The notes: generated by a model from the sequence alone, not told the origin. DNA of 64,000 nt from an uncultured Aliarcobacter sp. (GCA_963664305.2 CAXXLV010000002.1:1376001-1440000), one strand, 5' to 3'. Numbered from the stretch's first letter, positions 1 to 64,000 are shown. Translations and numbers: made by a program.

Positions 1-711
1 AATATTAAAATTACTCAATACAAGATTATAAGGTTTAACTGGTTCTTTTGTTAAATCAAATTCATACTCTTTTACTTCAGCTAATGCATCATCTATTATA
101 GAGTTAATATCTTTCCAATCATTTTTTTCAAGATTTATCTCATTTTGAATTGTATCTTCTCTTAAAATATCATTTATTTTACTTAATTCACTAGAATCTA
201 AAACTCCACCTATATTTAATGAAGCAAGACTTACTATACTTTCATCATTATCTAATCCAAATTCATCATCTTCTTCTACAAAACTATTTTTATCTTCTAT
301 CATATCACTTACATAATCAACAACAGGAATTACAACTTCATCATCATCTTCATCATATGAAGTAAATGTTGTTACTTTTCTATTATGCTCATACTCCTCT
401 TCTTCTTTTATAAATTCTATTTGCTCAAGTAGCATTGCTTCAAGTTTTGTTGGTAAAAATGGTCTTGGAATAATAAAATCTCTAGATTTATCAAAAGGTA
501 ATTCTTCTGAGCTAATTGCACCTAATTTTTTTGAAAGTTGTTTAAACGAATTAAATTTATCATCAATAAAATTTTGATCGACAACAATTAAATCATATTT
601 TCCATTTACACTGTTTGTTTTTTGAATTATTAAATCTATATTTAATCTTTTACAAACTAAAGTAAAAATATGTTCAATAATTGCTGTTTCACAAATTAAT
701 AATAATTTCAC
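1..711 (-). CDS. Highly acidic protein with degenerate receiver-like N-terminus (partial, runs off left edge; not in ORF track)
   Basis: Manual translation from GTG at 711 (SD GGAG; overlaps the TGA of the upstream ABC gene): MKLLLICETAIIEHIFTLVCKRL...YDLIVVD...PRPFLP, then an Asp/Glu-rich tract. Open to position 1. Same position as the Campylobacter acidic protein downstream of tsf/ABC. Confidence 0.75.
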   Translation of the reverse strand, partial: MKLLLICETAIIEHIFTLVCKRLNIDLIIQKTNSVNGKYDLIVVDQNFIDDKFNSFKQLSKKLGAISSEELPFDKSRDFIIPRPFLPTKLEAMLLEQIEFIKEEEEYEHNRKVTTFTSYDEDDDEVVIPVVDYVSDMIEDKNSFVEEDDEFGLDNDESIVSLASLNIGGVLDSSELSKINDILREDTIQNEINLEKNDWKDINSIIDDALAEVKEYEFDLTKEPVKPYNLVLSNFNI

Positions 712-1391
712 TTTATCTCCTGTAATCTTAGCTCTTCTAACTTATATACCTTATCACATTTCATTGCAAGTTCATTTTCATGCGTAACTAAAATCAAACC
801 TGCATTATTGTTTTTAATATAATTAAATAGAGTATTCATTACCACATTTGCAGTATCTTTATCTAAATTTCCAGTAGGTTCATCTGCAAAGATTATTCTT
901 GGTTTTTTTGTCATTACTCTAGCAATGGATAATCTTTGTTGTTGTCCACCACTTAATTCTCCAACACCTTGATTTATAACGTGTTCGATATTTAACTCTT
1001 TTAATAAATCATGATCAATTTCTTCACCACTTAATAAAGTAGCTATTTCTAAATTTTCAATAGCAGAAAATCCACGAAATAGATAATGTGCTTGAAAAAT
1101 TATACCAAAATCATCTCTTCTAATTTTTAAAAGTTCATTTTGTTTGATTGAATACATATCTTTACTTTTAAAAACAACATTACCTTCTGATGGTTTTAAA
1201 AGTGAAGACAAGATATTAAGAAGCGTAGATTTTCCACTTCCACTTGTACCTATAATTGCAATTGATTCTTTTTTATAAAGTGATAGATTTATATCTTTGA
1301 AAAGTTCATAATCAAATTTATGAGATAAGTTGTTTGCTTGAAGTAAAAGGTCATCTGCAATGAGTGCATCCATATTATTAGTTTCACTCAT
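708..1391 (-). CDS. ABC transporter ATP-binding protein (LolD-like)
   Basis: Walker A GTSGSGKS, signature LSGGQQQR, Walker B IIFADEPTGNLD, H-loop VTH. Confidence 0.9.
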   Translation of the reverse strand: MSETNNMDALIADDLLLQANNLSHKFDYELFKDINLSLYKKESIAIIGTSGSGKSTLLNILSSLLKPSEGNVVFKSKDMYSIKQNELLKIRRDDFGIIFQAHYLFRGFSAIENLEIATLLSGEEIDHDLLKELNIEHVINQGVGELSGGQQQRLSIARVMTKKPRIIFADEPTGNLDKDTANVVMNTLFNYIKNNNAGLILVTHENELAMKCDKVYKLEELRLQEIK

Positions 1392-1439
1392 TACATACTT
1401 CCTTTTATTTTTTTACATTGTAGTTTTGTTAACTACGAA

Positions 1440-2486
1440 TTATTTACCCATTTGTTTTGCAACTTCTGCTGCAAAATCTTCTTCTTTTTTCTCAATACCT
1501 TCACCAAGTTCGAATCTTACGTACTCAGTAATTTTAATTGATGCATCAACTTCAGCAATTGCTTGCTCAACAGTTTTTTTGTCATCCATTACATAAGCTT
1601 GAGATAATAAAGCAAATCTTCCATCTAATTGAGTATTATCAGTGATATATCTTTCAATTTGTCCAGGAATGATATTTGCCCAAATTTTTTCTGGTTTACC
1701 AGCTGCTTTTAATTCTTCTTCGAATCTTGCTTTTGCAGCAGCAATAGCTTCTTCAGTTAATTGAGATTTAGAAACAAACTCAGGAATTTTCTTTAATGGT
1801 TTTCCTAATCTTTTTAACTCATCATTTTCAGCAATAATTTCAGCAACGATTGCTTTATTTTCAGATTCAACAAATGCTGGATCTAAATCTTTGTATGAAA
1901 TAACTGTTGGTTTCATAGCAGATGCATGCATTGCAATGTTTCTTAATAAAGCAGCTGCTTTATCTTTTACAGCTTCATCACAAGTAGCAGCTAAAACAAC
2001 TCCAACTCTTCCTGTAGCATGAACATAAGCATTAACAACTTGAGCAGAAACATTTGCAAGTTTTCTAGCAACTAAGTTTTCACCGATAGTTGCAATTTTT
2101 TCATTTAAGAAAGTTGGGAAATCTTGTCCATTGATTGAAGATGCAGCTAAAGCTTCAGCATTTTCAATTCCATTATTTAACGCATGAGAAGTAATCTCTT
2201 TTGTTAAATTAACAAAATTTTCATTTTTTGCAACGAAATCTGTTTGAGAGTTTAATTCTAACATAACAGCTTTTGTATTATCAGCATTAACTAAAACAGA
2301 AATTAAACCTTCAGCAGCAACGTTTCCAGCTTTTTTAGCAGCTTTTCCTAAACCAGCTTCTCTTAAAGCTTGAACAGCTTTTTCTAAGTCACCACCAGTT
2401 TCGTTTAGTGCATTTTTACAATCAAGCATTCCTGCACCAGTCATCTCTCTTAATTCTTTAATTAATTGTGGAGTTGCTCCTGCCAT
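1440..2486 (-). CDS. tsf: Translation elongation factor Ts
   Basis: LREMTGAGMLDCKNAL, ELNSQTDFVAKN, C-terminal RFELGEGIEKKEEDFAAEV; directly follows rpsB. Confidence 0.98.
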   Translation of the reverse strand: MAGATPQLIKELREMTGAGMLDCKNALNETGGDLEKAVQALREAGLGKAAKKAGNVAAEGLISVLVNADNTKAVMLELNSQTDFVAKNENFVNLTKEITSHALNNGIENAEALAASSINGQDFPTFLNEKIATIGENLVARKLANVSAQVVNAYVHATGRVGVVLAATCDEAVKDKAAALLRNIAMHASAMKPTVISYKDLDPAFVESENKAIVAEIIAENDELKRLGKPLKKIPEFVSKSQLTEEAIAAAKARFEEELKAAGKPEKIWANIIPGQIERYITDNTQLDGRFALLSQAYVMDDKKTVEQAIAEVDASIKITEYVRFELGEGIEKKEEDFAAEVAKQMGK

Positions 2487-3283
2487 TACGCTTCCTCACC
2501 TTCTGCAAATTTGAATTCACTTTCACCTTCTGCAACTGCTTCAGCGATTAATTCTTCAGTTTCTTCAACAGAAATTGGCTCTAAATCAGCACCAGTTTCA
2601 TCAGCTAATGCAGCTTTACCTTCATTCATAGCTGCAGCCATTTCGTTGCAGAATAAGTGAATTGATCTGATAGCATCATCATTTCCTGGAATTGGTAAAT
2701 CTACAACATCAGGGTCACAGTTTGTATCTAAAGGAGCAACAACAGTGATTCCTAATCTTCTAGCTTCTTGAATAGCAATTTTTTCTTTAACAGCATCAAG
2801 AACAAACATCATGTCTGGAAGTTTGTGCATTTCTTTGATACCACCAAGGTATAATTCTAATTTTTCTTCTTTTCTAGTAAGCATTAAAGCTTCTTTTTTA
2901 GTTAAAAGATCTAATTGACCTTCTTCTCTCATTTTTTTAATAATTTCTAATTTTCTAATTGATTTTTTAATTGTTCCGAAGTTAGTTAACATTCCACCTA
3001 ACCATCTGTGGTTAACATATGGCATACCACAAGAAATTGCAGCTTTTTTGATAGTTTCGCTAGCTTGTTTTTTAGTTCCTACGAAAATCATAGTTTCACC
3101 TTGAGCAGCTCTGTCTCTAACAACGTTATATGTATATCTGAAGTATCTTAACGTTTTTTGTAAATCTATAATATAGATATTTTTTCTAACACCGAAAATG
3201 AATTTTTTCATTTTTGGATTCCATCTTCTTGTTTGGTGTCCGAAGTGTACACCACACTCTAATAGGTCTTTCATTGTAACCAT
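2486..3283 (-). CDS. rpsB: 30S ribosomal protein S2
   Basis: [43 protein letters not shown]. Confidence 0.99.
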
Positions 3284-3320
3284 GAGTAATTCTCCTTGAA
3301 TTAATTGTATTTTTTGTAAT

Positions 3321-3400
3321 AGGGTTTAGCCTCTGTGTCCCTTAATGTCAAGATTTCTCTTGTCACAACCCGTACAAGGATTGACACATGTGAGGTTCTA
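3321..3400 (-). promoter_or_regulatory. rpsB 5' leader, S2 autoregulatory (t44-like) RNA element
   Basis: Minus strand reads CACATGTGTC...CGGGTTGTG...GGGACACAGAGGCTAAACCCT. TGTGTC pairs with GACACA, GGGT complements ACCC, and the 3' end resembles the E. coli rpsB leader (GGGATACGTGGAGGCATAACCCC, recalled from memory). GC-rich within an AT-rich intergenic region. Confidence 0.7.
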
Positions 3401-3519
3401 ATTTAAAATTAGAACGGTGATTTTATCCAAATTAAATTTAATTTAACTTTAATCTTAATTTAACAATATTTTTAATTTGTTATTGGATAAAATTCTTTCA
3501 CGAATTAAAAGGATAAATT

Positions 3520-4473
3520 TTGAATTTAGAAGAAAAATTAGTCGAATTAAAACAAGAAATAGCAAAAGGTGTTGTTGGTCAAGAAGAGATGGTAAACTCT
3601 ATTTTGATTGGACTTTTGACAAATGGACATATTTTATTAGAAGGCGTTCCAGGACTTGCAAAAACTACAACAGTAAAAGCAGTTGCACAAGCAATAAATC
3701 TTAATTTTAAACGAATACAATTTACTCCTGATTTATTACCTAGTGATATTATTGGTGCACAAATTTTTGATATGAAAACAAATGAATTCAAAATAAAAAA
3801 AGGACCAATATTTACAAATCTACTTTTAGCAGATGAGATAAATAGAGCTCCAGCAAAAGTTCAATCTGCACTTCTTGAAGTTATGCAAGAAAGACAAGTA
3901 ACAATTGCTGATGATACATTTAAAATAGAAAATCCTTTTTTAGTAATGGCAACTCAAAATCCAATAGAACAAGAGGGAGCTTATAGTCTGCCTGAAGCTC
4001 AACTTGATAGATTTATGTTTAAAATTGTTGTTTCATATAATACAAAAGAACAAGAGTATGAAATAGCAAAAAAAGCTACTATGAACTCTTTTGAAGAAAT
4101 AAACAAAGTTTTAAATAAAGAAGACTTAGAAGAGTTAAAACAAGCAGTTAAAAATATTCATATTGATAAAGAGTTGGAAGAATATATTGTAAATATTATT
4201 GATGCAAGTAGAAATCCAAAAGATTATGCCTTAGAAGAGTTAATAGATATTATTCATTTTGGAGCAAGTCCAAGGGCAACTATTGATATGTTTAAAGCTG
4301 TGAAAGCTAGTGCATTTTTAAGAGGAAATGATTTTGTTTCTCCAATAGATATTGCACTTGTTGCAAAAAATGTTTTAAGACATAGAATAATTCTTACTTA
4401 TGAAGCAATGGCTAAAGAGATAAATGTAGATGATGTTATTCAAAAAATTTTAGAGAAAATTGTTATTCCATAA
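3520..4473 (+). CDS. moxR: MoxR family AAA+ ATPase
   Basis: LLEGVPGLAKT, RIQFTPDLLPSD, LADEINRAPAKVQSALLE, ATQNPIEQEG, LPEAQLDRF. Confidence 0.95.
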   Translation: MNLEEKLVELKQEIAKGVVGQEEMVNSILIGLLTNGHILLEGVPGLAKTTTVKAVAQAINLNFKRIQFTPDLLPSDIIGAQIFDMKTNEFKIKKGPIFTNLLLADEINRAPAKVQSALLEVMQERQVTIADDTFKIENPFLVMATQNPIEQEGAYSLPEAQLDRFMFKIVVSYNTKEQEYEIAKKATMNSFEEINKVLNKEDLEELKQAVKNIHIDKELEEYIVNIIDASRNPKDYALEELIDIIHFGASPRATIDMFKAVKASAFLRGNDFVSPIDIALVAKNVLRHRIILTYEAMAKEINVDDVIQKILEKIVIP

Positions 4474-4476
4474 AAT

Positions 4477-5310
4477 ATGAATCAAGCTTTAAAAAAAATA
4501 CTCATAAAAACACAAAAACAAGTATTCTCAGAAATTATAGGAAACCATAGTACAAAACTAAAAGGTGAAGGTTATGATTTTTGTGAATTAAAAGAGTATG
4601 AGTATGGAGAAGATGTAAAAAACATTGATTGGGTTATAAGTGCAAAAATGCAAAAACCTTATGTGAAAGTTTTTTATGCCCAAAAAGAGTTAAATGTAAA
4701 TATTGTTTGTTTATTAAATGGTTCAACATATTTCGGAACAGATGTTTTTAAACAAGAGATTATTATACAACTTGCTTCTTCTTTAGGATTTATTTGTATA
4801 AAACAAGGAAATCCTTTCTCATCTTTTATTGCAAATGAAAATCTTGAAGTTTGTACAAAAAAATCAAAACAGATTTTTAATGTAAATTTTATGGCGGAAC
4901 AACTATATAACTACAATGTTCTTGGTAAAAATATAGATTATGAAAAAATCACAAAAGAACTCTTTAAAGCTATTCATCAAAAATCACTTATTTTTTTAAT
5001 TGGTGATTTTTTTGATATTGAAAATTTAGATTTAAAGCTACTTTGTCAAAAACATGAAATTGTTGTTTTAATAGTTAGGGATAAATTTGAAGAAAATCCA
5101 ATCGAACTTGGAAATGTAAGTTTTATTGACCCAAACAATAATAAAATGTTTGAATCAATTTTAAATAAATCTACTATTTTAGAGTATGAAAAAAGAGTTT
5201 TAGAAAATGACCATAAACTTTTCAATCATTTGCAAAATTGTAGTATCAGATTTACGAAAATCTATACTAATGAAGACCCAATAAAAAAACTGATTGGAGT
5301 TTTAAAATGA
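4477..5310 (+). CDS. DUF58 domain protein
   Basis: GEGYDFCELKEYEYGEDVKNIDW motif; follows moxR. Confidence 0.9.
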   Translation: MNQALKKILIKTQKQVFSEIIGNHSTKLKGEGYDFCELKEYEYGEDVKNIDWVISAKMQKPYVKVFYAQKELNVNIVCLLNGSTYFGTDVFKQEIIIQLASSLGFICIKQGNPFSSFIANENLEVCTKKSKQIFNVNFMAEQLYNYNVLGKNIDYEKITKELFKAIHQKSLIFLIGDFFDIENLDLKLLCQKHEIVVLIVRDKFEENPIELGNVSFIDPNNNKMFESILNKSTILEYEKRVLENDHKLFNHLQNCSIRFTKIYTNEDPIKKLIGVLK

Positions 5311-5702
5311 ATGAAGATGTTTTATCAAAACTCCATGATATAAAAGAGTTAGAAAAAATACCTGACAACTCTATTTTTATCTTTACTTTATTAGTTTTTT
5401 TAGGAATTTTAGTTTTATTAAGTATTGTTTTTTTAATCATTAAATTTATTAAAAATAGAAAAAAAAGCCCTCGAAAAAAATATTTTGAAATCTTAAAAAA
5501 TGTAGATTTTAAAGATTCAAAAAATTGTGCTTATACTATTACAAAATATGCAAGATTGATTGTAACAAACGAAAGAGAAAAAAAATTAGCAAATGAATTA
5601 GTAGAGGAATTAGAAAAATTCAAATATAAAAAAAATGTTGAAAATATAAATGATGAAATCAAAGTAAAATTTTCTGTTTTTTTGGATTCACTAGATGTTT
5701 AA
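5307..5702 (+). CDS. Small single-TM protein of MoxR/Bat operon (DUF4381-like)
   Basis: LHDI motif, then a hydrophobic helix and basic stop-transfer; sits between DUF58 and vWA genes. Confidence 0.7.
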   Translation: MNEDVLSKLHDIKELEKIPDNSIFIFTLLVFLGILVLLSIVFLIIKFIKNRKKSPRKKYFEILKNVDFKDSKNCAYTITKYARLIVTNEREKKLANELVEELEKFKYKKNVENINDEIKVKFSVFLDSLDV

Positions 5703-6597
5703 TACTTTTACTTTTGAATATCCATATTTTTTATTATTAATTTTTCTATTTATATTTTGTTCTATTTTTTGTAAAGCAAAATCACCTTCATATTTAATTC
5801 CACACTTAAATATATTTCAAAGAGTAAATCAAAAATCAACTCTAATTACTAATATTTTAAAATATTTTGTGATTATTTTTTCAATTATTGCATTTGCTAG
5901 TCCTGTTAAAATAAATGATACTCTAATTTTAAAAAATGATGGAATCAATATCATTTTAGATTTAGATGCAAGTTATTCAATGTACGAACAAGATTTAGAT
6001 GACAATCATCAAAAAAATAGATTTGATGTGGTTAAAGAGATAATAAAAGATTTTATGACAAAAAGAGTTGCAGATAATTTAGGAGTTGTTTTATTTGGAG
6101 ATTCTGTTCTAATCTCAAGTCCATTGAGTTTTGATAAAGAAGCACAAAAAGAGATGATTGATTATTTAGATGTTGGTATGGCAGGGAAAAATACTGCATT
6201 GATTGATTCAATAGCTTCTAGTATAAATATATTAAAAGATAAAAAAGCAAAATCAAATATAATCATATTACTTAGTGATGGAGAAGATAACTCTAGTTCT
6301 ATTCCTTTGGAAGTTGTCATAAAATTACTAAAAAAATACAATATAAAAATTTATACTATTGGAATCGGTAATTTTAATAATAGTGTTCTAAATATCTTGG
6401 CTAAAGAATCAAATGCAAAAGCTTACACAGCTTATTCAAAAGAAGATTTAACTTTTATTTATGAAGATATTAATAAATTAGAGAAGTCTGAAATTGATCA
6501 GAATAAAATTATTTTAAAAGATTATCTATTCTTTTATCCCTTATTTATTGCTGTTTTATGTTTGATTATTCTTATTTACTTAAGAAATAAAGAATAA
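5695..6597 (+). CDS. von Willebrand factor A domain membrane protein (BatA-like)
   Basis: N-terminal FEYPYFL plus TM helices, MIDAS DASYS, LLSDGEDN, IKIYTIGIG, C-terminal TM. Confidence 0.9.
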   Translation: MFNTFTFEYPYFLLLIFLFIFCSIFCKAKSPSYLIPHLNIFQRVNQKSTLITNILKYFVIIFSIIAFASPVKINDTLILKNDGINIILDLDASYSMYEQDLDDNHQKNRFDVVKEIIKDFMTKRVADNLGVVLFGDSVLISSPLSFDKEAQKEMIDYLDVGMAGKNTALIDSIASSINILKDKKAKSNIIILLSDGEDNSSSIPLEVVIKLLKKYNIKIYTIGIGNFNNSVLNILAKESNAKAYTAYSKEDLTFIYEDINKLEKSEIDQNKIILKDYLFFYPLFIAVLCLIILIYLRNKE

Positions 6598-6641
6598 ATA
6601 AAAAATTGGTTATCATTGGGCTAATATGAAAAGGATTTATA

Positions 6642-7988
6642 ATGTTTAAAAATCTTTCTTCTTCATTGAAGATTACTTTAACATACTTTATATTTAGTCT
6701 TTTATGGATATATTATTCTGATCAAACAATAAATATGTTTGTTAAAGATGTAGAAAAATTACAATTTTTACAGACTATAAAAGGTTGGTTATTTATTAGT
6801 TTATCTTCTATCTTATTATATCTATTAATAAGTAAATACTCTAAAGACTTACAAAATAAAAAAAATCATTTAAAAAAAGTAAATAATATATTAGAAGAAA
6901 TTATTGAAAATGCTCCGATTATTATCTTTTGGAAAAATAGAAATGGTGTTTACCTTGGCTGTAATTCTAGTTTTTTAAATTTGATGGAATTAAAAAATAA
7001 AAATGAACTAATTGGTAAAAAAGATTCAGATTTCCAAATCAATGAAAAAGAAAATTTTATGGAAGATGATAATTTAGTTATGTCTTCAAAACAAGCAAAA
7101 CTTAATTATATCGAAACAATTACAACTAAAAACAATGGATTAAGAATTGTTAATACCTCAAAAGTTCCATTATACGATGAGAATCAAAATGTGATTGGTA
7201 TTTTAGGTGTAACTCAAGATATAACTGAAAATATAAAAAATCAAAATCAAATCAAATCTCAAGAAGAGTTGTTAATTCAACAATCAAAGCTTGCTTCAAT
7301 GGGAGAAATGATTGCATTTATTGCTCATCAGTGGAGACAACCATTATCTGTGATTTCTACTTTATCAACAGGTTTAAAACTACAAAAAGAGTTAAACATA
7401 TCAAATGAGGAAAATGAGAAAGAAATTTTAGATAACATCAATAACAATGCACAATATCTTTCAAAAACTATCGATGATTTTAAAAACTTTTTCAAAAAAA
7501 GTGAAGAAAAAATAGAAATAAACTCTTCTGAATTATTTCAAAAAACTTTAAATCTTGTTTATTCTAGGTTAAAAACAAGAGATATTGAAATAATCATTCA
7601 AGATAATGAAATAGATTTTGAAACATATGAAAATGAAATTATTCAAGTTTTAATAAACATAATAAATAATTCAATAGATGCATTTGAAAATATAAAAACA
7701 AAAAAATTCATTTTTATTGATATTAATAAAAAAGAAAATGAAATCATTTTACAAATAAAAGATAATGCGGGTGGAATAAAAGAAGAGATTATAAATAAAA
7801 TTTTTGATCCATATTTTACTACAAAAGACAAAGAACACGGAACTGGACTTGGATTATATATGTCACAAGAGATTATTACAAAACATTTAAATGGTAAAAT
7901 AGAAGTATCAAATACTAATTTTACTTACTTAGACCAAAATTATTTGGGAACATTATTTATTATAACTTTACCTTTAACTAACAATTAA
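6642..7988 (+). CDS. PAS-domain sensor histidine kinase (orphan)
   Basis: Two N-terminal TM helices, PAS (IFWK...YLGCN...SKVPL...GVTQDITE), H-box IAHQWRQPL, N-box NIINNSID, G-boxes DNAGG and GTGLGL. Confidence 0.92.
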   Translation: MFKNLSSSLKITLTYFIFSLLWIYYSDQTINMFVKDVEKLQFLQTIKGWLFISLSSILLYLLISKYSKDLQNKKNHLKKVNNILEEIIENAPIIIFWKNRNGVYLGCNSSFLNLMELKNKNELIGKKDSDFQINEKENFMEDDNLVMSSKQAKLNYIETITTKNNGLRIVNTSKVPLYDENQNVIGILGVTQDITENIKNQNQIKSQEELLIQQSKLASMGEMIAFIAHQWRQPLSVISTLSTGLKLQKELNISNEENEKEILDNINNNAQYLSKTIDDFKNFFKKSEEKIEINSSELFQKTLNLVYSRLKTRDIEIIIQDNEIDFETYENEIIQVLINIINNSIDAFENIKTKKFIFIDINKKENEIILQIKDNAGGIKEEIINKIFDPYFTTKDKEHGTGLGLYMSQEIITKHLNGKIEVSNTNFTYLDQNYLGTLFIITLPLTNN

Positions 7989-8037
7989 TTTTATGGAATG
8001 ATTATTGCATATAAAATTCTTAAAAAAAGGATTTCAT

Positions 8038-8598
8038 ATGACACCAAATGAATATATAAAAGAACACAAACTTGAATGGCAACCATCTTTTAATGGTTCT
8101 ATTTCTTCAACTTTAAATGCTTATAGAGGAGCATTAATTATCGAAGAAGGTAAAAAACTTTCTGAAACAAAAATCATGCCTCCAAAAGCTCAAGCAAAAC
8201 AAGTAATTATGATAAGTGAAAATGATAAAGTTAAATTCTTTGCTTGTGAGTTAGAAACATTTAACTATTTTGAAGCATTCTTTGAAAAATATAAAAGTTT
8301 CTTTGATAAAGATTCAATTATTGTTCTTTATGTGATTGACTTAGATGGAAATGGTATTTTTGAATACGAAGGTATTAAATTTAACGCTATTATGTTATAT
8401 GAAAACTCAGTATGGAATGAAGTTTTAGATTTTGTATCACTTGAAAAAGGTGACTTAAAAAAATTATCAAACGAAGATAAATTAGTTGCAATTTATGATG
8501 AGTTACCAAATGTAGAAAAAGAAGAAGCTAATAAAACTTATGATAAGATGTTAGCTTTAATAGGAAATACTAAAAAAGCTCTTATGGGAGCAGTTTGA
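8038..8598 (+). CDS. Hypothetical protein
   Basis: ATG at 8038 with SD AAAGGA; open frame with host-like codon use; no recognised motif. Confidence 0.75.
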   Translation: MTPNEYIKEHKLEWQPSFNGSISSTLNAYRGALIIEEGKKLSETKIMPPKAQAKQVIMISENDKVKFFACELETFNYFEAFFEKYKSFFDKDSIIVLYVIDLDGNGIFEYEGIKFNAIMLYENSVWNEVLDFVSLEKGDLKKLSNEDKLVAIYDELPNVEKEEANKTYDKMLALIGNTKKALMGAV

Positions 8599-8612
8599 TT
8601 AAATAAAGAGTT

Positions 8613-9899
8613 TTACTCTTTATTTAAAATCTTTAAAACTTCCTCTTTATCAGAAAATGGAAATTTTTTATCATAGATGATTTGTGTTGATTCATCACCT
8701 TTTCCAAGAAGTAAAACAACACTATTCTCATCAGCCATTTCAATTGCTTTTTTAATTGCTTCTTTTCTATTTATTTCAACTTGAACACTTGGATGATTTT
8801 TTATTCCAGCTAATATATCTTCAATAATCATATCAGGGTCTTCAAATCTTGGATTATCACTTGTTACAATAATATGTTTTGAATATTTTGCTGCAATAGT
8901 TCCCATCAATGGACGTTTAAGTTTATCTCTATCTCCACCTGCTCCAAATACACAAATAATATCTTTATCATTAAAGCTTTTTAGAACTTCATCCATTCCA
9001 TCAGGAGTATGAGCAAAATCAACTATAACTAAAGGATTAACACTTATAGTTTCCATTCTTCCACTAACTCCTCCAAAACCTTCAAGAGCTTCACAAATCT
9101 CTTCTAAAGGTTTTTTTGTAGTTATATGAACAGCAGCAACTGCTGCCATTAGATTGTAAACATTAAAAATTCCCATCATATAAGATGAAAAAGAATAATG
9201 TTTTCCAAAATGATTAAACATTACATGCATACCATTTTTAAAAGAATATGCATCAACTTTATATGTTGATGGATTTTCTAAAGAGTATGCAAATCCATTT
9301 TTTATGTTGTATCTTACTTTATCATCATCTTTATTGATTAGTTTTGGTGATTCATCTTCAAAAAATGAATTTTTAACTCGTATATACTCTTCAATTGTTT
9401 TATGATAATCCAAATGATCTCTTGTAATATTTGTATGAATTTTTAAAGCAAACTCTAAACCTTCAATTCTTTTTTGTTCAATTGCATGAGAGCTTACTTC
9501 CATAACAAAAAAATTACAACCATTTTGAATAGCTTTTTGAATATGTGCAAAATTTCCAAGTTGAACAGGAGTTGTTAAAGAGTACTCTTCAACTCTTTCA
9601 TCATTTATGAAAAATCCTCGTGTACCTTGAAGTGCAACTTTATAACCTAAATCTAAAAGAATTGAATAAATTGCAGCTGCCGTTGTTGTTTTACCATTTG
9701 TTCCTGTAATTCCAATAACTTTAATACTTGACATATCTAAGTGATTTTTTAATTCACTTGCAGTTATTATTTCACGGCAACCATTATCGATTGCACTTTG
9801 TTTAAATTTTTCATTTTGTTTTGAAACAACAAAAACAGAATTTTCATCTACTTCATTTGAATTATCAGTATAAACTTTATTATTTATGATTAGCTGCAA
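8613..9899 (-). CDS. murE: UDP-N-acetylmuramoyl-L-alanyl-D-glutamate--2,6-diaminopimelate ligase
   Basis: GITGTNGKTT, MEVSSH, TNITRDHLDYH, DFAHTPDG, DAP-specific DNPR. Confidence 0.97.
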   Translation of the reverse strand: MQLIINNKVYTDNSNEVDENSVFVVSKQNEKFKQSAIDNGCREIITASELKNHLDMSSIKVIGITGTNGKTTTAAAIYSILLDLGYKVALQGTRGFFINDERVEEYSLTTPVQLGNFAHIQKAIQNGCNFFVMEVSSHAIEQKRIEGLEFALKIHTNITRDHLDYHKTIEEYIRVKNSFFEDESPKLINKDDDKVRYNIKNGFAYSLENPSTYKVDAYSFKNGMHVMFNHFGKHYSFSSYMMGIFNVYNLMAAVAAVHITTKKPLEEICEALEGFGGVSGRMETISVNPLVIVDFAHTPDGMDEVLKSFNDKDIICVFGAGGDRDKLKRPLMGTIAAKYSKHIIVTSDNPRFEDPDMIIEDILAGIKNHPSVQVEINRKEAIKKAIEMADENSVVLLLGKGDESTQIIYDKKFPFSDKEEVLKILNKE

Positions 9900-10473
9900 G
9901 GTTTTTCTCTTCTAACTTTTTATATAATTTTTCTATCTCTTTATCATATGAAAAATATTCATTAAATCCATCAAGATAAGAATAAGCTGTCGTATTAAAA
10001 TCATTGTCAATCAACTTTGTAACAAAATCAAAAAAATCATCTTTATTTTCAATTGCAACTTTCGTTGAGAACATTATATCTTCAAAAGCAATTCTAAAAG
10101 AACCTCTTGATTCTATCAATTTTTTAAAATCTTCATATCTAATTGCATCTAATGATTCAACTGTTGATGTACTTAAATCTTTTAAAATTTCCATCATTTT
10201 ATCAATATCACCATCATATGCATTTATTACATCTTCAACATATTTTATAGCTTCATCTAAATTTTCATCTTTGATTACACTAAAATAGTCAAATAATGAC
10301 ATTGCTTTTTGAACATCTTCAGTCGCAATATCACAAAAAAGTGCGTACACTTTATATTCTTTGTTTTGTGGAAAGTTTGATGATAGTTGTGAATATAAAA
10401 ATAAAGCTTCATCAAACTTTTTTTGAACAAAAAGTGAGTTTGCCTCATTTAATAACCTATTCTCGTTTATCAT
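9880..10473 (-). CDS. Conserved hypothetical protein (TPR-like N-terminus)
   Basis: ANSLFVQKKFDEALFLY helical-repeat-like start; lies between nifU-like gene and murE as in Campylobacterales. Confidence 0.75.
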   Translation of the reverse strand: MINENRLLNEANSLFVQKKFDEALFLYSQLSSNFPQNKEYKVYALFCDIATEDVQKAMSLFDYFSVIKDENLDEAIKYVEDVINAYDGDIDKMMEILKDLSTSTVESLDAIRYEDFKKLIESRGSFRIAFEDIMFSTKVAIENKDDFFDFVTKLIDNDFNTTAYSYLDGFNEYFSYDKEIEKLYKKLEEKNLAANHK

Positions 10474-10475
10474 TA

Positions 10476-10754
10476 TTATAATTCCTCTAATTTATTTTCC
10501 ATACCTTGTGGAACATTAACTATTCCTAAATCTGGATGTATTGCAGCTTTTAATTCTTTTTCAACTATATATTTTAAAGTACTTCCACTTGCACTACATC
10601 CAACACATGCACCTTGTAATTGAACATAAACTTTAGCATTTTTTATATCTAAAAGTTTAATTGCTCCTCCATCTCTTGCTAACATTGGAGCTATTTTATT
10701 TTCAATAATTGAACTTACTGGTGCTTGTAAATCTTCATCAGAAAATGGCATCAT
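10476..10754 (-). CDS. NifU/Nfu C-terminal domain Fe-S carrier protein
   Basis: IAPMLARDGG...LQGACVGCSAS..TLK (CxxC Nfu motif). Confidence 0.92.
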   Translation of the reverse strand: MMPFSDEDLQAPVSSIIENKIAPMLARDGGAIKLLDIKNAKVYVQLQGACVGCSASGSTLKYIVEKELKAAIHPDLGIVNVPQGMENKLEEL

Positions 10755-10871
10755 TTATTTTTTTACCTCTTTTGCTTTTTTCTTTACAAAATATATTCCA
10801 ACAGCAGTTATTACTAAAATTACTGCTATTGTTTGAAATATAAAAGAAAGTGTTACTTCTTCTTGAAACAT
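10755..10871 (-). CDS. Unannotated 38-aa single-pass membrane protein
   Basis: MFQEEVTLSFIFQTIAVILVITAVGIYFVKKKAKEVKK. SD AGGA overlaps the ileS stop, and its TAA abuts the next ATG, filling the intergenic gap exactly. Confidence 0.75.
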   Translation of the reverse strand: MFQEEVTLSFIFQTIAVILVITAVGIYFVKKKAKEVKK

Positions 10872-10878
10872 TATTTTC

Positions 10879-13608
10879 CTATTTTAAAACGTCTTCACAT
10901 CTATTACAAAGAGTTTCTTCAGCTGTTGCTGTAAACTTCCAACATCTTGGACATTTGTGAGCTACTGCTTTATAAACTTCGAAATCTTTTCCATCAATTT
11001 GGAAACTTCCAAGTATATCAGAGTTTTGTTTATTATTTGTTACAGAACTTACTAAGAACCAATCACTAGCTTCAACTTCATCTAAAGCTAAAATATCTTC
11101 ACAATTTGTATAAATCATTAATTCTAAAGTTGATTTGATTACTTTTTCTTTACTTAATGCATCTTTGATTTCAGAGAATTTCTCTTTTGCACTTACTAAA
11201 ACAGCTTCATTAACAGATACTTCAACTAGTGGTAATTCAACTTTTTTATAATCATAAATATCTTCACATCCATCTTTTATAAATGCAGGTGCAAACTCTA
11301 ATAACTCATCCATTGTATATGTTAAAATACAAGCTAATGTAGAAATTAATTTTTTAGCAATTAATGCCATTGCACTTTGAGATGCTAATCTATGAATATC
11401 ACTTTTACTATCACAATATAATCTATCTTTACAAACATCAAGATAAATTCCAGATAAATCAACAACTAAGAAGTTATTTAATTTATTTAAACCTTTTGAA
11501 AATTCATAAGCATTAAATGCTGCTTCAATTTCATCAAATACTTTTTTAGCTTTATTTAAAATCCATTTGTCTAATGGACCCATTTTATCAACACTGATAA
11601 TCTCTTCTAAATCATTAATATTCGCAAGTAAAAATCTTGCAGTATTTCTGATTTTTCTATATAACTCACCATTTTGTTTTAAGATATTATCAGAGATTTT
11701 TAAATCAGATTGGTAATCACTCATTGCAACCCAAAGTCTTAAAATTTCACTTCCGTACTCTTTAATTACTTTATCAGGAGCAACAACATTTCCTTTTGAT
11801 TTAGACATTTTTTCACCTTTTTCATCAACAGTGAATCCATGCGTTAAAATCGATTTATAAGGAGCAATCTCACTTGAAGCTAAAGTTGTTAAAAGTGAAG
11901 ATTGGAACCAACCTCTATGTTGGTCACTTCCTTCTAAATACATATCAGCTGGGAATGTTCCAGCATCATAGTTTCTACTTCTTAAAACAGCATTTTGTGT
12001 TGAACCACTATCAAACCAAACATCTAGAATATCTAAAGTTTTTTCTAAATCATCTGGATTTAATCCACTTCCTGGATATAATAAATCAGAAATCTCTAAA
12101 TCATACCAAGCATCACAACCTTTTTGTTCAAAAATCATAGCTGTATAATTTAAAACTTTTTCATCAAAAATGATTTCATCAGTTTTTTTATTTCTAAAAA
12201 ATGCGATTGGTACTCCCCAATCTCTTTGTCTTGAAATACACCAGTCAGGTCTTCCTTCTAACATTGCTTTTAATCTATTTCTTCCCCACTCTGGATAAAA
12301 TTTAAGATTTTCAACAACTTCTAAAGCATTTTCTCTTAATGTATTATTTTTATTACCATATTTATCATCTATTGAAATAAACCATTGTTTTGTTGCTCTA
12401 AAAATAATTGGTGTATGAGTTCTCCAACAATGTGGATAAGAGTGTCTTATATCTACTCTTTTTAATAAAGCACTTCCTAATTCTTCTAAAATTAAATCAT
12501 TTGCTTTAAATACATTTAATCCTAAATATTTATCAGTATCTTTAAATAGTTTTTCTCTTACAATTGTTTCATCATATTTACCATATGCATCAACTGGCAT
12601 AATAACATCTAAGTTATATCTTAAACCAACTTTATAGTCATCTTCTCCATGTCCTGGTGCTGTATGTACTGCTCCAGTTCCTGAATCCATCATAACATGG
12701 TCACCTAAAACAATTTTAGAAGTTCTTCCATTTAATGGATTAATTGCAAATGTATTTTCTAAATCTTTTGGATTTACAGTTTCAACAATTTCTCCAGAAA
12801 TTACACCACTTTCTATTAAAGAATTATGTAATTTACGAGCCACAATAAATTTATCTGAAGTTTTTACATACTCTTCTTCACCATTTAAAGAGATTCCAGT
12901 ATTTGCAGGAAGTGTCCAAGGAGTTGTTGTCCAGATAATTATACTTGCATCGATATTTTCATGTTTAAACGCAACAAATATTGATGGAGATGTTTTATCT
13001 TCATATTCAACTTCAGCTTCAGCTAATGCAGTTTGTGCTGCCCATGACCAATAAACTGGTTTACTTCTTTGAATTAATAAACCTTGTTTTGCAATAGCAC
13101 ATAATTCTCTATAAATATTAGCTTCAAATTTAAAATCCATTGTTAAATAAGGATTTTCCCAATCTGCAATTACACCTAATTTTTTAAATTCATCTTTTTG
13201 AATTTCAACAAATTTAGTTGCATGATCTCTACATAATTGTCTTAATTTTGATTTTGGTAACTCTTTTTTCTTTTCACTACCAATTTTTTCTTCAACTTTT
13301 TGTTCAATTGGTAAACCATGGCAATCCCAACCTGGAACATATCTAATTGATTTTCCTTCAAAATAATGAAATTTGTTAATAATATCTTTTAGAATTTTAT
13401 TTAAAGCATGACCAATATGAATATTCCCATTTGCATAAGGAGGTCCATCGTGAAGTGTAAATGATGGGCACCCCACTCTATTTTTTTTCATTTTCTCGTA
13501 AACTTTTTTGTCATCCCATTGCTTATATTTTACAGGCTCATTCTGAGGAAGATTCCCTCTCATTGGGAAATCTGTTTTTGGAAGCAATAAACTCTCTTTA
13601 TAATCCAT
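10879..13608 (-). CDS. ileS: Isoleucyl-tRNA synthetase
   Basis: LHDGPPYANGNIHIGH, GWDCHGLPIE, WTTTPWTLP, WCISRQR, KMSKS, C-terminal CPRCW zinc site. Start moved to MDYKES with SD GAAGGTG. Confidence 0.98.
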   Translation of the reverse strand: MDYKESLLLPKTDFPMRGNLPQNEPVKYKQWDDKKVYEKMKKNRVGCPSFTLHDGPPYANGNIHIGHALNKILKDIINKFHYFEGKSIRYVPGWDCHGLPIEQKVEEKIGSEKKKELPKSKLRQLCRDHATKFVEIQKDEFKKLGVIADWENPYLTMDFKFEANIYRELCAIAKQGLLIQRSKPVYWSWAAQTALAEAEVEYEDKTSPSIFVAFKHENIDASIIIWTTTPWTLPANTGISLNGEEEYVKTSDKFIVARKLHNSLIESGVISGEIVETVNPKDLENTFAINPLNGRTSKIVLGDHVMMDSGTGAVHTAPGHGEDDYKVGLRYNLDVIMPVDAYGKYDETIVREKLFKDTDKYLGLNVFKANDLILEELGSALLKRVDIRHSYPHCWRTHTPIIFRATKQWFISIDDKYGNKNNTLRENALEVVENLKFYPEWGRNRLKAMLEGRPDWCISRQRDWGVPIAFFRNKKTDEIIFDEKVLNYTAMIFEQKGCDAWYDLEISDLLYPGSGLNPDDLEKTLDILDVWFDSGSTQNAVLRSRNYDAGTFPADMYLEGSDQHRGWFQSSLLTTLASSEIAPYKSILTHGFTVDEKGEKMSKSKGNVVAPDKVIKEYGSEILRLWVAMSDYQSDLKISDNILKQNGELYRKIRNTARFLLANINDLEEIISVDKMGPLDKWILNKAKKVFDEIEAAFNAYEFSKGLNKLNNFLVVDLSGIYLDVCKDRLYCDSKSDIHRLASQSAMALIAKKLISTLACILTYTMDELLEFAPAFIKDGCEDIYDYKKVELPLVEVSVNEAVLVSAKEKFSEIKDALSKEKVIKSTLELMIYTNCEDILALDEVEASDWFLVSSVTNNKQNSDILGSFQIDGKDFEVYKAVAHKCPRCWKFTATAEETLCNRCEDVLK

Positions 13609-13829
13609 TATAACACCTTCATTTTTCAAATATTTATTTGTTGTTTCATTAAATCGTAGATTATATCTAATTATATTTAAAACTAAAGTTAGCACTAAAT
13701 AAATAATAGGTTGTTACTAAAATCTATAATTTATTTAATATTGTGTAATTTTGTGTAGCATTTATGTTAAATATAAAATTTATATGATAAAATCCTCAGA
13801 TATTTCACAAAAAAGCATAGGAAAGATAA

Positions 13830-15188
13830 ATGAATGAAAAACACTATGAAGTAGTAATTGTTGGTGGAGGAATCTCTGGGGCAGCTCTATTTTTCGAGTT
13901 AGCAAAATATTCTGATGTAAACAGCATGTGTTTATTAGAAAAATATGAGGACTTAGCTACATTAAACTCAAAAGGTACAAGTAACTCTCAAACTATTCAC
14001 GTGGGAGACATTGAAACAAATTATACATTTGAAAAAGCTAAAATCACAAAAAGAACAGCTAAGATGATTGAAAAATTCAACTTAATGTATAATCTTCAAG
14101 ATAAAATTATGTTCAAACACCAAAAAATGGCTCTAGGAGTTGGTGAAAAAGAAGTTCAATTTATAACTGACAGATATAATAAATTTAAAGAAATTTTCCC
14201 TTACTTAGAATTATGGGATAAAGAAACTTTAAAAGAAAAAGAACCTTTATTAGTATGGGCTGATAAAGAAAGAACAAAAGAAAGACCAGAACCGATTGTT
14301 GCAATGGGTACAGATGACCAATATACAACTGTTGATTTTGGAGCTATGACTAAAGAATTAGTTAAAGCTGGTCAAAATGCTGATTCTTCAAAAACAACTG
14401 ATGTATTCTTTAATTCTGAAGTTGAAGAAATTGAAAAAGTTGGAAATAAATTCAAATTAACAACTACAAATGGTACAGTTTATACTGCTGATTTCGTTGT
14501 TGTTGATGCTGGAGCTCACTCATTATTCTTAGCTCATAAAATGGGTTATGGAAAACACATGGGTTCTTTATCAATGGCAGGATCATTTTATATTACAAAT
14601 GGAACTTACTTAAATGGTAAAGTTTACATGGTACAAAATGACAAATTACCATTTGCAGCTCTTCATGGAGATCCAGATATCTTATGTGAAGGTAAAACAA
14701 GATTTGGACCAACTGCATTAGCATTATTAGTTCTTGAAAGATATAAAGGTGGAAAATCATTCTTCCAATGTTTAAAAACAATGAACTTTGATGGAAGCAT
14801 TTTAAAAATCTTCTGGGATTTATTAAAAGATTCAGATATCAGAAACTATATCTTCAAAAACTTCTTATTTGAAGTTCCAGGAATCAACAAAGGTTTATTC
14901 GTTAAAGATGCAAGAAAAATCGTTCCTTCTTTAAGTGTAGATGATATTGAATATGCAAAAGGATTTGGTGGTGTTAGACCTCAAGTTCTAAACAAAACAG
15001 AGAAAAAATTAATGCTTGGTGAAGCTTCAATCACAGAATTAGAAGGAATCATCTTTAATATGACTCCATCTCCAGGTGCAACTTCTTGTTTAGGAAATGC
15101 AGAAAGAGATATTAAAAAAGTATGTCAATCTTTAGGTAAAACTTTCTATGAAGATAAATTCTTAGCAGATTTTACTGATGCTGAATAA
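13830..15188 (+). CDS. mqo: Malate:quinone oxidoreductase (epsilonproteobacterial type)
   Basis: FAD motif VIVGGGISG, NSQTIHVGDIETNY, KLPFAALHGDPD, NMTPSPGATSCL. Confidence 0.85.
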   Translation: MNEKHYEVVIVGGGISGAALFFELAKYSDVNSMCLLEKYEDLATLNSKGTSNSQTIHVGDIETNYTFEKAKITKRTAKMIEKFNLMYNLQDKIMFKHQKMALGVGEKEVQFITDRYNKFKEIFPYLELWDKETLKEKEPLLVWADKERTKERPEPIVAMGTDDQYTTVDFGAMTKELVKAGQNADSSKTTDVFFNSEVEEIEKVGNKFKLTTTNGTVYTADFVVVDAGAHSLFLAHKMGYGKHMGSLSMAGSFYITNGTYLNGKVYMVQNDKLPFAALHGDPDILCEGKTRFGPTALALLVLERYKGGKSFFQCLKTMNFDGSILKIFWDLLKDSDIRNYIFKNFLFEVPGINKGLFVKDARKIVPSLSVDDIEYAKGFGGVRPQVLNKTEKKLMLGEASITELEGIIFNMTPSPGATSCLGNAERDIKKVCQSLGKTFYEDKFLADFTDAE

Positions 15189-15205
15189 CTAACATATTAA
15201 CTTTC

Positions 15206-15244
15206 ATATAAAGAGAGTATAAAAACTCTCTTTATATCTTTTTT
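15206..15244 (+). terminator. Intrinsic terminator after mqo
   Basis: ATATAAAGAGAGT-ataaaa-ACTCTCTTTATAT followed by a T-run. Confidence 0.75.
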
Positions 15245-15326
15245 AACTCAAATATTTACTCTTTTAATTCAATTATCATTAAAATTCATATATCATCAAT
15301 TATTTAACTATTAAAGGCTATAAATT

Positions 15327-15833
15327 ATGTATGAAGATATATTTAGTGAAAATGATATGATAAAGCTTCAAGAGCTTTTACGAACACATAATAAAACAAT
15401 AACAACAGCTGAATCTTGTACAGGAGGTTTAGTTGCAAGTTTAATTACAAAAATTTCTGGTTCATCAGATATATTCAATGGAAGTGTAGTTACATATTCA
15501 AATAAAATAAAAAATCAAGAATTAAAAGTAGAAAATGGAACTTTAGAAACATTTGGTGCAGTAAGTATTGAAGTAGTAAAAGAAATGCTTGATGGAGTAA
15601 TTAAAAAATTTGATGCAGATTTTGCTATTGCTATCTCAGGAATTGCAGGTCCTACAGGTGAAACAAAAAATAAACCAGTAGGTACAGTTGTTATTGGTAT
15701 AAGTGACTCAAATAACCATAAAATCGTAACTTCATACCATTTTAAAGGTTCAAGAGAAGAGGTACAAATTCAAGCTGCAAAAACATCTTTGAAAGAAATT
15801 TCAAAATTTATTCAAAAAACTCTTGACAAATAA
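15327..15833 (+). CDS. CinA C-terminal domain protein / NMN deamidase (PncC family)
   Basis: TAESCTGG, ISGSS, GAVS, ISGIAGP..G...KPVGTV. Confidence 0.9.
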   Translation: MYEDIFSENDMIKLQELLRTHNKTITTAESCTGGLVASLITKISGSSDIFNGSVVTYSNKIKNQELKVENGTLETFGAVSIEVVKEMLDGVIKKFDADFAIAISGIAGPTGETKNKPVGTVVIGISDSNNHKIVTSYHFKGSREEVQIQAAKTSLKEISKFIQKTLDK

Positions 15834-15851
15834 AATGTTTTGCACTATAAT
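15823..15851 (+). promoter_or_regulatory. Consensus sigma70 promoter of the tRNA operon
   Basis: TTGACA (15823) - 17 nt - TATAAT (15846), 45 nt upstream of the first tRNA. Confidence 0.9.
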
Positions 15852-15896
15852 TCCAGTCCAATTTAAGTAGAACAACTTAAAGAAGGACAAATATGT

Positions 15897-15972
15897 GACC
15901 CGTTAGCTCAGCCGGTAGAGCATCTCACTTTTAATGAGGGGGCCGATGGTTCGAATCCATCACGGGTCACCA
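15897..15972 (+). tRNA. tRNA-Lys(UUU)
   Basis: Acceptor GACCCGT/ACGGGTC-A-CCA; anticodon loop CTTTTAA; TTCGAAT. Confidence 0.97.
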
Positions 15973-15995
15973 CTTTTATATTGTTGCATAATCTT

Positions 15996-16070
15996 GGCCC
16001 CTTCATCTAACGGTTAGGATTCATGGTTTTCATCCATGCCACAGGGGTTCGAATCCCCTAGGGGTCACCA
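15996..16070 (+). tRNA. tRNA-Glu(UUC)
   Basis: Acceptor GGCCCCT/AGGGGTC-A-CCA; anticodon arm CATGG-TTTTCAT-CCATG. Confidence 0.97.
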
Positions 16071-16089
16071 AGTCAAATATGCAACAAAC

Positions 16090-16165
16090 GGTCGATTAGC
16101 TCAGTTGGTAGAGCGCTACCCTTACAAGGTAGATGTCATAAGTTCGAGTCTTATATCGACCACCA
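16090..16165 (+). tRNA. tRNA-Val(UAC)
   Basis: Acceptor GGTCGAT/ATCGACC-A-CCA; anticodon arm CTACC-CTTACAA-GGTAG. Confidence 0.97.
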
Positions 16166-16229
16166 CTTAAAAATCTAAAAATACAGTTAGTATAAGATTT
16201 TTATTTTATTGTGACTTTGTTTATAAAGT

Positions 16230-16306
16230 GCGGCTGTAGTTTAGTTGGTTAGAATGCCTGCCTGTCACGCAGGAGGTCGCGAGTTCGAGTCTCGTCAGCC
16301 GCGCCA
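16230..16306 (+). tRNA. tRNA-Asp(GUC)
   Basis: Acceptor GCGGCTG/CAGCCGC-G-CCA; anticodon arm CCTGC-CTGTCAC-GCAGG. Confidence 0.97.
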
Positions 16307-16328
16307 CTTTTATTTATTGTTTTTATGT

Positions 16329-16404
16329 GACCCGTTAGCTCAGCCGGTAGAGCATCTCACTTTTAATGAGGGGGCCGATGGTTCGAATCCATCACGGGTC
16401 ACCA
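16329..16404 (+). tRNA. tRNA-Lys(UUU), copy 2
   Basis: Identical to 15897..15972. Confidence 0.97.
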
Positions 16405-16427
16405 CTTTTATATTGTTGCATAATCTT

Positions 16428-16502
16428 GGCCCCTTCATCTAACGGTTAGGATTCATGGTTTTCATCCATGCCACAGGGGTTCGAATCCCCTAGGGGTCAC
16501 CA
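16428..16502 (+). tRNA. tRNA-Glu(UUC), copy 2
   Basis: Identical to 15996..16070. Confidence 0.97.
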
Positions 16503-16521
16503 AGTCAAATATGCAACAAAC

Positions 16522-16597
16522 GGTCGATTAGCTCAGTTGGTAGAGCGCTACCCTTACAAGGTAGATGTCATAAGTTCGAGTCTTATATCGACCACCA
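16522..16597 (+). tRNA. tRNA-Val(UAC), copy 2
   Basis: Identical to 16090..16165. Confidence 0.97.
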
Positions 16598-16618
16598 CTT
16601 CTCAATATATTTCCAAGT

Positions 16619-16695
16619 GCGGCTGTAGTTTAGTTGGTTAGAATGCCTGCCTGTCACGCAGGAGGTCGCGAGTTCGAGTCTCGTCAGCCGCGCCA
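16619..16695 (+). tRNA. tRNA-Asp(GUC), copy 2
   Basis: Identical to 16230..16306. Confidence 0.97.
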
Positions 16696-16774
16696 CTTGA
16701 AATATACTTAAAAAAGATTCTTATTATAAAAAACTAGATACCATATCAACCATTTAATTGTCTAAAGGTAATTT

Positions 16775-18358
16775 ATGTTAAAAGCAAAAAGTTTATATCA
16801 TTTAATCGTATATAGTATTTTATTTATTATTATCCTAATTTCATTTTTTACTTTCATTATTATAAATAATGCTCATGAAGAACTTCAAGAAAAAATACAT
16901 ACACTAAAAAATGATTATACAAATAGTCAAAAAACTCTAATTAAAAATCAAGTTAACTATGTCATAAATTTTATTGATTACTATTACAATCAAAACAAAG
17001 ATAAAAAACCATTAGAAACTATTCAAAAAGAAGTTATTGAAGCTATTGAAAAACTAAGAATTGGAGATAATCCAAATGAATATATTTTCATATACAATTT
17101 TAATGGTGTTGTAATTCAAAATTCTGTTTCAAAAGAGAGTATTGGAAAAAACTTTATAAATGTTGTTGATTCAAATGGAAAAGAAGTTATAAAAGAATTA
17201 ATAACAACATCAAAAAAAGAATTTGGTGGTTATGTTGATTATGTTTGGTTTAAACCAGAGATAAATAAAGAGACAAATAAAGTATCATATGCAAAATCTT
17301 ACAACAAATGGAATTGGACTATAGGAAAAGGTGTTTATCTTGATGAAATTGATAAATTAGTACATTTAAAAGAAGAAGAATATAATCAAAAAATATCTAA
17401 TTACACTTTACAAATCTCTTCTTTAACTATAATGTTAATCCTCTACTCTATTTTTATATATAAAAATGCAACTATTCTAATCGTTAATGATGTTAAAGAG
17501 ATTGGAAAATACTTTAAAGAATCACAAAAAAATGATGAACCAATAAATCAAAATAGAATTATTTTTGGTGAATTTAAAGTTATTGCAAATTATGCAACAG
17601 ATGCTATGAATAATATAAAGTTAAAAACACACATGTTAGAAGATTTAAATAAAAATCTTGAATATAAAGTAAGTGAAAAAACAAGTGAGTTAACAAATTT
17701 AATTGAATCACAAAAGAAATTTATTAAAAATTCAGTTCATGAAATAAATACACCATTGTCAATCATTAGAACAAATATTGACTTACTTAAAATGAAAATC
17801 CCTAATAATAAATATATAACTAATATAGAATCTGGTTCAAAAATTATTCAATATATCTATGATGATTTATCATACTTAGTAAAAAAAGATAGAGTTGTTT
17901 ATGAAAAAGAGTATTTAGATTTTACTAATATTTTAAAAAATAGATTAGATTTTTTTGATGAAATTGCTAAATCAAACTCTTTATATTTTATAAACAGTAT
18001 TGAAGATGATTTATATATAAAATTTAATGTTACGGAGCTTCAAAGAATTATTGATAATAATCTTTCAAATGCAATAAAATATTCATTTGCAAAATCTCCA
18101 ATATTTGTAAAACTATATTATTTAAATGATGATGAAATAGAGTTTTCTGTTACAACAAATTCAAAACAAATTGAACAAACAGAAAAAATTTTTGATGATT
18201 TCTATAGAGAAAATTCTGCTCGTGGAGGATTTGGATTAGGTTTAAAAATAGTAAAAGATATATGTGATAAAAATTTAGTTATAATCAATCTTAATTCAAA
18301 TGAAAAAGAGACAAAATTTACGTACAGGTTTAAAATAAATGAAGATACTACTACTTGA
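16775..18358 (+). CDS. Cache-domain (sCache_2-like) sensor histidine kinase
   Basis: TM - YIFIY...DSNGK...GGYVDYVWFKP...KVSYAKSY..WNWTIGKGVYLDEI - TM; H-box VHEINTPL; NNLSNAIKY; GGFGLGL. Confidence 0.92.
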   Translation: MLKAKSLYHLIVYSILFIIILISFFTFIIINNAHEELQEKIHTLKNDYTNSQKTLIKNQVNYVINFIDYYYNQNKDKKPLETIQKEVIEAIEKLRIGDNPNEYIFIYNFNGVVIQNSVSKESIGKNFINVVDSNGKEVIKELITTSKKEFGGYVDYVWFKPEINKETNKVSYAKSYNKWNWTIGKGVYLDEIDKLVHLKEEEYNQKISNYTLQISSLTIMLILYSIFIYKNATILIVNDVKEIGKYFKESQKNDEPINQNRIIFGEFKVIANYATDAMNNIKLKTHMLEDLNKNLEYKVSEKTSELTNLIESQKKFIKNSVHEINTPLSIIRTNIDLLKMKIPNNKYITNIESGSKIIQYIYDDLSYLVKKDRVVYEKEYLDFTNILKNRLDFFDEIAKSNSLYFINSIEDDLYIKFNVTELQRIIDNNLSNAIKYSFAKSPIFVKLYYLNDDEIEFSVTTNSKQIEQTEKIFDDFYRENSARGGFGLGLKIVKDICDKNLVIINLNSNEKETKFTYRFKINEDTTT

Positions 18359-19001
18359 AGATGAGTTAATGCTAAATAATGCGATAAGTGAATATTTAAG
18401 AAATATAGGTCATATGGTTGAAAGTTTCTCTGATGGACAAGATGTTCTTGATAATATCAATAGTTCATATGATTTACTTGTATTAGATATTAACGTTCCT
18501 ACAAAAGATGGTTTTGAAATTTTAAGTGAATTAAATAGCAAAAAAATTTACATACCAACAATTTTTATTTCTGCATTAATCGACATTGAAGATATCTCTA
18601 AAGCTTATGATTTAGGTTGTAGAGAATATATAAAAAAACCTTTCCATTTAGGTGAATTAGGTATAAAAATAAATCAAATACTAAAAAAAGAACAAAACAA
18701 TACTTCTCATATAAGATTTTCAGAAAATTACTCTTACTCAAAAGATAAACAAACTTTATATTTTAATGGTGAACCACAAAATTTGACAAAAAAACAGTTA
18801 GAAATAATTCATATTTTAGCACTTAATATAAATATGATAGTTGATTTTGAAAGATTTAGAATCGATATTTGGGATGGAGAAAATATAGATAATCCAACAA
18901 TAAGAGCTGAAATATCAAGATTAAAAAAAGCATTAAAAGAAGATTTCATAAAAAATATCAGAGGACTTGGCTATAAAATAGACAGATATTATTCTGTTTA
19001 A
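18339..19001 (+). CDS. OmpR/PhoB-family response regulator
   Basis: KILLLEDE, phosphoacceptor LVLDINVP, KKPF, winged-helix end IKNIRGLGYKI; overlaps the kinase gene. Confidence 0.95.
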   Translation: MKILLLEDELMLNNAISEYLRNIGHMVESFSDGQDVLDNINSSYDLLVLDINVPTKDGFEILSELNSKKIYIPTIFISALIDIEDISKAYDLGCREYIKKPFHLGELGIKINQILKKEQNNTSHIRFSENYSYSKDKQTLYFNGEPQNLTKKQLEIIHILALNINMIVDFERFRIDIWDGENIDNPTIRAEISRLKKALKEDFIKNIRGLGYKIDRYYSV

Positions 19002-19026
19002 AAAAGCCTAATCCTCGGCTTTTTTT
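19001..19026 (+). terminator. Intrinsic terminator after the response regulator
   Basis: AAAAAGCC-taatcctc-GGCTTTTTTT. Confidence 0.65.
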
Positions 19027-19083
19027 AAATACTTTATTCAATAAATATCTCAAAAATAATTAAATTTCCCAAAAAAAAATTAA

Positions 19084-19117
19084 TTGCTACCTTTTTGCTA
19101 TTCACAATTGTTATAGT
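19084..19117 (+). promoter_or_regulatory. Direct-repeat activator box plus -10 (site 1)
   Basis: TTGCTAC-cttt-TTGCTAT, 10 nt, TATAGT (with upstream TG). Confidence 0.7.
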
Positions 19118-19176
19118 TTCATTGTTAATTATTTGACATTTATTTGTTTAATAAAAATTCAAAAAGGAGAGCTAAG

Positions 19177-19431
19177 ATGAGTCCAGAAAAAGCACAAGCA
19201 TACTGGAAAGAAAATATTTCTATGATTATCAAATTACTTGTAGTTTGGTTTCTAGTTTCTTTTGGTTGTGGAATTTTATTTATTAACGAACTAAACACTA
19301 TTGAGATTAGTGGAGTTAAATTAGGTTACTGGTTTGCACAACAAGGTGCGATTTATATATTTGTTATCTTAATTTTTGTTTACGTTAAAGTAATGACAGG
19401 AATTGATGAAAAATATGGCGTAAATGAATAG
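19177..19431 (+). CDS. DUF4212 small membrane protein (SSS transporter partner)
   Basis: AYWKEN...LGYWFAQQGAIYIFVILIFVY...DEKYGV; ATG at 19177 after SD AAGGAG. Confidence 0.9.
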   Translation: MSPEKAQAYWKENISMIIKLLVVWFLVSFGCGILFINELNTIEISGVKLGYWFAQQGAIYIFVILIFVYVKVMTGIDEKYGVNE

Positions 19432-19442
19432 GGAGTAGAAAG

Positions 19443-21338
19443 ATGGAATTACAAACATTAATTTATCTATTCGTAGGTGTTTCTTTTGCTATTTACATAG
19501 GTATTGCTTTATGGGCAAAAGCTGGTTCAACTAAAGATTTCTATGTTGCTGGTGGTGGAGTTCACCCTGTTGCAAATGGTATGGCTACTGCTGCTGACTG
19601 GATGAGTGCTGCGTCATTTATCTCACTTGCAGGTATTATTGCTTTCAAAGGAAGTGATGGAGCTGCATATTTAATGGGATGGACTGGTGGATACGTTCTA
19701 CTTGCGATGTTACTTGCTCCTTATTTAAGAAAATTTGGTAAATTTACTGTTCCAGATTTCGTTGGTGATAGATATTATTCTGATACAGCTAGACTTGTTG
19801 CTGTTATTGGTGTTATTTTCGTTTCATTTACTTATGTTGCAGGACAAATGAGAGGTGTTGGTATCGTATTCTCAAGATTCTTACAAGTTGATGTTAATAC
19901 AGGTGTTATCATTGGTATGGCAATTGTATTCTTCTACTCAGTTCTTGGTGGAATGAAAGGTATTACATATACTCAAGTTGCTCAATATGTTGTTATGATT
20001 TTTGCTTATACAATTCCAGCAATTTTCTTATCATTACAAGTAACTGATACATTTTTACCTCAATTAGGTATTTTTTCAACTACTACATTTGCATTTAGTA
20101 CAGGAGTACAAGTAATTCCAGAAGGAACTTATCTTTTACATGCACTAGATCAGTCGTTACTTGATTTAGGATTTAAACCTTATACTGAGCCAGGTAACTT
20201 ATGGAATGTATTTATGTTAACAACTGCTTTAATGTTAGGTACAGCTGGTCTTCCTCACGTTATTGTTAGATTCTTTACAGTTCCTACAGTAAAAGATGCG
20301 AGAGTATCGGCTGGTTGGGCTTTAGTATTCATTGCTATTATGTATACAACTATTTCTTCTGTTGCTTCTTTCTCAAGAATCAACTTAATTAAAAATGTAC
20401 AAAATGTTGAATATTCAACATTTGTAAATGGTGAAGCAAAACATATGGATGGTACGACAAACAATGGTAAATGGTTTGCTACATGGGAAAATGGTGGATT
20501 ATTAGCATGGAATGATAGAAATGGTGATGGTAAAATTCAATATGCTTCTGGAGCTGCATTTGATGGTAAAGGTGGAAAACCTGCATTTGATGGAGATAAA
20601 AGAGCTGAAGATGGTCACAAATTAAGCACAAATGCTAAAGGTGCAGCTGATGAAAAAGAATTAGCAAAAGGTAATGGAGTTGCTAATGAAATTTATGTTG
20701 ATAATGATATTATGGTTCTTGCAAATCCTGAGATTGCAAACTTACCAAATTGGGTTATTGCATTCATCGCAGCTGGAGGTTTAGCAGCAGCATTATCAAC
20801 TGCAGCTGGATTATTACTAGTTATTGCATCAGCTATTTCACACGATTTAATGGGACAAGTTATCTTCAAAGATAAAGCAACTGGTAAATCTACATTAAAT
20901 GAAAAAACTGAGTTAATGTGGGCAAGAATTTCAGCTATCGTTGCGATTGTTATTGCAGGATACTTAGGAATTAACCCTCCAGGTTTCGTTGCACAAGTTG
21001 TTGCTTTTGCATTTGGACTTGCAGCAGCTGCATTCTTCCCTACAATTATCCTTGGGGTATTTGATAAGAGAATGAATAAAGAAGGTGCGATTGCAGGTAT
21101 TTTAGTTGGTCTTATTTTCACATTCGGATACATCGTTTACTTCGTATTCATGGGTGGAAAACCAGAGAACTACTTATTTGGAATTAATCCAACAGGAATT
21201 GGAACTATTGGTACATTATTACACTTAATTGTGGCATTCGTTGTATCAAGAATGACTCCTCCACCTCCAACTGAGATTCAAGAATTAGTTGAGAGAATTA
21301 GAATTCCTTCTGGTGCTGGACAAGCATTAGATCACTAA
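19443..21338 (+). CDS. Sodium:solute symporter (ActP-related, VC_2705-like subfamily)
   Basis: [56 protein letters not shown]; many TM helices. Confidence 0.92.
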   Translation: MELQTLIYLFVGVSFAIYIGIALWAKAGSTKDFYVAGGGVHPVANGMATAADWMSAASFISLAGIIAFKGSDGAAYLMGWTGGYVLLAMLLAPYLRKFGKFTVPDFVGDRYYSDTARLVAVIGVIFVSFTYVAGQMRGVGIVFSRFLQVDVNTGVIIGMAIVFFYSVLGGMKGITYTQVAQYVVMIFAYTIPAIFLSLQVTDTFLPQLGIFSTTTFAFSTGVQVIPEGTYLLHALDQSLLDLGFKPYTEPGNLWNVFMLTTALMLGTAGLPHVIVRFFTVPTVKDARVSAGWALVFIAIMYTTISSVASFSRINLIKNVQNVEYSTFVNGEAKHMDGTTNNGKWFATWENGGLLAWNDRNGDGKIQYASGAAFDGKGGKPAFDGDKRAEDGHKLSTNAKGAADEKELAKGNGVANEIYVDNDIMVLANPEIANLPNWVIAFIAAGGLAAALSTAAGLLLVIASAISHDLMGQVIFKDKATGKSTLNEKTELMWARISAIVAIVIAGYLGINPPGFVAQVVAFAFGLAAAAFFPTIILGVFDKRMNKEGAIAGILVGLIFTFGYIVYFVFMGGKPENYLFGINPTGIGTIGTLLHLIVAFVVSRMTPPPPTEIQELVERIRIPSGAGQALDH

Positions 21339-21340
21339 AA

Positions 21341-21380
21341 ACTATAAAGTATACCTTCGGGTATACTTTTAGTATTTTTT
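21341..21380 (+). terminator. Terminator hairpin with C(UUCG)G tetraloop
   Basis: AAAGTATACC-TTCG-GGTATACTTT followed by T-rich tail. Confidence 0.8.
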
Positions 21381-21433
21381 TAAATTAAATATACTAATTT
21401 AATTTAGAAAAATACTAACAATAAAGGAAATAT

Positions 21434-23254
21434 ATGAGTATACAAGATCAAGAGGCTTTTCTTTCAAATATTCATCCTTTTCAAGTTTTAACTCCAGGTC
21501 AGATGTCTTTATGTATACAACACATGGATATTGCTTATTATCCAAAAGATACAGTATTAATAAGTCCAGAAAAAATTCCTAATCATTTTTTCATTATTAT
21601 AAAAGGTGCAGTTTATGAATATTCACCTGATAATATCGTTGTTATGGATTATCAAAATGAAGATTCTTTTGATTCAAATTCATTAATCTATGGAAAATGC
21701 AATAATACTTTTAGAGTAAATGAAGAACTTATTTGTTATGAAATTGAGAAAAATACTTTTTTAAATTTGATTGAAAAAAATCAACAATTTAAAGACTATT
21801 TTCTAAAAGATTTAGTAAATAAAATTCAATCATTAAAAGATAAAGAATATACTTCTCAACTTTCATCTTTTATGATTGCAAAAGTTGAAGATACACTAAT
21901 TCATGAAGCATGTATTGTTGATGAAAATACAAAACTTATCGATGCAATTCAAAAATCAATGGAATATAAAACTTCTACAATTATAATAAAAAAAGAGTCA
22001 GGTGAATATGGAATTATTACCGATTCACTTTTAAAAATAAAAGTATTATTAGAAGGAAGAGATTTAGATATTCCTGTTAGTAGTATTGCTATTTTCCCTC
22101 TTCTAACGGTAAATAATGATGATTATTTATTTGAAGCTTTAACAATTCTAATTAAAAGAAATATCAAAAGAATTGGTGTAACAAATAACAAAGGTGAAAT
22201 GATAGGTATACTAGAGCAAATTGATGTTCTTTCTCATTTTGCAAATCATAGTTATGTAGTTGATTCAAAAATTAAAAAAGCAAAAAATGTTGAAGATTTA
22301 AAATCTGCTAGCAAAGATTTGATTAATATTATAAAAAGCCTACATGCAAAAGGTGTTAAAGTAAATCATATTTCAAATCTAATTGGTCAATTAAATACAA
22401 AAGTCTATCAAAAACTTTATAATCTTGTACTTCCAAAAGAGTTACGAAATGATGCATGTTTTATAGTAATGGGAAGTGAAGGAAGAAATGAACAAATCAT
22501 AAAAACTGACCAAGACAATGCACTTGTTGTTAGAGATGATGTTGATGTTGAACAATACAGACCTTATATGCAAGAAATTACTAAACATTTAATAGACTTC
22601 GGTTATCCTCCTTGTGAAGGTAATATAATGGTTTCAAATCCATTTTGGTGTAAAAATGTAAAAGAATACAAAGCTGAAACAGTAAGATGGATAGAAGCAC
22701 CTGATATGCAAAACTATATGGATTTAGCAATATTCTTTGATTCATTTGCAGTTGCAGGAGATAAAGAACTTTTAATTAATTTAAAAGATAATTTATTTAA
22801 TAAACTTCATGATAAAGATGTATTTATGGCATATTTTGCAAGAGCTACACTTGCATTTGATACACCAACAACAATTTCAAATTTTATGACTAAAACTCAT
22901 TTTATAGATATTAAAAAAGCTGCTGTATTTCCAATAGTTCAAGGAATTAGAAGTTTAGCTTTAAGAGAAAGAATTAGAGAAACAACAACAGTAAAAAGAA
23001 TTAAAATTCTAGAAGAAAAAAGAATTATTGAAAAAGATAAAGCTGCTGAATTACTTGAAGCTTTTGATGTTGTTAATACTTTGAGATTAAAAGCTCAACT
23101 AGAAGATATTCAAGCAGGTAAAAAAATCAATAATGAAATAGATACTCATAGTTTAGGGAAAATTGAAAGAGATTTATTAAAAGATTCTTTCAAAATTGTT
23201 ATTGAATTTAAAAAATTCATTAATTATGTATTTAAAATTGATAAGATTTCATAA
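21434..23254 (+). CDS. cNMP-binding/CBS/DUF294 putative nucleotidyltransferase, copy 1
   Basis: N-terminal HPF..L cNMP-like domain, CBS pair, GlnD/GlnE-like GSEGRNEQ...TDQDNAL, GYPPCEGNIMVSNPFW, DUF294_C DIKK...FPIVQGIR. Confidence 0.9.
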   Translation: MSIQDQEAFLSNIHPFQVLTPGQMSLCIQHMDIAYYPKDTVLISPEKIPNHFFIIIKGAVYEYSPDNIVVMDYQNEDSFDSNSLIYGKCNNTFRVNEELICYEIEKNTFLNLIEKNQQFKDYFLKDLVNKIQSLKDKEYTSQLSSFMIAKVEDTLIHEACIVDENTKLIDAIQKSMEYKTSTIIIKKESGEYGIITDSLLKIKVLLEGRDLDIPVSSIAIFPLLTVNNDDYLFEALTILIKRNIKRIGVTNNKGEMIGILEQIDVLSHFANHSYVVDSKIKKAKNVEDLKSASKDLINIIKSLHAKGVKVNHISNLIGQLNTKVYQKLYNLVLPKELRNDACFIVMGSEGRNEQIIKTDQDNALVVRDDVDVEQYRPYMQEITKHLIDFGYPPCEGNIMVSNPFWCKNVKEYKAETVRWIEAPDMQNYMDLAIFFDSFAVAGDKELLINLKDNLFNKLHDKDVFMAYFARATLAFDTPTTISNFMTKTHFIDIKKAAVFPIVQGIRSLALRERIRETTTVKRIKILEEKRIIEKDKAAELLEAFDVVNTLRLKAQLEDIQAGKKINNEIDTHSLGKIERDLLKDSFKIVIEFKKFINYVFKIDKIS

Positions 23255-23886
23255 TGTTAGAAAATTTTTTTAAAAACTGGAATAGAAAAAGGTTAAAAGA
23301 TAAAAGATTTGATTTTTTATTTGATGAACCTTTACCAAATGAATTTGTATCATTAGATTGTGAAACTACTGGATTAAATCCAAAAAAAGACGAAATTCTT
23401 TCAATTGGAGCTGTTTTAATCAGAGATAACAAGATATTGATGAGAAAAACATTTAATATCTTTTTGAAACCTTCAAAAAATATAAATGCAGAATCAATTA
23501 AAATTCATCACATAAGAAAAGTAGATTTAGAAAATGCTCTTGAACCTCAAGATGCTATTTATCAACTACTAGATTTTATAGGTTCAAGACCAATTGTTGG
23601 TTATTATATAAAATTTGATGTAACAATCATTTCAAAATACACAAAAAATTTTATTGGTATAAAACTTCCTAATGAAACTATTGAAGTTTCATCTTTATAT
23701 TTCAAAACAAGAAAAAGATCAAGTGACTATCAATTTATTGATTTAAAATTTGACACTATTTTAAAAACATTAGATATTCCTGCTCTTGGGAAACATGATG
23801 CATTAAATGATGCTATCATGACTGCTATGATGTTTCTTAAACTAAAAGATTTAACTCCAGCGAAAACTACTTTCTATACAAATTAA
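23254..23886 (+). CDS. DEDDh 3'-5' exonuclease family protein (DnaQ-like), copy 1
   Basis: SLDCETTGL, KIHHI, KFD, HDALNDA; translationally coupled to the DUF294 gene. Confidence 0.9.
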   Translation: MLENFFKNWNRKRLKDKRFDFLFDEPLPNEFVSLDCETTGLNPKKDEILSIGAVLIRDNKILMRKTFNIFLKPSKNINAESIKIHHIRKVDLENALEPQDAIYQLLDFIGSRPIVGYYIKFDVTIISKYTKNFIGIKLPNETIEVSSLYFKTRKRSSDYQFIDLKFDTILKTLDIPALGKHDALNDAIMTAMMFLKLKDLTPAKTTFYTN

Positions 23887-23986
23887 GGATTTTATTCCTA
23901 ATTTGTATTTTATTTTTTAATAATATAATAACTCAATATATTTTCATTTTGAAAATATTATTAAAATTTTTAAAAATTATTTTTAA

Positions 23987-24020
23987 ATGCTATGCTATTG
24001 CGACTTTAATAGTCTAAGAT
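23987..24020 (+). promoter_or_regulatory. Direct-repeat activator box plus -10 (site 2)
   Basis: ATGCTAT-gcta-TTGCGAC, 10 nt, TAAGAT. Confidence 0.6.
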
Positions 24021-24056
24021 TTCAAACATTTAAAAAGAATCTTACACGGGAGGCGA

Positions 24057-24374
24057 ATGATGGATAAAGAATTAGTTAACAAAATTAAATCTAATCCTAA
24101 ATATAAAGAGTTAGTTGAAAAAAGAAACTCGTTTTCTTTAAAACTATCTATTTTTGTTTTAGTTATGTTTTATGCATTTGTACTAGTAATTGCTTTTGAT
24201 AAAGAGTTATTAGCTACAAAAATTGGTGAGGGAGTTATGACTGCTGCATTTCCAGTTGGAGCTGCGATTATTATAATTAGCTTTATTACTACATTAATTT
24301 ATGTTAAAAGAGCAAATACTGAATTTGAAGATTTAACAAATGAAATCAAAAATGATGTAAAGGATTTATTATAA
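24057..24374 (+). CDS. DUF485 (YjcH-like) small membrane protein, copy 1
   Basis: [14 protein letters not shown], two TM helices, [11 protein letters not shown]; coupled to actP. Confidence 0.9.
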
Positions 24375-26023
24375 TGTTAAGAATTGTTACAATATTAAGT
24401 TTATTTGCATTAGCAATGTTTGCTGCAGGTGATGCAACGTTTGAAGGTAAAAGAGATTTAAATATCTCTGCAATTATAATGTTCTTTATATTTATTGCTG
24501 GAACATTAGGTATCACTAAATGGGCTGCAAGTAAAACAAAATCTGCTTCAGATTTCTATACAGCTGGTGGAGGAATTTCAGGATTCCAAAATGGTATGGC
24601 TATTGCTGGAGATTATATGTCTGCTGCTTCTTTCCTTGGTATTTCAGGTATGATTTACTTAAATGGATTTGATGGTTTAGTTTATGCTGTTGGATTTTTA
24701 GTTGGTTGGCCAGTAATTTTATTCTTAATGGCTGAAAAATTAAGAAACTTAGGTAAATTTACATTTACTGACATTGCTGCTTATAGATTATCACAAAAAG
24801 AAATCAGAATTTTAGCTGCATTTGGTTCTTTATCTGTTGTTACTTTATATTTAATTGCACAAATGGTTGGGGCTGGAAAATTAATTCAAATCTTATTTGG
24901 TATGGATTATGAGTATGCTGTTATCCTTGTTGGTGTTATGATGATTATTTATGTTACTTTTGGTGGTATGTTAGCAACTACTTGGGTGCAAATCATTAAA
25001 GCTGTATTATTATTATCTGGTGTTACTTTCATGGGATTAATGGTAATGGCTCACTATGGATTCTCTTTTGAAGCATTAGCTACAAAAGCTGTTGAAACAC
25101 ACGCAAAAGGTCAAGCTATTATGGCTCCAGGTGGATTTATCTCTGATCCTATTTCTGCTATTTCTTTAGGTATGGCATTAATGTTAGGAACTGCTGGTTT
25201 ACCACACATTTTAATGAGATTCTTTACTGTTGGAAATGCGAAAGAAGCTAGAAAATCTGTTGTTTATGCAACTGGATTCATCGGTTACTTCTATTTAATT
25301 ATCGCTGTAATTGGTTTAGGTGCTATTGTATTCTTAAACTCTCCAGAAGGTGCTCAATACTTCAAAGATGGTAAGTTAATTGGTGGTGGAAATATGGCTG
25401 CTATTCACTTATCTCATGTTGTTGGTGGAGATATTTTCTTAGGATTTATTTCAGCTGTTGCATTTGCTACAATTTTAGCGGTTGTATCTGGTTTAACACT
25501 TGCTGGAGCTTCTGCAATTTCTCACGATATCTATGCAATCGTTGTGAAAAAAGGTATGGCTACTGAAGCTGATGAAATTAAAGTTTCTAAAAGATCAGTT
25601 ATCATCATTGGAATTGTTGGTGTTATTTTAGGTATTGCATTTGAAAAACAAAATATTGCATTCATGGTTGGTCTTGCATTTGCTATTGCTGCTTCTGCTA
25701 ACTTCCCAATTTTATTCCTTTCAATTTACTGGAAAAAATTAACAACTAGAGGAGCATTCCTTGGTGGATTTGCTGGATTAATCACAGCAGTTGTTCTAGT
25801 TATCTTAGGTCCTGTTGTTTGGGTTGATGTTTTACATAATAAAGAAGCTATTTTCCCATATAAACACCCAGCTTTATTCTCTGTAACTGTTGCATTCGTA
25901 GCAATTTGGTTCTTCTCTATAACTGATAAATCAGCTAGAGCACAAGAAGAAATTGAATTATATGAAGGACAAAATGTTAGAGCTAATACAGGTATTGGTG
26001 CTGACGGAGCTGTTGCTCACTAA
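24374..26023 (+). CDS. actP: Cation/acetate symporter ActP, copy 1
   Basis: [73 protein letters not shown]-terminal TGIGA..AVAH. Confidence 0.92.
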
Positions 26024-26028
26024 TAAAA

Positions 26029-26055
26029 TTACTAAAGAGATTTTCTCTTTAGTAA
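26029..26055 (+). terminator. Terminator-like hairpin after actP copy 1
   Basis: TTACTAAAGAGA-ttt-TCTCTTTAGTAA. Confidence 0.65.
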
Positions 26056-26293
26056 CTTATCTTCTATTATAAAATCTAACTTAAGAATTATAATTAAAAT
26101 TAATAATTTATAATTCAATTTTTTGTTACATTTCTACAAAAATCTACACAATTTTTACACATTTTAAAAAATTTTTTCCTACAAATTTGTATTTGCATGT
26201 ATAATCAGTTACTTTTTTTCATTTAAAGGCACACTATAAATGAAAAAGGCTAATAGACATTATTGTTTATTAACTAGAAAAAAGGGAGCAAAA

Positions 26294-26608
26294 ATGAACG
26301 ACGAATTGGTTACTCGTATTGAATCAAATCCTAAATATAAGGAATTGGTTTCAAAAAGAAATGGTTTAGGAATTAAACTAGGTATTTTTGTATTAGTTAT
26401 GTTTTATGCATATATTTTAGTTATAGCATTTAACAAAGAACTTTTATCTACAAAAATTGGAGATGGTGTTACAACAATTGCATTTCCTATTGCATTGGCT
26501 ATTTTAGTAATTAGCTTTATTACTACATTAATTTATGTAAAAAGAGCAAATACTGAATTTGAAGATTTAACAAATCAAATCAAAAAAGATGTAAAGGATT
26601 TATTATAA
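26294..26608 (+). CDS. DUF485 (YjcH-like) small membrane protein, copy 2
   Basis: Paralog of 24057..24374; ATG at 26294 after SD GGGAG. Confidence 0.9.
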
Positions 26609-28278
26609 TGTTGAGAATTTTAGCACTAATTTCAATTATTGCATTAACAGCTTTTGCTGCAGGTGATGCAACTTTTGAAGCAACAAAAAGAGATCTTAAT
26701 GTATCTGCAATTATCATGTTTTTTGTATTTATTGTTGGTACATTAGGTATTACTTATTGGGCAGCAAGAAAAACAAAATCTGCTTCTGATTTCTATACAG
26801 CAGGTGGAGGAATTTCTGGTTTTCAAAATGGTTTAGCAATTGCTGGAGACTATATGTCAGCTGCTGCATTCCTTGGGGTTTCTGGTCTTATTTATATGAA
26901 AGGTTATGATGGAGTTATCTATGCCGTTTCATTCCTTGTTGGTTGGCCAATTATTTTATTCTTTATGGCTGAAAAATTAAGAAACTTAGGTAAATTTACT
27001 TTTGCTGACATCGCTGCTTATAGATTAGGACAAAAAGAGATTAGAACTCTTGCTGCATTTGGTTCTATTTCAGTTGTAATTTTATACTTAATTGCACAAA
27101 TGGTTGGAGCTGGAAAATTAATTCAAGTTCTATTTGGTATGGAGTATGAGTACGCTGTATTCATGGTTGGAGCATTAATGATTATTTATGTAACATTTGG
27201 GGGGATGCTAGCAACTACTTGGGTACAAATTATCAAAGCTTGTTTATTACTTTCTGGTGTATCATTTATGGCAATAATGGTTTTATATCATTTTGATTTC
27301 TCTTTTGAATCACTTGCTGTTAAAGCTGTTGAAAATCACAAATCTGGTGAAGCTATTTTAAGTCCAGGTGGATTTATTACTGACCCTATTTCTGCTATTT
27401 CTTTAGGTATGGCTTTAATGCTTGGAACAGCTGGTCTTCCTCACGTTTTAATGAGATTCTTTACAGTTGGTAATGCAAAAGAAGCTAGAAAATCTGTTGT
27501 TTATGCAACTGGATTTGTTGCATACTTCTGGGTAATTATTACTATCGTTGGTTTTGGAGCAATTGCATTCTTAAATAGTGCAGAAGGTGCACAATATTTT
27601 GATGGTGCTAAAGCATATCTTGAGGGTGGAAAACTATTTGGTGGAAGTAATATGGCTTCTGTTCACTTATCTCATATGTTAGGTGGAAATGCATTCTTAG
27701 GATTTATCTCTGCTGTTGCATTTGCTACTATTTTAGCGGTTGTTTCAGGATTAACACTTGCTGGTGCTTCTGCAATATCACACGATATTTATGCGAATGT
27801 AATCAATCCAAATGCATCAGATGAAAAAGTTGTAAAAATTTCAAAAATTACAGTTGTTATTATTGGTATTATTGGTGTTATTTTAGGGATTGCTTTTGAA
27901 TCTCAAAATATTGCTTACATGGTTGGTCTTGCATTTGGTATTGCGGCATCTGCAAACTTCCCAATTTTATTCTTATCAATCTACTGGAGTGGATTAACAA
28001 CTAAAGGTGCATTTATTGGTGGATTTATGGGATTAATTTCTGCTGTAACATTTGTTGTTTTAGGACCAAATGTTTGGGTTCAAATTTTAGGAAATGAAAA
28101 AGCAATTTTCCCTTACGCACACCCTGCACTATTCTCTGTTACAATAGCTTTTGTATCAATCTGGTTTTTCTCAAAACTTGATAATTCACAAAGAGCTAAA
28201 AACGAAAAAGAATTATTTAGAGCTCAAAATATTAGAGCAAATACAGGTATTGGTGCAGCTGGAGCTGTTTCACACTAA
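26608..28278 (+). CDS. actP: Cation/acetate symporter ActP, copy 2
   Basis: Same ActP motifs; close paralog of 24374..26023. Confidence 0.9.
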
Positions 28279-28283
28279 ATTAT

Positions 28284-28312
28284 AAATATCAAAGGTTTTC
28301 CTTTGATATTTT
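28284..28312 (+). terminator. Terminator-like hairpin after actP copy 2
   Basis: AAATATCAAAGG-tttt-CCTTTGATATTT. Confidence 0.65.
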
Positions 28313-28374
28313 AACTGTTCTGGCGATTGAATAAAAAATTCAATCTAGTCTTTTATATTTACAAAAGAGGACAT

Positions 28375-30216
28375 ATGAGTATATTAGAACAAAAAACATT
28401 TATCTCTTCAATACATCCATTTCAAAACTTAACATCAGAACAACTAGACACTTTCGTTGAAAATATGGATATTGTTTATTTTAAAGAGAATGAAACAGTA
28501 CAAGCACAAGGAACAATACCAAAATCACTTTTTTTTATTTTAAAAGGTTTGATTCAAGAAAAACAAGATGATGAAGTTTTATCAATCTATTCAAAAAATG
28601 AAATCTTTGATTCAATATCTTTAATTGAAAATTATTCAAAAAATAGTTTTGTGACTGCAGAAGAGACGATTTGTTACACTCTTCCAAGAGAAATTTTTAT
28701 AGAAATACTTCATGAAAATCAAGAGTTAGAGAACTATTTTTTCCAATCAATTGCTGAAAAGCTAAACAACAATATTCTTCATGAAAAAAATAAAGATATG
28801 GCGAATATTATGATAGCAAAAGTAAAAGATGCAAAAATTCATAAAGCCGTAATTGTTGATACAAATATCTCAATATTTGAAGCAGCAACAATTATCAAAA
28901 AAGAGAAAGTTCCTACAATTTTATTAAAAGATGAAAATAATGAAATGTATATAGTAACTGACTCTGATTTTAGACAAAAAGTAATTTTAAACAGAATGGA
29001 TTTTGACGATAAAATCGTAAAAATTGCAACAAAAGGTTTAATATACATAAATGAAGAAGATTTTTTATTTAATGCTCAATTAATCATGGCAAAACATGGG
29101 ATAAAAAGAGTTGTTGTAAAAAATGATAAAAATGAAATAATTGGTATATTAGACCAAATCTCTTTATCATCGTTCTTTGCTACAAATATTTTTTCTGTTT
29201 CGAATCAAATTGTAAAAGCTGAAACAATTGAAGAACTAAAAGAAGCTTCTTTATCATTTATTAAAATCATTAAATCACTAAATGCAAAAGGTGTAAAAAT
29301 TGAATTTATATCAAAATTAATAAATCAATTAAATAAAAAACTTTTAGATAAATTATACAAAGTTTTAGCACCTGCTGAATTATATGAAAAATCATGTTTG
29401 GTAGTAATGGGAAGTGAAGGTAGAGGTGAACAAATCTTAAGAACTGACCAAGACAATGCTTTAATATTAGCAGATGATTGTGAGATTTCAGAAGAAAAAC
29501 TAAGAGAATTCACAACTTTATTTACTGAAACTTTAGTTGACTTTGGATTTCCAAGATGTGAAGGAAATATCATGGTTTCGAATCCTTATTGGTGTAGAAA
29601 AAAATCTGATTTTAAAGATTTAATTTTCACTTGGATAAATGAACCAAGTGGTGATAATTTTATGAATATTGCTATTTTTTATGATGCAGTTTGTGTATCA
29701 GGAAATAAAGAATTACTTACAAAACTAAAAGAGTATCTATTTAGTATTGCTGCTAATTCTCAACAGTTTAACTCTCATTTTGCAAAAGTTATCACGAGCT
29801 TCGATGTTCCATTAGGATTTTTTGATGGATTTGTATTTAATAGTAAAGATAACAAACATAAAAATGAAATAGATATTAAAAGAGGTGGTATTTTTATTCT
29901 TGTTCAAGGTATTAGAAGTTTGAGTTTAGAGCATAAAATATTCAATACAAACACAAATAAAAGAATAAAAAAACTTACAGAACTTGGTGTTTTTGAAGAA
30001 GAATTTGCAAAAGAGTTAACAATGGCATTTAACTTTTTAACAAATTTAAAATTGAAATCAAATCTTGAAAAATTAGATAAAAAAATTGCTATAGATAACT
30101 ATATCAATCCTGATAATTTAAATACAATGGAAAAAGATTTACTAAAAGAGTCTTTTAAAATTGTAAATAAATTAAAGAAAAAATTAGAATTTCATTTCAA
30201 GTTAAACTATGTTTAG
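28375..30216 (+). CDS. cNMP-binding/CBS/DUF294 putative nucleotidyltransferase, copy 2
   Basis: GSEGRGEQILRTDQDNAL, GFPRCEGNIMVSNPYW, DIKRGGIF..VQGIR; ATG at 28375 after SD GAGG. Confidence 0.9.
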   Translation: MSILEQKTFISSIHPFQNLTSEQLDTFVENMDIVYFKENETVQAQGTIPKSLFFILKGLIQEKQDDEVLSIYSKNEIFDSISLIENYSKNSFVTAEETICYTLPREIFIEILHENQELENYFFQSIAEKLNNNILHEKNKDMANIMIAKVKDAKIHKAVIVDTNISIFEAATIIKKEKVPTILLKDENNEMYIVTDSDFRQKVILNRMDFDDKIVKIATKGLIYINEEDFLFNAQLIMAKHGIKRVVVKNDKNEIIGILDQISLSSFFATNIFSVSNQIVKAETIEELKEASLSFIKIIKSLNAKGVKIEFISKLINQLNKKLLDKLYKVLAPAELYEKSCLVVMGSEGRGEQILRTDQDNALILADDCEISEEKLREFTTLFTETLVDFGFPRCEGNIMVSNPYWCRKKSDFKDLIFTWINEPSGDNFMNIAIFYDAVCVSGNKELLTKLKEYLFSIAANSQQFNSHFAKVITSFDVPLGFFDGFVFNSKDNKHKNEIDIKRGGIFILVQGIRSLSLEHKIFNTNTNKRIKKLTELGVFEEEFAKELTMAFNFLTNLKLKSNLEKLDKKIAIDNYINPDNLNTMEKDLLKESFKIVNKLKKKLEFHFKLNYV

Positions 30217-30823
30217 AAATATAAGAAACTATTTTAATAAAAAAAATCTAAAAGACGAAAAATACTCTTATTTATTTGAAAACTCTTCAAATAATGAGTA
30301 TGTTTGTTTTGATTGTGAAACAACTGGGTTAAATCCAAAAATTGATGACATAATATCAATTGGTGCTGTTATTATCAAAGATAATACAATTGTTTCAAGT
30401 AAAAAATTTATTAAATTTGTTAAACCAAAAACTAAATTGCAAGCTGAAGCTATAAAAATTCATCATATAAGAGAGTGTGATTTACTTCATGCTGAAGATA
30501 TCAATGATGTAATTATTGAATTTATTGAATTTATAGGAAATAGACCATTAGTTGGATATTTTTTAGAATTTGATATTTCAATGATTAATAAATATTTAAA
30601 ACCAAAATTAGGAATTACTCTTCCAAATAGAGCTCTTGAGGTTTCAGAAATTTATCATGATTATAAAATTGAAATCATTCCTCAAGGACATATAGATTTA
30701 AGATTTAATTCTATTATGGAAGAACTTCAAATCCCAAATCTTGGTAAACACGATGCATATAACGATGCAATAATGACTGCCATGATTTTTATAAAACTTA
30801 AAAACTTACAAAAAATTAAATAA
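30209..30823 (+). CDS. DEDDh 3'-5' exonuclease family protein, copy 2
   Basis: FDCETTGL, KIHHI, EFD, HDAYNDA; overlaps the DUF294 stop. Confidence 0.9.
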   Translation: MFRNIRNYFNKKNLKDEKYSYLFENSSNNEYVCFDCETTGLNPKIDDIISIGAVIIKDNTIVSSKKFIKFVKPKTKLQAEAIKIHHIRECDLLHAEDINDVIIEFIEFIGNRPLVGYFLEFDISMINKYLKPKLGITLPNRALEVSEIYHDYKIEIIPQGHIDLRFNSIMEELQIPNLGKHDAYNDAIMTAMIFIKLKNLQKIK

Positions 30824-30846
30824 ACTAGAAAAGGAAAATTAGAATA

Positions 30847-32037
30847 ATGTTAGTATTTGTATTAAATGCTGGGTCATCATCTTTAAAATATCAATTAATC
30901 AACGCTGAAACTTCTGAGTTAAAAGCTAGTGGAATTGTTGAGAGAATTGGAATAGATGGTGTATTAAAGCATGTAATTTCAGAAAATAAAAAATTAACTA
31001 TTGAAGAATATATACCATCACATAAAGAAGCTATAGAACTTATATTAGAAACACTTACACATGATGAAACAAAAACTATAAACTCTATTGATGAAATCCA
31101 AGCTATAGGACATAGAGTTGCTCATGGTGGAGAATATTTTAAAGAATCAACTCTTGTTACAGATAAAGTTATAAAAAAAATTGAAGAGTTAATTCCACTA
31201 GCACCTTTACATAATCCAGCTAATATTTTAGGAATGAAAATCTGTATGGAACTTATGCCAAATGTTCCAAATGTTGCTGTATTTGATACGGCATTTCACC
31301 AAACTATGCCAGAAATTCATTTCTTATTCCCAGTACCACATGAAGATTATACAGAGCATCATTTAAGAAAATATGGATTCCATGGTACATCTCATAATTA
31401 TGTTTCAAAAGAAGCAATTAAACTTTTAAACAATAAAAAAGATTCAAAAATCATTGTTTGTCACCTTGGAAATGGTTCATCAATCTGTGCAATAAAAGAT
31501 GGTAAATCAATCAACACAACTATGGGATTAACTCCACTAGGAGGATTGATGATGGGAACAAGAAGTGGAGATATTGACCCAGGAATTATTCCATATTTAA
31601 TGGATAAAAAAGGTATGGATACTCACCAAATTATTGATTATCTAAACAAAAAATCTGGTATTTTAGGAGTTTCAGGAATTAGTTCTGATTTAAGAGAAAT
31701 TATTAGTGCTGCTAATAATGGAGACCAAAGAGCTCAAGTTACAATTGATATGATGTGTAATCGAGTTAAAAAATATATTTGTTCTTATTCAGGATTATTA
31801 GGTGGTGCTGATGCAATTTGTTTTACAGCAGGAATTGGTGAAAACTCTGATTTAATAAGAGAAAAAGTTTGCGAAAATTTAGCTTTCATGGGAATTGAAC
31901 TTGACAGTGAAAAAAATCAAGTAAGAGCACATGGAAACAGAGAAATAAATAAACCAACATCAAAAACTAAAATCTTTGTAATTCCTACAAATGAAGAATT
32001 GGTAATTGCAAAAGACACATATAATCTTGTAAAATAA
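30847..32037 (+). CDS. ackA: Acetate/propionate kinase 1 (HRVAHGG, propionate-kinase-like pocket)
   Basis: LNAGSSSLKYQL, APLHNP, FDTAFHQT, YGFHGTSH, HLGNG, FTAGIGEN, PTNEE. Confidence 0.9.
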   Translation: MLVFVLNAGSSSLKYQLINAETSELKASGIVERIGIDGVLKHVISENKKLTIEEYIPSHKEAIELILETLTHDETKTINSIDEIQAIGHRVAHGGEYFKESTLVTDKVIKKIEELIPLAPLHNPANILGMKICMELMPNVPNVAVFDTAFHQTMPEIHFLFPVPHEDYTEHHLRKYGFHGTSHNYVSKEAIKLLNNKKDSKIIVCHLGNGSSICAIKDGKSINTTMGLTPLGGLMMGTRSGDIDPGIIPYLMDKKGMDTHQIIDYLNKKSGILGVSGISSDLREIISAANNGDQRAQVTIDMMCNRVKKYICSYSGLLGGADAICFTAGIGENSDLIREKVCENLAFMGIELDSEKNQVRAHGNREINKPTSKTKIFVIPTNEELVIAKDTYNLVK

Positions 32038-32052
32038 ATCTATCTTATACTT

Positions 32053-32086
32053 AAAGTATTATGTACATATTTGTACATGATACTTT
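32053..32086 (+). terminator. Hairpin after ackA1
   Basis: AAAGTATTATGTACA-tatt-TGTACATGATACTTT. Confidence 0.65.
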
Positions 32087-32286
32087 TAAATCCTATTTTT
32101 TACTCAAAATAATTTCTAAAACCTTTAGTTTCTCTACACTTTTTTAATTTATTGTTACTTTTTACTTTAAATTATTCAATTCTGATATCTTTATAAAACA
32201 AAATTAATTTTAAAAGCAAATTTAGATTTAAGTTTTATTATAATGCGTACAAATTTTATATTATAAAAATAATAAAGGAAAAATTT

Positions 32287-33474
32287 ATGTTAGTATTTGT
32301 ATTAAATGCTGGTTCATCTTCTTTAAAATATCAATTAATCAATGCAAAAACATCTGAATTAAAAGCAAGTGGACTAGTAGAAAGAATTGGAATCGATGGT
32401 ATTCTAAAACATGAAGTAGGAGAAAATAAAAAATTAACTTTTGAATTACCTATTCCTACTCATAAAGAAGCAATTGAATTAGTTCTTAGAATTTTAACAA
32501 ATGATGAAACTAAAGTTATTAACTCAATTAGCGAAATTGAAGCTATTGGACATAGAGTTGTTCATGGTGGAGAATATTTTAAAAAATCTGTTTTAATAGA
32601 TAATGAAGTAATCGATAAAATTGAAGAACTTATCCCTTTAGCACCATTACATAATCCAGCTCACGTAATTGGAATAAAAATTTGTAGAGAATTAATGCCA
32701 AATGTTCCTAATGTTGCAACTTTTGATACAGCATTCCACCAAACAATGCCAGAAGAAAACTTCTTATATGCAGTTCCATATGGAGATTACACTGAGCATC
32801 ACTTAAGAAAATATGGTTTTCACGGAACTTCACACTATTATGTTTCAAATGAAGCTGTAAAACTTTTAAATAAAAAGAATAGCAGAGTTATTGTTTGTCA
32901 CTTAGGTAATGGTTCTTCTGTGTGTGCAGTTAAAGACGGAAAATCAATAGCAACTTCAATGGGATTAACTCCACTTGAAGGTTTAATCATGGGTACAAGA
33001 TGTGGAGATATTGATGCAGGTGTTATTCCATATTTAATGGAAAGAAAAGGTCTTGATTCTCACCAAATTATCAATTACTTAAATAAAAAATCTGGAATTT
33101 TAGGAGTTTCTGGAATTAGTTCAGATTTAAGAGAAGTAATAAAAGCATCAAATGATGGAGATAAAAGATCTAGAATTGCAATTGAAATGTTATGTGGAAG
33201 AATTAAAAAATATCTTTGTTCATACGCTGGATTAATGCAAGGAGTTGATGCAATTTGTTTCACAGCTGGTATTGGTGAAAACTCTGATTTAATTAGAGAA
33301 AAAGTTTGTGAAGGTTTAGATTTCATGGGAATTGAAATGGATACTGAAAAAAATAAAGTTAGAACTCCTGGAATAAGAGAAATTCATAAAGAATCTTCTA
33401 AAACAAAAATCTTTGTTATTCCTACAAATGAAGAATTAGTTATTGCAAAAGACACATACAATTTAGTTAAATAA
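32287..33474 (+). CDS. ackA: Acetate kinase 2
   Basis: Canonical HRVVHGG and SMGLTPLEGL plus the other acetokinase motifs. Confidence 0.95.
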   Translation: MLVFVLNAGSSSLKYQLINAKTSELKASGLVERIGIDGILKHEVGENKKLTFELPIPTHKEAIELVLRILTNDETKVINSISEIEAIGHRVVHGGEYFKKSVLIDNEVIDKIEELIPLAPLHNPAHVIGIKICRELMPNVPNVATFDTAFHQTMPEENFLYAVPYGDYTEHHLRKYGFHGTSHYYVSNEAVKLLNKKNSRVIVCHLGNGSSVCAVKDGKSIATSMGLTPLEGLIMGTRCGDIDAGVIPYLMERKGLDSHQIINYLNKKSGILGVSGISSDLREVIKASNDGDKRSRIAIEMLCGRIKKYLCSYAGLMQGVDAICFTAGIGENSDLIREKVCEGLDFMGIEMDTEKNKVRTPGIREIHKESSKTKIFVIPTNEELVIAKDTYNLVK

Positions 33475-33514
33475 GAATAAATTGTTACCTTTTAGAATTC
33501 TATTTTAAAATTGA

Positions 33515-33543
33515 GTATTATGTACAATTATTGTACATAATAC
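33515..33543 (+). terminator. Hairpin after ackA2 (homologous to the one after ackA1)
   Basis: GTATTATGTACAA-tta-TTGTACATAATAC. Confidence 0.6.
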
Positions 33544-33688
33544 CATACTTTTTTACATATTTAAAACAAATAAACTCCATATATTATCACTATTTCTCAC
33601 TTAGATGATATTTTTTTATATTTATGTATATTTTATGTACTTTTTTTTAATTATGATATAAAATATACATAAGTGAGATTATAAGAGA

Positions 33689-33722
33689 TTGCTATTTTAA
33701 TGCTATGTTTCTCAATTATAAT
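33689..33722 (+). promoter_or_regulatory. Direct-repeat activator box plus -10 (site 3)
   Basis: TTGCTAT-ttta-ATGCTAT, 10 nt, TATAAT. Confidence 0.75.
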
Positions 33723-33761
33723 TTTTCCACAAAGTTTAATAGTAGAAAGGATAACTTACCT

Positions 33762-34757
33762 ATGGGTTTAATTGAAAGTATCAAAGAGAAAGCGAAACTA
33801 CAATTAAGAACTATTGTTCTGCCTGAGCCAGAAGATGAAAGAGTTTTAAAAGCTGCTCAACAAGTAATTGAAGAAAAAACTGCAAAAGTTGTGTTAATTG
33901 GAAATGTTGAAACTATAAAAGCAGATGCTGCAAAGTGTGGTGCAAATATAGAAGGTGCAACAATTGTTGACCCAAAAAATTTCGACAATATCAATAAATA
34001 TATTGATGAGTTAGTTGAATTAAGAAAAAGTAAAAATCTTTCAAAAGAAGAAGCTACTGAAATTATGTTAAATGAGCCAAGATTTTTTGGTTGTATGATG
34101 GTAAGACTTGGTGATGCAGATGGTTTAGTTGCAGGTTCAAATTCTCCAACTGCTGATGTTTTAAAAGCTGCTATTCAAGTTATTAAAACTGCGCCTGGAA
34201 TTAATACTGTTTCTTCTACATTTATTATGGAAACGGCTGATGGTAAATTTGGAGATAATGGTTTAATATTATTTGCAGATTGTGCTGTTATTCCAGAACC
34301 AAATGCAGAGCAATTAGCTGACATCGCTTGTGCAACTGCTGCAACTGCTGCTTCTGTTGTAGGTTTAGATCCAAGAGTTGCAATGTTATCATTCTCAACA
34401 AAAGGAAGTGCTTCTCATCCATTAGTTGATAAAGTACAATATGCTTGTGATATTCTAACTGAAAGAAATGTTGATTTCTCATTTGATGGTGAGTTACAAG
34501 CTGATGCTGCTATTATTGAATCAATTGGTGCTAAAAAAGCTCCAGGTTCAAAAGTTGCAGGAAAAGCTAATATTTTAGTATTCCCTGATTTACAATCTGG
34601 AAATATCGGATATAAACTTGTTCAAAGATTTGCAGGAGCTGAAGCTCACGGTCCAATCGTTCAAGGATTAAATCAACCAGTAAATGACCTTTCAAGAGGT
34701 TGTTCAGTAGAAGATATTGCAAATTTAGTTGCAATCACAGCTACACAAATTAAATAA
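33762..34757 (+). CDS. pta: Phosphate acetyltransferase (short, catalytic domain only)
   Basis: IVLPEPEDERVL, FADCAV, DGELQADAA, FPDLQSGNIGYK, PVNDLSRGCS; ATG at 33762. Confidence 0.96.
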   Translation: MGLIESIKEKAKLQLRTIVLPEPEDERVLKAAQQVIEEKTAKVVLIGNVETIKADAAKCGANIEGATIVDPKNFDNINKYIDELVELRKSKNLSKEEATEIMLNEPRFFGCMMVRLGDADGLVAGSNSPTADVLKAAIQVIKTAPGINTVSSTFIMETADGKFGDNGLILFADCAVIPEPNAEQLADIACATAATAASVVGLDPRVAMLSFSTKGSASHPLVDKVQYACDILTERNVDFSFDGELQADAAIIESIGAKKAPGSKVAGKANILVFPDLQSGNIGYKLVQRFAGAEAHGPIVQGLNQPVNDLSRGCSVEDIANLVAITATQIK

Positions 34758-34791
34758 TTTTAAATCAATAACAAAACTAAGGAGAGAGAGT

Positions 34792-35991
34792 ATGTTAGTA
34801 TTCATTTTAAATGCAGGAAGTTCATCATTAAAGTATCAATTAATGAACCCAGTTATCAAAAAAGTATTTGCACAAGGTATTTGTGAAAGAATCGGTATTG
34901 ATGGTGTTTTAAAACATGAATTTGGTGAAGGTAAAGAGTTCAAAAAAGAAATTCCAATGCCAACTCATAAAGAAGCTATCGAAGCTGTATTATCAACTTT
35001 AACAGTTGGTGAAGGTAAAGTTATTGATTCAGTAAATGATATTGATGCTATTGGACACAGAGCAGTTCATGGTGGAGAAGAGTTTGCTGGTTCTGTTTTA
35101 GTAACTGATAAAGTGATTGAAACAATGAAAAAACTAATTCCATTAGCACCTTTACACAATCCTGCAAATATTTTAGGAATGGAAATTTGTCAAGATTTAA
35201 TGCCAGGTAAACCAAATGTTGCAGTATTTGATACAGCATTCCACCAAACTATGCCTGATTATGCTTATATGTATGCATTACCATATGACCAATATACAAA
35301 ACATGGTATTAGAAAATATGGATTCCATGGAACATCTCACTTCTTTGTTTCTAGTGAAGCAAGAAATATGTTAGATAAAAACCATAATACTAGAATCATC
35401 GTTTGTCACTTAGGAAATGGTTCTTCTGTAAGTGCTGTATTAAATGGTAAATGTATTGATACTTCAATGGGTCTTACACCAGTTCAAGGTTTAATGATGG
35501 GAACAAGAGCTGGAGATGTTGGAGCTGGTGCATTACAATATATGATGAGTCAAGAAGGTTTATCTATAGATCAAGCATTAGATATCATGAATAAAAAATC
35601 AGGTATCTTAGGAATTTCTGGAAAATCTTCAGATTTAAGAGAAGTTTTACAAGGAATGCAAGATGGTGATGAAAGATGTAGATTAGCAGTTGATATGGTT
35701 GCTTATAACATCAAAAAATATGTTGGAGCATATGTTGCTGCACTTGATGGTGTTGATGCATTATGTTTCACAGGTGGAATTGGAGAAAATGCTGCATTAA
35801 TTAGAGAAAAAGTATGTGCAGGATTAGACTCAATGGGATTAGTAATTGACCCAGTTAAAAATAATAGAAGATCAAGAGAAGCAAGAGATATTGCAACTAA
35901 TGCATCTGCTTCTAGAATTTTTGTTATTCCTACAAATGAAGAGTATGTAATTGCTAACGATACTTATAAAGTTGTTACAGAAACTAAATAA
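34792..35991 (+). CDS. ackA: Acetate kinase 3
   Basis: Acetokinase motifs (HRAVHGG, FTGGIGEN, PTNEE); ATG at 34792 after AAGGAG; operonic with pta. Confidence 0.95.
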   Translation: MLVFILNAGSSSLKYQLMNPVIKKVFAQGICERIGIDGVLKHEFGEGKEFKKEIPMPTHKEAIEAVLSTLTVGEGKVIDSVNDIDAIGHRAVHGGEEFAGSVLVTDKVIETMKKLIPLAPLHNPANILGMEICQDLMPGKPNVAVFDTAFHQTMPDYAYMYALPYDQYTKHGIRKYGFHGTSHFFVSSEARNMLDKNHNTRIIVCHLGNGSSVSAVLNGKCIDTSMGLTPVQGLMMGTRAGDVGAGALQYMMSQEGLSIDQALDIMNKKSGILGISGKSSDLREVLQGMQDGDERCRLAVDMVAYNIKKYVGAYVAALDGVDALCFTGGIGENAALIREKVCAGLDSMGLVIDPVKNNRRSREARDIATNASASRIFVIPTNEEYVIANDTYKVVTETK

Positions 35992-36011
35992 TCTTTAGTT
36001 TGTTAGTTAAT

Positions 36012-36047
36012 AAAAAAGGGGAAGATGTTATATCTTCCCCTTTTTTT
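36012..36047. terminator. Bidirectional intrinsic terminator between ackA3 and sppA
   Basis: AAAAAAGGGGAAGAT-gttat-ATCTTCCCCTTTTTTT between convergent genes. Confidence 0.9.
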
Positions 36048-36061
36048 ATATCTAAAAAATA

Positions 36062-36946
36062 TTAATAAGCTTTTAAAGAATTGGCAAACATCATTGTAAC
36101 TTGAGATACAGTCTCACTTACAAGTTTATCCATAAATTTCTCAAACTTATCCTCTTTTTGCCAAACAGGATTTTCTACTTTTGCTAAATCTTTTAATAAA
36201 TTCTGAGCATAAAAAATTGTAGCAACCTCATCAACAAGACCTACTTCTTTTGCTTGTTTTGAAGTAAATATTTTAGCATCAGCAAAAATAGTATGATTTT
36301 TTACATCAAGATTTCTTGCATTTGATACATCTGTAATAAACATATTATATGTATCATCAATTACACTTTGTAATTGTTTTTCTTCATAATCAAACCATTT
36401 TCTAGTTGGAGTTCCTGACTCTTTAAACTTTCCAGCTTTTACAGTTTGAGTTGAAACACCGATTTTTTCCATAAGTTCACTTGCATTTACACCTTGCATA
36501 ATTACACCAATAGAACCAACTATACTTCCTGGATTTGCAATAATCTTATTTGCCCAAATTGAAGCATAATAACTCCCACTAGCAATTACACCACTAGCAT
36601 AAACAACAACAGGTTTTACCTCTTTTAACTCTTTAATTGCATAAGCTAATTCAACTGAAGGAGCAACAGCACCACCTGGAGAATCTACTACAAATAAAAC
36701 ACCTTTAATATTTTTATTTGTTCTTGCTTTTTCAATATCTTCTAAAGTTTTATTAACATCTAAAATTGGACCTGATAACTCGATTTTCTGTAAATTAGCT
36801 AAACTTCTATTATCTTTCAAATTTTCATTTGAATCAAATACAACAAAATACATAATAGTTAAAAAAACAATTGTTTTAAAATATTTTGTTATAAAATCAA
36901 GTATAGCTATAACTGGTGAAAATAGAGTTCTAAAAAAATTAAACAT
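36062..36946 (-). CDS. sppA: Signal peptide peptidase SppA (36K type)
   Basis: VDSPGGAV, ASGSYY, VGSIGV, GKFKE, AKEVGLVD. Confidence 0.93.
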   Translation of the reverse strand: MFNFFRTLFSPVIAILDFITKYFKTIVFLTIMYFVVFDSNENLKDNRSLANLQKIELSGPILDVNKTLEDIEKARTNKNIKGVLFVVDSPGGAVAPSVELAYAIKELKEVKPVVVYASGVIASGSYYASIWANKIIANPGSIVGSIGVIMQGVNASELMEKIGVSTQTVKAGKFKESGTPTRKWFDYEEKQLQSVIDDTYNMFITDVSNARNLDVKNHTIFADAKIFTSKQAKEVGLVDEVATIFYAQNLLKDLAKVENPVWQKEDKFEKFMDKLVSETVSQVTMMFANSLKAY

Positions 36947-38162
36947 ATTCTCCTCCTATAATTACATTATCAACAAATTTTGTATGTAATATTATTTGCA
37001 TATATAAATCTTCCACTTCTTCAAGATTATCAGGTAAAGAAAAACTTATAATATCACTATCAAAATCTTTTCCAATTACACCTTTATTTAATCCCAAAGC
37101 CCTACTTCCATTTACTGTTGAGGCTTTTATTAGTTTTTTTGAAAACTCTATTACATTTTTATCATAATGAGCCATCAAAGCATTTCGTAATTCATCAAAC
37201 ATTGATAAAGAATTATTTGAACTAAGACCATCAGTTCCTATAGTAAAAGGAATATCACCTAATCTATCTAAATCTAGTTTTGTATTATTTAAAAGTCTAT
37301 TTGAAGTAACACAATGATTTATACTTGCACCTAAATTTCTAATCTTTTCTAAATCATTATTACTTGCTTCAACACAATGTGTAAATGAAAGATTTTTTAT
37401 ATTTGAAAAAAGATTTAAAAACTCCATTGGTTTTGAAACAGCTTTTTCTTGATTTAAAAAGTTTTTAAAAAATTCAAGAAATGAACCTTCATCTTTATGT
37501 AACCATTCAAACTCTTCACGTGACTCTAAAAAGTGTGAACTAACAGCTAAATTTTCACTTCTTGCTAAATTTAAAGTTTCTCTTACTAAAAATGGATGAA
37601 CTGAATATGGAGAATGTATAGCAATTGCTGGAATAAAATTTTTTGAAGCAAATTTTTTTGCATTATTCAATCTACTTTTAAAATCAGCAAAAAGGGTATC
37701 AATCATATCACATTTTGAACCAATAACTTCACAAAAAAAGACTTTATTTATTGGTGATTTTAAACAAGCTTCCAACTCAAAAGAGTAAGATGAAATAGCT
37801 CCAATAGTTGTTGTTCCTGTTCTTTTCATTTTTTCAAGTTTTAAAGAGATTAACTTTTTATCAGCTTTGTTGATTAAATCTTCTCTATGTTTAATAACAG
37901 AAGTTAACCATGAATAAAAATTTCCATATTTTAAAGTTGTTGAGTTACCACTAAATTCTAAGTGAACATGAGAGTTTATAAGTCCTGGCATTAAAACTGA
38001 ATTATTTTCAAGTTTGTTTATTTCTATATTTGGATATTTTTTTTCTATTTTATCTAAAGAATCAATTTCTATAATTTTGTCATCAAAAACAATAGCACCA
38101 TCTTTTATGATACTATCGTTTTCATCACAAGTAACAATCCAATTTGCACTAATTATTTTCAT
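36939..38162 (-). CDS. mqnF: Amidohydrolase, probable aminodeoxyfutalosine deaminase (futalosine menaquinone pathway)
   Basis: PGLINSHVHLE, HSPYS, HFLES, GTDG.SSN; aroQ-deaminase-sppA order matches Campylobacterales. Confidence 0.7.
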   Translation of the reverse strand: MKIISANWIVTCDENDSIIKDGAIVFDDKIIEIDSLDKIEKKYPNIEINKLENNSVLMPGLINSHVHLEFSGNSTTLKYGNFYSWLTSVIKHREDLINKADKKLISLKLEKMKRTGTTTIGAISSYSFELEACLKSPINKVFFCEVIGSKCDMIDTLFADFKSRLNNAKKFASKNFIPAIAIHSPYSVHPFLVRETLNLARSENLAVSSHFLESREEFEWLHKDEGSFLEFFKNFLNQEKAVSKPMEFLNLFSNIKNLSFTHCVEASNNDLEKIRNLGASINHCVTSNRLLNNTKLDLDRLGDIPFTIGTDGLSSNNSLSMFDELRNALMAHYDKNVIEFSKKLIKASTVNGSRALGLNKGVIGKDFDSDIISFSLPDNLEEVEDLYMQIILHTKFVDNVIIGGEYV

Positions 38163-38174
38163 TTATTAAGAATT

Positions 38175-38645
38175 TTATGCGTTTGCTTGTTGAACTTGAG
38201 CAACAGCTTTAATTTCACTAATAATTTGCATTAAAGCAATTAATCCCATATGATAACCAAATGGTCCAAATCCAGAAATAACACCAGTTGAAGCACCAGC
38301 AGTAATTGACTTTTGTCTAAACTCTTCTCTTTTATAAATATTTGAAATATGTACTTCAACTACAGGCATATTTACTGCACTTAAAGCATCTTTAATTGCA
38401 ATAGAAGTGTGAGAATAAGCAGCTGGATTTATCATAATTCCATCAACTGTTCCTAAACATTCTTGAATTCTATCTACGATTTCACCTTCTAAATTTGATT
38501 GAAAAAATTCTACTTCAACTCCATTTTGAGCAGCAGCATTTTTTAATTGTTCATGAATTTGGTCTAAACTCATTGGACCGTAAATGTGTTGTTCTCTAAT
38601 TCCTAACATATTTAAATTTGGTCCTTGAATTACGGCAATTTTCAT
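38175..38645 (-). CDS. aroQ: Type II 3-dehydroquinate dehydratase
   Basis: [40 protein letters not shown]. Confidence 0.97.
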
Positions 38646-38721
38646 ATTATATTCCTTTTATAAATTTTGGGTAAGATTATAATTAAATTTTTGTTAAACC
38701 ATACCCAAACAAAGGCTTTTT

Positions 38722-39747
38722 ATGAAAAACTTTATATTACAAAATGAAAATGCAATATATTTTGAATGTAAATTCTCTTGCGATAATGTTATTTTTTTGA
38801 ATTTAGAAAAAGATAGATTTTTTATAACTGATGCTAGATATACTACAGAAGCAAAAGAGTATGCAAAAAAATGCGAAGTTATTGAATCATCAAATCTAAT
38901 TGAAACTGCAAAAGAAATTTTGAAAAAAAATAAAATCAAAAAAATCACATTTGACCCAAATGATTTTAGTTTTGCCTCTTATACAAAATTGACTGAAAAT
39001 CTAAAAACTGAATTTATTGCAAAAGAAAATTTTTCAAAATTAAAAAGAATTATTAAAAGTGATAAAGAGATAACTTTACTTAAAAAAGCGGCTGTTGCTG
39101 GACGTGAAGGTTTCAAAGAACTTGCAAAATATATAAGAAAAAATGGTTTTAATCAAACTGAACAATTTTTATATTTTAAAGCATTTGAAAAAATGAGCCA
39201 AACAGGTAAACTTGATATAAGTTTTGAGCCAATTGTTGCAATAAATGAAAATGCTGCTAAACCTCATGCACTTCCAACTTCAAAAAAATTAAAACTTCAT
39301 GATTTATTATTGGTTGATGCAGGAATAAAATATAAAAGATATTGTTCAGATAGAACTTGTACAAGTCATGTTGATTTTGAAAATTTTAATTTTAAAAGAG
39401 AACAAAAATTCAAAAATGAAAAACATCAAAAAGTATACGATATTGTTTTAAAAGCTCAATTAAACGCAATTGAAAATGCAAGAACGGGAATGAAAGCAAG
39501 TGAAATTGACAAATTAACTAGAGATGTAATAGAAAAAGCAGGTTTTGGAAAATATTTTATTCACAGCACTGGGCATGGAGTTGGTCTTGATATCCATGAA
39601 TTTCCAGTAATTAATTCAAAATCAGATGTAATAATTGAAGATAACATGGTATTTACAATAGAACCAGGTATTTATCTTCCAGATGAATTTGGTGTTAGAA
39701 TTGAAGATACAGTTGTAATGCAAAATGGAAAAGCTGTAATACTTTAA
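38722..39747 (+). CDS. Xaa-Pro aminopeptidase (M24 family)
   Basis: TDARY, PHA, DAG...YCSDRT, HSTGHGVGLDIHE, TIEPGIY, GVRIED. Confidence 0.93.
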   Translation: MKNFILQNENAIYFECKFSCDNVIFLNLEKDRFFITDARYTTEAKEYAKKCEVIESSNLIETAKEILKKNKIKKITFDPNDFSFASYTKLTENLKTEFIAKENFSKLKRIIKSDKEITLLKKAAVAGREGFKELAKYIRKNGFNQTEQFLYFKAFEKMSQTGKLDISFEPIVAINENAAKPHALPTSKKLKLHDLLLVDAGIKYKRYCSDRTCTSHVDFENFNFKREQKFKNEKHQKVYDIVLKAQLNAIENARTGMKASEIDKLTRDVIEKAGFGKYFIHSTGHGVGLDIHEFPVINSKSDVIIEDNMVFTIEPGIYLPDEFGVRIEDTVVMQNGKAVIL

Positions 39748-39819
39748 AATTAAAAAATAGCAAAAATAAATCTTGATTTATTTTATCAAGTTTATTTTTT
39801 TGCTTTAAAAGAGAGAAAT

Positions 39820-40305
39820 TTGAGAAAAAAATTAAGCCCTACTTTAACACTTTTTTATACTCCTAATTTTCCTAAAAAATTCAATTCATATTCACACAAA
39901 AAATACAAGGTAACTATAGGAATTGGGGGAAATATTGGAAATACAAAATATTTATTTGATAAATTAATCTTATGTTTGAAAAAGGATGCAAGATTTACTT
40001 TACTTATTAGTTCACCACTTCTAAAAAATCCTCCTTTTGGATTTTTGGAACAAAGTGACTTTTTAAATGGTATAATTCGCCTCCAAACAGATCTTTGCCC
40101 TAATGCTTTTTTAAAAGCAATGCAAAGATATGAAAAGAAATTCGGAAGAAAGCGATCCTTTCAAGATGCGCCTAGAACCTTAGATATAGATATTATATTT
40201 TTTGATAATAAGAAAGTAAATACAAAAAATCTTATTATCCCTCACAAAAATTGGGCAAATAGAGAGTCAGTGATTATTCCTTTAAAATATATACAAAACA
40301 ACTAA
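39820..40305 (+). CDS. folK: 2-amino-4-hydroxy-6-hydroxymethyldihydropteridine pyrophosphokinase
   Basis: IGIGGNIG, FLNG, E..FGR.R....PRTLDIDI, L.IPH. Confidence 0.93.
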   Translation: MRKKLSPTLTLFYTPNFPKKFNSYSHKKYKVTIGIGGNIGNTKYLFDKLILCLKKDARFTLLISSPLLKNPPFGFLEQSDFLNGIIRLQTDLCPNAFLKAMQRYEKKFGRKRSFQDAPRTLDIDIIFFDNKKVNTKNLIIPHKNWANRESVIIPLKYIQNN

Positions 40306-40351
40306 ATTGTTGTAAATACAGTTCTAAAAAAGAACTTTTTAAAGGTAAAAA

Positions 40352-41455
40352 ATGAGCAAAAATAAAAAAGTAGTTGTAGGAATGTCAGGTGGTGTTGATT
40401 CATCTGTTACTGCATTATTGTTAAAACAACAGGGTTTCGATGTAGTTGGACTATTCATGCGTAATTGGGAGTATGGAATCAAAGGAAGCCAATGTCCTAA
40501 TCGTATTGAATTTGAAGATGCAAAAAAAGTTGGTGAATTAATAGGGATCGAAGTAAAAGGAAAAGACTTCGTTAAAGAATACAGAGATAGAGTTTTTGAT
40601 GTATTTTTAGAAGGTTTAAAACAAGGTCTAACACCAAATCCTGATATTTTATGCAACAGAGAAATAAAATTTAATGTATTTTTAAATGAAGCAAAAAGTA
40701 TGGGTGCAGATATGATTGCAACTGGACATTATGCAAAAATTGCAAAATACAAAGACCATTTTGTATTAGATACTCCAAAAGATAGTTCAAAAGACCAAAG
40801 TTATTTCTTACACGCATTATCAAGTGAACAATTATCACATGCTATGTTTCCACTTGGCGATTTAACAAAAAAAGAAGTTAGAGAAATAGCTAGACTTCAT
40901 AATCTTCCTGTTAGTGATAAAAAAGATAGTACGGGAATTTGTTTTATTGGTAATCAAAAATTTGATGAATTTATCACTCAACATTTACAAGCAATACCTG
41001 GTGATATTATTGATGAAAATGGAAAAATTATAGGAAAACATAAAGGCCTAGTTTGTTATACATTAGGTCAAAGAAAAGGTATTGGTCTTGGTGGTATTAA
41101 AGGCAATGAAAGTGAAAATAATACTCACAAACCTTGGTTTGTAGCTGCAAAAGATGTAGTAAATAATACATTAACAATTGTTCAAGACACAAATCATCCA
41201 CTACTTATGAGTAAAACAGTTGAAGCTAGTCATATGCATTGGGTTTTAGAAGAGGCTCCAAAAGTTGGAGATAAATTAATAGCACAAGTTAGATATAGAC
41301 AACAAAAACAAGCTTGTACAGTAGTTGAGGCAAGTAATGAAAAAGTTGTTGTTGAATTTGATAATGCTCAAAGAGCTGTAACATTAGGACAAAGTCTTGT
41401 TTTATATTCTGGTGATTATTGTCTTGGTGGTGGCTTTATAAGTTACTACAAGTAA
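40352..41455 (+). CDS. mnmA: tRNA U34 2-thiouridylase MnmA, D-type (DxxC)
   Basis: SGGVDS, FMRNW, TPNPDILCNREIKF, ATGHYA, KDQSYFL, KKDSTGICFIG. Confidence 0.95.
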   Translation: MSKNKKVVVGMSGGVDSSVTALLLKQQGFDVVGLFMRNWEYGIKGSQCPNRIEFEDAKKVGELIGIEVKGKDFVKEYRDRVFDVFLEGLKQGLTPNPDILCNREIKFNVFLNEAKSMGADMIATGHYAKIAKYKDHFVLDTPKDSSKDQSYFLHALSSEQLSHAMFPLGDLTKKEVREIARLHNLPVSDKKDSTGICFIGNQKFDEFITQHLQAIPGDIIDENGKIIGKHKGLVCYTLGQRKGIGLGGIKGNESENNTHKPWFVAAKDVVNNTLTIVQDTNHPLLMSKTVEASHMHWVLEEAPKVGDKLIAQVRYRQQKQACTVVEASNEKVVVEFDNAQRAVTLGQSLVLYSGDYCLGGGFISYYK

Positions 41456-41466
41456 AAAGGTAAAAA

Positions 41467-42504
41467 ATGAGCAAAAAAAAAGTTATGGTTGGAATGAGTG
41501 GTGGAATTGATTCTTCAGTTACTGCTTATATGTTACAAAAAGATGGCTATGAAGTTGAAGGAGTTTATCTAAAACTTCACAACAGAACTGATGGTTATCA
41601 TGAAAAAAATTTAGGTTATATTGAGGATGTAGCTAAATTTTTAAATATCAAATACCACATATTAGACTTAGCAAGTGAATTTTCAAAAGAAGTTTATGAT
41701 TATTTTGTTAATTCTTATTTAGAAGGAATTACTCCAAATCCATGTGTAAAATGTAATCGTCAAATAAAATTTGGTGCTATGCTTGATTTTGCCAAAAAAC
41801 ATGGTGCAGATTTTTTAGCAACAGGACATTATGCAAAAACTGATGGTAAGTTTTTTTATGAAGCTGATGATAAAACAAAAGACCAAAGTTATTTCTTATC
41901 ACAAGTAGATAAAGATGCACTTCAATATATGATGTTTCCTTTAAGTACTTATAAAAAAGAAGATATCGTAAAATTAGGTGCAGAGTTAGATGTTGCTTAT
42001 AAAAAAATTACAGAAAAAAGTGAATCTCAAGAGATTTGTTTTGTTGAGACAGTTTACACTGACGTTGTAAAAAAACATGCTAACATTGACCAAGAAGGTG
42101 ATGTTTTAGATGAAAATGGAAATGTTGTCGGAATTCATAAAGGTTTTGCACACTATACAATAGGGAAAAGAAGAGGATTTACAGTAAAAGGTGCTCAAGA
42201 GCCACATTTTGTTACAAAATTAAATCCAAAAGATAATACTATTGTTGTTGGTAAAAAAGAAGCATTAGAAGTAAATGAAGTTATTGCAAAAGATTTAAAT
42301 ATGTTTATTGATGATACTAAATTTTCTTGTAGCGTAAAACTAAGATATCGTTCAACTTCAACACCTTGTGAAGTAGAAATAAAAGATGAAAAAGTTTATA
42401 TTAATTTAAAAGAACCAGTTTATGGAGTAGCAGCAGGACAACTTGCTGTTTTTTATGATGGGCAAAAAGTAATTGGAAGTGCTTGGATAGAAAGTACTAA
42501 ATAG
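41467..42504 (+). CDS. mnmA: tRNA U34 2-thiouridylase MnmA, C-type (CxxC)
   Basis: SGGIDS, TPNPCVKCNRQIKF, ATGHYA, KDQSYFL, ESQEICFV. Confidence 0.93.
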   Translation: MSKKKVMVGMSGGIDSSVTAYMLQKDGYEVEGVYLKLHNRTDGYHEKNLGYIEDVAKFLNIKYHILDLASEFSKEVYDYFVNSYLEGITPNPCVKCNRQIKFGAMLDFAKKHGADFLATGHYAKTDGKFFYEADDKTKDQSYFLSQVDKDALQYMMFPLSTYKKEDIVKLGAELDVAYKKITEKSESQEICFVETVYTDVVKKHANIDQEGDVLDENGNVVGIHKGFAHYTIGKRRGFTVKGAQEPHFVTKLNPKDNTIVVGKKEALEVNEVIAKDLNMFIDDTKFSCSVKLRYRSTSTPCEVEIKDEKVYINLKEPVYGVAAGQLAVFYDGQKVIGSAWIESTK

Positions 42505-42515
42505 TTTTTAAAATT

Positions 42516-42544
42516 TATAATTTAGGAGAAACTCCTAAATTATA
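42516..42544. terminator. Bidirectional terminator hairpin between mnmA2 and porin
   Basis: TATAATTTAGGAG-aaa-CTCCTAAATTATA. Confidence 0.75.
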
Positions 42545-42550
42545 TCTGTA

Positions 42551-43678
42551 TTAGAATGTATATTCTACGCTTGCTAATACATAGTTTTGATCAGTTGTTG
42601 CATCATTTGAAGTATCTGATTCATCACTATCAATATTTGCAAATAAAATTGAAGTACCTAAAGATTCAGTTATAGAATAACCTGCTGTTAAGTTTAACTC
42701 TTTTTCTTTAAAGTCATCAGCTGTATAAGTTGTTACACCATATAATGCACCTAATTCAACACCAGCAATTGTGTATCCTAAAGAACCATATACATTTCTT
42801 GCATCTGCACGATAAATTGCATTTCCACTATCAAATGGCACATAGTTATCACCAGCAGCTGCCATTGATCCAATACCATTATCTTTACCAGTTTTAATGT
42901 ATCCAACTGCTGCAGTTAAATCAGCAATTGTTGTATTTAACTCTAATGCTAACATTGAACCATCATCTGTATTTACTGCATCTTCATTAGATGCTGCATA
43001 ATGAACAAGTCCACCAACATAATCAGTTGTAAATGTAGTTTTTAAACCATACCAATCTGCAACATCTGGAGCAGAATAAGCATAAGGATTAAATTCTACA
43101 GATTGTAAACCTGCATATTTAATATCTGCAACATAAGCACCTTTGTTTCCATTGATATCAGTAAAATCTTCACTTACATCAATTCCAGATTCAGCTTGTC
43201 TATTTGCAAATCCTAATACAATTGTAGTGTCAGGTACAGCTGTAATTGCTGCAACTACAGACTCATTATAATCACCTAACCATTCAAGATCGATAGCTTG
43301 TCTACCAGCACTAATAGCAAAACCATCCATTGCATATTTTATATATGCTTCAGTCATTAAAGAATGATTTGCGAAATTATCATTATAATCACCATGCTCA
43401 ACTTCACCAAGTTTTAAGTTTCCTTTAAACTCAGCTTTTGCTGATAAACCATAGAAAGAACCTGTTTCAAAAGCAACTGTAGCATTTCCATTTCCATATC
43501 CAGAATCAGTACCACCATCTTTTAAATCATATTTAGCACCATATAATGCTAAGCTCCCTGAAGCTTTACCTTCTTTAAATGCAGCATCAATTGTATCTGC
43601 ACCAAATGCCATAGTTGAACTTAAAATTAATCCGCAAGCTACTAAACTTATTGTTTGACCTCTTAAAAGGTTTTTCAT
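42551..43678 (-). CDS. Outer-membrane porin (Opr/major outer membrane protein-like)
   Basis: Signal peptide, DAAFKEGK..G start, amphipathic beta strands, GRQAIDLEW, C-terminal VEYTF. Confidence 0.85.
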   Translation of the reverse strand: MKNLLRGQTISLVACGLILSSTMAFGADTIDAAFKEGKASGSLALYGAKYDLKDGGTDSGYGNGNATVAFETGSFYGLSAKAEFKGNLKLGEVEHGDYNDNFANHSLMTEAYIKYAMDGFAISAGRQAIDLEWLGDYNESVVAAITAVPDTTIVLGFANRQAESGIDVSEDFTDINGNKGAYVADIKYAGLQSVEFNPYAYSAPDVADWYGLKTTFTTDYVGGLVHYAASNEDAVNTDDGSMLALELNTTIADLTAAVGYIKTGKDNGIGSMAAAGDNYVPFDSGNAIYRADARNVYGSLGYTIAGVELGALYGVTTYTADDFKEKELNLTAGYSITESLGTSILFANIDSDESDTSNDATTDQNYVLASVEYTF

Positions 43679-44013
43679 ATTATTTCCTTATAATAAAATT
43701 TTGAATGACTACATTCGCGCAAATGTTTCATTCGTATTAGAAGAACAGTCAAATTATAACAATTTATAAACTACAAAAAATATTTTGACTGTATATTTTT
43801 TATACTTTTAAACATAATTGTTTTTTATCTAATTTGTTGATTAATTAAACTACTATTCTAAATGTCAATGTATATTTTATACAAATAAAAATTAATTTTC
43901 AATAATAATATTGATAACTATTCTTAAATGATACTTGATTTACAATATATACTTAATATTCATTAAGTGCATTTTAGATAAAATTAGACATATTAAAATC
44001 TAAGGAAATATTT

Positions 44014-44946
44014 ATGTCAACATTTAAACTTTTTAGTGGTTCAGCTAATCCTGAATTTGCAAGAAAAGTAGGTGAATATTTAAGTATGCCAGTTTCAGAT
44101 GCAACTTTAAATAAATTTAGTGATGGTGAAATCTCTGTACAAATAACTGAAAGTGTAAGAGGTCAAGATGTATTTATAATTCAACCAACATGTGCACCAA
44201 CAAATGATAATCTAATGGAATTATTAATTATGGTTGATGCTCTTAAACGTTCAAGTGCAAAATCAATTTCTGCAGTTATGCCATATTATGGATATGCAAG
44301 ACAAGATAGAAAAGCAGCTCCAAGAGTTCCAATTACAGCAAAATTAGTTGCTGATTTATTAGAAGCTGCAGGAATCACAAGAGTTGTGACTATTGATTTA
44401 CACGCTGCTCAAATTCAAGGCTTCTTTAATATTCCTGCAGATAACTTATTTGGGTCAATTTTATTTGTAAATTATATTAAAAGTAAACATCTGAAAAATC
44501 CAATCATTGCAAGTCCAGACATTGGTGGTGTTGCTCGTGCTAGATCTTATGCAGATAAACTAGGTTATGATTTAGTTATTGTTGATAAAAAAAGAGAAAA
44601 AGCAAATGTTGCTGAAGTAATGAATATTATTGGTGATGTTAAAGGCAGAGATGTTATCTTAGTTGATGATATGGTTGATACAGCTGGAACATTAGTAAAA
44701 GCTGCTGAAGTTTTAAAGAAAAAAGGTGCAACTTCTGTAATGGCATGTTGTACACATGGTGTATTAAGTGGTCCTGCATATGAAAGAATTGAAAAAGGTG
44801 AACTAGATGAATTAGTTATATCTGACACAATTCCTACACAAAAAAATGCTAAAAAAATAACTGTTTTAACAGCTTCAAGCATGATAGGTGAAGCGATTAG
44901 AAGAATCTATAATAATGAGTCTGTTAATTCAATTTTTAATGCTTAA
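44014..44946 (+). CDS. prs: Ribose-phosphate pyrophosphokinase
   Basis: FSDGEI, PYYGYARQDRK, DLHAAQIQGFF, SPDIGGV.RAR, VDDMVDTAGT. Confidence 0.98.
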   Translation: MSTFKLFSGSANPEFARKVGEYLSMPVSDATLNKFSDGEISVQITESVRGQDVFIIQPTCAPTNDNLMELLIMVDALKRSSAKSISAVMPYYGYARQDRKAAPRVPITAKLVADLLEAAGITRVVTIDLHAAQIQGFFNIPADNLFGSILFVNYIKSKHLKNPIIASPDIGGVARARSYADKLGYDLVIVDKKREKANVAEVMNIIGDVKGRDVILVDDMVDTAGTLVKAAEVLKKKGATSVMACCTHGVLSGPAYERIEKGELDELVISDTIPTQKNAKKITVLTASSMIGEAIRRIYNNESVNSIFNA

Positions 44947-45005
44947 TATTAAAAATTTAAAAAACATGGTATAATTCGCGAAATTATTATCCAAAAGGAA
45001 AAAAC

Positions 45006-46022
45006 ATGAAAAGAGTATTATTATCAACAATTGCTTGTGCTTCTTTAGCATTAGCTGCGAACAGTGATTACAAATATGAAATTACTCCATTAATCGGTGG
45101 AGTTGTTACTGAAGGTAATTTAGATTTAGATAGAAACTATGCAAATGCTGGTTTAAGTTTAGGTTTCAATCAATTTGATTCTTTCATTGATCAAGTTGAA
45201 TTAGGTTTCTTAAGATCAATTGAAGATGTTGGTTATAATGGTACTAACTCAGATACAGGAATTACAAGAATATTCACTAACTTAGTTAAAGAATACCCAA
45301 TTACTGCAGATACTTCATTATATACATTAGTTGGAGCTGGAGTAGAAATTTTTGATAACGAAGATTTCGGAAATAAAGATGGATTATTTGGTAACTATGG
45401 TGCAGGGATTAAATACAAAGTTGCTGACGAATTATCTTTAAAATTTGACGTAAGACATGTAATTGAAGCTGACCACGGAGATAATAACTTATTATATACT
45501 CTAGGTTTTGCTGTTCCATTTGGTGAAGTTGCAAAAGCTGCTCCAGTAGTTGAAAAACCAGCTCCAGTTGAAAAACCAGCTCCAGTTGCTGCACCAAAAG
45601 ATACTGATGGTGATGGTGTTCTTGATAACTTAGATGAATGTCCAGATACAATGAAAGGTGCTAAAGTTGATACAGTTGGTTGTATGACTTTAATTAACTT
45701 AAACATCAATTTTGATACAGACAAATCTGTGATTAAAGATTCTTATAATTCAAGAATTGCTGAATTTGCAAAAATGATGAAAGCAAATCCAAAATTAAAA
45801 GCATCAATTGAAGCACATACTGACTCAGTTGGTTCAAATGCATATAACCAAAAATTATCAGAAAGAAGAGCTGCTTCTACTGTTAAAGCATTAACTGATT
45901 TAGGTGTTGATAGCACTAAAATCAAAGCTGTTGGGTTTGGAGAAACTAGACCTGTAGCATCAAATGATACTGTTGAAGGAAGAGCTGAAAACAGAAGAGT
46001 TGAAGCTGTAATGGTTAAATAA
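45006..46022 (+). CDS. cadF: OmpA-family outer membrane protein (CadF-like)
   Basis: Signal peptide, YEITP beta-barrel start, Pro-rich linker, DTDGDGV.D..D.CP, OmpA_C (INFDTDK, HTDSVG, N..LS.RRA, NRRVE). Confidence 0.75.
   Translation: MKRVLLSTIACASLALAANSDYKYEITPLIGGVVTEGNLDLDRNYANAGLSLGFNQFDSFIDQVELGFLRSIEDVGYNGTNSDTGITRIFTNLVKEYPITADTSLYTLVGAGVEIFDNEDFGNKDGLFGNYGAGIKYKVADELSLKFDVRHVIEADHGDNNLLYTLGFAVPFGEVAKAAPVVEKPAPVEKPAPVAAPKDTDGDGVLDNLDECPDTMKGAKVDTVGCMTLINLNINFDTDKSVIKDSYNSRIAEFAKMMKANPKLKASIEAHTDSVGSNAYNQKLSERRAASTVKALTDLGVDSTKIKAVGFGETRPVASNDTVEGRAENRRVEAVMVK
45549..45584 (+). repeat. In-frame 18-bp tandem repeat x2 (VEKPAP) in the OmpA linker
   Basis: GTTGAAAAACCAGCTCCA repeated twice. 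Confidence 0.85.
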
Positions 46023-46044
46023 TTCTAGTAATAGTTTTATTTTG

Positions 46045-46074
46045 AGGGTAGGAATTAATCCTACCCTTTTTTTT
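46045..46074 (+). terminator. Intrinsic terminator after cadF-like gene
   Basis: AGGGTAGGA-attaa-TCCTACCCT followed by a T-run. Confidence 0.88.
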
Positions 46075-46155
46075 ATTTCTTAAATAAATAACTTTAAACC
46101 AAATAAAATTATTATTTTGTTATTATCTAAAAAATTATTTATTTAAAGGAAAATA

Positions 46156-47214
46156 ATGAAAAAAATCTTATTGACTTCAATTTTCTGCTCAACAATTATT
46201 TTAGCAGCAAGTGACCCAAGTAAATCTTATAGTTATGAAATAACACCTTTTGTTTCAGGTATCTTAACTGATAGTAAAGTAAATTTAAATGATGATTCAT
46301 ATATAAATGGAGGCATTTCTATTGGAAAAAACTTCACTGATTTTTTTATTGACCAAGCTGAAATTGCATATATGAGAAGTGCAAGTGTTGCTTATAAAAA
46401 TTCTTCTGATACAGGAAATACAAATATAAATCGTATCTTTTTAAATGCTGTTAAAAAATATGAATTAACTGATAGATTATCTGCTTATGGTCTAGCTGGT
46501 ATTGGTTATCAAGATATAACTCAAGAGCAAGATAAATTAAAAGACTCTCCTATTTTTAATTATGGTATTGGGTTAAGATATGATATACCTTATTATGGAA
46601 TTGCTATAAAAGGTGATATAAGACATTTAATTGCGACAAAAGAAAATCAAAATGATGTGATGTATACATTAGGTTTAGGAATGCCTTTAGGAAAAACTTA
46701 TAAAGATGATGAAATTGTTGCAAAGGTTCCAAAAATTGAAGAACCTAAAGTTCAAAAAGAAGTGCCAATAAAAGACGTAATAATTGATAACGATGATGAT
46801 AAAGATGGTGTAACAAATAATCTTGATAAATGTCCAAATACATCTTTTGGTATAAAAGTTAATAAAGATGGTTGTGTAGAAACACTAAACTTAAATATCA
46901 ATTTTGATAATAACTCAACAGAAATAAATTCAACTTATAAAAATGAATTAATAAAATTTGCTAACATAATGAAAAAGAATAAAAATATGACTGCACTAAT
47001 TGAAGCACACACTGATTCAAAAGGTAGTGATGAATATAATTTAAATCTTTCTAATAGAAGAGCTGTATCAGTTGTAAATGAACTTAAATCTTTAGGAATA
47101 GAATATACAAGATTAAAAGCTATTGGATATGGAGAAACTCAACCAATTGCAACTAATGATACAGAAGAAGGAAAAGCTAAAAATAGAAGAGTTACAGCTT
47201 TATTAAATCAATAA
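46156..47214 (+). CDS. Second OmpA-family outer membrane protein
   Basis: YEITP, DDDKDGV...DKCP, INFD, HTDSKG, NRRV; paralog of the preceding gene. Confidence 0.9.
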   Translation: MKKILLTSIFCSTIILAASDPSKSYSYEITPFVSGILTDSKVNLNDDSYINGGISIGKNFTDFFIDQAEIAYMRSASVAYKNSSDTGNTNINRIFLNAVKKYELTDRLSAYGLAGIGYQDITQEQDKLKDSPIFNYGIGLRYDIPYYGIAIKGDIRHLIATKENQNDVMYTLGLGMPLGKTYKDDEIVAKVPKIEEPKVQKEVPIKDVIIDNDDDKDGVTNNLDKCPNTSFGIKVNKDGCVETLNLNINFDNNSTEINSTYKNELIKFANIMKKNKNMTALIEAHTDSKGSDEYNLNLSNRRAVSVVNELKSLGIEYTRLKAIGYGETQPIATNDTEEGKAKNRRVTALLNQ

Positions 47215-47341
47215 TATTTAAAGATTTAGAAAATTCTAAATCTTTAAAACATACAAAAAATCATTTAACTAGAAACTTACTAAACTTTAGATATAATCGC
47301 GAATAATTTAATAAAACAACAAACAAATACTAGGAAGAACT

Positions 47342-49129
47342 TTGCAAAAAAATATTAGAAATTTTAGTATTATTGCACATATTGATCATGGAAAATCAAC
47401 ACTTGCAGATAGAATTATTCAAGAATGTGGAGCTATTACTGATAGAGAAATGACTTCTCAAGTTATGGATACAATGGATATCGAAAAAGAAAGAGGTATC
47501 ACTATCAAAGCCCAAAGTGTTAGGCTTGATTATGTAAAAGATGGACAAAAATATGTTTTAAATCTTATTGACACTCCAGGTCACGTTGACTTTTCATATG
47601 AAGTAAGCCGTTCATTAGCTTCTTCAGAGGGTGCTTTACTTATTGTTGATTCAACTCAAGGTGTTGAAGCACAAACAATTGCAAATGTTTATATTGCTAT
47701 GGATAATGATTTAGAATTATTACCAGTTGTAAATAAAATAGATTTACCAAGTGCTGACCCAATTAGAGTTTTAGAAGAAGTTGAAGAAGCTATTGGACTT
47801 GATTGTACACAACATAATCTAATTTCAGCAAAAACTGGTCTTGGAGTAAAAGATTTAATTGATTCAATAGTTGATAGAGTTCCAGCTCCAAATGGAGATG
47901 AAAATGCACCAACTAAAGCACTTATTTATGACTCATGGTTTGATAACTATCTTGGAGCTTTAGCACTTGTTAGAGTTTATGATGGAAGTATAAAAAAAGG
48001 TCAAAAAATAAGACTTATGAATACAAAAGTTGAACATCAAGTAATTGGACTTATGTATCCACATCCATTAAAAAGACAAGATACGCTTGAAATCAAAACA
48101 GGTGAAATTGGAATTGTTGTTCTTGGACTTAAAACTTTAGATGGTATTGCAGTTGGTGATACTATGACTGATGCAAAAACTCCAACAGCTGAAGCAATTG
48201 ACGGATTTGAACCTGCAAAACCATTTGTATTTGCTGGAATTTATCCAATTGAAACTGATAAATTTGAAGATTTAAGAGATGCTTTAAATAAATTGAAATT
48301 AAATGACTCTTCAATCTCTTTCGAACCAGAAAGTTCAGCTGCTTTAGGAAGTGGATTTAGAACTGGTTTCTTAGGAATGCTTCATATGGAAGTTATCAAA
48401 GAAAGACTTGAGAGAGAATTTGACTTAGATTTAATTGCAACTGCACCAACAGTTGTTTATAGAGTTGAAAAAAGTAATGGGGAAGTTATTGAGATTCAAA
48501 ATCCTTCTGAGTTACCTGAACCAAATTATATAAAAACAATTTTTGAACCATATGTAAAAGCAACTATTTTAGTACCTGATGAATTTTTAGGAAATGTTAT
48601 AAAACTTCTTAATGATAAAAGAGGAATCCAAATAAAAATGGATTATTTAGGGAAAAGAGTTTTACTTGAATATGATTTACCAATGAATGAAATTGTTATG
48701 GATTTTTATGATAAATTAAAATCAACAACAAAAGGTTATGCTTCATTTGACTATGAACCAGTTGGATTTAGACCTGGAAATCTTAAAAAACTTGATATCA
48801 GAGTTGCTGGTGATGTTGTTGATGCCTTATCTATTATCGTTCCTGATGATAAAGCAGTTTCAAAAGGAAGAGAGTTTGTAAAAGCTCTAAAAGAATTAAT
48901 TCCTAGACAACTTTTCGAAGTAGCCGTTCAAGCAAGTATTGGAAGTACAGTAATTGCCAGAGAAACTGTAAAATCAATGGGGAAAAATGTAACTGCAAAA
49001 TGTTATGGTGGAGATATTACAAGAAAAAGAAAACTTCTTGAAAAACAAAAAGAAGGTAAAAAAAGAATGAAAGCAATAGGAAAAGTAAATGTTCCTCAAG
49101 AAGCTTTCATGGCTGTTTTAAAAATATAA
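47342..49129 (+). CDS. lepA: Elongation factor 4
   Basis: [60 protein letters not shown]. Confidence 0.99.
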
Positions 49130-49134
49130 TTTCA

Positions 49135-49240
49135 TCTTTTGGCAAATTCTTTCGTCAAATCAATAATTTAAATGCTCACGTACTTTTGGTACGCTGCGCT
49201 TTAAATTCTTTCTTTTCCTTGAATTTCAGTCAAAATCTAA
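49135..49240. repeat. Palindromic intergenic element with CTCACGTAC-N5-GTACGCTGCG core
   Basis: Nested inverted repeats TTTTGGC/GTCAAAA, AAATTC/GAATTT, AATTTAAA/TTTAAATT, CGTAC/GTACG; GC-rich core. Single copy in this window. Confidence 0.55.
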
Positions 49241-49262
49241 AACTCTATTTTCAAAAATTATA

Positions 49263-49664
49263 CTATAGAAAGAATCTATTGTTACAAACTTTACAACTCT
49301 GCATTTCACCATATGTATGAGAATTTGAATATCTTAAATGAATAAATTTATTTTCATTTTCAAAACAAATTGGACAAAAAGGTATTTTATCTCCTTCTTT
49401 CCAATACAATATCCCATCAAAAGATAAAGATTCTTTTTCTTCAATTTTATTTCTTAATTCCCTAATCACATCATCTTTCTCAATTAAATCCACTTTAATA
49501 TCTGCTAATTCCATTTTTAAATCTGCCAAAGAACTAATTAATTCTGCCAATTTCAATTTCGTTTCTGCTTCACTTAAAGAACTAGTGCTATCACTAATAA
49601 GTTTAGCAATGTCCATTGATGTTTTTAAATGTGAAAATGCTGTTCCAATTATTGCTAAATCCAT
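49263..49664 (-). CDS. Hypothetical coiled-coil protein with C-terminal zinc ribbon
   Basis: ATG at 49664 after SD GAAGGGA; heptad-rich helix, then CPIC...CKVC. Confidence 0.8.
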   Translation of the reverse strand: MDLAIIGTAFSHLKTSMDIAKLISDSTSSLSEAETKLKLAELISSLADLKMELADIKVDLIEKDDVIRELRNKIEEKESLSFDGILYWKEGDKIPFCPICFENENKFIHLRYSNSHTYGEMQSCKVCNNRFFL

Positions 49665-49690
49665 AAGTTCCCTTCTAAATAATTTTAACA

Positions 49691-49699
49691 ATTATAGCA
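49691..49699 (-). promoter_or_regulatory. Extended -10 promoter for the zinc-ribbon gene
   Basis: TGCTATAAT on the minus strand, 27 nt upstream of the ATG. Confidence 0.65.
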
Positions 49700-49732
49700 A
49701 AATTTAAATAACGCTCTTAAAATGTGAGCATT

Positions 49733-49902
49733 TTCAAAATAGCGTTAAGAAAAATCTATCTAAATTTGTAAAGAAATTTGAACTGTTTGAGGTGGAGGAA
49801 CGGAACCGAGTTTTCAAATTTTAAAATTTAGATAGATTTTTTAGCTATTTTGGAACTAGCGAACGCTTTTCTTTTGTTTCTTTTCTTTACTAAAAAGAAA
49901 AG
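49733..49902. repeat. Long imperfect palindrome (REP/MITE-like element)
   Basis: CAAAATAGC/GCTATTTTG, AAAAATCTATCTAAATTT/AAATTTAGATAGATTTTT, AAATTTGAA/TTCAAATTT around a GC-rich loop, then a CTTTTCTTT...AAAGAAAAG hairpin. Confidence 0.6.
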
Positions 49903-49930
49903 ATATATAATATATGTTATTATTTATTTT

Positions 49931-50503
49931 ATGATTTGCTTAACCTGTAAAAACCTATCATTTGAAATTATCTGCAAAGATTGTCAAAAAAATCTTTTAA
50001 TACCCTCTTTTCATAAAAGAGAAATTGAAGATGGCTTTTTTAATTACTCATTTTACTCTTTATCAGAACTTGAAGATTTAATCTCTTCAAAATACTATTT
50101 TCATGGAGATAGAGTTTATAATCTTTTAGCAAAACTATCTTTTGCCAAATTTGCTTTAAATTTCACTTTTTCAAACCAAGTTTTTGCAATTCCTATTGAT
50201 GACCATACAAGACATGATTTTTCTCATACTGCAATCTTAGCAAAACATCTAAAATCACAATTTATAACTCCTAAATACAACTCATTAAAAGCTACAAAAA
50301 TAATCAAATATGCAGGAAAAGATTTGGAATTTAGACAAAAAAATCCAAGAAAATTTAAAGTTACAAATATATCTAATCAAATGACAATTTTATGTGATGA
50401 TTTAATCACAACAGGTGCTACAATTAGAGAAGCAAAAAAGGCTCTAGAAAAAAGAAATAATCAGGTTTTATTTTCTTTAACCCTAGCTGATGCAAAACTT
50501 TAG
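49931..50503 (+). CDS. ComF-family phosphoribosyltransferase-like protein
   Basis: Start moved to MICLTC; CxxC...CxxC zinc finger; PRPP-binding LCDDLITTGAT. Confidence 0.85.
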   Translation: MICLTCKNLSFEIICKDCQKNLLIPSFHKREIEDGFFNYSFYSLSELEDLISSKYYFHGDRVYNLLAKLSFAKFALNFTFSNQVFAIPIDDHTRHDFSHTAILAKHLKSQFITPKYNSLKATKIIKYAGKDLEFRQKNPRKFKVTNISNQMTILCDDLITTGATIREAKKALEKRNNQVLFSLTLADAKL

Positions 50504-50533
50504 TATAATTTATTTTTTACAAAGGGAACTAAA

Positions 50534-51139
50534 GTGATAGGAATTATTGATTATAATATGGGAAATTTAGCAAGTGTTTATAACGCTTGTCATTTATTAG
50601 ATGCAAAAGCAACTATTGTTAAAAATCCTGAAGATTTAAAAAATTTTGATAGAGTTATATTACCAGGTGTTGGTGCATATGGTGATGCTATGGAGCATTT
50701 AATAAAAACAGGTATGAATCAAGCTGTTTATGAATTTGCAAAAAGTGGTAAACCAATGATTGGAATTTGTCTTGGAATGCAACTTTTATTTGAAAGTTCA
50801 CAAGAGTTTGGTCATACTGATGGTTTAGGCTTAATTGATGGTGTTGTAGTAAAATTTGATAAATCTAAAATGAGTGAAGATTTTAAAATTCCTCACATGG
50901 GTTGGAATACAATTGTAAATAAAGAGCACCCTTTATTTGAAGGACTTCATAATCCATATTTATATTTTGTTCATTCTTATCATGCAGTTACAAGAGAAGA
51001 AAATATAATTGGTAAAACAACATATGGATATGAATTTGCAAGTGCTGTAAATAAAGATAATATTTATGGTTTCCAACCACATCCAGAAAAATCTCACGAT
51101 AATGGATTAAAAATTTTAAAAAACTTTATGAATTTATAA
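50534..51139 (+). CDS. hisH: Imidazole glycerol phosphate synthase glutaminase subunit
   Basis: IDYNMGNL.SV, LPGVG, GICLGMQLL, PHMGWN, YFVHSY, QPHPEKS. Confidence 0.97.
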   Translation: MIGIIDYNMGNLASVYNACHLLDAKATIVKNPEDLKNFDRVILPGVGAYGDAMEHLIKTGMNQAVYEFAKSGKPMIGICLGMQLLFESSQEFGHTDGLGLIDGVVVKFDKSKMSEDFKIPHMGWNTIVNKEHPLFEGLHNPYLYFVHSYHAVTREENIIGKTTYGYEFASAVNKDNIYGFQPHPEKSHDNGLKILKNFMNL

Positions 51140-51159
51140 TAAATTAAAAAGGAGTTCTC

Positions 51160-52011
51160 ATGAAAACTATCGCAATAACAGGTGCTAGTGGTTTTGTAGG
51201 GACAAGTTTAACAAAATTTTTTTCTAATCTAGGATATAAAATAATTCCTTTATCAAGAGAGATTTTAAATAATAAAGATAAATTAGAAGAAATATTAAAC
51301 TCTTGCGACATTGTAATAAATTTAGCAGGAGCTAATATCATAAATAGATGGAGTGAATCATACAAAAAACTTCTTTATTCAAGTAGAATTGACACTACAT
51401 CTAAAATAATAAATGCAATCAATAATATTTCAAATAAACCAAAACTTTTAATTTCAACTTCTGCAGTTGGAATTTATGATAATAAAACAATACATAATGA
51501 AAATGGTACATTTTCAAATGACTTTTTATCAAACCTTTGTCAAGATTGGGAAAAAAAAGCTTTAGAAGCAAAAAATGATATAACAAAAGTTTCTATTTTT
51601 AGATTTGGTATAGTTTTAGGTAAAGATGGTGGAGCATTACAAAAAATGTTAACTCCATTTAAATTAGGACTTGGTGGAACAATAGGAAATGGAAATCAAG
51701 CATTTTCATTTATTCATATTGAAGATTTATTAAATGCTTATAAATTCGTTATAGAAAACTTACATGAAGGAATATTTAATTTAACTGCTCCAAATCCAAC
51801 AACAAATAAAGGTTTAACTCTTGCTTTAGGGAAAACACTAAAAAGACCTACTATACTTCCAGTACCAGAATTTGTTTTAAAACTAATTTTTAGTGAAGGT
51901 GCACGTGTTTTAACAGATGGACAAAGTGTAGTACCAAAAAAATTATTAGATTTAGGATTTGAATTTAAATTTAAAACAATAGAAGACTCTATAGAAAATT
52001 TATGTAATTAG
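51160..52011 (+). CDS. TIGR01777/YfcH-family NAD-dependent epimerase
   Basis: [46 protein letters not shown]. Confidence 0.9.
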
Positions 52012-52022
52012 AAGGATTATTG

Positions 52023-52730
52023 ATGGATATATTACCAGCGATTGATTTAAAAGATGGAAAAGCTGTAAGATTAAGCAAAGGTTTGATGGATAGTGCAAAA
52101 ATCTATTCTGATGAACCTTGGCAAGTAGCAAAAAGATTTGAAGAATTAGGTTCAAAATGGGTACATATCGTTGACCTTAATGGTGCATTTGCAGGAAAAC
52201 CAGCAAATTTAGAACAAATCAAAAAAATTAGAGAAAACTGTAATCTAAAAATCGAGCTTGGTGGTGGTATAAGAGATGAAGAAACTATCAAAATGTATAT
52301 TGAACTTGGAGTTGATAGATTAATCTTAGGTTCAATCGCTGTTAAAGACCCTCAATTTGTAAAAGATATGGCTTCAAAATATCCAATCGCTGTTGGTATT
52401 GATGCAATGAATGGAATGGTTGCAGTAGAAGGTTGGGCAGAAGTATCAACTATGAAAGCAACAGATTTGGCAAAAGAGTTTGCAAATGCTGGAGTTCAAG
52501 CAATTATTTGTACTGATATTTCAAAAGATGGTATGCTTTGTGGAGTAAATGTTGAATTCACTGAATCAATAGCTCTTGCAAGTGATGTTGATACAATTGC
52601 AAGTGGTGGAGTAAAAGATATCCAAGATATCGTAAATTGTAAAAACAATGGAAATATTTCAGGTGTTATCGTTGGAAAAGCATTTTATGAAGGAACTCTT
52701 GATTTAGAAGAAGCTTTTAAAATTTTATAA
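52023..52730 (+). CDS. hisA: Phosphoribosylformimino-5-aminoimidazole carboxamide ribotide isomerase
   Basis: [50 protein letters not shown]. Confidence 0.97.
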
Positions 52731-52812
52731 TTTATTTAGTAACAAATAAGAAATAATTTAATAAAAATAATGTTATTCTATGCAACAAAAATGATTCCAT
52801 AAAGGTTGAATA

Positions 52813-54669
52813 ATGAACTCTAATAAAAAAATAACTATTATAATCTTTACAATGGTTACACTACTTACCATTGTCATTGTTGCATTAGTTGCATTAGGTT
52901 CAAGACAAAGTGGATATGACAGTGCTAAAAAAAGAGCTTATTTAACTGCTGATATAGTAAAAAAATCATTAACTTCTCACATGGTTAATGGAAATATGGA
53001 TCAAAGAGAAACTTTTTTAAATGGAATAAACCAATTAAATGAAGTTAATGATTTATGGATAATTAGAGCAAAAAGTGTAAGTAATCAATTTGGAAAATCA
53101 AAACTTACAAATGAAATTCCAAGAGATGATATTGATAGAGATGTACTTGAAACAGGAAAAGAAAAAGTTGTAATTGATGAATCTTTAACAAATGCAACTT
53201 TAAGAATTACTATTCCGTATACGGCATCTTCACTTGATAAACCAAACTGTTTATCTTGTCACAATGCAAAAGAAGGAGAAGTTTTAGGAGCTATCTCTTT
53301 AACTTTTGATATACAAGAAGATAGAATCTCTAGTATTGCTGTTTTATTAAATATTATTGTAATTATCTCTTTATTCTTAATCTTCATTCTAATTTATATT
53401 AGTAGAAAAATCAAACCTTATACTACATCGTTTGACTCAATTACTGAAGTATTAAAACAAGTTCATGAAGGTGATTATAGTGTTAGAGCAAAAGCTGGAG
53501 TTTTAAAAGAAGATAAAGAAGCATCAGCTTGGCTAAATGAATTAATAGAAAAGTTAGAAACGGTTTTAACTGGAATTGAAAAAAATCTTACTGCTTTTGT
53601 ACATAATAGATCAATAAATCTAAATAATGATAAATTATTAACTGCAAAAGAGATAATTGAAGATATTTCAGAAATTTATAATTATAAAAAAACTATCGAA
53701 ACAGATTTAACAAAAGATGATATTTACTATAGATTAATTCAAGTTTTAAAAGATAAACTAAAAATACAAGACTTTTTCATCTTTGAAACAGACTTAATAA
53801 AAGATGAAAGAAAAATTATCTTTGCAACAAAAGATACTACACCTTGTTGTAACTTATCAAATAATATAAAAGAGAGATGTAGAGCTGAAAGAACAGATAC
53901 AATCGTTTCATCAGAAAATTTCCCAGAAATTTGTAGACTTGCAACTTGTAAAAATGATACAAAACATATTTGTATTCCATTTTTAATCAATGATCAAAAA
54001 AATGTAATTATTCATATAATTTGTAAAGACCAAGAGTGTTTAAAACATGTTAAATATCAAATAGGAATTATCAAAAAATATTTAGAAGAGACTAAACCTA
54101 TTTTAGAAAGTAAACTGTTAATGGATATGCTAAGAGAAAGAAATTTAGTGGATGGATTAACAGGACTTTATAATAGAAAATATTTAGATGATTTTATTGA
54201 TAGAAAACTTCCTTTTGAATTAAGAGAAGGTACAACATTTGCCATTATGTTCTTAGATATTGATTATTTCAAAATGATAAATGATACGTATGGGCATGAT
54301 GCAGGAGATACTATTTTACAAAAACTATCTCAAACAATGAAAGATGCAGTAAGTGAAAATGAATTTATCATTCGATTTGGTGGTGAAGAGTTTTTAATTA
54401 TTATGAAAAATCCAACGGAAGAGAGTGCTTTAGAATTAGCAAATAAAATAAATCAAGATTTCTCTAAATTGATTTTTACATTCAATAATGAATCATTTAG
54501 CAAAACTGTAAGTATTGGTTATGCATTCTTCCCAACAGATACAGACCAAATCTGGAAATGTATTAAATTTGCAGATTTATCTTTATATGAAGCAAAAGAT
54601 ACTGGAAGAAATAAAGTTGTAAGATTTAAAAGAGAACTACTAAAAAACAAAGATACAAGTAGTTATTAA
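52813..54669 (+). CDS. Membrane-bound diguanylate cyclase with extracytoplasmic CxxCH (heme c) sensor domain
   Basis: TM - CLSCH - TM, HAMP-like segment, Cys-rich GAF-like region, DGLTGLYNR, DIDYFK.IND.YGH..GD, RFGGEEF. Confidence 0.88.
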   Translation: MNSNKKITIIIFTMVTLLTIVIVALVALGSRQSGYDSAKKRAYLTADIVKKSLTSHMVNGNMDQRETFLNGINQLNEVNDLWIIRAKSVSNQFGKSKLTNEIPRDDIDRDVLETGKEKVVIDESLTNATLRITIPYTASSLDKPNCLSCHNAKEGEVLGAISLTFDIQEDRISSIAVLLNIIVIISLFLIFILIYISRKIKPYTTSFDSITEVLKQVHEGDYSVRAKAGVLKEDKEASAWLNELIEKLETVLTGIEKNLTAFVHNRSINLNNDKLLTAKEIIEDISEIYNYKKTIETDLTKDDIYYRLIQVLKDKLKIQDFFIFETDLIKDERKIIFATKDTTPCCNLSNNIKERCRAERTDTIVSSENFPEICRLATCKNDTKHICIPFLINDQKNVIIHIICKDQECLKHVKYQIGIIKKYLEETKPILESKLLMDMLRERNLVDGLTGLYNRKYLDDFIDRKLPFELREGTTFAIMFLDIDYFKMINDTYGHDAGDTILQKLSQTMKDAVSENEFIIRFGGEEFLIIMKNPTEESALELANKINQDFSKLIFTFNNESFSKTVSIGYAFFPTDTDQIWKCIKFADLSLYEAKDTGRNKVVRFKRELLKNKDTSSY

Positions 54670-54677
54670 AAGAGATA

Positions 54678-56003
54678 TTAAAATAATATCTCTTGCGATA
54701 TAAACCACCTTTTTAAAGAATTATATGTTTGCATTGAAAGTTCTTTTTCTTTACAAAAAACATCAAAATATTCCAAAGATTTCTCGAATTGATTTTCCAA
54801 ACAATATTTAGCTAAATCAACTATTTCTATATTCCCAAAACACCAAACACCTAAAGGATTATCTTTAGTTACTACAACTTCATTTGCTTGTATAAAAGCA
54901 TTTGTAACAACAGCTTTTTCTTCTATTTTTGGTAAATTTTTATCTTCTTTATTTTTTTCTTCTGGCCAAGATTGTCTTTTTTGCCAAAATTCACTATCAA
55001 ATCTTTTTTCTAATAAATAAAACTCTTTTCCAACTTTTGTAAATTTATCAAATATAAACTCTACCCTACTTTTATAAAAATCAATTGCAACTTTTTGTTC
55101 AGCTTCACCTTTATTTAAAATTGTATTTATTACATAAGGTGCAATACTTGACATACTCATAGCTTGAAATGCACCATTTCCTGAAAGAGGGTCAACACTT
55201 GAAGCACTATCGCCTATTAACATCATTTTACTATTTATTATCTCTTTATGAATTTTACAAAATGAATCTCTTTTAACTAATTTTCCAACTGCTTTGAATT
55301 TATTTAAACTCCATAATTTTATATCTTGTGTTTCTAAAACTTTTAGTAAATCACTAAAATCATTTATTTTATTTGCCAGTTCTTCATCACAAGAAAATTG
55401 GATATAACCTTTTTTATCTCCCACATAAGCTTGCCAAATCCAACCATCTTTAACTGAATCAATAGAAGTTTTATTTTCTTTCATGTTTTCTAATTCTAAC
55501 TCTTGTAATATAGAAAAACTTTTTGGTCCACATATATATTCATCTTTATAAGGGGTAAATCTTCCTCTTGCATCAACTATAAAATCAGCACTTATTTCAA
55601 ATTTTTCTTCATCTATTTTATAAACAATTTTTGGTTTTTCATCTAAATAATCAATAGAACCTATTACTTTAGCTTCAATTATTTTTATATTTTTTTGTTT
55701 TAAATCAGTTAGTAATTTTTCATCTAATTTAGCTCTATTTACAACATATTCATAATTTACTTTATTAGCTTTACTTGCCCAATTTGAATTTCTTAAGGAT
55801 TGTTTTTCTAAAAGTTCCGAAGCATTTATACAACCTTGTGAAACAAGTCCCTCTTTTGTTTTTTCACTAAAACCTTCATAAGCTGTAAATGGTCTTTTTT
55901 TATATATTACTGTTACATCAAATCCTAATTTTTTAAGTCCAATAGCTGTAGAAGTACCTGCAATTCCTGCACCTAAAATCAATATTTTTTTATTTTGGTT
56001 CAT
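54678..56003 (-). CDS. qhpG: FAD-dependent monooxygenase for CTQ biogenesis
   Basis: ILGAGIAG, VDARGR, GW.W, GDSASSVDPLSGNG.FQA; last gene of the qhp operon. Confidence 0.85.
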   Translation of the reverse strand: MNQNKKILILGAGIAGTSTAIGLKKLGFDVTVIYKKRPFTAYEGFSEKTKEGLVSQGCINASELLEKQSLRNSNWASKANKVNYEYVVNRAKLDEKLLTDLKQKNIKIIEAKVIGSIDYLDEKPKIVYKIDEEKFEISADFIVDARGRFTPYKDEYICGPKSFSILQELELENMKENKTSIDSVKDGWIWQAYVGDKKGYIQFSCDEELANKINDFSDLLKVLETQDIKLWSLNKFKAVGKLVKRDSFCKIHKEIINSKMMLIGDSASSVDPLSGNGAFQAMSMSSIAPYVINTILNKGEAEQKVAIDFYKSRVEFIFDKFTKVGKEFYLLEKRFDSEFWQKRQSWPEEKNKEDKNLPKIEEKAVVTNAFIQANEVVVTKDNPLGVWCFGNIEIVDLAKYCLENQFEKSLEYFDVFCKEKELSMQTYNSLKRWFISQEILF

Positions 56004-56628
56004 TTACAATCCTTTTTGAAAACTCTTCTAAAATTTCCTCTTTTTTTAAACCTTTTTTTAAATAAAAACAAAACTCTTTTGTAAACTTTGCAACTGCAAC
56101 ACTTGAACCTGCTACATTTTTTACACTTGAAAAAGGGTTTGCTCCAAAAAATAGTTTTTCTTTTTCTAATACGACAACTTTGTCATCTTTACACATTCCT
56201 TCTGATGTTACTTTTATAACACCACTATAAGATGCTGGATAAACTAAATCTTCTCCTCGTCTTGGAAATGAAGAAACTATAACTACACCTTTTTTTATAA
56301 ATTCATTGATTAACTCTTCTATTTCTTTATAGTTAGTTTTTAAACCTAAACTCATACTAATCACATCAACTTTTTTATCTTTTAAATAATTCAATGCTCC
56401 AAAAATATGATTTGGTGTAGTTGATAAATTTTTATCAAAAACTTGAATATCATAGATATTTATATTTTCATCTCTTATGATATTTCCTATAACATTTCCA
56501 TGCTCAAAGTTTATATCTTTTTGTTTTTCTATTTTTATCTCATTATTCTCTACATCAATAGCAATTTTTTCATAAGTTTCAAAACTACATCCACTATCAA
56601 TAAGTGCAACATAAATCTCTTTAGACAT
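55990..56628 (-). CDS. qhpE: Subtilisin-like serine protease (QhpC leader peptidase)
   Basis: Catalytic triad motifs IDSG, HGN, GSSVA; YPASY; no signal peptide; qhp context. Confidence 0.85.
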   Translation of the reverse strand: MSKEIYVALIDSGCSFETYEKIAIDVENNEIKIEKQKDINFEHGNVIGNIIRDENINIYDIQVFDKNLSTTPNHIFGALNYLKDKKVDVISMSLGLKTNYKEIEELINEFIKKGVVIVSSFPRRGEDLVYPASYSGVIKVTSEGMCKDDKVVVLEKEKLFFGANPFSSVKNVAGSSVAVAKFTKEFCFYLKKGLKKEEILEEFSKRIVNEPK

Positions 56629-58258
56629 TTTTATACTCTTTTAAATTTTTATCTTCAAGCAGATAAACCTCATCAAAATTATTTAACATATTTAGATGAT
56701 GAGTTATTGCAATAATAGTTGAATCAGGAAAAATTCTTGAAATATTTTCATAAAACCAAAGTGTGTCTTTTTCATCAATAGAAGAGGTAAATTCATCTAA
56801 AACTATAATTTTTGGATTTAATAAAATTATTCTTGAAAGAGCTAGTCTTTGTTTTTGACCACCAGAAAGATTTGCACCTGATTCAAAAATATTTGTATCT
56901 AATCCATTTTCAAGAGAATTGTACCAATCTAACATACCAGTTTTTTTCAAAGAATTTATTAGTTCTTCGTCACTTGCTTTATCATTTGCTAAAAGAAGAT
57001 TTCCTCTTAAACTATCATCAAATATAATTGGAGTTTGTTCAAGTTTTACTAAATATTTTGAAAAATTTATAAAATCCTTTGTTCCTATCTCTTCATTTCC
57101 AATAAATATATTTCCATCTTGAGCTTTTAAAAAACCACAAAGTAAATCTCCAAATGTACTTTTTCCTGCACCATTTTTTCCAATAATTGCAATTTTACTT
57201 TTCTCTTTTATATGAAGATTCAAATTTTCAAATATTTTATTATTTGCATAAGAAAAATCTAAATCTTTTACTACTATCTCAAAATTTGAACTTTTAAAAG
57301 TTTCAACTTTTTCATCTTTTGGCAATATTTCTAAAACTCTATTTAGGCTAACTTTCATTTTTGGAAGATTATTTACAACTCCTAAGATTGTATGAACTGG
57401 TGCTAATAGCATTGTAAAGTATGTCAAAAATGCAACTAATTCACCAACTTTCAATTCACCTTTTATTGTCAAATATCCACCATATGATATGATTATTGTT
57501 TTTCCAAGAAGTGAAATAAATGCAGGGATTTGTGAAAAGATTAGATTTATTTTTTTATTTTTAATTACAACTTTTTTATAATCATCTTGAATAAAATCCA
57601 GCTTTTCTAAAGTTTGTTCTTTTGCTCCAAGATTTTTTAGAACTAATAAATATCTAAAACTCTCAATAAAAAATTTTCCTATATTTGAAGTTGATTCTCT
57701 CATAGTTTTTGTACTATTGTGCATATGAGGATAAAGTGGTTTTAAACAAAAAAACTCTATTGGTAAAAATATAAGTATAAGTATCATTAGTTTTATATTA
57801 TATGTATAAATAATAGTTGAAATAAATACAAGACTAATGATAGTTGAAAATAGAGAAAAAACTGTATCTGTATAGAATCTTTGAAGTTCACTTATGTCAC
57901 CTTGAAGTCTTGACATCAAATCAGCAGAGTGATATTTATTTAGAAAAGTTTTATCATGTAAAAACAATTTATTAAAAACAATTTTTCTAAATTCAAATAA
58001 TATATTCATAGAGTTTTTTGTGTAATAAATTTCATTTATTGCACTAATTATCATAGTAAATATAGTTAAGAAAAAAGTAATAGCAACTAAAATATATAGT
58101 TGATTTAGGTTTGAAGCTAAGATTGCATCATCAATAATATGTTGCATAATAAATGGTTGAATTGCACCACTTATTGATATAAAGATTGAAAAAAAGAAAA
58201 TGATAAAAAATCCTCTCTTATTTTTACGTAAGAGAGGATATATAATACTTTTAAACAT
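56621..58258 (-). CDS. qhpF: ABC exporter (permease plus ATPase) for the gamma subunit
   Basis: N-terminal TM domain; GKNGAGKS, LSGGQKQR, LDEFTSSID, ITH; qhp context. Confidence 0.85.
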   Translation of the reverse strand: MFKSIIYPLLRKNKRGFFIIFFFSIFISISGAIQPFIMQHIIDDAILASNLNQLYILVAITFFLTIFTMIISAINEIYYTKNSMNILFEFRKIVFNKLFLHDKTFLNKYHSADLMSRLQGDISELQRFYTDTVFSLFSTIISLVFISTIIYTYNIKLMILILIFLPIEFFCLKPLYPHMHNSTKTMRESTSNIGKFFIESFRYLLVLKNLGAKEQTLEKLDFIQDDYKKVVIKNKKINLIFSQIPAFISLLGKTIIISYGGYLTIKGELKVGELVAFLTYFTMLLAPVHTILGVVNNLPKMKVSLNRVLEILPKDEKVETFKSSNFEIVVKDLDFSYANNKIFENLNLHIKEKSKIAIIGKNGAGKSTFGDLLCGFLKAQDGNIFIGNEEIGTKDFINFSKYLVKLEQTPIIFDDSLRGNLLLANDKASDEELINSLKKTGMLDWYNSLENGLDTNIFESGANLSGGQKQRLALSRIILLNPKIIVLDEFTSSIDEKDTLWFYENISRIFPDSTIIAITHHLNMLNNFDEVYLLEDKNLKEYKNV

Positions 58259-58264
58259 ATTTAC

Positions 58265-59398
58265 CTATTTTGTTTTAAATACTTGAAGTGCAGCAGAACC
58301 CATATCTCCAGATAATTGAATTTTTCCAATTTTTTCTAAAGTATTTGCATCATAAACTGCAATGTCATCTAAACAACTTCCAAGATATAGTTTTTCACCA
58401 TCCATTGATGGAACAACACTATAATATGTATGGTCTGTAACAACTCTTTTTAACACTTTTTGTTCTTTTAAATCAAATTTTGTTAAGTCATTTAAAACCC
58501 CATATAAGATATTTGAATCTTTTGGACTTCTAATAGCTGTAAACATTAAAGTCTCATATTCTGAAATATTTTGTTGGATTATTTCCCCTGTATTTAAATC
58601 AACACTTGTAATTCCCCAATACCAAGTTCCAGCATCTTCAGATGGATTTTTTGGGTCATCATATTTTATAGTTGCATATAATGCTGTTAAATCTCCTGTT
58701 TGTTGTCCTATTATATAGTTTGCAGCAGAGTCTAAATCACTATAACCTTCTTTCCCCCATTTAACTATTTTTTTAGCAACTTTTATATCTCCAGTAGTTG
58801 GATTTACTTCATATAAATCTGTTCCAACTACATATACTTTACCATCTTTGCCAGTTGAAACAACAGTTGTTTGTCTTGGCATTTCAAAGCTTTTAACAGG
58901 TTTTGCATCTAATCCATCAGCTACATTATAAACTGAGAAATGTGGAGGTAAAACTTTATATCTGTCATTTAACATCTCTGTTCTATTATAGATTGCATAA
59001 ACTTTTGTTCCATCCTCATTTACAGCTAATCCAAATAAAGATTTTGCTCTAATATTTCCTTGTGTTAAAGAAGTATGAAATACTTTTTTACAAGTCTCTA
59101 TTTCATAACCAGCAATTTCTTCACCATAACCACCTAAGATATAAGCAACTTTATAATCAGGAGATAAAACAATTCCCCCAGGAGAAAATGTTTCATCAGT
59201 TTTACACTCATTGATAACTTTATTTGTCTCTAAATCAGCCAAAACTATATTATTTGGTCTTGTTTCTGTAACTAGATAATTATGATTTGATTCTAATTTA
59301 ACGTTTGCAGCATTTAAATTTGTACTAAATCCTGAAGATAAAACTACTGATAAACTCAATAATCCTAAACCTTTTTTTATAATTTCTTTATTTAACAT
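58265..59398 (-). CDS. qhpB: Quinohemoprotein amine dehydrogenase beta subunit
   Basis: Signal peptide, RPNN, beta-propeller repeats, PRQ, HTYY, GDMG. Confidence 0.9.
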   Translation of the reverse strand: MLNKEIIKKGLGLLSLSVVLSSGFSTNLNAANVKLESNHNYLVTETRPNNIVLADLETNKVINECKTDETFSPGGIVLSPDYKVAYILGGYGEEIAGYEIETCKKVFHTSLTQGNIRAKSLFGLAVNEDGTKVYAIYNRTEMLNDRYKVLPPHFSVYNVADGLDAKPVKSFEMPRQTTVVSTGKDGKVYVVGTDLYEVNPTTGDIKVAKKIVKWGKEGYSDLDSAANYIIGQQTGDLTALYATIKYDDPKNPSEDAGTWYWGITSVDLNTGEIIQQNISEYETLMFTAIRSPKDSNILYGVLNDLTKFDLKEQKVLKRVVTDHTYYSVVPSMDGEKLYLGSCLDDIAVYDANTLEKIGKIQLSGDMGSAALQVFKTK

Positions 59399-59414
59399 AT
59401 TTCTAACCTTCTAC

Positions 59415-59735
59415 TTATAATTTTGGATAAACGTGGTCTAATTCTCGCCAGTCATCTTTACTTTGAGGTGCTTTATCTGCCCAATGTTTATAACTTGATG
59501 ATGTATCTGGAACTTGTGTTGGCCACCAACAAGGATCAGAACATCCATATAAATCTGCTTCTAGTGGTTGACATAAACTTGCAATTCCACCATCACTATC
59601 AACTTCCCATCCTGGGTCAAATGTTGTTACACATCCAACAACACTAGACATTGCAACAACTTCGTTCGCATTTCCCTCTTTTATAGCTTCATCTAAAAGT
59701 TTAGCTTTTGGAGTAATTGGTTTTAAATGTTTCAT
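59415..59735 (-). CDS. qhpC: Quinohemoprotein amine dehydrogenase gamma subunit (CTQ precursor peptide)
   Basis: 28-aa leader MKHLK...EVVA, then GC...DPGWEVD...LCQP.EADLYGCSDPCWWP.QVPD. Confidence 0.97.
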   Translation of the reverse strand: MKHLKPITPKAKLLDEAIKEGNANEVVAMSSVVGCVTTFDPGWEVDSDGGIASLCQPLEADLYGCSDPCWWPTQVPDTSSSYKHWADKAPQSKDDWRELDHVYPKL

Positions 59736-59748
59736 TTCTTTTATTCCC

Positions 59749-61122
59749 CTATTTAAAATATTTTGTAAAAAATTCTGGATTTTCAGCTTTGATTCTTATA
59801 TATGCTTCTACAGCAAAATCAATCCAGCTTCTCATATCATCACAATAATGTAATACTGATTTTTCAGGTGTTCCATATTTGATATAACTTTCGTGGTAAC
59901 AACCACCTGCACATAAATTTCTAATTCTACAAGTTTGACAATTTGTATCTTTTTCATTGGCTCTTTTTTCTAAAAAAGTTCCTAATGCTTTTTTATCAAG
60001 ACCATTTGTGATATTTCCAAATGATGGATAATCTGAACCTGTAAATCTATGACATAAATCTATATCACCTTTATATGAAACTGAAAGTAATCCAACTCCA
60101 GCTCCACAAGGAAGTTTTTTCTTTCTTCCTTCATGTATATCAATCACTGTTCTATGAAGATTTGAAAAACCATTAAAATTACCTTTAATTGCTTCATTTA
60201 TATAATCTTCGCCAAGTTCTCTAAATCCAGAAAATACTTTTTTCAAATCATTATCACTTAGATTAAAAAAATCATTATCCCCTGAAGTAACAGGAGCGAA
60301 CCCTACTTCTTTGAAGTTTAAATCATATCTTAGGTGATTCCAAATTGTTTTAATATCAGTTATTCCTCTTGTTAGCGTAACTCTAGCACCTACTGTTCTG
60401 TTTTTATAAATATCCAATAGTTTTGCTACATTTTTAGCTACTTTTTCATAACTTCCTTTACCATTTTCATAAACTCTTGTTTTATTATGAAGTGATTCTG
60501 GTCCATCAATACTAATAGTTAAATCCACTTTACTATCATGAAGATAATGAATAATATCTTCAGTTAAAAGTGTTGCATTTGAAGTCATCGAATAACCAAT
60601 TTTCAAATCTTTACTTCCAAAAAATTCATTTGCATAAGCAATAATCTCTTTGATTAAAGGAAGATTTGAAAGAGGTTCTCCACCAAAAAAAGTAATCGAA
60701 TACTCTTTTAAATGTGGTGATTCTTTATAAAACATATCAATAGCATTTTTTGCAATTTCAAAAGTCATTTGACCACTGTTTTTTAAAGATGTTAAATCCT
60801 CTTTATAACAATATGTACAACTAAGATTACATCCAGAAGTTACATTTAAAACAAGTGCCTTTGCAGGAAAATGTTCTATTTTTGTATCTTCTTCTTTTAC
60901 AAAAAATCTACTACCAACAATATTTAACTCTTTAAACTCTTCAACTATTTCCTCTTCTTCTTTGTTTATCTCTTCTTTGTTTTCCATCTTTCTTAAAAGA
61001 TTTGCACTCTCTGCTGATAACTCAAAAACAGATGAAGTTGGAATATGAAATAAGAACTCTTTTGAATCTACATTTAAAATATGATAATTCGTTTTTATTA
61101 AATTATAATTATTAATACTCAT
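59749..61122 (-). CDS. qhpD: Radical SAM/SPASM thioether-forming maturase
   Basis: CNLSCTYC, FFGGEPL, SIDGP, CGAG, CHRF, C..C..RNLCAGGCYHE...C. Confidence 0.95.
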   Translation of the reverse strand: MSINNYNLIKTNYHILNVDSKEFLFHIPTSSVFELSAESANLLRKMENKEEINKEEEEIVEEFKELNIVGSRFFVKEEDTKIEHFPAKALVLNVTSGCNLSCTYCYKEDLTSLKNSGQMTFEIAKNAIDMFYKESPHLKEYSITFFGGEPLSNLPLIKEIIAYANEFFGSKDLKIGYSMTSNATLLTEDIIHYLHDSKVDLTISIDGPESLHNKTRVYENGKGSYEKVAKNVAKLLDIYKNRTVGARVTLTRGITDIKTIWNHLRYDLNFKEVGFAPVTSGDNDFFNLSDNDLKKVFSGFRELGEDYINEAIKGNFNGFSNLHRTVIDIHEGRKKKLPCGAGVGLLSVSYKGDIDLCHRFTGSDYPSFGNITNGLDKKALGTFLEKRANEKDTNCQTCRIRNLCAGGCYHESYIKYGTPEKSVLHYCDDMRSWIDFAVEAYIRIKAENPEFFTKYFK

Positions 61123-61131
61123 GATAAATTC

Positions 61132-62730
61132 TTAATTAATTGGTGGATTCACATATTTAGGAACAGTAACTATCAAATGTGATTTTTCACTTAACTCAAC
61201 ATCACCATCTTTATATGTTCCAACTACACTTAGATTTCCAACATTATTTGCCATTAACTTTCTTTTTGGATTTGGGCCTAATACACTTGGAATAAATTTC
61301 CCTGTTTTTTCATCAATTTGTCCAGCATAATCTAAATCTTTGTCTTCAATAGCTTGTTCATCAAATGCTTCTATACTCCAAGTTGCAGGAACAACACCTA
61401 AATTAATATCATCAGCTGTACCTTTTTCTCCATCTTTTCCATTTGCATAAGCAATAGCTTCAAAAGTAGCGTATTCTTTTAAAATTTTTGCATCTTTTTC
61501 TGCTCCTATTCTTGAAATTGCGTAATCAGGAATAATTTTTATAAAATCAACTTTGTCATAAACAGCTAAACTATTTTTAAATGTTTTAGCTCCAATTTGA
61601 ATACTATTTGAAGAAGTTTTTACATTTTTATTAGCTTGAACTTCTAATACTATTTCATTATTTGTATGTTTAACAGTTTTTAAAACTTTTAAGCTATTTG
61701 GTAATTTAATTTCACCACTTAAGTTTGTTCCTAGAATTGTTAAAGTCTCTTTAGTTCCAGATTTGATAGCTTTTGGATAAATACCAACAATTGAACTCTC
61801 TTTAGAATTTAAAGCTTTTCCAGTTAAGATGCTTCCTTGTTCAGTATGTAAAGATTCAAACATTCTTCCTTCAAAACTATTAGTTTTTGGATCTAGATGT
61901 AAGATTTGTCTATAAACAACCCCATTTAATTCAAATGAAGCTCTAATTTCTGTTTTTCCATAAGCAACTGCAATTCCTCTTGCTTTATACTCTTGTCCAT
62001 TTGCATATTTATAATCCATAAGCATTGCATATGATTCATCACTACTTGGAATTAGTGTTAAAATTGCTGAAAAGTCACCAACACTTGGAGTATGTCCATA
62101 AGTTATCCATTTTGTTGGAAGTTTGTAATCTTTTACAGATTTTTTATATTTGTCCCATTTAGCTTGATCTTTTCCAAAATTCTCTGCTAAATATGGTACT
62201 ACTTCATTTTGAGCAACACCAAACCAATCTTTATCCCTTGCAAGTGCTTGTACTTCAAAAGAAGGAAATTGTGCAACATGATAATTTACTAAACTATCCC
62301 ATTCTTCAGCTGTTCTTCTTTGAAGACCAATTCTAGCTTCTGAGTGACATCTAACACACATTTCAGTTAACAACTCATCTTTTGGTTCTTCTTGTACATT
62401 TGGTGTTTTATTTAATACATAAGAGTAAGGTTTAATCTCATCTGGTGTTAAACCTTGATTATCAGATAAATATTTAATTACATTCGCCTCTTCATCTCTT
62501 GTAACTACTAAGCCATGTTCTCTTTGCATTCTTTTAATAGTCATATACCACCCTTCAGGTGTTTTTCTTTGATTTGAAATTCTGCTTAATCCATCATCAG
62601 TATTTCCAGTATGACAGGCAATACATTTTGTGTTAATAACCTCTTTACCCTTTTGTGCATCAACTGCGAATAAAGGTAAAGAAGCTATTAAAGCACCAAG
62701 TCCTAATTTAGATAATTTTTTATAATTCAA
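61132..62730 (-). CDS. qhpA: Quinohemoprotein amine dehydrogenase alpha subunit (diheme c)
   Basis: Signal peptide, CIACH and CVRCH heme motifs, RIS.QRKTPEGW.MT..RM, GPNP.R...NN.GNL, LIVTVP....PPI; TTG start with SD GAGGAG. Confidence 0.96.
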   Translation of the reverse strand: MNYKKLSKLGLGALIASLPLFAVDAQKGKEVINTKCIACHTGNTDDGLSRISNQRKTPEGWYMTIKRMQREHGLVVTRDEEANVIKYLSDNQGLTPDEIKPYSYVLNKTPNVQEEPKDELLTEMCVRCHSEARIGLQRRTAEEWDSLVNYHVAQFPSFEVQALARDKDWFGVAQNEVVPYLAENFGKDQAKWDKYKKSVKDYKLPTKWITYGHTPSVGDFSAILTLIPSSDESYAMLMDYKYANGQEYKARGIAVAYGKTEIRASFELNGVVYRQILHLDPKTNSFEGRMFESLHTEQGSILTGKALNSKESSIVGIYPKAIKSGTKETLTILGTNLSGEIKLPNSLKVLKTVKHTNNEIVLEVQANKNVKTSSNSIQIGAKTFKNSLAVYDKVDFIKIIPDYAISRIGAEKDAKILKEYATFEAIAYANGKDGEKGTADDINLGVVPATWSIEAFDEQAIEDKDLDYAGQIDEKTGKFIPSVLGPNPKRKLMANNVGNLSVVGTYKDGDVELSEKSHLIVTVPKYVNPPIN

Positions 62731-62920
62731 GTTCTACTCCTCAAATAGAAAATTTAGACTTTAAACTAATTGTTTAGTGTCTGTGAAATTATAGGAGGCA
62801 TATTGAAGTTTGTATAGTAAGAAAACGACATTTCTGTATATTTTTTATACAATAAAATCATATTTTCTTTGTAAAAAATTAAAATGATATGTTAGAATTC
62901 CTCTTATGAAAGGATGAAAA

Positions 62921-63733
62921 TTGTTCGAATTTAAAACATTTAAACCAAATATAAAACTACAACAATGGGTTAAATCTTATTGGATTGTAAATTATAATAA
63001 AATCGACTCACTAAAAGTTGAAGAAAAAGTAATAATTCCCTATGATAATATCTGTTTATTATTCATAATTGATTCAAAAAGTGATATAGATTATTCAAAT
63101 AAAAATCTAAAAAATGGTATTTATATCTGCCCACCAAGTCTAGATAAACATAAATTAAATTTAGATGCAGACCAATACTATATTGATGTTTCTTTATATC
63201 CTGGTGTTTTTTATAAACTTTTTGGAATACCTGTATCAGAACTTGGAGATAAAATATATGAAATAAATGAACTATCTTTAAAATTTGATTTATCTATCTT
63301 AGATATTTTATATGAACTAAAAGGAAATACTTTAGCTACCTTAAATAAAATAGATAACTATTTATATAATATATTTAAAGATATGGAAGAAGATAGTTTA
63401 TTATTAAATATTTTAGACCTTACAAAAAATCATGATTTAGATAATTTTTATAACCAAAACCGTTTATCAACAAGGCAAGTTCAAAGAAAAGTAAAAGAAT
63501 TTACAGGAATTACTCCAAAATCAATAGAAAGAATAAATAGATTTTATAGTACTTTAAAACTAATAAAATCTAATAAAAATATTATTGATTTTAAAGAAAT
63601 AGCAGTTGAAAATAACTTTTATGACCAATCATCATTTATAAAAGAGTTCAAGTTTTTTACAGGAGTGACTCCAACTCTGTTTCTTTTACAAGCAGATGAT
63701 TTTTTACAATATAGATGTAGTATTTTTTGTTAA
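62921..63733 (+). CDS. AraC-family transcriptional regulator, divergent from qhpA
   Basis: C-terminal STRQVQRKVKEFTGITPK...RF and FYDQSSFIKEFKFFTGVTP; N-terminal FKP...L...VKSYW (DUF6597-like). Confidence 0.9.
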   Translation: MFEFKTFKPNIKLQQWVKSYWIVNYNKIDSLKVEEKVIIPYDNICLLFIIDSKSDIDYSNKNLKNGIYICPPSLDKHKLNLDADQYYIDVSLYPGVFYKLFGIPVSELGDKIYEINELSLKFDLSILDILYELKGNTLATLNKIDNYLYNIFKDMEEDSLLLNILDLTKNHDLDNFYNQNRLSTRQVQRKVKEFTGITPKSIERINRFYSTLKLIKSNKNIIDFKEIAVENNFYDQSSFIKEFKFFTGVTPTLFLLQADDFLQYRCSIFC

Positions 63734-64000
63734 TTTTCAACCATTGTATAGTGTAACTCTAAACCTTTAGAAGTTGCAATAAAACCATTTATATTAATAG
63801 TTCCATCATGAACCATTTTGTGGTGTTCTTTACATAATGGGATTAGATTATATTTATGGTTTGCATTTATATGACCAATGAAACCTTCTTTATTGGCCCT
63901 TGCTTGTTCTTTTATGTGATGAACATCATCACAAGCTCGTCCACATATAACGCAAGATGAAGCAAATACATTGTTATTGTATTTAGAGGTTTTTCTTTGG
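63730..64000 (-). CDS. C-terminal HNH endonuclease domain, probably of a MutS7-type protein (partial; not in ORF track)
   Basis: Manual translation: ...RKTSKYNNNVFASSCVICGRACDDVHHIKEQARANKEGFIGHINANHKYNLIPLCKEHHKMVHDGTININGFIATSKGLELHYTMVEN*; stop overlaps the AraC stop. Confidence 0.75.
   Translation of the reverse strand, partial: QRKTSKYNNNVFASSCVICGRACDDVHHIKEQARANKEGFIGHINANHKYNLIPLCKEHHKMVHDGTININGFIATSKGLELHYTMVEN

Follow-up and report, generated by a model that had tools for sequence, protein, structure and literature searches.

Do three promoters that lie ahead of carboxylate transport and acetate conversion genes, and that share one tandem repeat, answer to the two-component system encoded beside the first of them? 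A first-pass annotation of the window (the whole stretch of 64,000 nucleotides analysed here) had proposed that they do, by analogy with the pho box.

Box motif and promoter geometry

The motif consists of two half-sites in direct repeat. The pattern WTGCKAY-N4-WTGCKAY occurs at 19084, 23987 and 33689, and in each case a TAnnnT hexamer lies 10 nt past the end of the box. Reading of the sequence confirmed the three box sequences and coordinates of the first-pass annotation exactly, and the distance of exactly 10 nt that it gave holds at all three sites.

19084-19101, + strand: box 1, TTGCTAC-cttt-TTGCTAT (sequence and pattern search)
19112-19117, + strand: -10-like hexamer of box 1, TATAGT (10 nt after the box)
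23987-24004, + strand: box 2, ATGCTAT-gcta-TTGCGAC (sequence and pattern search)
24015-24020, + strand: -10-like hexamer of box 2, TAAGAT (10 nt after the box)
33689-33706, + strand: box 3, TTGCTAT-ttta-ATGCTAT (sequence and pattern search)
33717-33722, + strand: -10 hexamer of box 3, TATAAT (10 nt after the box)

The degenerate pattern, which was derived from the three sites themselves, matches the window at exactly three places, each on the + strand (shuffle mean 0.02, with none of 100 shuffles reaching three). With up to two mismatches allowed, the window shows no enrichment (10 matches, 13.2 expected). Spacers of 11 and 22 nt separate the half-sites from the -10 element, and neither half-site stands at -35 distance. 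In a simple sigma-70 scan, which requires a -35 element, the three promoters are absent from the best 60 of 90 sites. A PhoB site is described as a direct-repeat pair of 11-nt period, joined by an A/T-rich linker, 10 bp upstream of a TAN3T -10 element (PMC1906773), and the proposed pho-box analogy agrees with this published geometry. The pho-box-like (class II) arrangement with N10 is present at three of three window sites and at all 54 box promoters of 18 gene clusters from the genus (the window and 17 fetched).

The genome (2.78 Mb) contains eight exact box matches. The intergenic word TGCTA-N6-TGCTA also occurs eight times, while every other spacing from 0 to 19 gives 0–2 occurrences (counted under a crude coding mask of ORFs of at least 100 aa). 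In a matrix built from 46 unique sites, the G and C positions of both half-sites carry ~2.6 bits and most of the N10 spacer 0–0.3 bits. Only four strong full-geometry matches to this matrix were found in the genome: the window sites (36.2, 30.1 and 30.0 bits), which belonged to the training set, and C2:1685766(-) (26.8 bits). The next match scores 22.1 bits. The fourth site is a conserved box promoter predicted from sequence to drive a hairpin RNA of ~65 nt. Five further exact or near-exact boxes (C1:25508, C2:392341, C2:459880, C2:1600241 and C2:1353334) do not have the N10 geometry. The one at C2:392341 belongs to lctP and has a spacing of N8, and 4 of the 9 orthologous promoters carry a degenerate version; the one at C2:459880 abuts TATAAT.

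Conservation in the genus

All three boxes, their spacing and their -10 hexamers are kept in the 18 syntenic clusters without exception, while the flanking sequence diverges. Box 1 with N10 and a -10 hexamer follows the regulator gene in all 23 genus loci that carry an orthologue of the regulator, and its hexamer, TATAGT in the window, reads TATAAT in all 22 relatives, equally spaced. In the 17 relatives compared for box 2, every hexamer conforms to TAnnAT, again with unchanged spacing. The promoter-proximal half-site of box 2, ahead of actP1, reads TTGCAAC in relatives; the WTGCKAY consensus fits the three window sites, but position 5 admits A as well. Box 3 is kept in 22 of 22 loci listed, and the 23rd genome is covered by the cluster comparison. 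In five complete genus genomes the geometry pattern has 23 matches, against none for a reversed control, and 20 of the 23 are the same four promoters. One assembly (G007, 82% complete) keeps the box of the small RNA, and a search of it found neither the regulator nor any cluster gene.

The boxes are thus shown to exist, with enrichment at one spacing and conservation of sequence, position and strand. A chance origin of the three similarities within AT-rich intergenic sequence might be argued from the definition of the pattern after the sites were seen, and from the lack of enrichment at two mismatches. Chance is refuted by the spacing control, by the retention of the boxes amid diverged flanks and by the reversed-pattern controls, which leave it a negligible probability.

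Sensor kinase and regulator

The two-component genes lie directly upstream of box 1.

16775-18358, + strand: sensor histidine kinase, HK1 (Pfam, translation)
18339-19001, + strand: OmpR/PhoB-family response regulator, RR1, with receiver and winged helix (Pfam, PDB relatives)
19000-19026, + strand: hairpin with T-run, directly after the regulator stop codon (sequence reading)

HK1 is built like an sCache_2 sensor histidine kinase: two membrane segments enclose a single Cache domain, and HisKA and HATPase_c lie C-terminal to them. In the translation, the periplasmic sCache_2 domain (residues 51–195, Pfam score 106 bits) is flanked by hydrophobic stretches (about residues 8–30 and 210–232), and the H-box of HisKA reads HEINTPL. 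Orthologues are present in 22 of 24 genus genomes at 69–91% identity. The closest solved domains (2qhk/4exo, 4k08 and 5g4y) are four sCache_2 structures that are reported as crystallised with pyruvate or acetate, or as binding glycolate, acetate, propionate and pyruvate (PMC5062169), in line with the short-chain carboxylate link drawn initially. Three of seven contact residues of the pocket could be mapped. The equivalents of PscD Tyr90 and Tyr143 are kept, and Asn replaces that of His103; in the alignment a Tyr also stands at the position of Vibrio Tyr70, and the Tyr that contacts the pyruvate keto group in the Vibrio domain is present. The ligand is most likely a small monocarboxylate, e.g. 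acetate, pyruvate, lactate or propionate.

The receiver of RR1 (Response_reg, Pfam 1e-20) aligns with the acidic pocket (E7-D8), the phospho-acceptor Asp (D51 in LLVLDINVP) and the conserved Ser/Thr (ISA) and Lys (KKPF) in place, and the winged helix scores 40.6 bits on Trans_reg_C against a cut-off of 26.2 (Pfam). Full-length matches were obtained to the solved structures of DrrD, BasR and PhoP. The recognition helix, NPTIRAEISRLKK, is near-invariant in 23 genus orthologues. Regulators of this family bind, as head-to-tail dimers, tandem direct repeats whose period is about 10–11 bp, and the conserved boxes with their 11-nt period are candidate sites of this type. The hairpin behind the gene, which a simple terminator scan did not list, is probably a terminator separating the regulator from the box 1 promoter.

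Many OmpR-type paralogues are encoded in the genome, and the boxes may be read by one of these, with the adjacency of RR1 being coincidental or reflecting shared control. Besides roughly 30 other family members, the candidates include a 52%-identical regulator (G000:C2:1544812-1545471) paired with a FIST/NosP-like kinase. Its recognition helix, NATIRAEVNRVKT, is similar to that of RR1, and GCTATACT repeats of the pair's own occur ahead of an aldehyde dehydrogenase gene. The promoter there (aldehyde dehydrogenase-DUF779) carries four half-sites with an 11-nt period and the same GCTA core, the last standing N10 before TAAGAT or TAGAAT. Because the GCTA core is shared, cross-binding by the paralogue is possible. 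However, its half-sites read nGCTAtACT in 10 relatives, without a conserved T before the G. Of 24 genus genomes, 10 contain its sensor part with at least 66% identity and one has only a 36% match; in the other 13 it was not found. Five complete genomes among these (G002, G003, G008, G012 and G017) keep all four box promoters, which excludes the paralogue as a required factor. Regulators with an RR1-type helix also adjoin the box in three genomes outside the genus (G031, G036 and G040). On balance, reading of the boxes by a regulator other than RR1 appears improbable.

Linkage of regulator and box outside the genus

Elsewhere in the order, in other families, the same recognition helix recurs in regulators encoded next to this box geometry, which there precedes acs-...-actP, porin-DUF485-actP and DUF4212 genes. 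In G036 the regulator is 50% identical, has the same IRAEISRLKK helix and is encoded within an acs-kinase-regulator-DUF485-actP operon. The only exact box of that genome, with N10 and TATTAT, is found in the operon's promoter; the kinase has no recognisable Cache domain. In G040 the only exact box of the genome stands at an operon of OprD-type porin-DUF485-actP, and an sCache_2 kinase and regulator are encoded 3.8 kb away. In G031 a box adjoins the regulator, at a porin gene. G025 has boxes at acs and at DUF4212, and the regulator was not found in its fetched kinase locus at E <= 1e-20. Among ten other genomes of the order, the geometry is present in 1 of 19 fetched matches, that of G036, and most of the others fall inside ORFs.

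The boxes thus co-occur with the RR1 regulator lineage at acetate genes in several families. A box at acs, which the first-pass annotation expected, is seen in G025 and G036; no Acs orthologue was found among ORFs of at least 100 aa in the window's own genome. Its central proposal, control of the operons by the adjacent Cache kinase and OmpR-type regulator through the box, is supported by the comparative evidence: the position of the box after the regulator gene (23/23), the near-invariant helix and the box geometry beside homologous regulators at acetate genes in three other families.

Genes behind the boxes

19177-21338, + strand: DUF4212 small subunit (likely start 19177) and VC_2705-family sodium:solute symporter (19443-21338) (Pfam)
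21434-23886, + strand: DUF294/CBS/cNMP-binding protein and RNase T-like exonuclease (Pfam)
24057-26023, + strand: DUF485 protein and cation/acetate symporter ActP1 (Pfam)
26240-33474, + strand: DUF485b-ActP2, second DUF294-exonuclease pair, ackA1 and ackA2 (Pfam)
33763-35991, + strand: phosphate acetyltransferase and third acetate kinase (ORF listed 34729-35991) (Pfam)

Box 1 is followed by the DUF4212 and symporter genes, whose products score above the cut-offs of NCBIfam TIGR03647 and TIGR03648. Members of the DUF4212 symporter family have been linked to lactate and D-alanine use (10.1101/072470). The symporter gene is followed by a terminator-like hairpin (21346-21369), and whether the DUF294-exonuclease pair beyond it is co-transcribed from box 1 is uncertain. 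The pair is syntenic behind the symporter in 18 of 18 clusters, and Price et al. report that COG2905 is cofit with DUF4212 symporters (10.1101/072470). Box 2 precedes DUF485 and actP1. ActP1 scores 899.5 bits on the NCBIfam ActP subfamily model (cut-off 750), and its gene is followed by a terminator-like hairpin at 26029-26055. In this genome, pattern search and cluster comparison found no box in 26240-33474; a different conserved word, TGTTAC..TCTACA, lies upstream of DUF485b. Box 3 precedes pta, for which alignment with relatives suggests a start at 33763; the listed ORF start at 33705 falls inside the promoter.

Proposed regulon

The three boxes are probably tandem binding sites for phosphorylated RR1, with HK1 as the partner kinase sensing a small monocarboxylate; we assign this reading a probability of about 0.7. 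Ligand binding would raise the kinase activity of HK1, and RR1 would then bind as a head-to-tail dimer to the two half-sites of 11-nt period. With the hexamer set at -12 to -7, the 7-mers would lie at about -40 to -34 and -29 to -23, where a -35 element would otherwise be needed, and the bound dimer would bring RNA polymerase to the -10 element. In this way DUF485-actP1, pta-ackA and the DUF4212/symporter operon would be switched on, and the fourth promoter, which shares this design but lies elsewhere in the genome, would yield the small hairpin RNA. We infer RR1 binding, activation rather than repression, the transcription starts and the ligand from comparison of sequences. The regulon is plausible, of an ordinary kind and, as far as a literature search showed, undescribed; that search found no published account of this box or regulon.

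A related possibility is that RR1 binds the boxes but with another outcome or signal, such as repression or fine-tuning of constitutive promoters, a pyruvate or lactate signal that drives acetate formation through Pta-AckA, or a non-carboxylate signal. The pocket, with its Asn in place of the His103 equivalent and its Tyr for the pyruvate keto group, is consistent with a different signal, as are the missing Acs orthologue, the lactate and D-alanine link of the symporter family and the Cache-less kinase of G036. In four relatives the actP2 promoter has a box downstream of its conserved TGTATAAT, a placement that points to repression at that promoter. Against this possibility, the strict N10 to the -10 hexamer and the lack of a -35 element reproduce the known PhoB-type activation design (PMC1906773), and other families have the box ahead of acs and actP. 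Another outcome or signal is thus unlikely. The physiological direction of the pathway is unsure, because an Acs orthologue was not found, the Pta-AckA route can run both ways, and an inability of A. butzleri to grow on acetate has been reported (PMC2147049).

Microarray studies of Arcobacter butzleri report that the sodium:solute symporter AB0504, ackA1-pta (AB0494-0495) and an aldehyde dehydrogenase locus change together, and ascribe this co-regulation to ECF sigma factors, possibly indirectly (PMC3445524). Judging from gene names and numbers, these genes of a likely congener may be orthologues of those in the window, in which case their joint response would favour shared control of the operons. 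The block could be read as a promoter element of an alternative sigma factor, or the operons as indirectly co-regulated, e.g. by ECF sigma-2 and sigma-7, in which case the box would be no two-component target; AB0504, ackA1-pta and ald go up with sigma-2 and down with sigma-7 (PMC3445524). However, the -10 hexamers belong to the TATAAT type, the tandem 11-nt-period repeat with half-sites 11 and 22 nt from the -10 does not have -35 geometry, and box and regulator lineage go together in several families. A sigma factor element or indirect control is therefore very improbable.

Comparison with known systems

PhoB acts as an activator at sites of this design, replacing the -35 element. The pho system of Escherichia coli resembles the proposed RR1 regulon in its OmpR/PhoB-family regulator, the 11-nt-period direct repeats and the 10 bp to the -10 element. 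It differs in the half-site, which here is WTGCTAY and not the pho-box word, in the kinase, which here has a periplasmic Cache sensor, and in the targets, which here are carboxylate transport and acetate conversion rather than phosphate uptake; RR1 scores 71.8 bits on the NCBIfam PhoB model against a cut-off of 296.

CreBC of Escherichia coli is likewise an OmpR-family pair. Its regulon includes ackA-pta, and the CreB site is a direct repeat of 11-nt period, with a word that differs from that of the box. CreC is not known to have a Cache domain. RR1 and HK1 fall below the NCBIfam equivalog cut-offs for CreB (75.7 bits, cut-off 273) and CreC (59 bits, cut-off 356).

CrbS/CrbR (MxtR/ErdR) of Vibrio and Pseudomonas is a two-component system reported to switch on acs and actP (PMC5715377, PMC8402216). 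By Pfam, HK1 contains neither the SSF nor the STAC domain of CrbS-type (SLC5/STAC) kinases, and its sensor is sCache_2. CrbR is not known to be of the OmpR type. The relation to CrbS/CrbR is a functional analogy, not sensor homology.

In Rhizobium leguminosarum, the Cache2-sensor kinase of MctS/MctR is reported to regulate an adjacent monocarboxylate permease of the sodium:solute family for alanine, pyruvate and lactate (PMC9100948). A tblastn search at E <= 1e-15 gave no match on a Rhizobium plasmid. The best NCBIfam match of the HK1 sensor part is the MctS model (NF052443), on which HK1 scores 111.7 bits, below the equivalog cut-off of 700, with only residues 9–223 aligned.

The three promoters and their cluster

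The first-pass annotation had described three copies of a WTGCKAY-N4-WTGCKAY repeat (the box), each 10 nt from a -10 hexamer. Sequences and coordinates proved exact at all three, and the three-site observation is confirmed. The boxes lie within a cluster arranged as follows.

Features of the cluster (window coordinates; domain assignments from Pfam and NCBIfam where marked)
16775, plus strand: histidine kinase whose sCache_2 domain is flanked by two hydrophobic segments (Pfam, NCBIfam)
18339, plus strand: OmpR-type regulator (Pfam, NCBIfam); a hairpin and T-run come after its gene
19084-19101, plus strand: box 1, TTGCTAC-cttt-TTGCTAT, 10 nt, TATAGT; hexamer ends at 19117
3' of box 1: DUF4212 small subunit and VC_2705-family sodium:solute symporter (Pfam, NCBIfam)
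Between the symporter and box 2: DUF294/CBS/cNMP protein and RNase T-like exonuclease (Pfam, NCBIfam)
23987-24004, plus strand: box 2, ATGCTAT-gcta-TTGCGAC, 10 nt, TAAGAT; hexamer ends at 24020
3' of box 2: DUF485 protein and ActP1 (Pfam, NCBIfam)
Between ActP1 and box 3: DUF485 protein and ActP2, a second DUF294-exonuclease pair, two acetate kinases
33689-33706, plus strand: box 3, TTGCTAT-ttta-ATGCTAT, 10 nt, TATAAT; hexamer ends at 33722
3' of box 3: phosphate acetyltransferase (likely start ~33763) and third acetate kinase (Pfam, NCBIfam)

With regard to autoregulation, no box is found upstream of the kinase gene, where a tRNA array lies instead. As read from the sequence, this array (15890-16700) is a block of four tRNA genes in two tandem copies immediately 5' of the kinase gene. 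The cluster also holds three acetate kinase paralogues within 30847-35991 (ackA1, ackA2, and ackA3 after pta), the first of which is absent from 10 of 17 related clusters.

Chance expectation and genome-wide scans

Within the 64-kb window the degenerate box pattern matches at three places, each on the plus strand, against 0.02 expected, a test that is circular because the pattern was derived from the sites themselves. Allowing two mismatches gives 10 matches where 13.2 are expected, and hence no enrichment. Reliance was therefore placed on controls independent of how the pattern was defined. In DNA this AT-rich, a basic scan for sigma-70 promoters and terminators carried no information, with 90 promoter-like sites compared to 109.5 in shuffled sequences; the three box promoters are absent among the 60 sites that it lists. 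The half-sites lie 11 and 22 nt from the -10 hexamer, neither at the -35 distance.

The 18-nt pattern occurs eight times in the window's own genome (2.78 Mb, 27% G+C). Outside ORFs of at least 100 aa, TGCTA-Nx-TGCTA (x = 0-19) has eight matches at x = 6 and from zero to two at any other spacing; the total counts show in-frame peaks from coding repeats. In a matrix built from 46 unique sites, every core G and C carries ~2.6 bits and the N10 spacer almost none. Only four places in this genome score above 26 bits, namely the three window sites, which belonged to the training set, and position 1685766 on the minus strand of its second contig, C2. A pattern that includes the geometry (box, 10 nt, TAnnnT hexamer) has 23 matches in five complete genomes of the genus, compared to none for a reversed control. 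These are the same four promoters in 20 of the 23 cases; the three extra matches fall within a coding sequence, before a sulfite-oxidase-like gene and before a gene for a hexapeptide-repeat protein.

Conservation within the genus

Orthologues of the kinase are present in 22 of 24 other genus genomes, with 69-91% identity. At every locus with an orthologous regulator (23 of 23, the window counted), the regulator gene is followed by WTGCTAY-N4-TTGCWAY, ten variable bases and TATAAT, and the remainder of the spacer varies in both length and sequence. The pta promoter box is found in all 22 loci listed. Across the stretch from the regulator to pta, gene order and all three boxes are kept in 17 of 17 relatives, on the coding strand and at the same promoters. 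In one genome, G022, a contig end cuts the symporter gene, and the kinase-regulator pair there has probably been lost to an assembly gap. Another, G007 (82% complete), yielded none of the cluster genes, regulator included, yet the small-RNA box is present there.

A fourth promoter and a candidate small RNA

The fourth promoter consists of a box, N10 and TATAAT at C2:1685766 (minus strand; box also at 550-567, minus strand, of fetched locus L089), with no ORF behind it. The region downstream is a candidate for a small RNA of ~65 nt.

C2:~1685660-1685766, minus strand: candidate small RNA region; RNA at 1578-1649, minus strand, of fetched locus L090

This region is found in all 24 genus genomes at 67-81% DNA identity, and the box, N10 and a TAYAMT hexamer are present at its promoter in all 24. 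Approximately 30 variable bases follow the hexamer and precede a 10-bp hairpin with a 15-nt loop. The loop is invariant in 23 of the 24 genomes, G015 being the one that differs. Folding of the 23 sequences, G015 omitted, shows compensatory changes in five of the ten stem pairs, and many copies have a T-run 3' of the stem. Rfam returned no credible family for the region, the sole match being a snoRNA model (E = 0.78). Complements of 9-10 nt to the invariant loop occur in at least 215 places; among the matches listed, almost all are inside coding sequence and none is convincingly at a ribosome-binding site. Read from sequence, the fourth promoter would yield a box-dependent small RNA of ~65 nt, with its strand and ends as predicted here.

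Promoter architecture

Activation of the PhoB type from tandem repeats is a textbook mechanism. In each of the promoters, two 7-mers joined by a 4-nt linker are followed, ten bases on, by a -10 hexamer; a -35 element is absent. Sites for PhoB have been described with the same layout (PMC1906773), and this correspondence argues for activation by a tandem dimer. Such a dimer of the regulator, bound to the box, would contact RNA polymerase and so activate transcription.

A paralogous pair

The window's genome encodes ~30 OmpR-type regulators; that another member of the family acts at the boxes is a reading of low probability. The closest paralogue of the window regulator (52% identical, C2:1544812) lies 3' of a kinase whose sensor weakly resembles NosP/FIST.

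C2:1541190-1545471 (fetched locus L123): paralogous FIST/NosP-like kinase and regulator, with a divergent aldehyde dehydrogenase-DUF779-HDOD operon

The aldehyde dehydrogenase promoter carries four half-sites at an 11-nt period, the last of them N10 before TAAGAT. In ten relatives the paralogue half-sites read nGCTAtACT, without the T before the G, and the recognition helices of the two regulators also differ (NATIRAEVNRVKT against NPTIRAEISRLKK). These differences indicate two sister systems with a common GCTA core and different flanks. The sensor of the paralogous kinase is present in 10 of 24 other genus genomes; it was not found in 13, and the match in one more reaches just 36%. Of these 13, five complete genomes retain each of the four TGCTAY promoters, which rules out the paralogue as a required factor. 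As judged by comparison across genomes, control of the box operons by the adjacent Cache kinase and OmpR regulator, as first proposed, is supported.

Distribution beyond the genus

The pattern TGCTAYNNNNWTGCTA was searched in 14 genomes from other families of the order. Four of them have homologues of the system, and six of the 11 matches there lie between genes and show N10 and TAnnnT. Boxes occur at acs and DUF4212 in G025, at an OprD-type porin adjoining the regulator and at a Cache chemoreceptor in G031, and at an unknown small protein in G028. The single match in the G040 genome is at a porin-DUF485-actP operon; an sCache_2 kinase and a regulator lie 3.8 kb away. Among the other ten genomes the geometry is seen in one of 19 fetched matches (22 in all, 3 not fetched), and most of the remaining matches are inside long ORFs. 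The one with the geometry is in G036, has no second match beside it in that genome, and precedes an operon of acs, kinase, regulator, DUF485 and actP; this regulator is 50% identical to that of the window and has the same IRAEISRLKK helix. Thus box, -10 distance, helix and acetate genes travel together across families. A presence/absence test across the order is not clean, as kinase-based orthology misses regulators with other sensors, such as that of G036.

The expectation that acs would carry a box holds in G025 and G036. In the window's genome, the ORFs of at least 100 aa include no Acs orthologue (best match 27% identical; the search covered all but 8000 bases of contig C1). A tblastn search of the kinase against plasmids matched only Sulfurovum and Sulfurospirillum records. 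In G040, a pair of genes encoding MrcB_N and DUF2357 domains (a McrBC-like restriction module; fetched locus L167, 3050-6700) lie between the kinase-regulator pair and the box-controlled porin-DUF485-actP operon.

Putative signal

Among solved structures, the four closest to the sensor are chemoreceptor sCache_2 domains. Crystals of 4EXO contained pyruvate and those of 4K08 acetate, and the ligands given for PscD (5G4Y) are glycolate, acetate, propionate and pyruvate (Brewster et al., PMC5062169). The pocket alignment retains counterparts of Tyr90 and Tyr143, and Asn takes the place of His103. A Tyr is also present where one in the Vibrio domain touches pyruvate's keto group. The ligand is likely to be a small carboxylate. 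Mutant fitness links the DUF4212 symporter family to the use of lactate and D-alanine (10.1101/072470).

Relation to known systems

PhoB is the nearest characterised system in promoter architecture. CrbS/R is near in function and has another kind of sensor. MctS/R places a Cache kinase beside a symporter, but the window kinase scores far below the MctS family cut-off. CreBC is another of the nearest characterised systems. A full-text literature search, with subscription journals mostly outside its coverage, found no description of the system or the motif. The A. butzleri genome paper reports that limited similarity of most two-component systems to known ones precluded functional prediction (PMC2147049). 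In a host-cell transcriptome actP and yjcH are induced, with the regulator not named. A study of A. butzleri ECF sigma factors found that the symporter AB0504, ackA1-pta and ald-AB0377 change together, and attributed this to the sigma factors (PMC3445524); the joint change of AB0504, ackA1-pta and ald is also compatible with shared control.

The system is an uncharacterised representative of a regulator type that is well known. Its motif is clearly defined, its putative regulon is small and conserved, and a candidate small RNA without annotation belongs to it. Its value lies in annotation and testability and not in a new principle. Two-component systems are numerous in this bacterial group, and here one gains a DNA motif, a short target list and a likely signal class. 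The regulon covers transport of acetate and related acids together with the Pta-AckA node, functions that are important to cells growing in animal guts, sediments and wastewater. Four promoters built alike, one of them in front of the candidate small RNA, provide a test case on hand, and the natural paralogue pair provides material on how regulators of close kinship maintain distinct sites.

A broader reading is put forward tentatively, with the odds somewhat against it. The Cache/OmpR lineage, widespread in the order, whose members are AT-rich, may constitute an unrecognised regulon for acetate and small monocarboxylates with a TGCTAY-N4-WTGCTAY box, controlling transporters, porins, Acs or Pta-AckA and the conserved ~65-nt small RNA with its invariant C/U-rich loop. 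The same reading takes the FIST/NosP-like kinase and the paralogous regulator, with the GCTATACT repeats and the aldehyde dehydrogenase, as a recent duplication. If so, the system acts on transcription and also post-transcriptionally, and the duplication illustrates the way in which two sister regulons with a common GCTA core are insulated by a new flank of the half-site.

Other boxes and related motifs

Some boxes stand at other distances from a -10 hexamer. One precedes lctP (C2:392341, N8 to TATCAT) and one abuts TATAAT at a chemoreceptor gene (C2:459880). Membership of lctP in the regulon was downgraded, given this N8 spacing and a box intact in five of nine orthologous promoters. Three more boxes, exact or nearly so, also lack the N10 geometry and have no clear target; they lie at C1:25508 (first contig), C2:1600241 and C2:1353334. 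One box of this set precedes a sulfite-oxidase-like gene, and its counterpart in G003 (fetched locus L189) has the full geometry.

At actP2, four relatives (G013, G014, G005 and G011; loci L062, L063, L064 and L067) carry a TGCTA box, exact or with one mismatch, 3' of a conserved TGTATAAT; it is absent in the window. The position of this box 3' of the -10 hexamer suggests repression rather than activation there. A different conserved word, TGTTAC..TCTACA, lies upstream of DUF485b/actP2 (window 26120-26165) in 18 of 18 clusters. It recurs at other carboxylate promoters, including lctP (L124, GTAAC-N6-GTTAC) and the spacer between the second kinase and the aldehyde dehydrogenase (L123), and is probably the site of a second regulator.

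Direct repeats of the form TGCGA-N6-TGCGA occur near -10-like hexamers at C1:296849 (plus strand), 311367 (minus) and 319901 (minus) of the window's genome. They lie upstream of genes for a porin and a Tct-like tripartite transporter, each beside its own kinase-regulator pair, and are a third sister motif.
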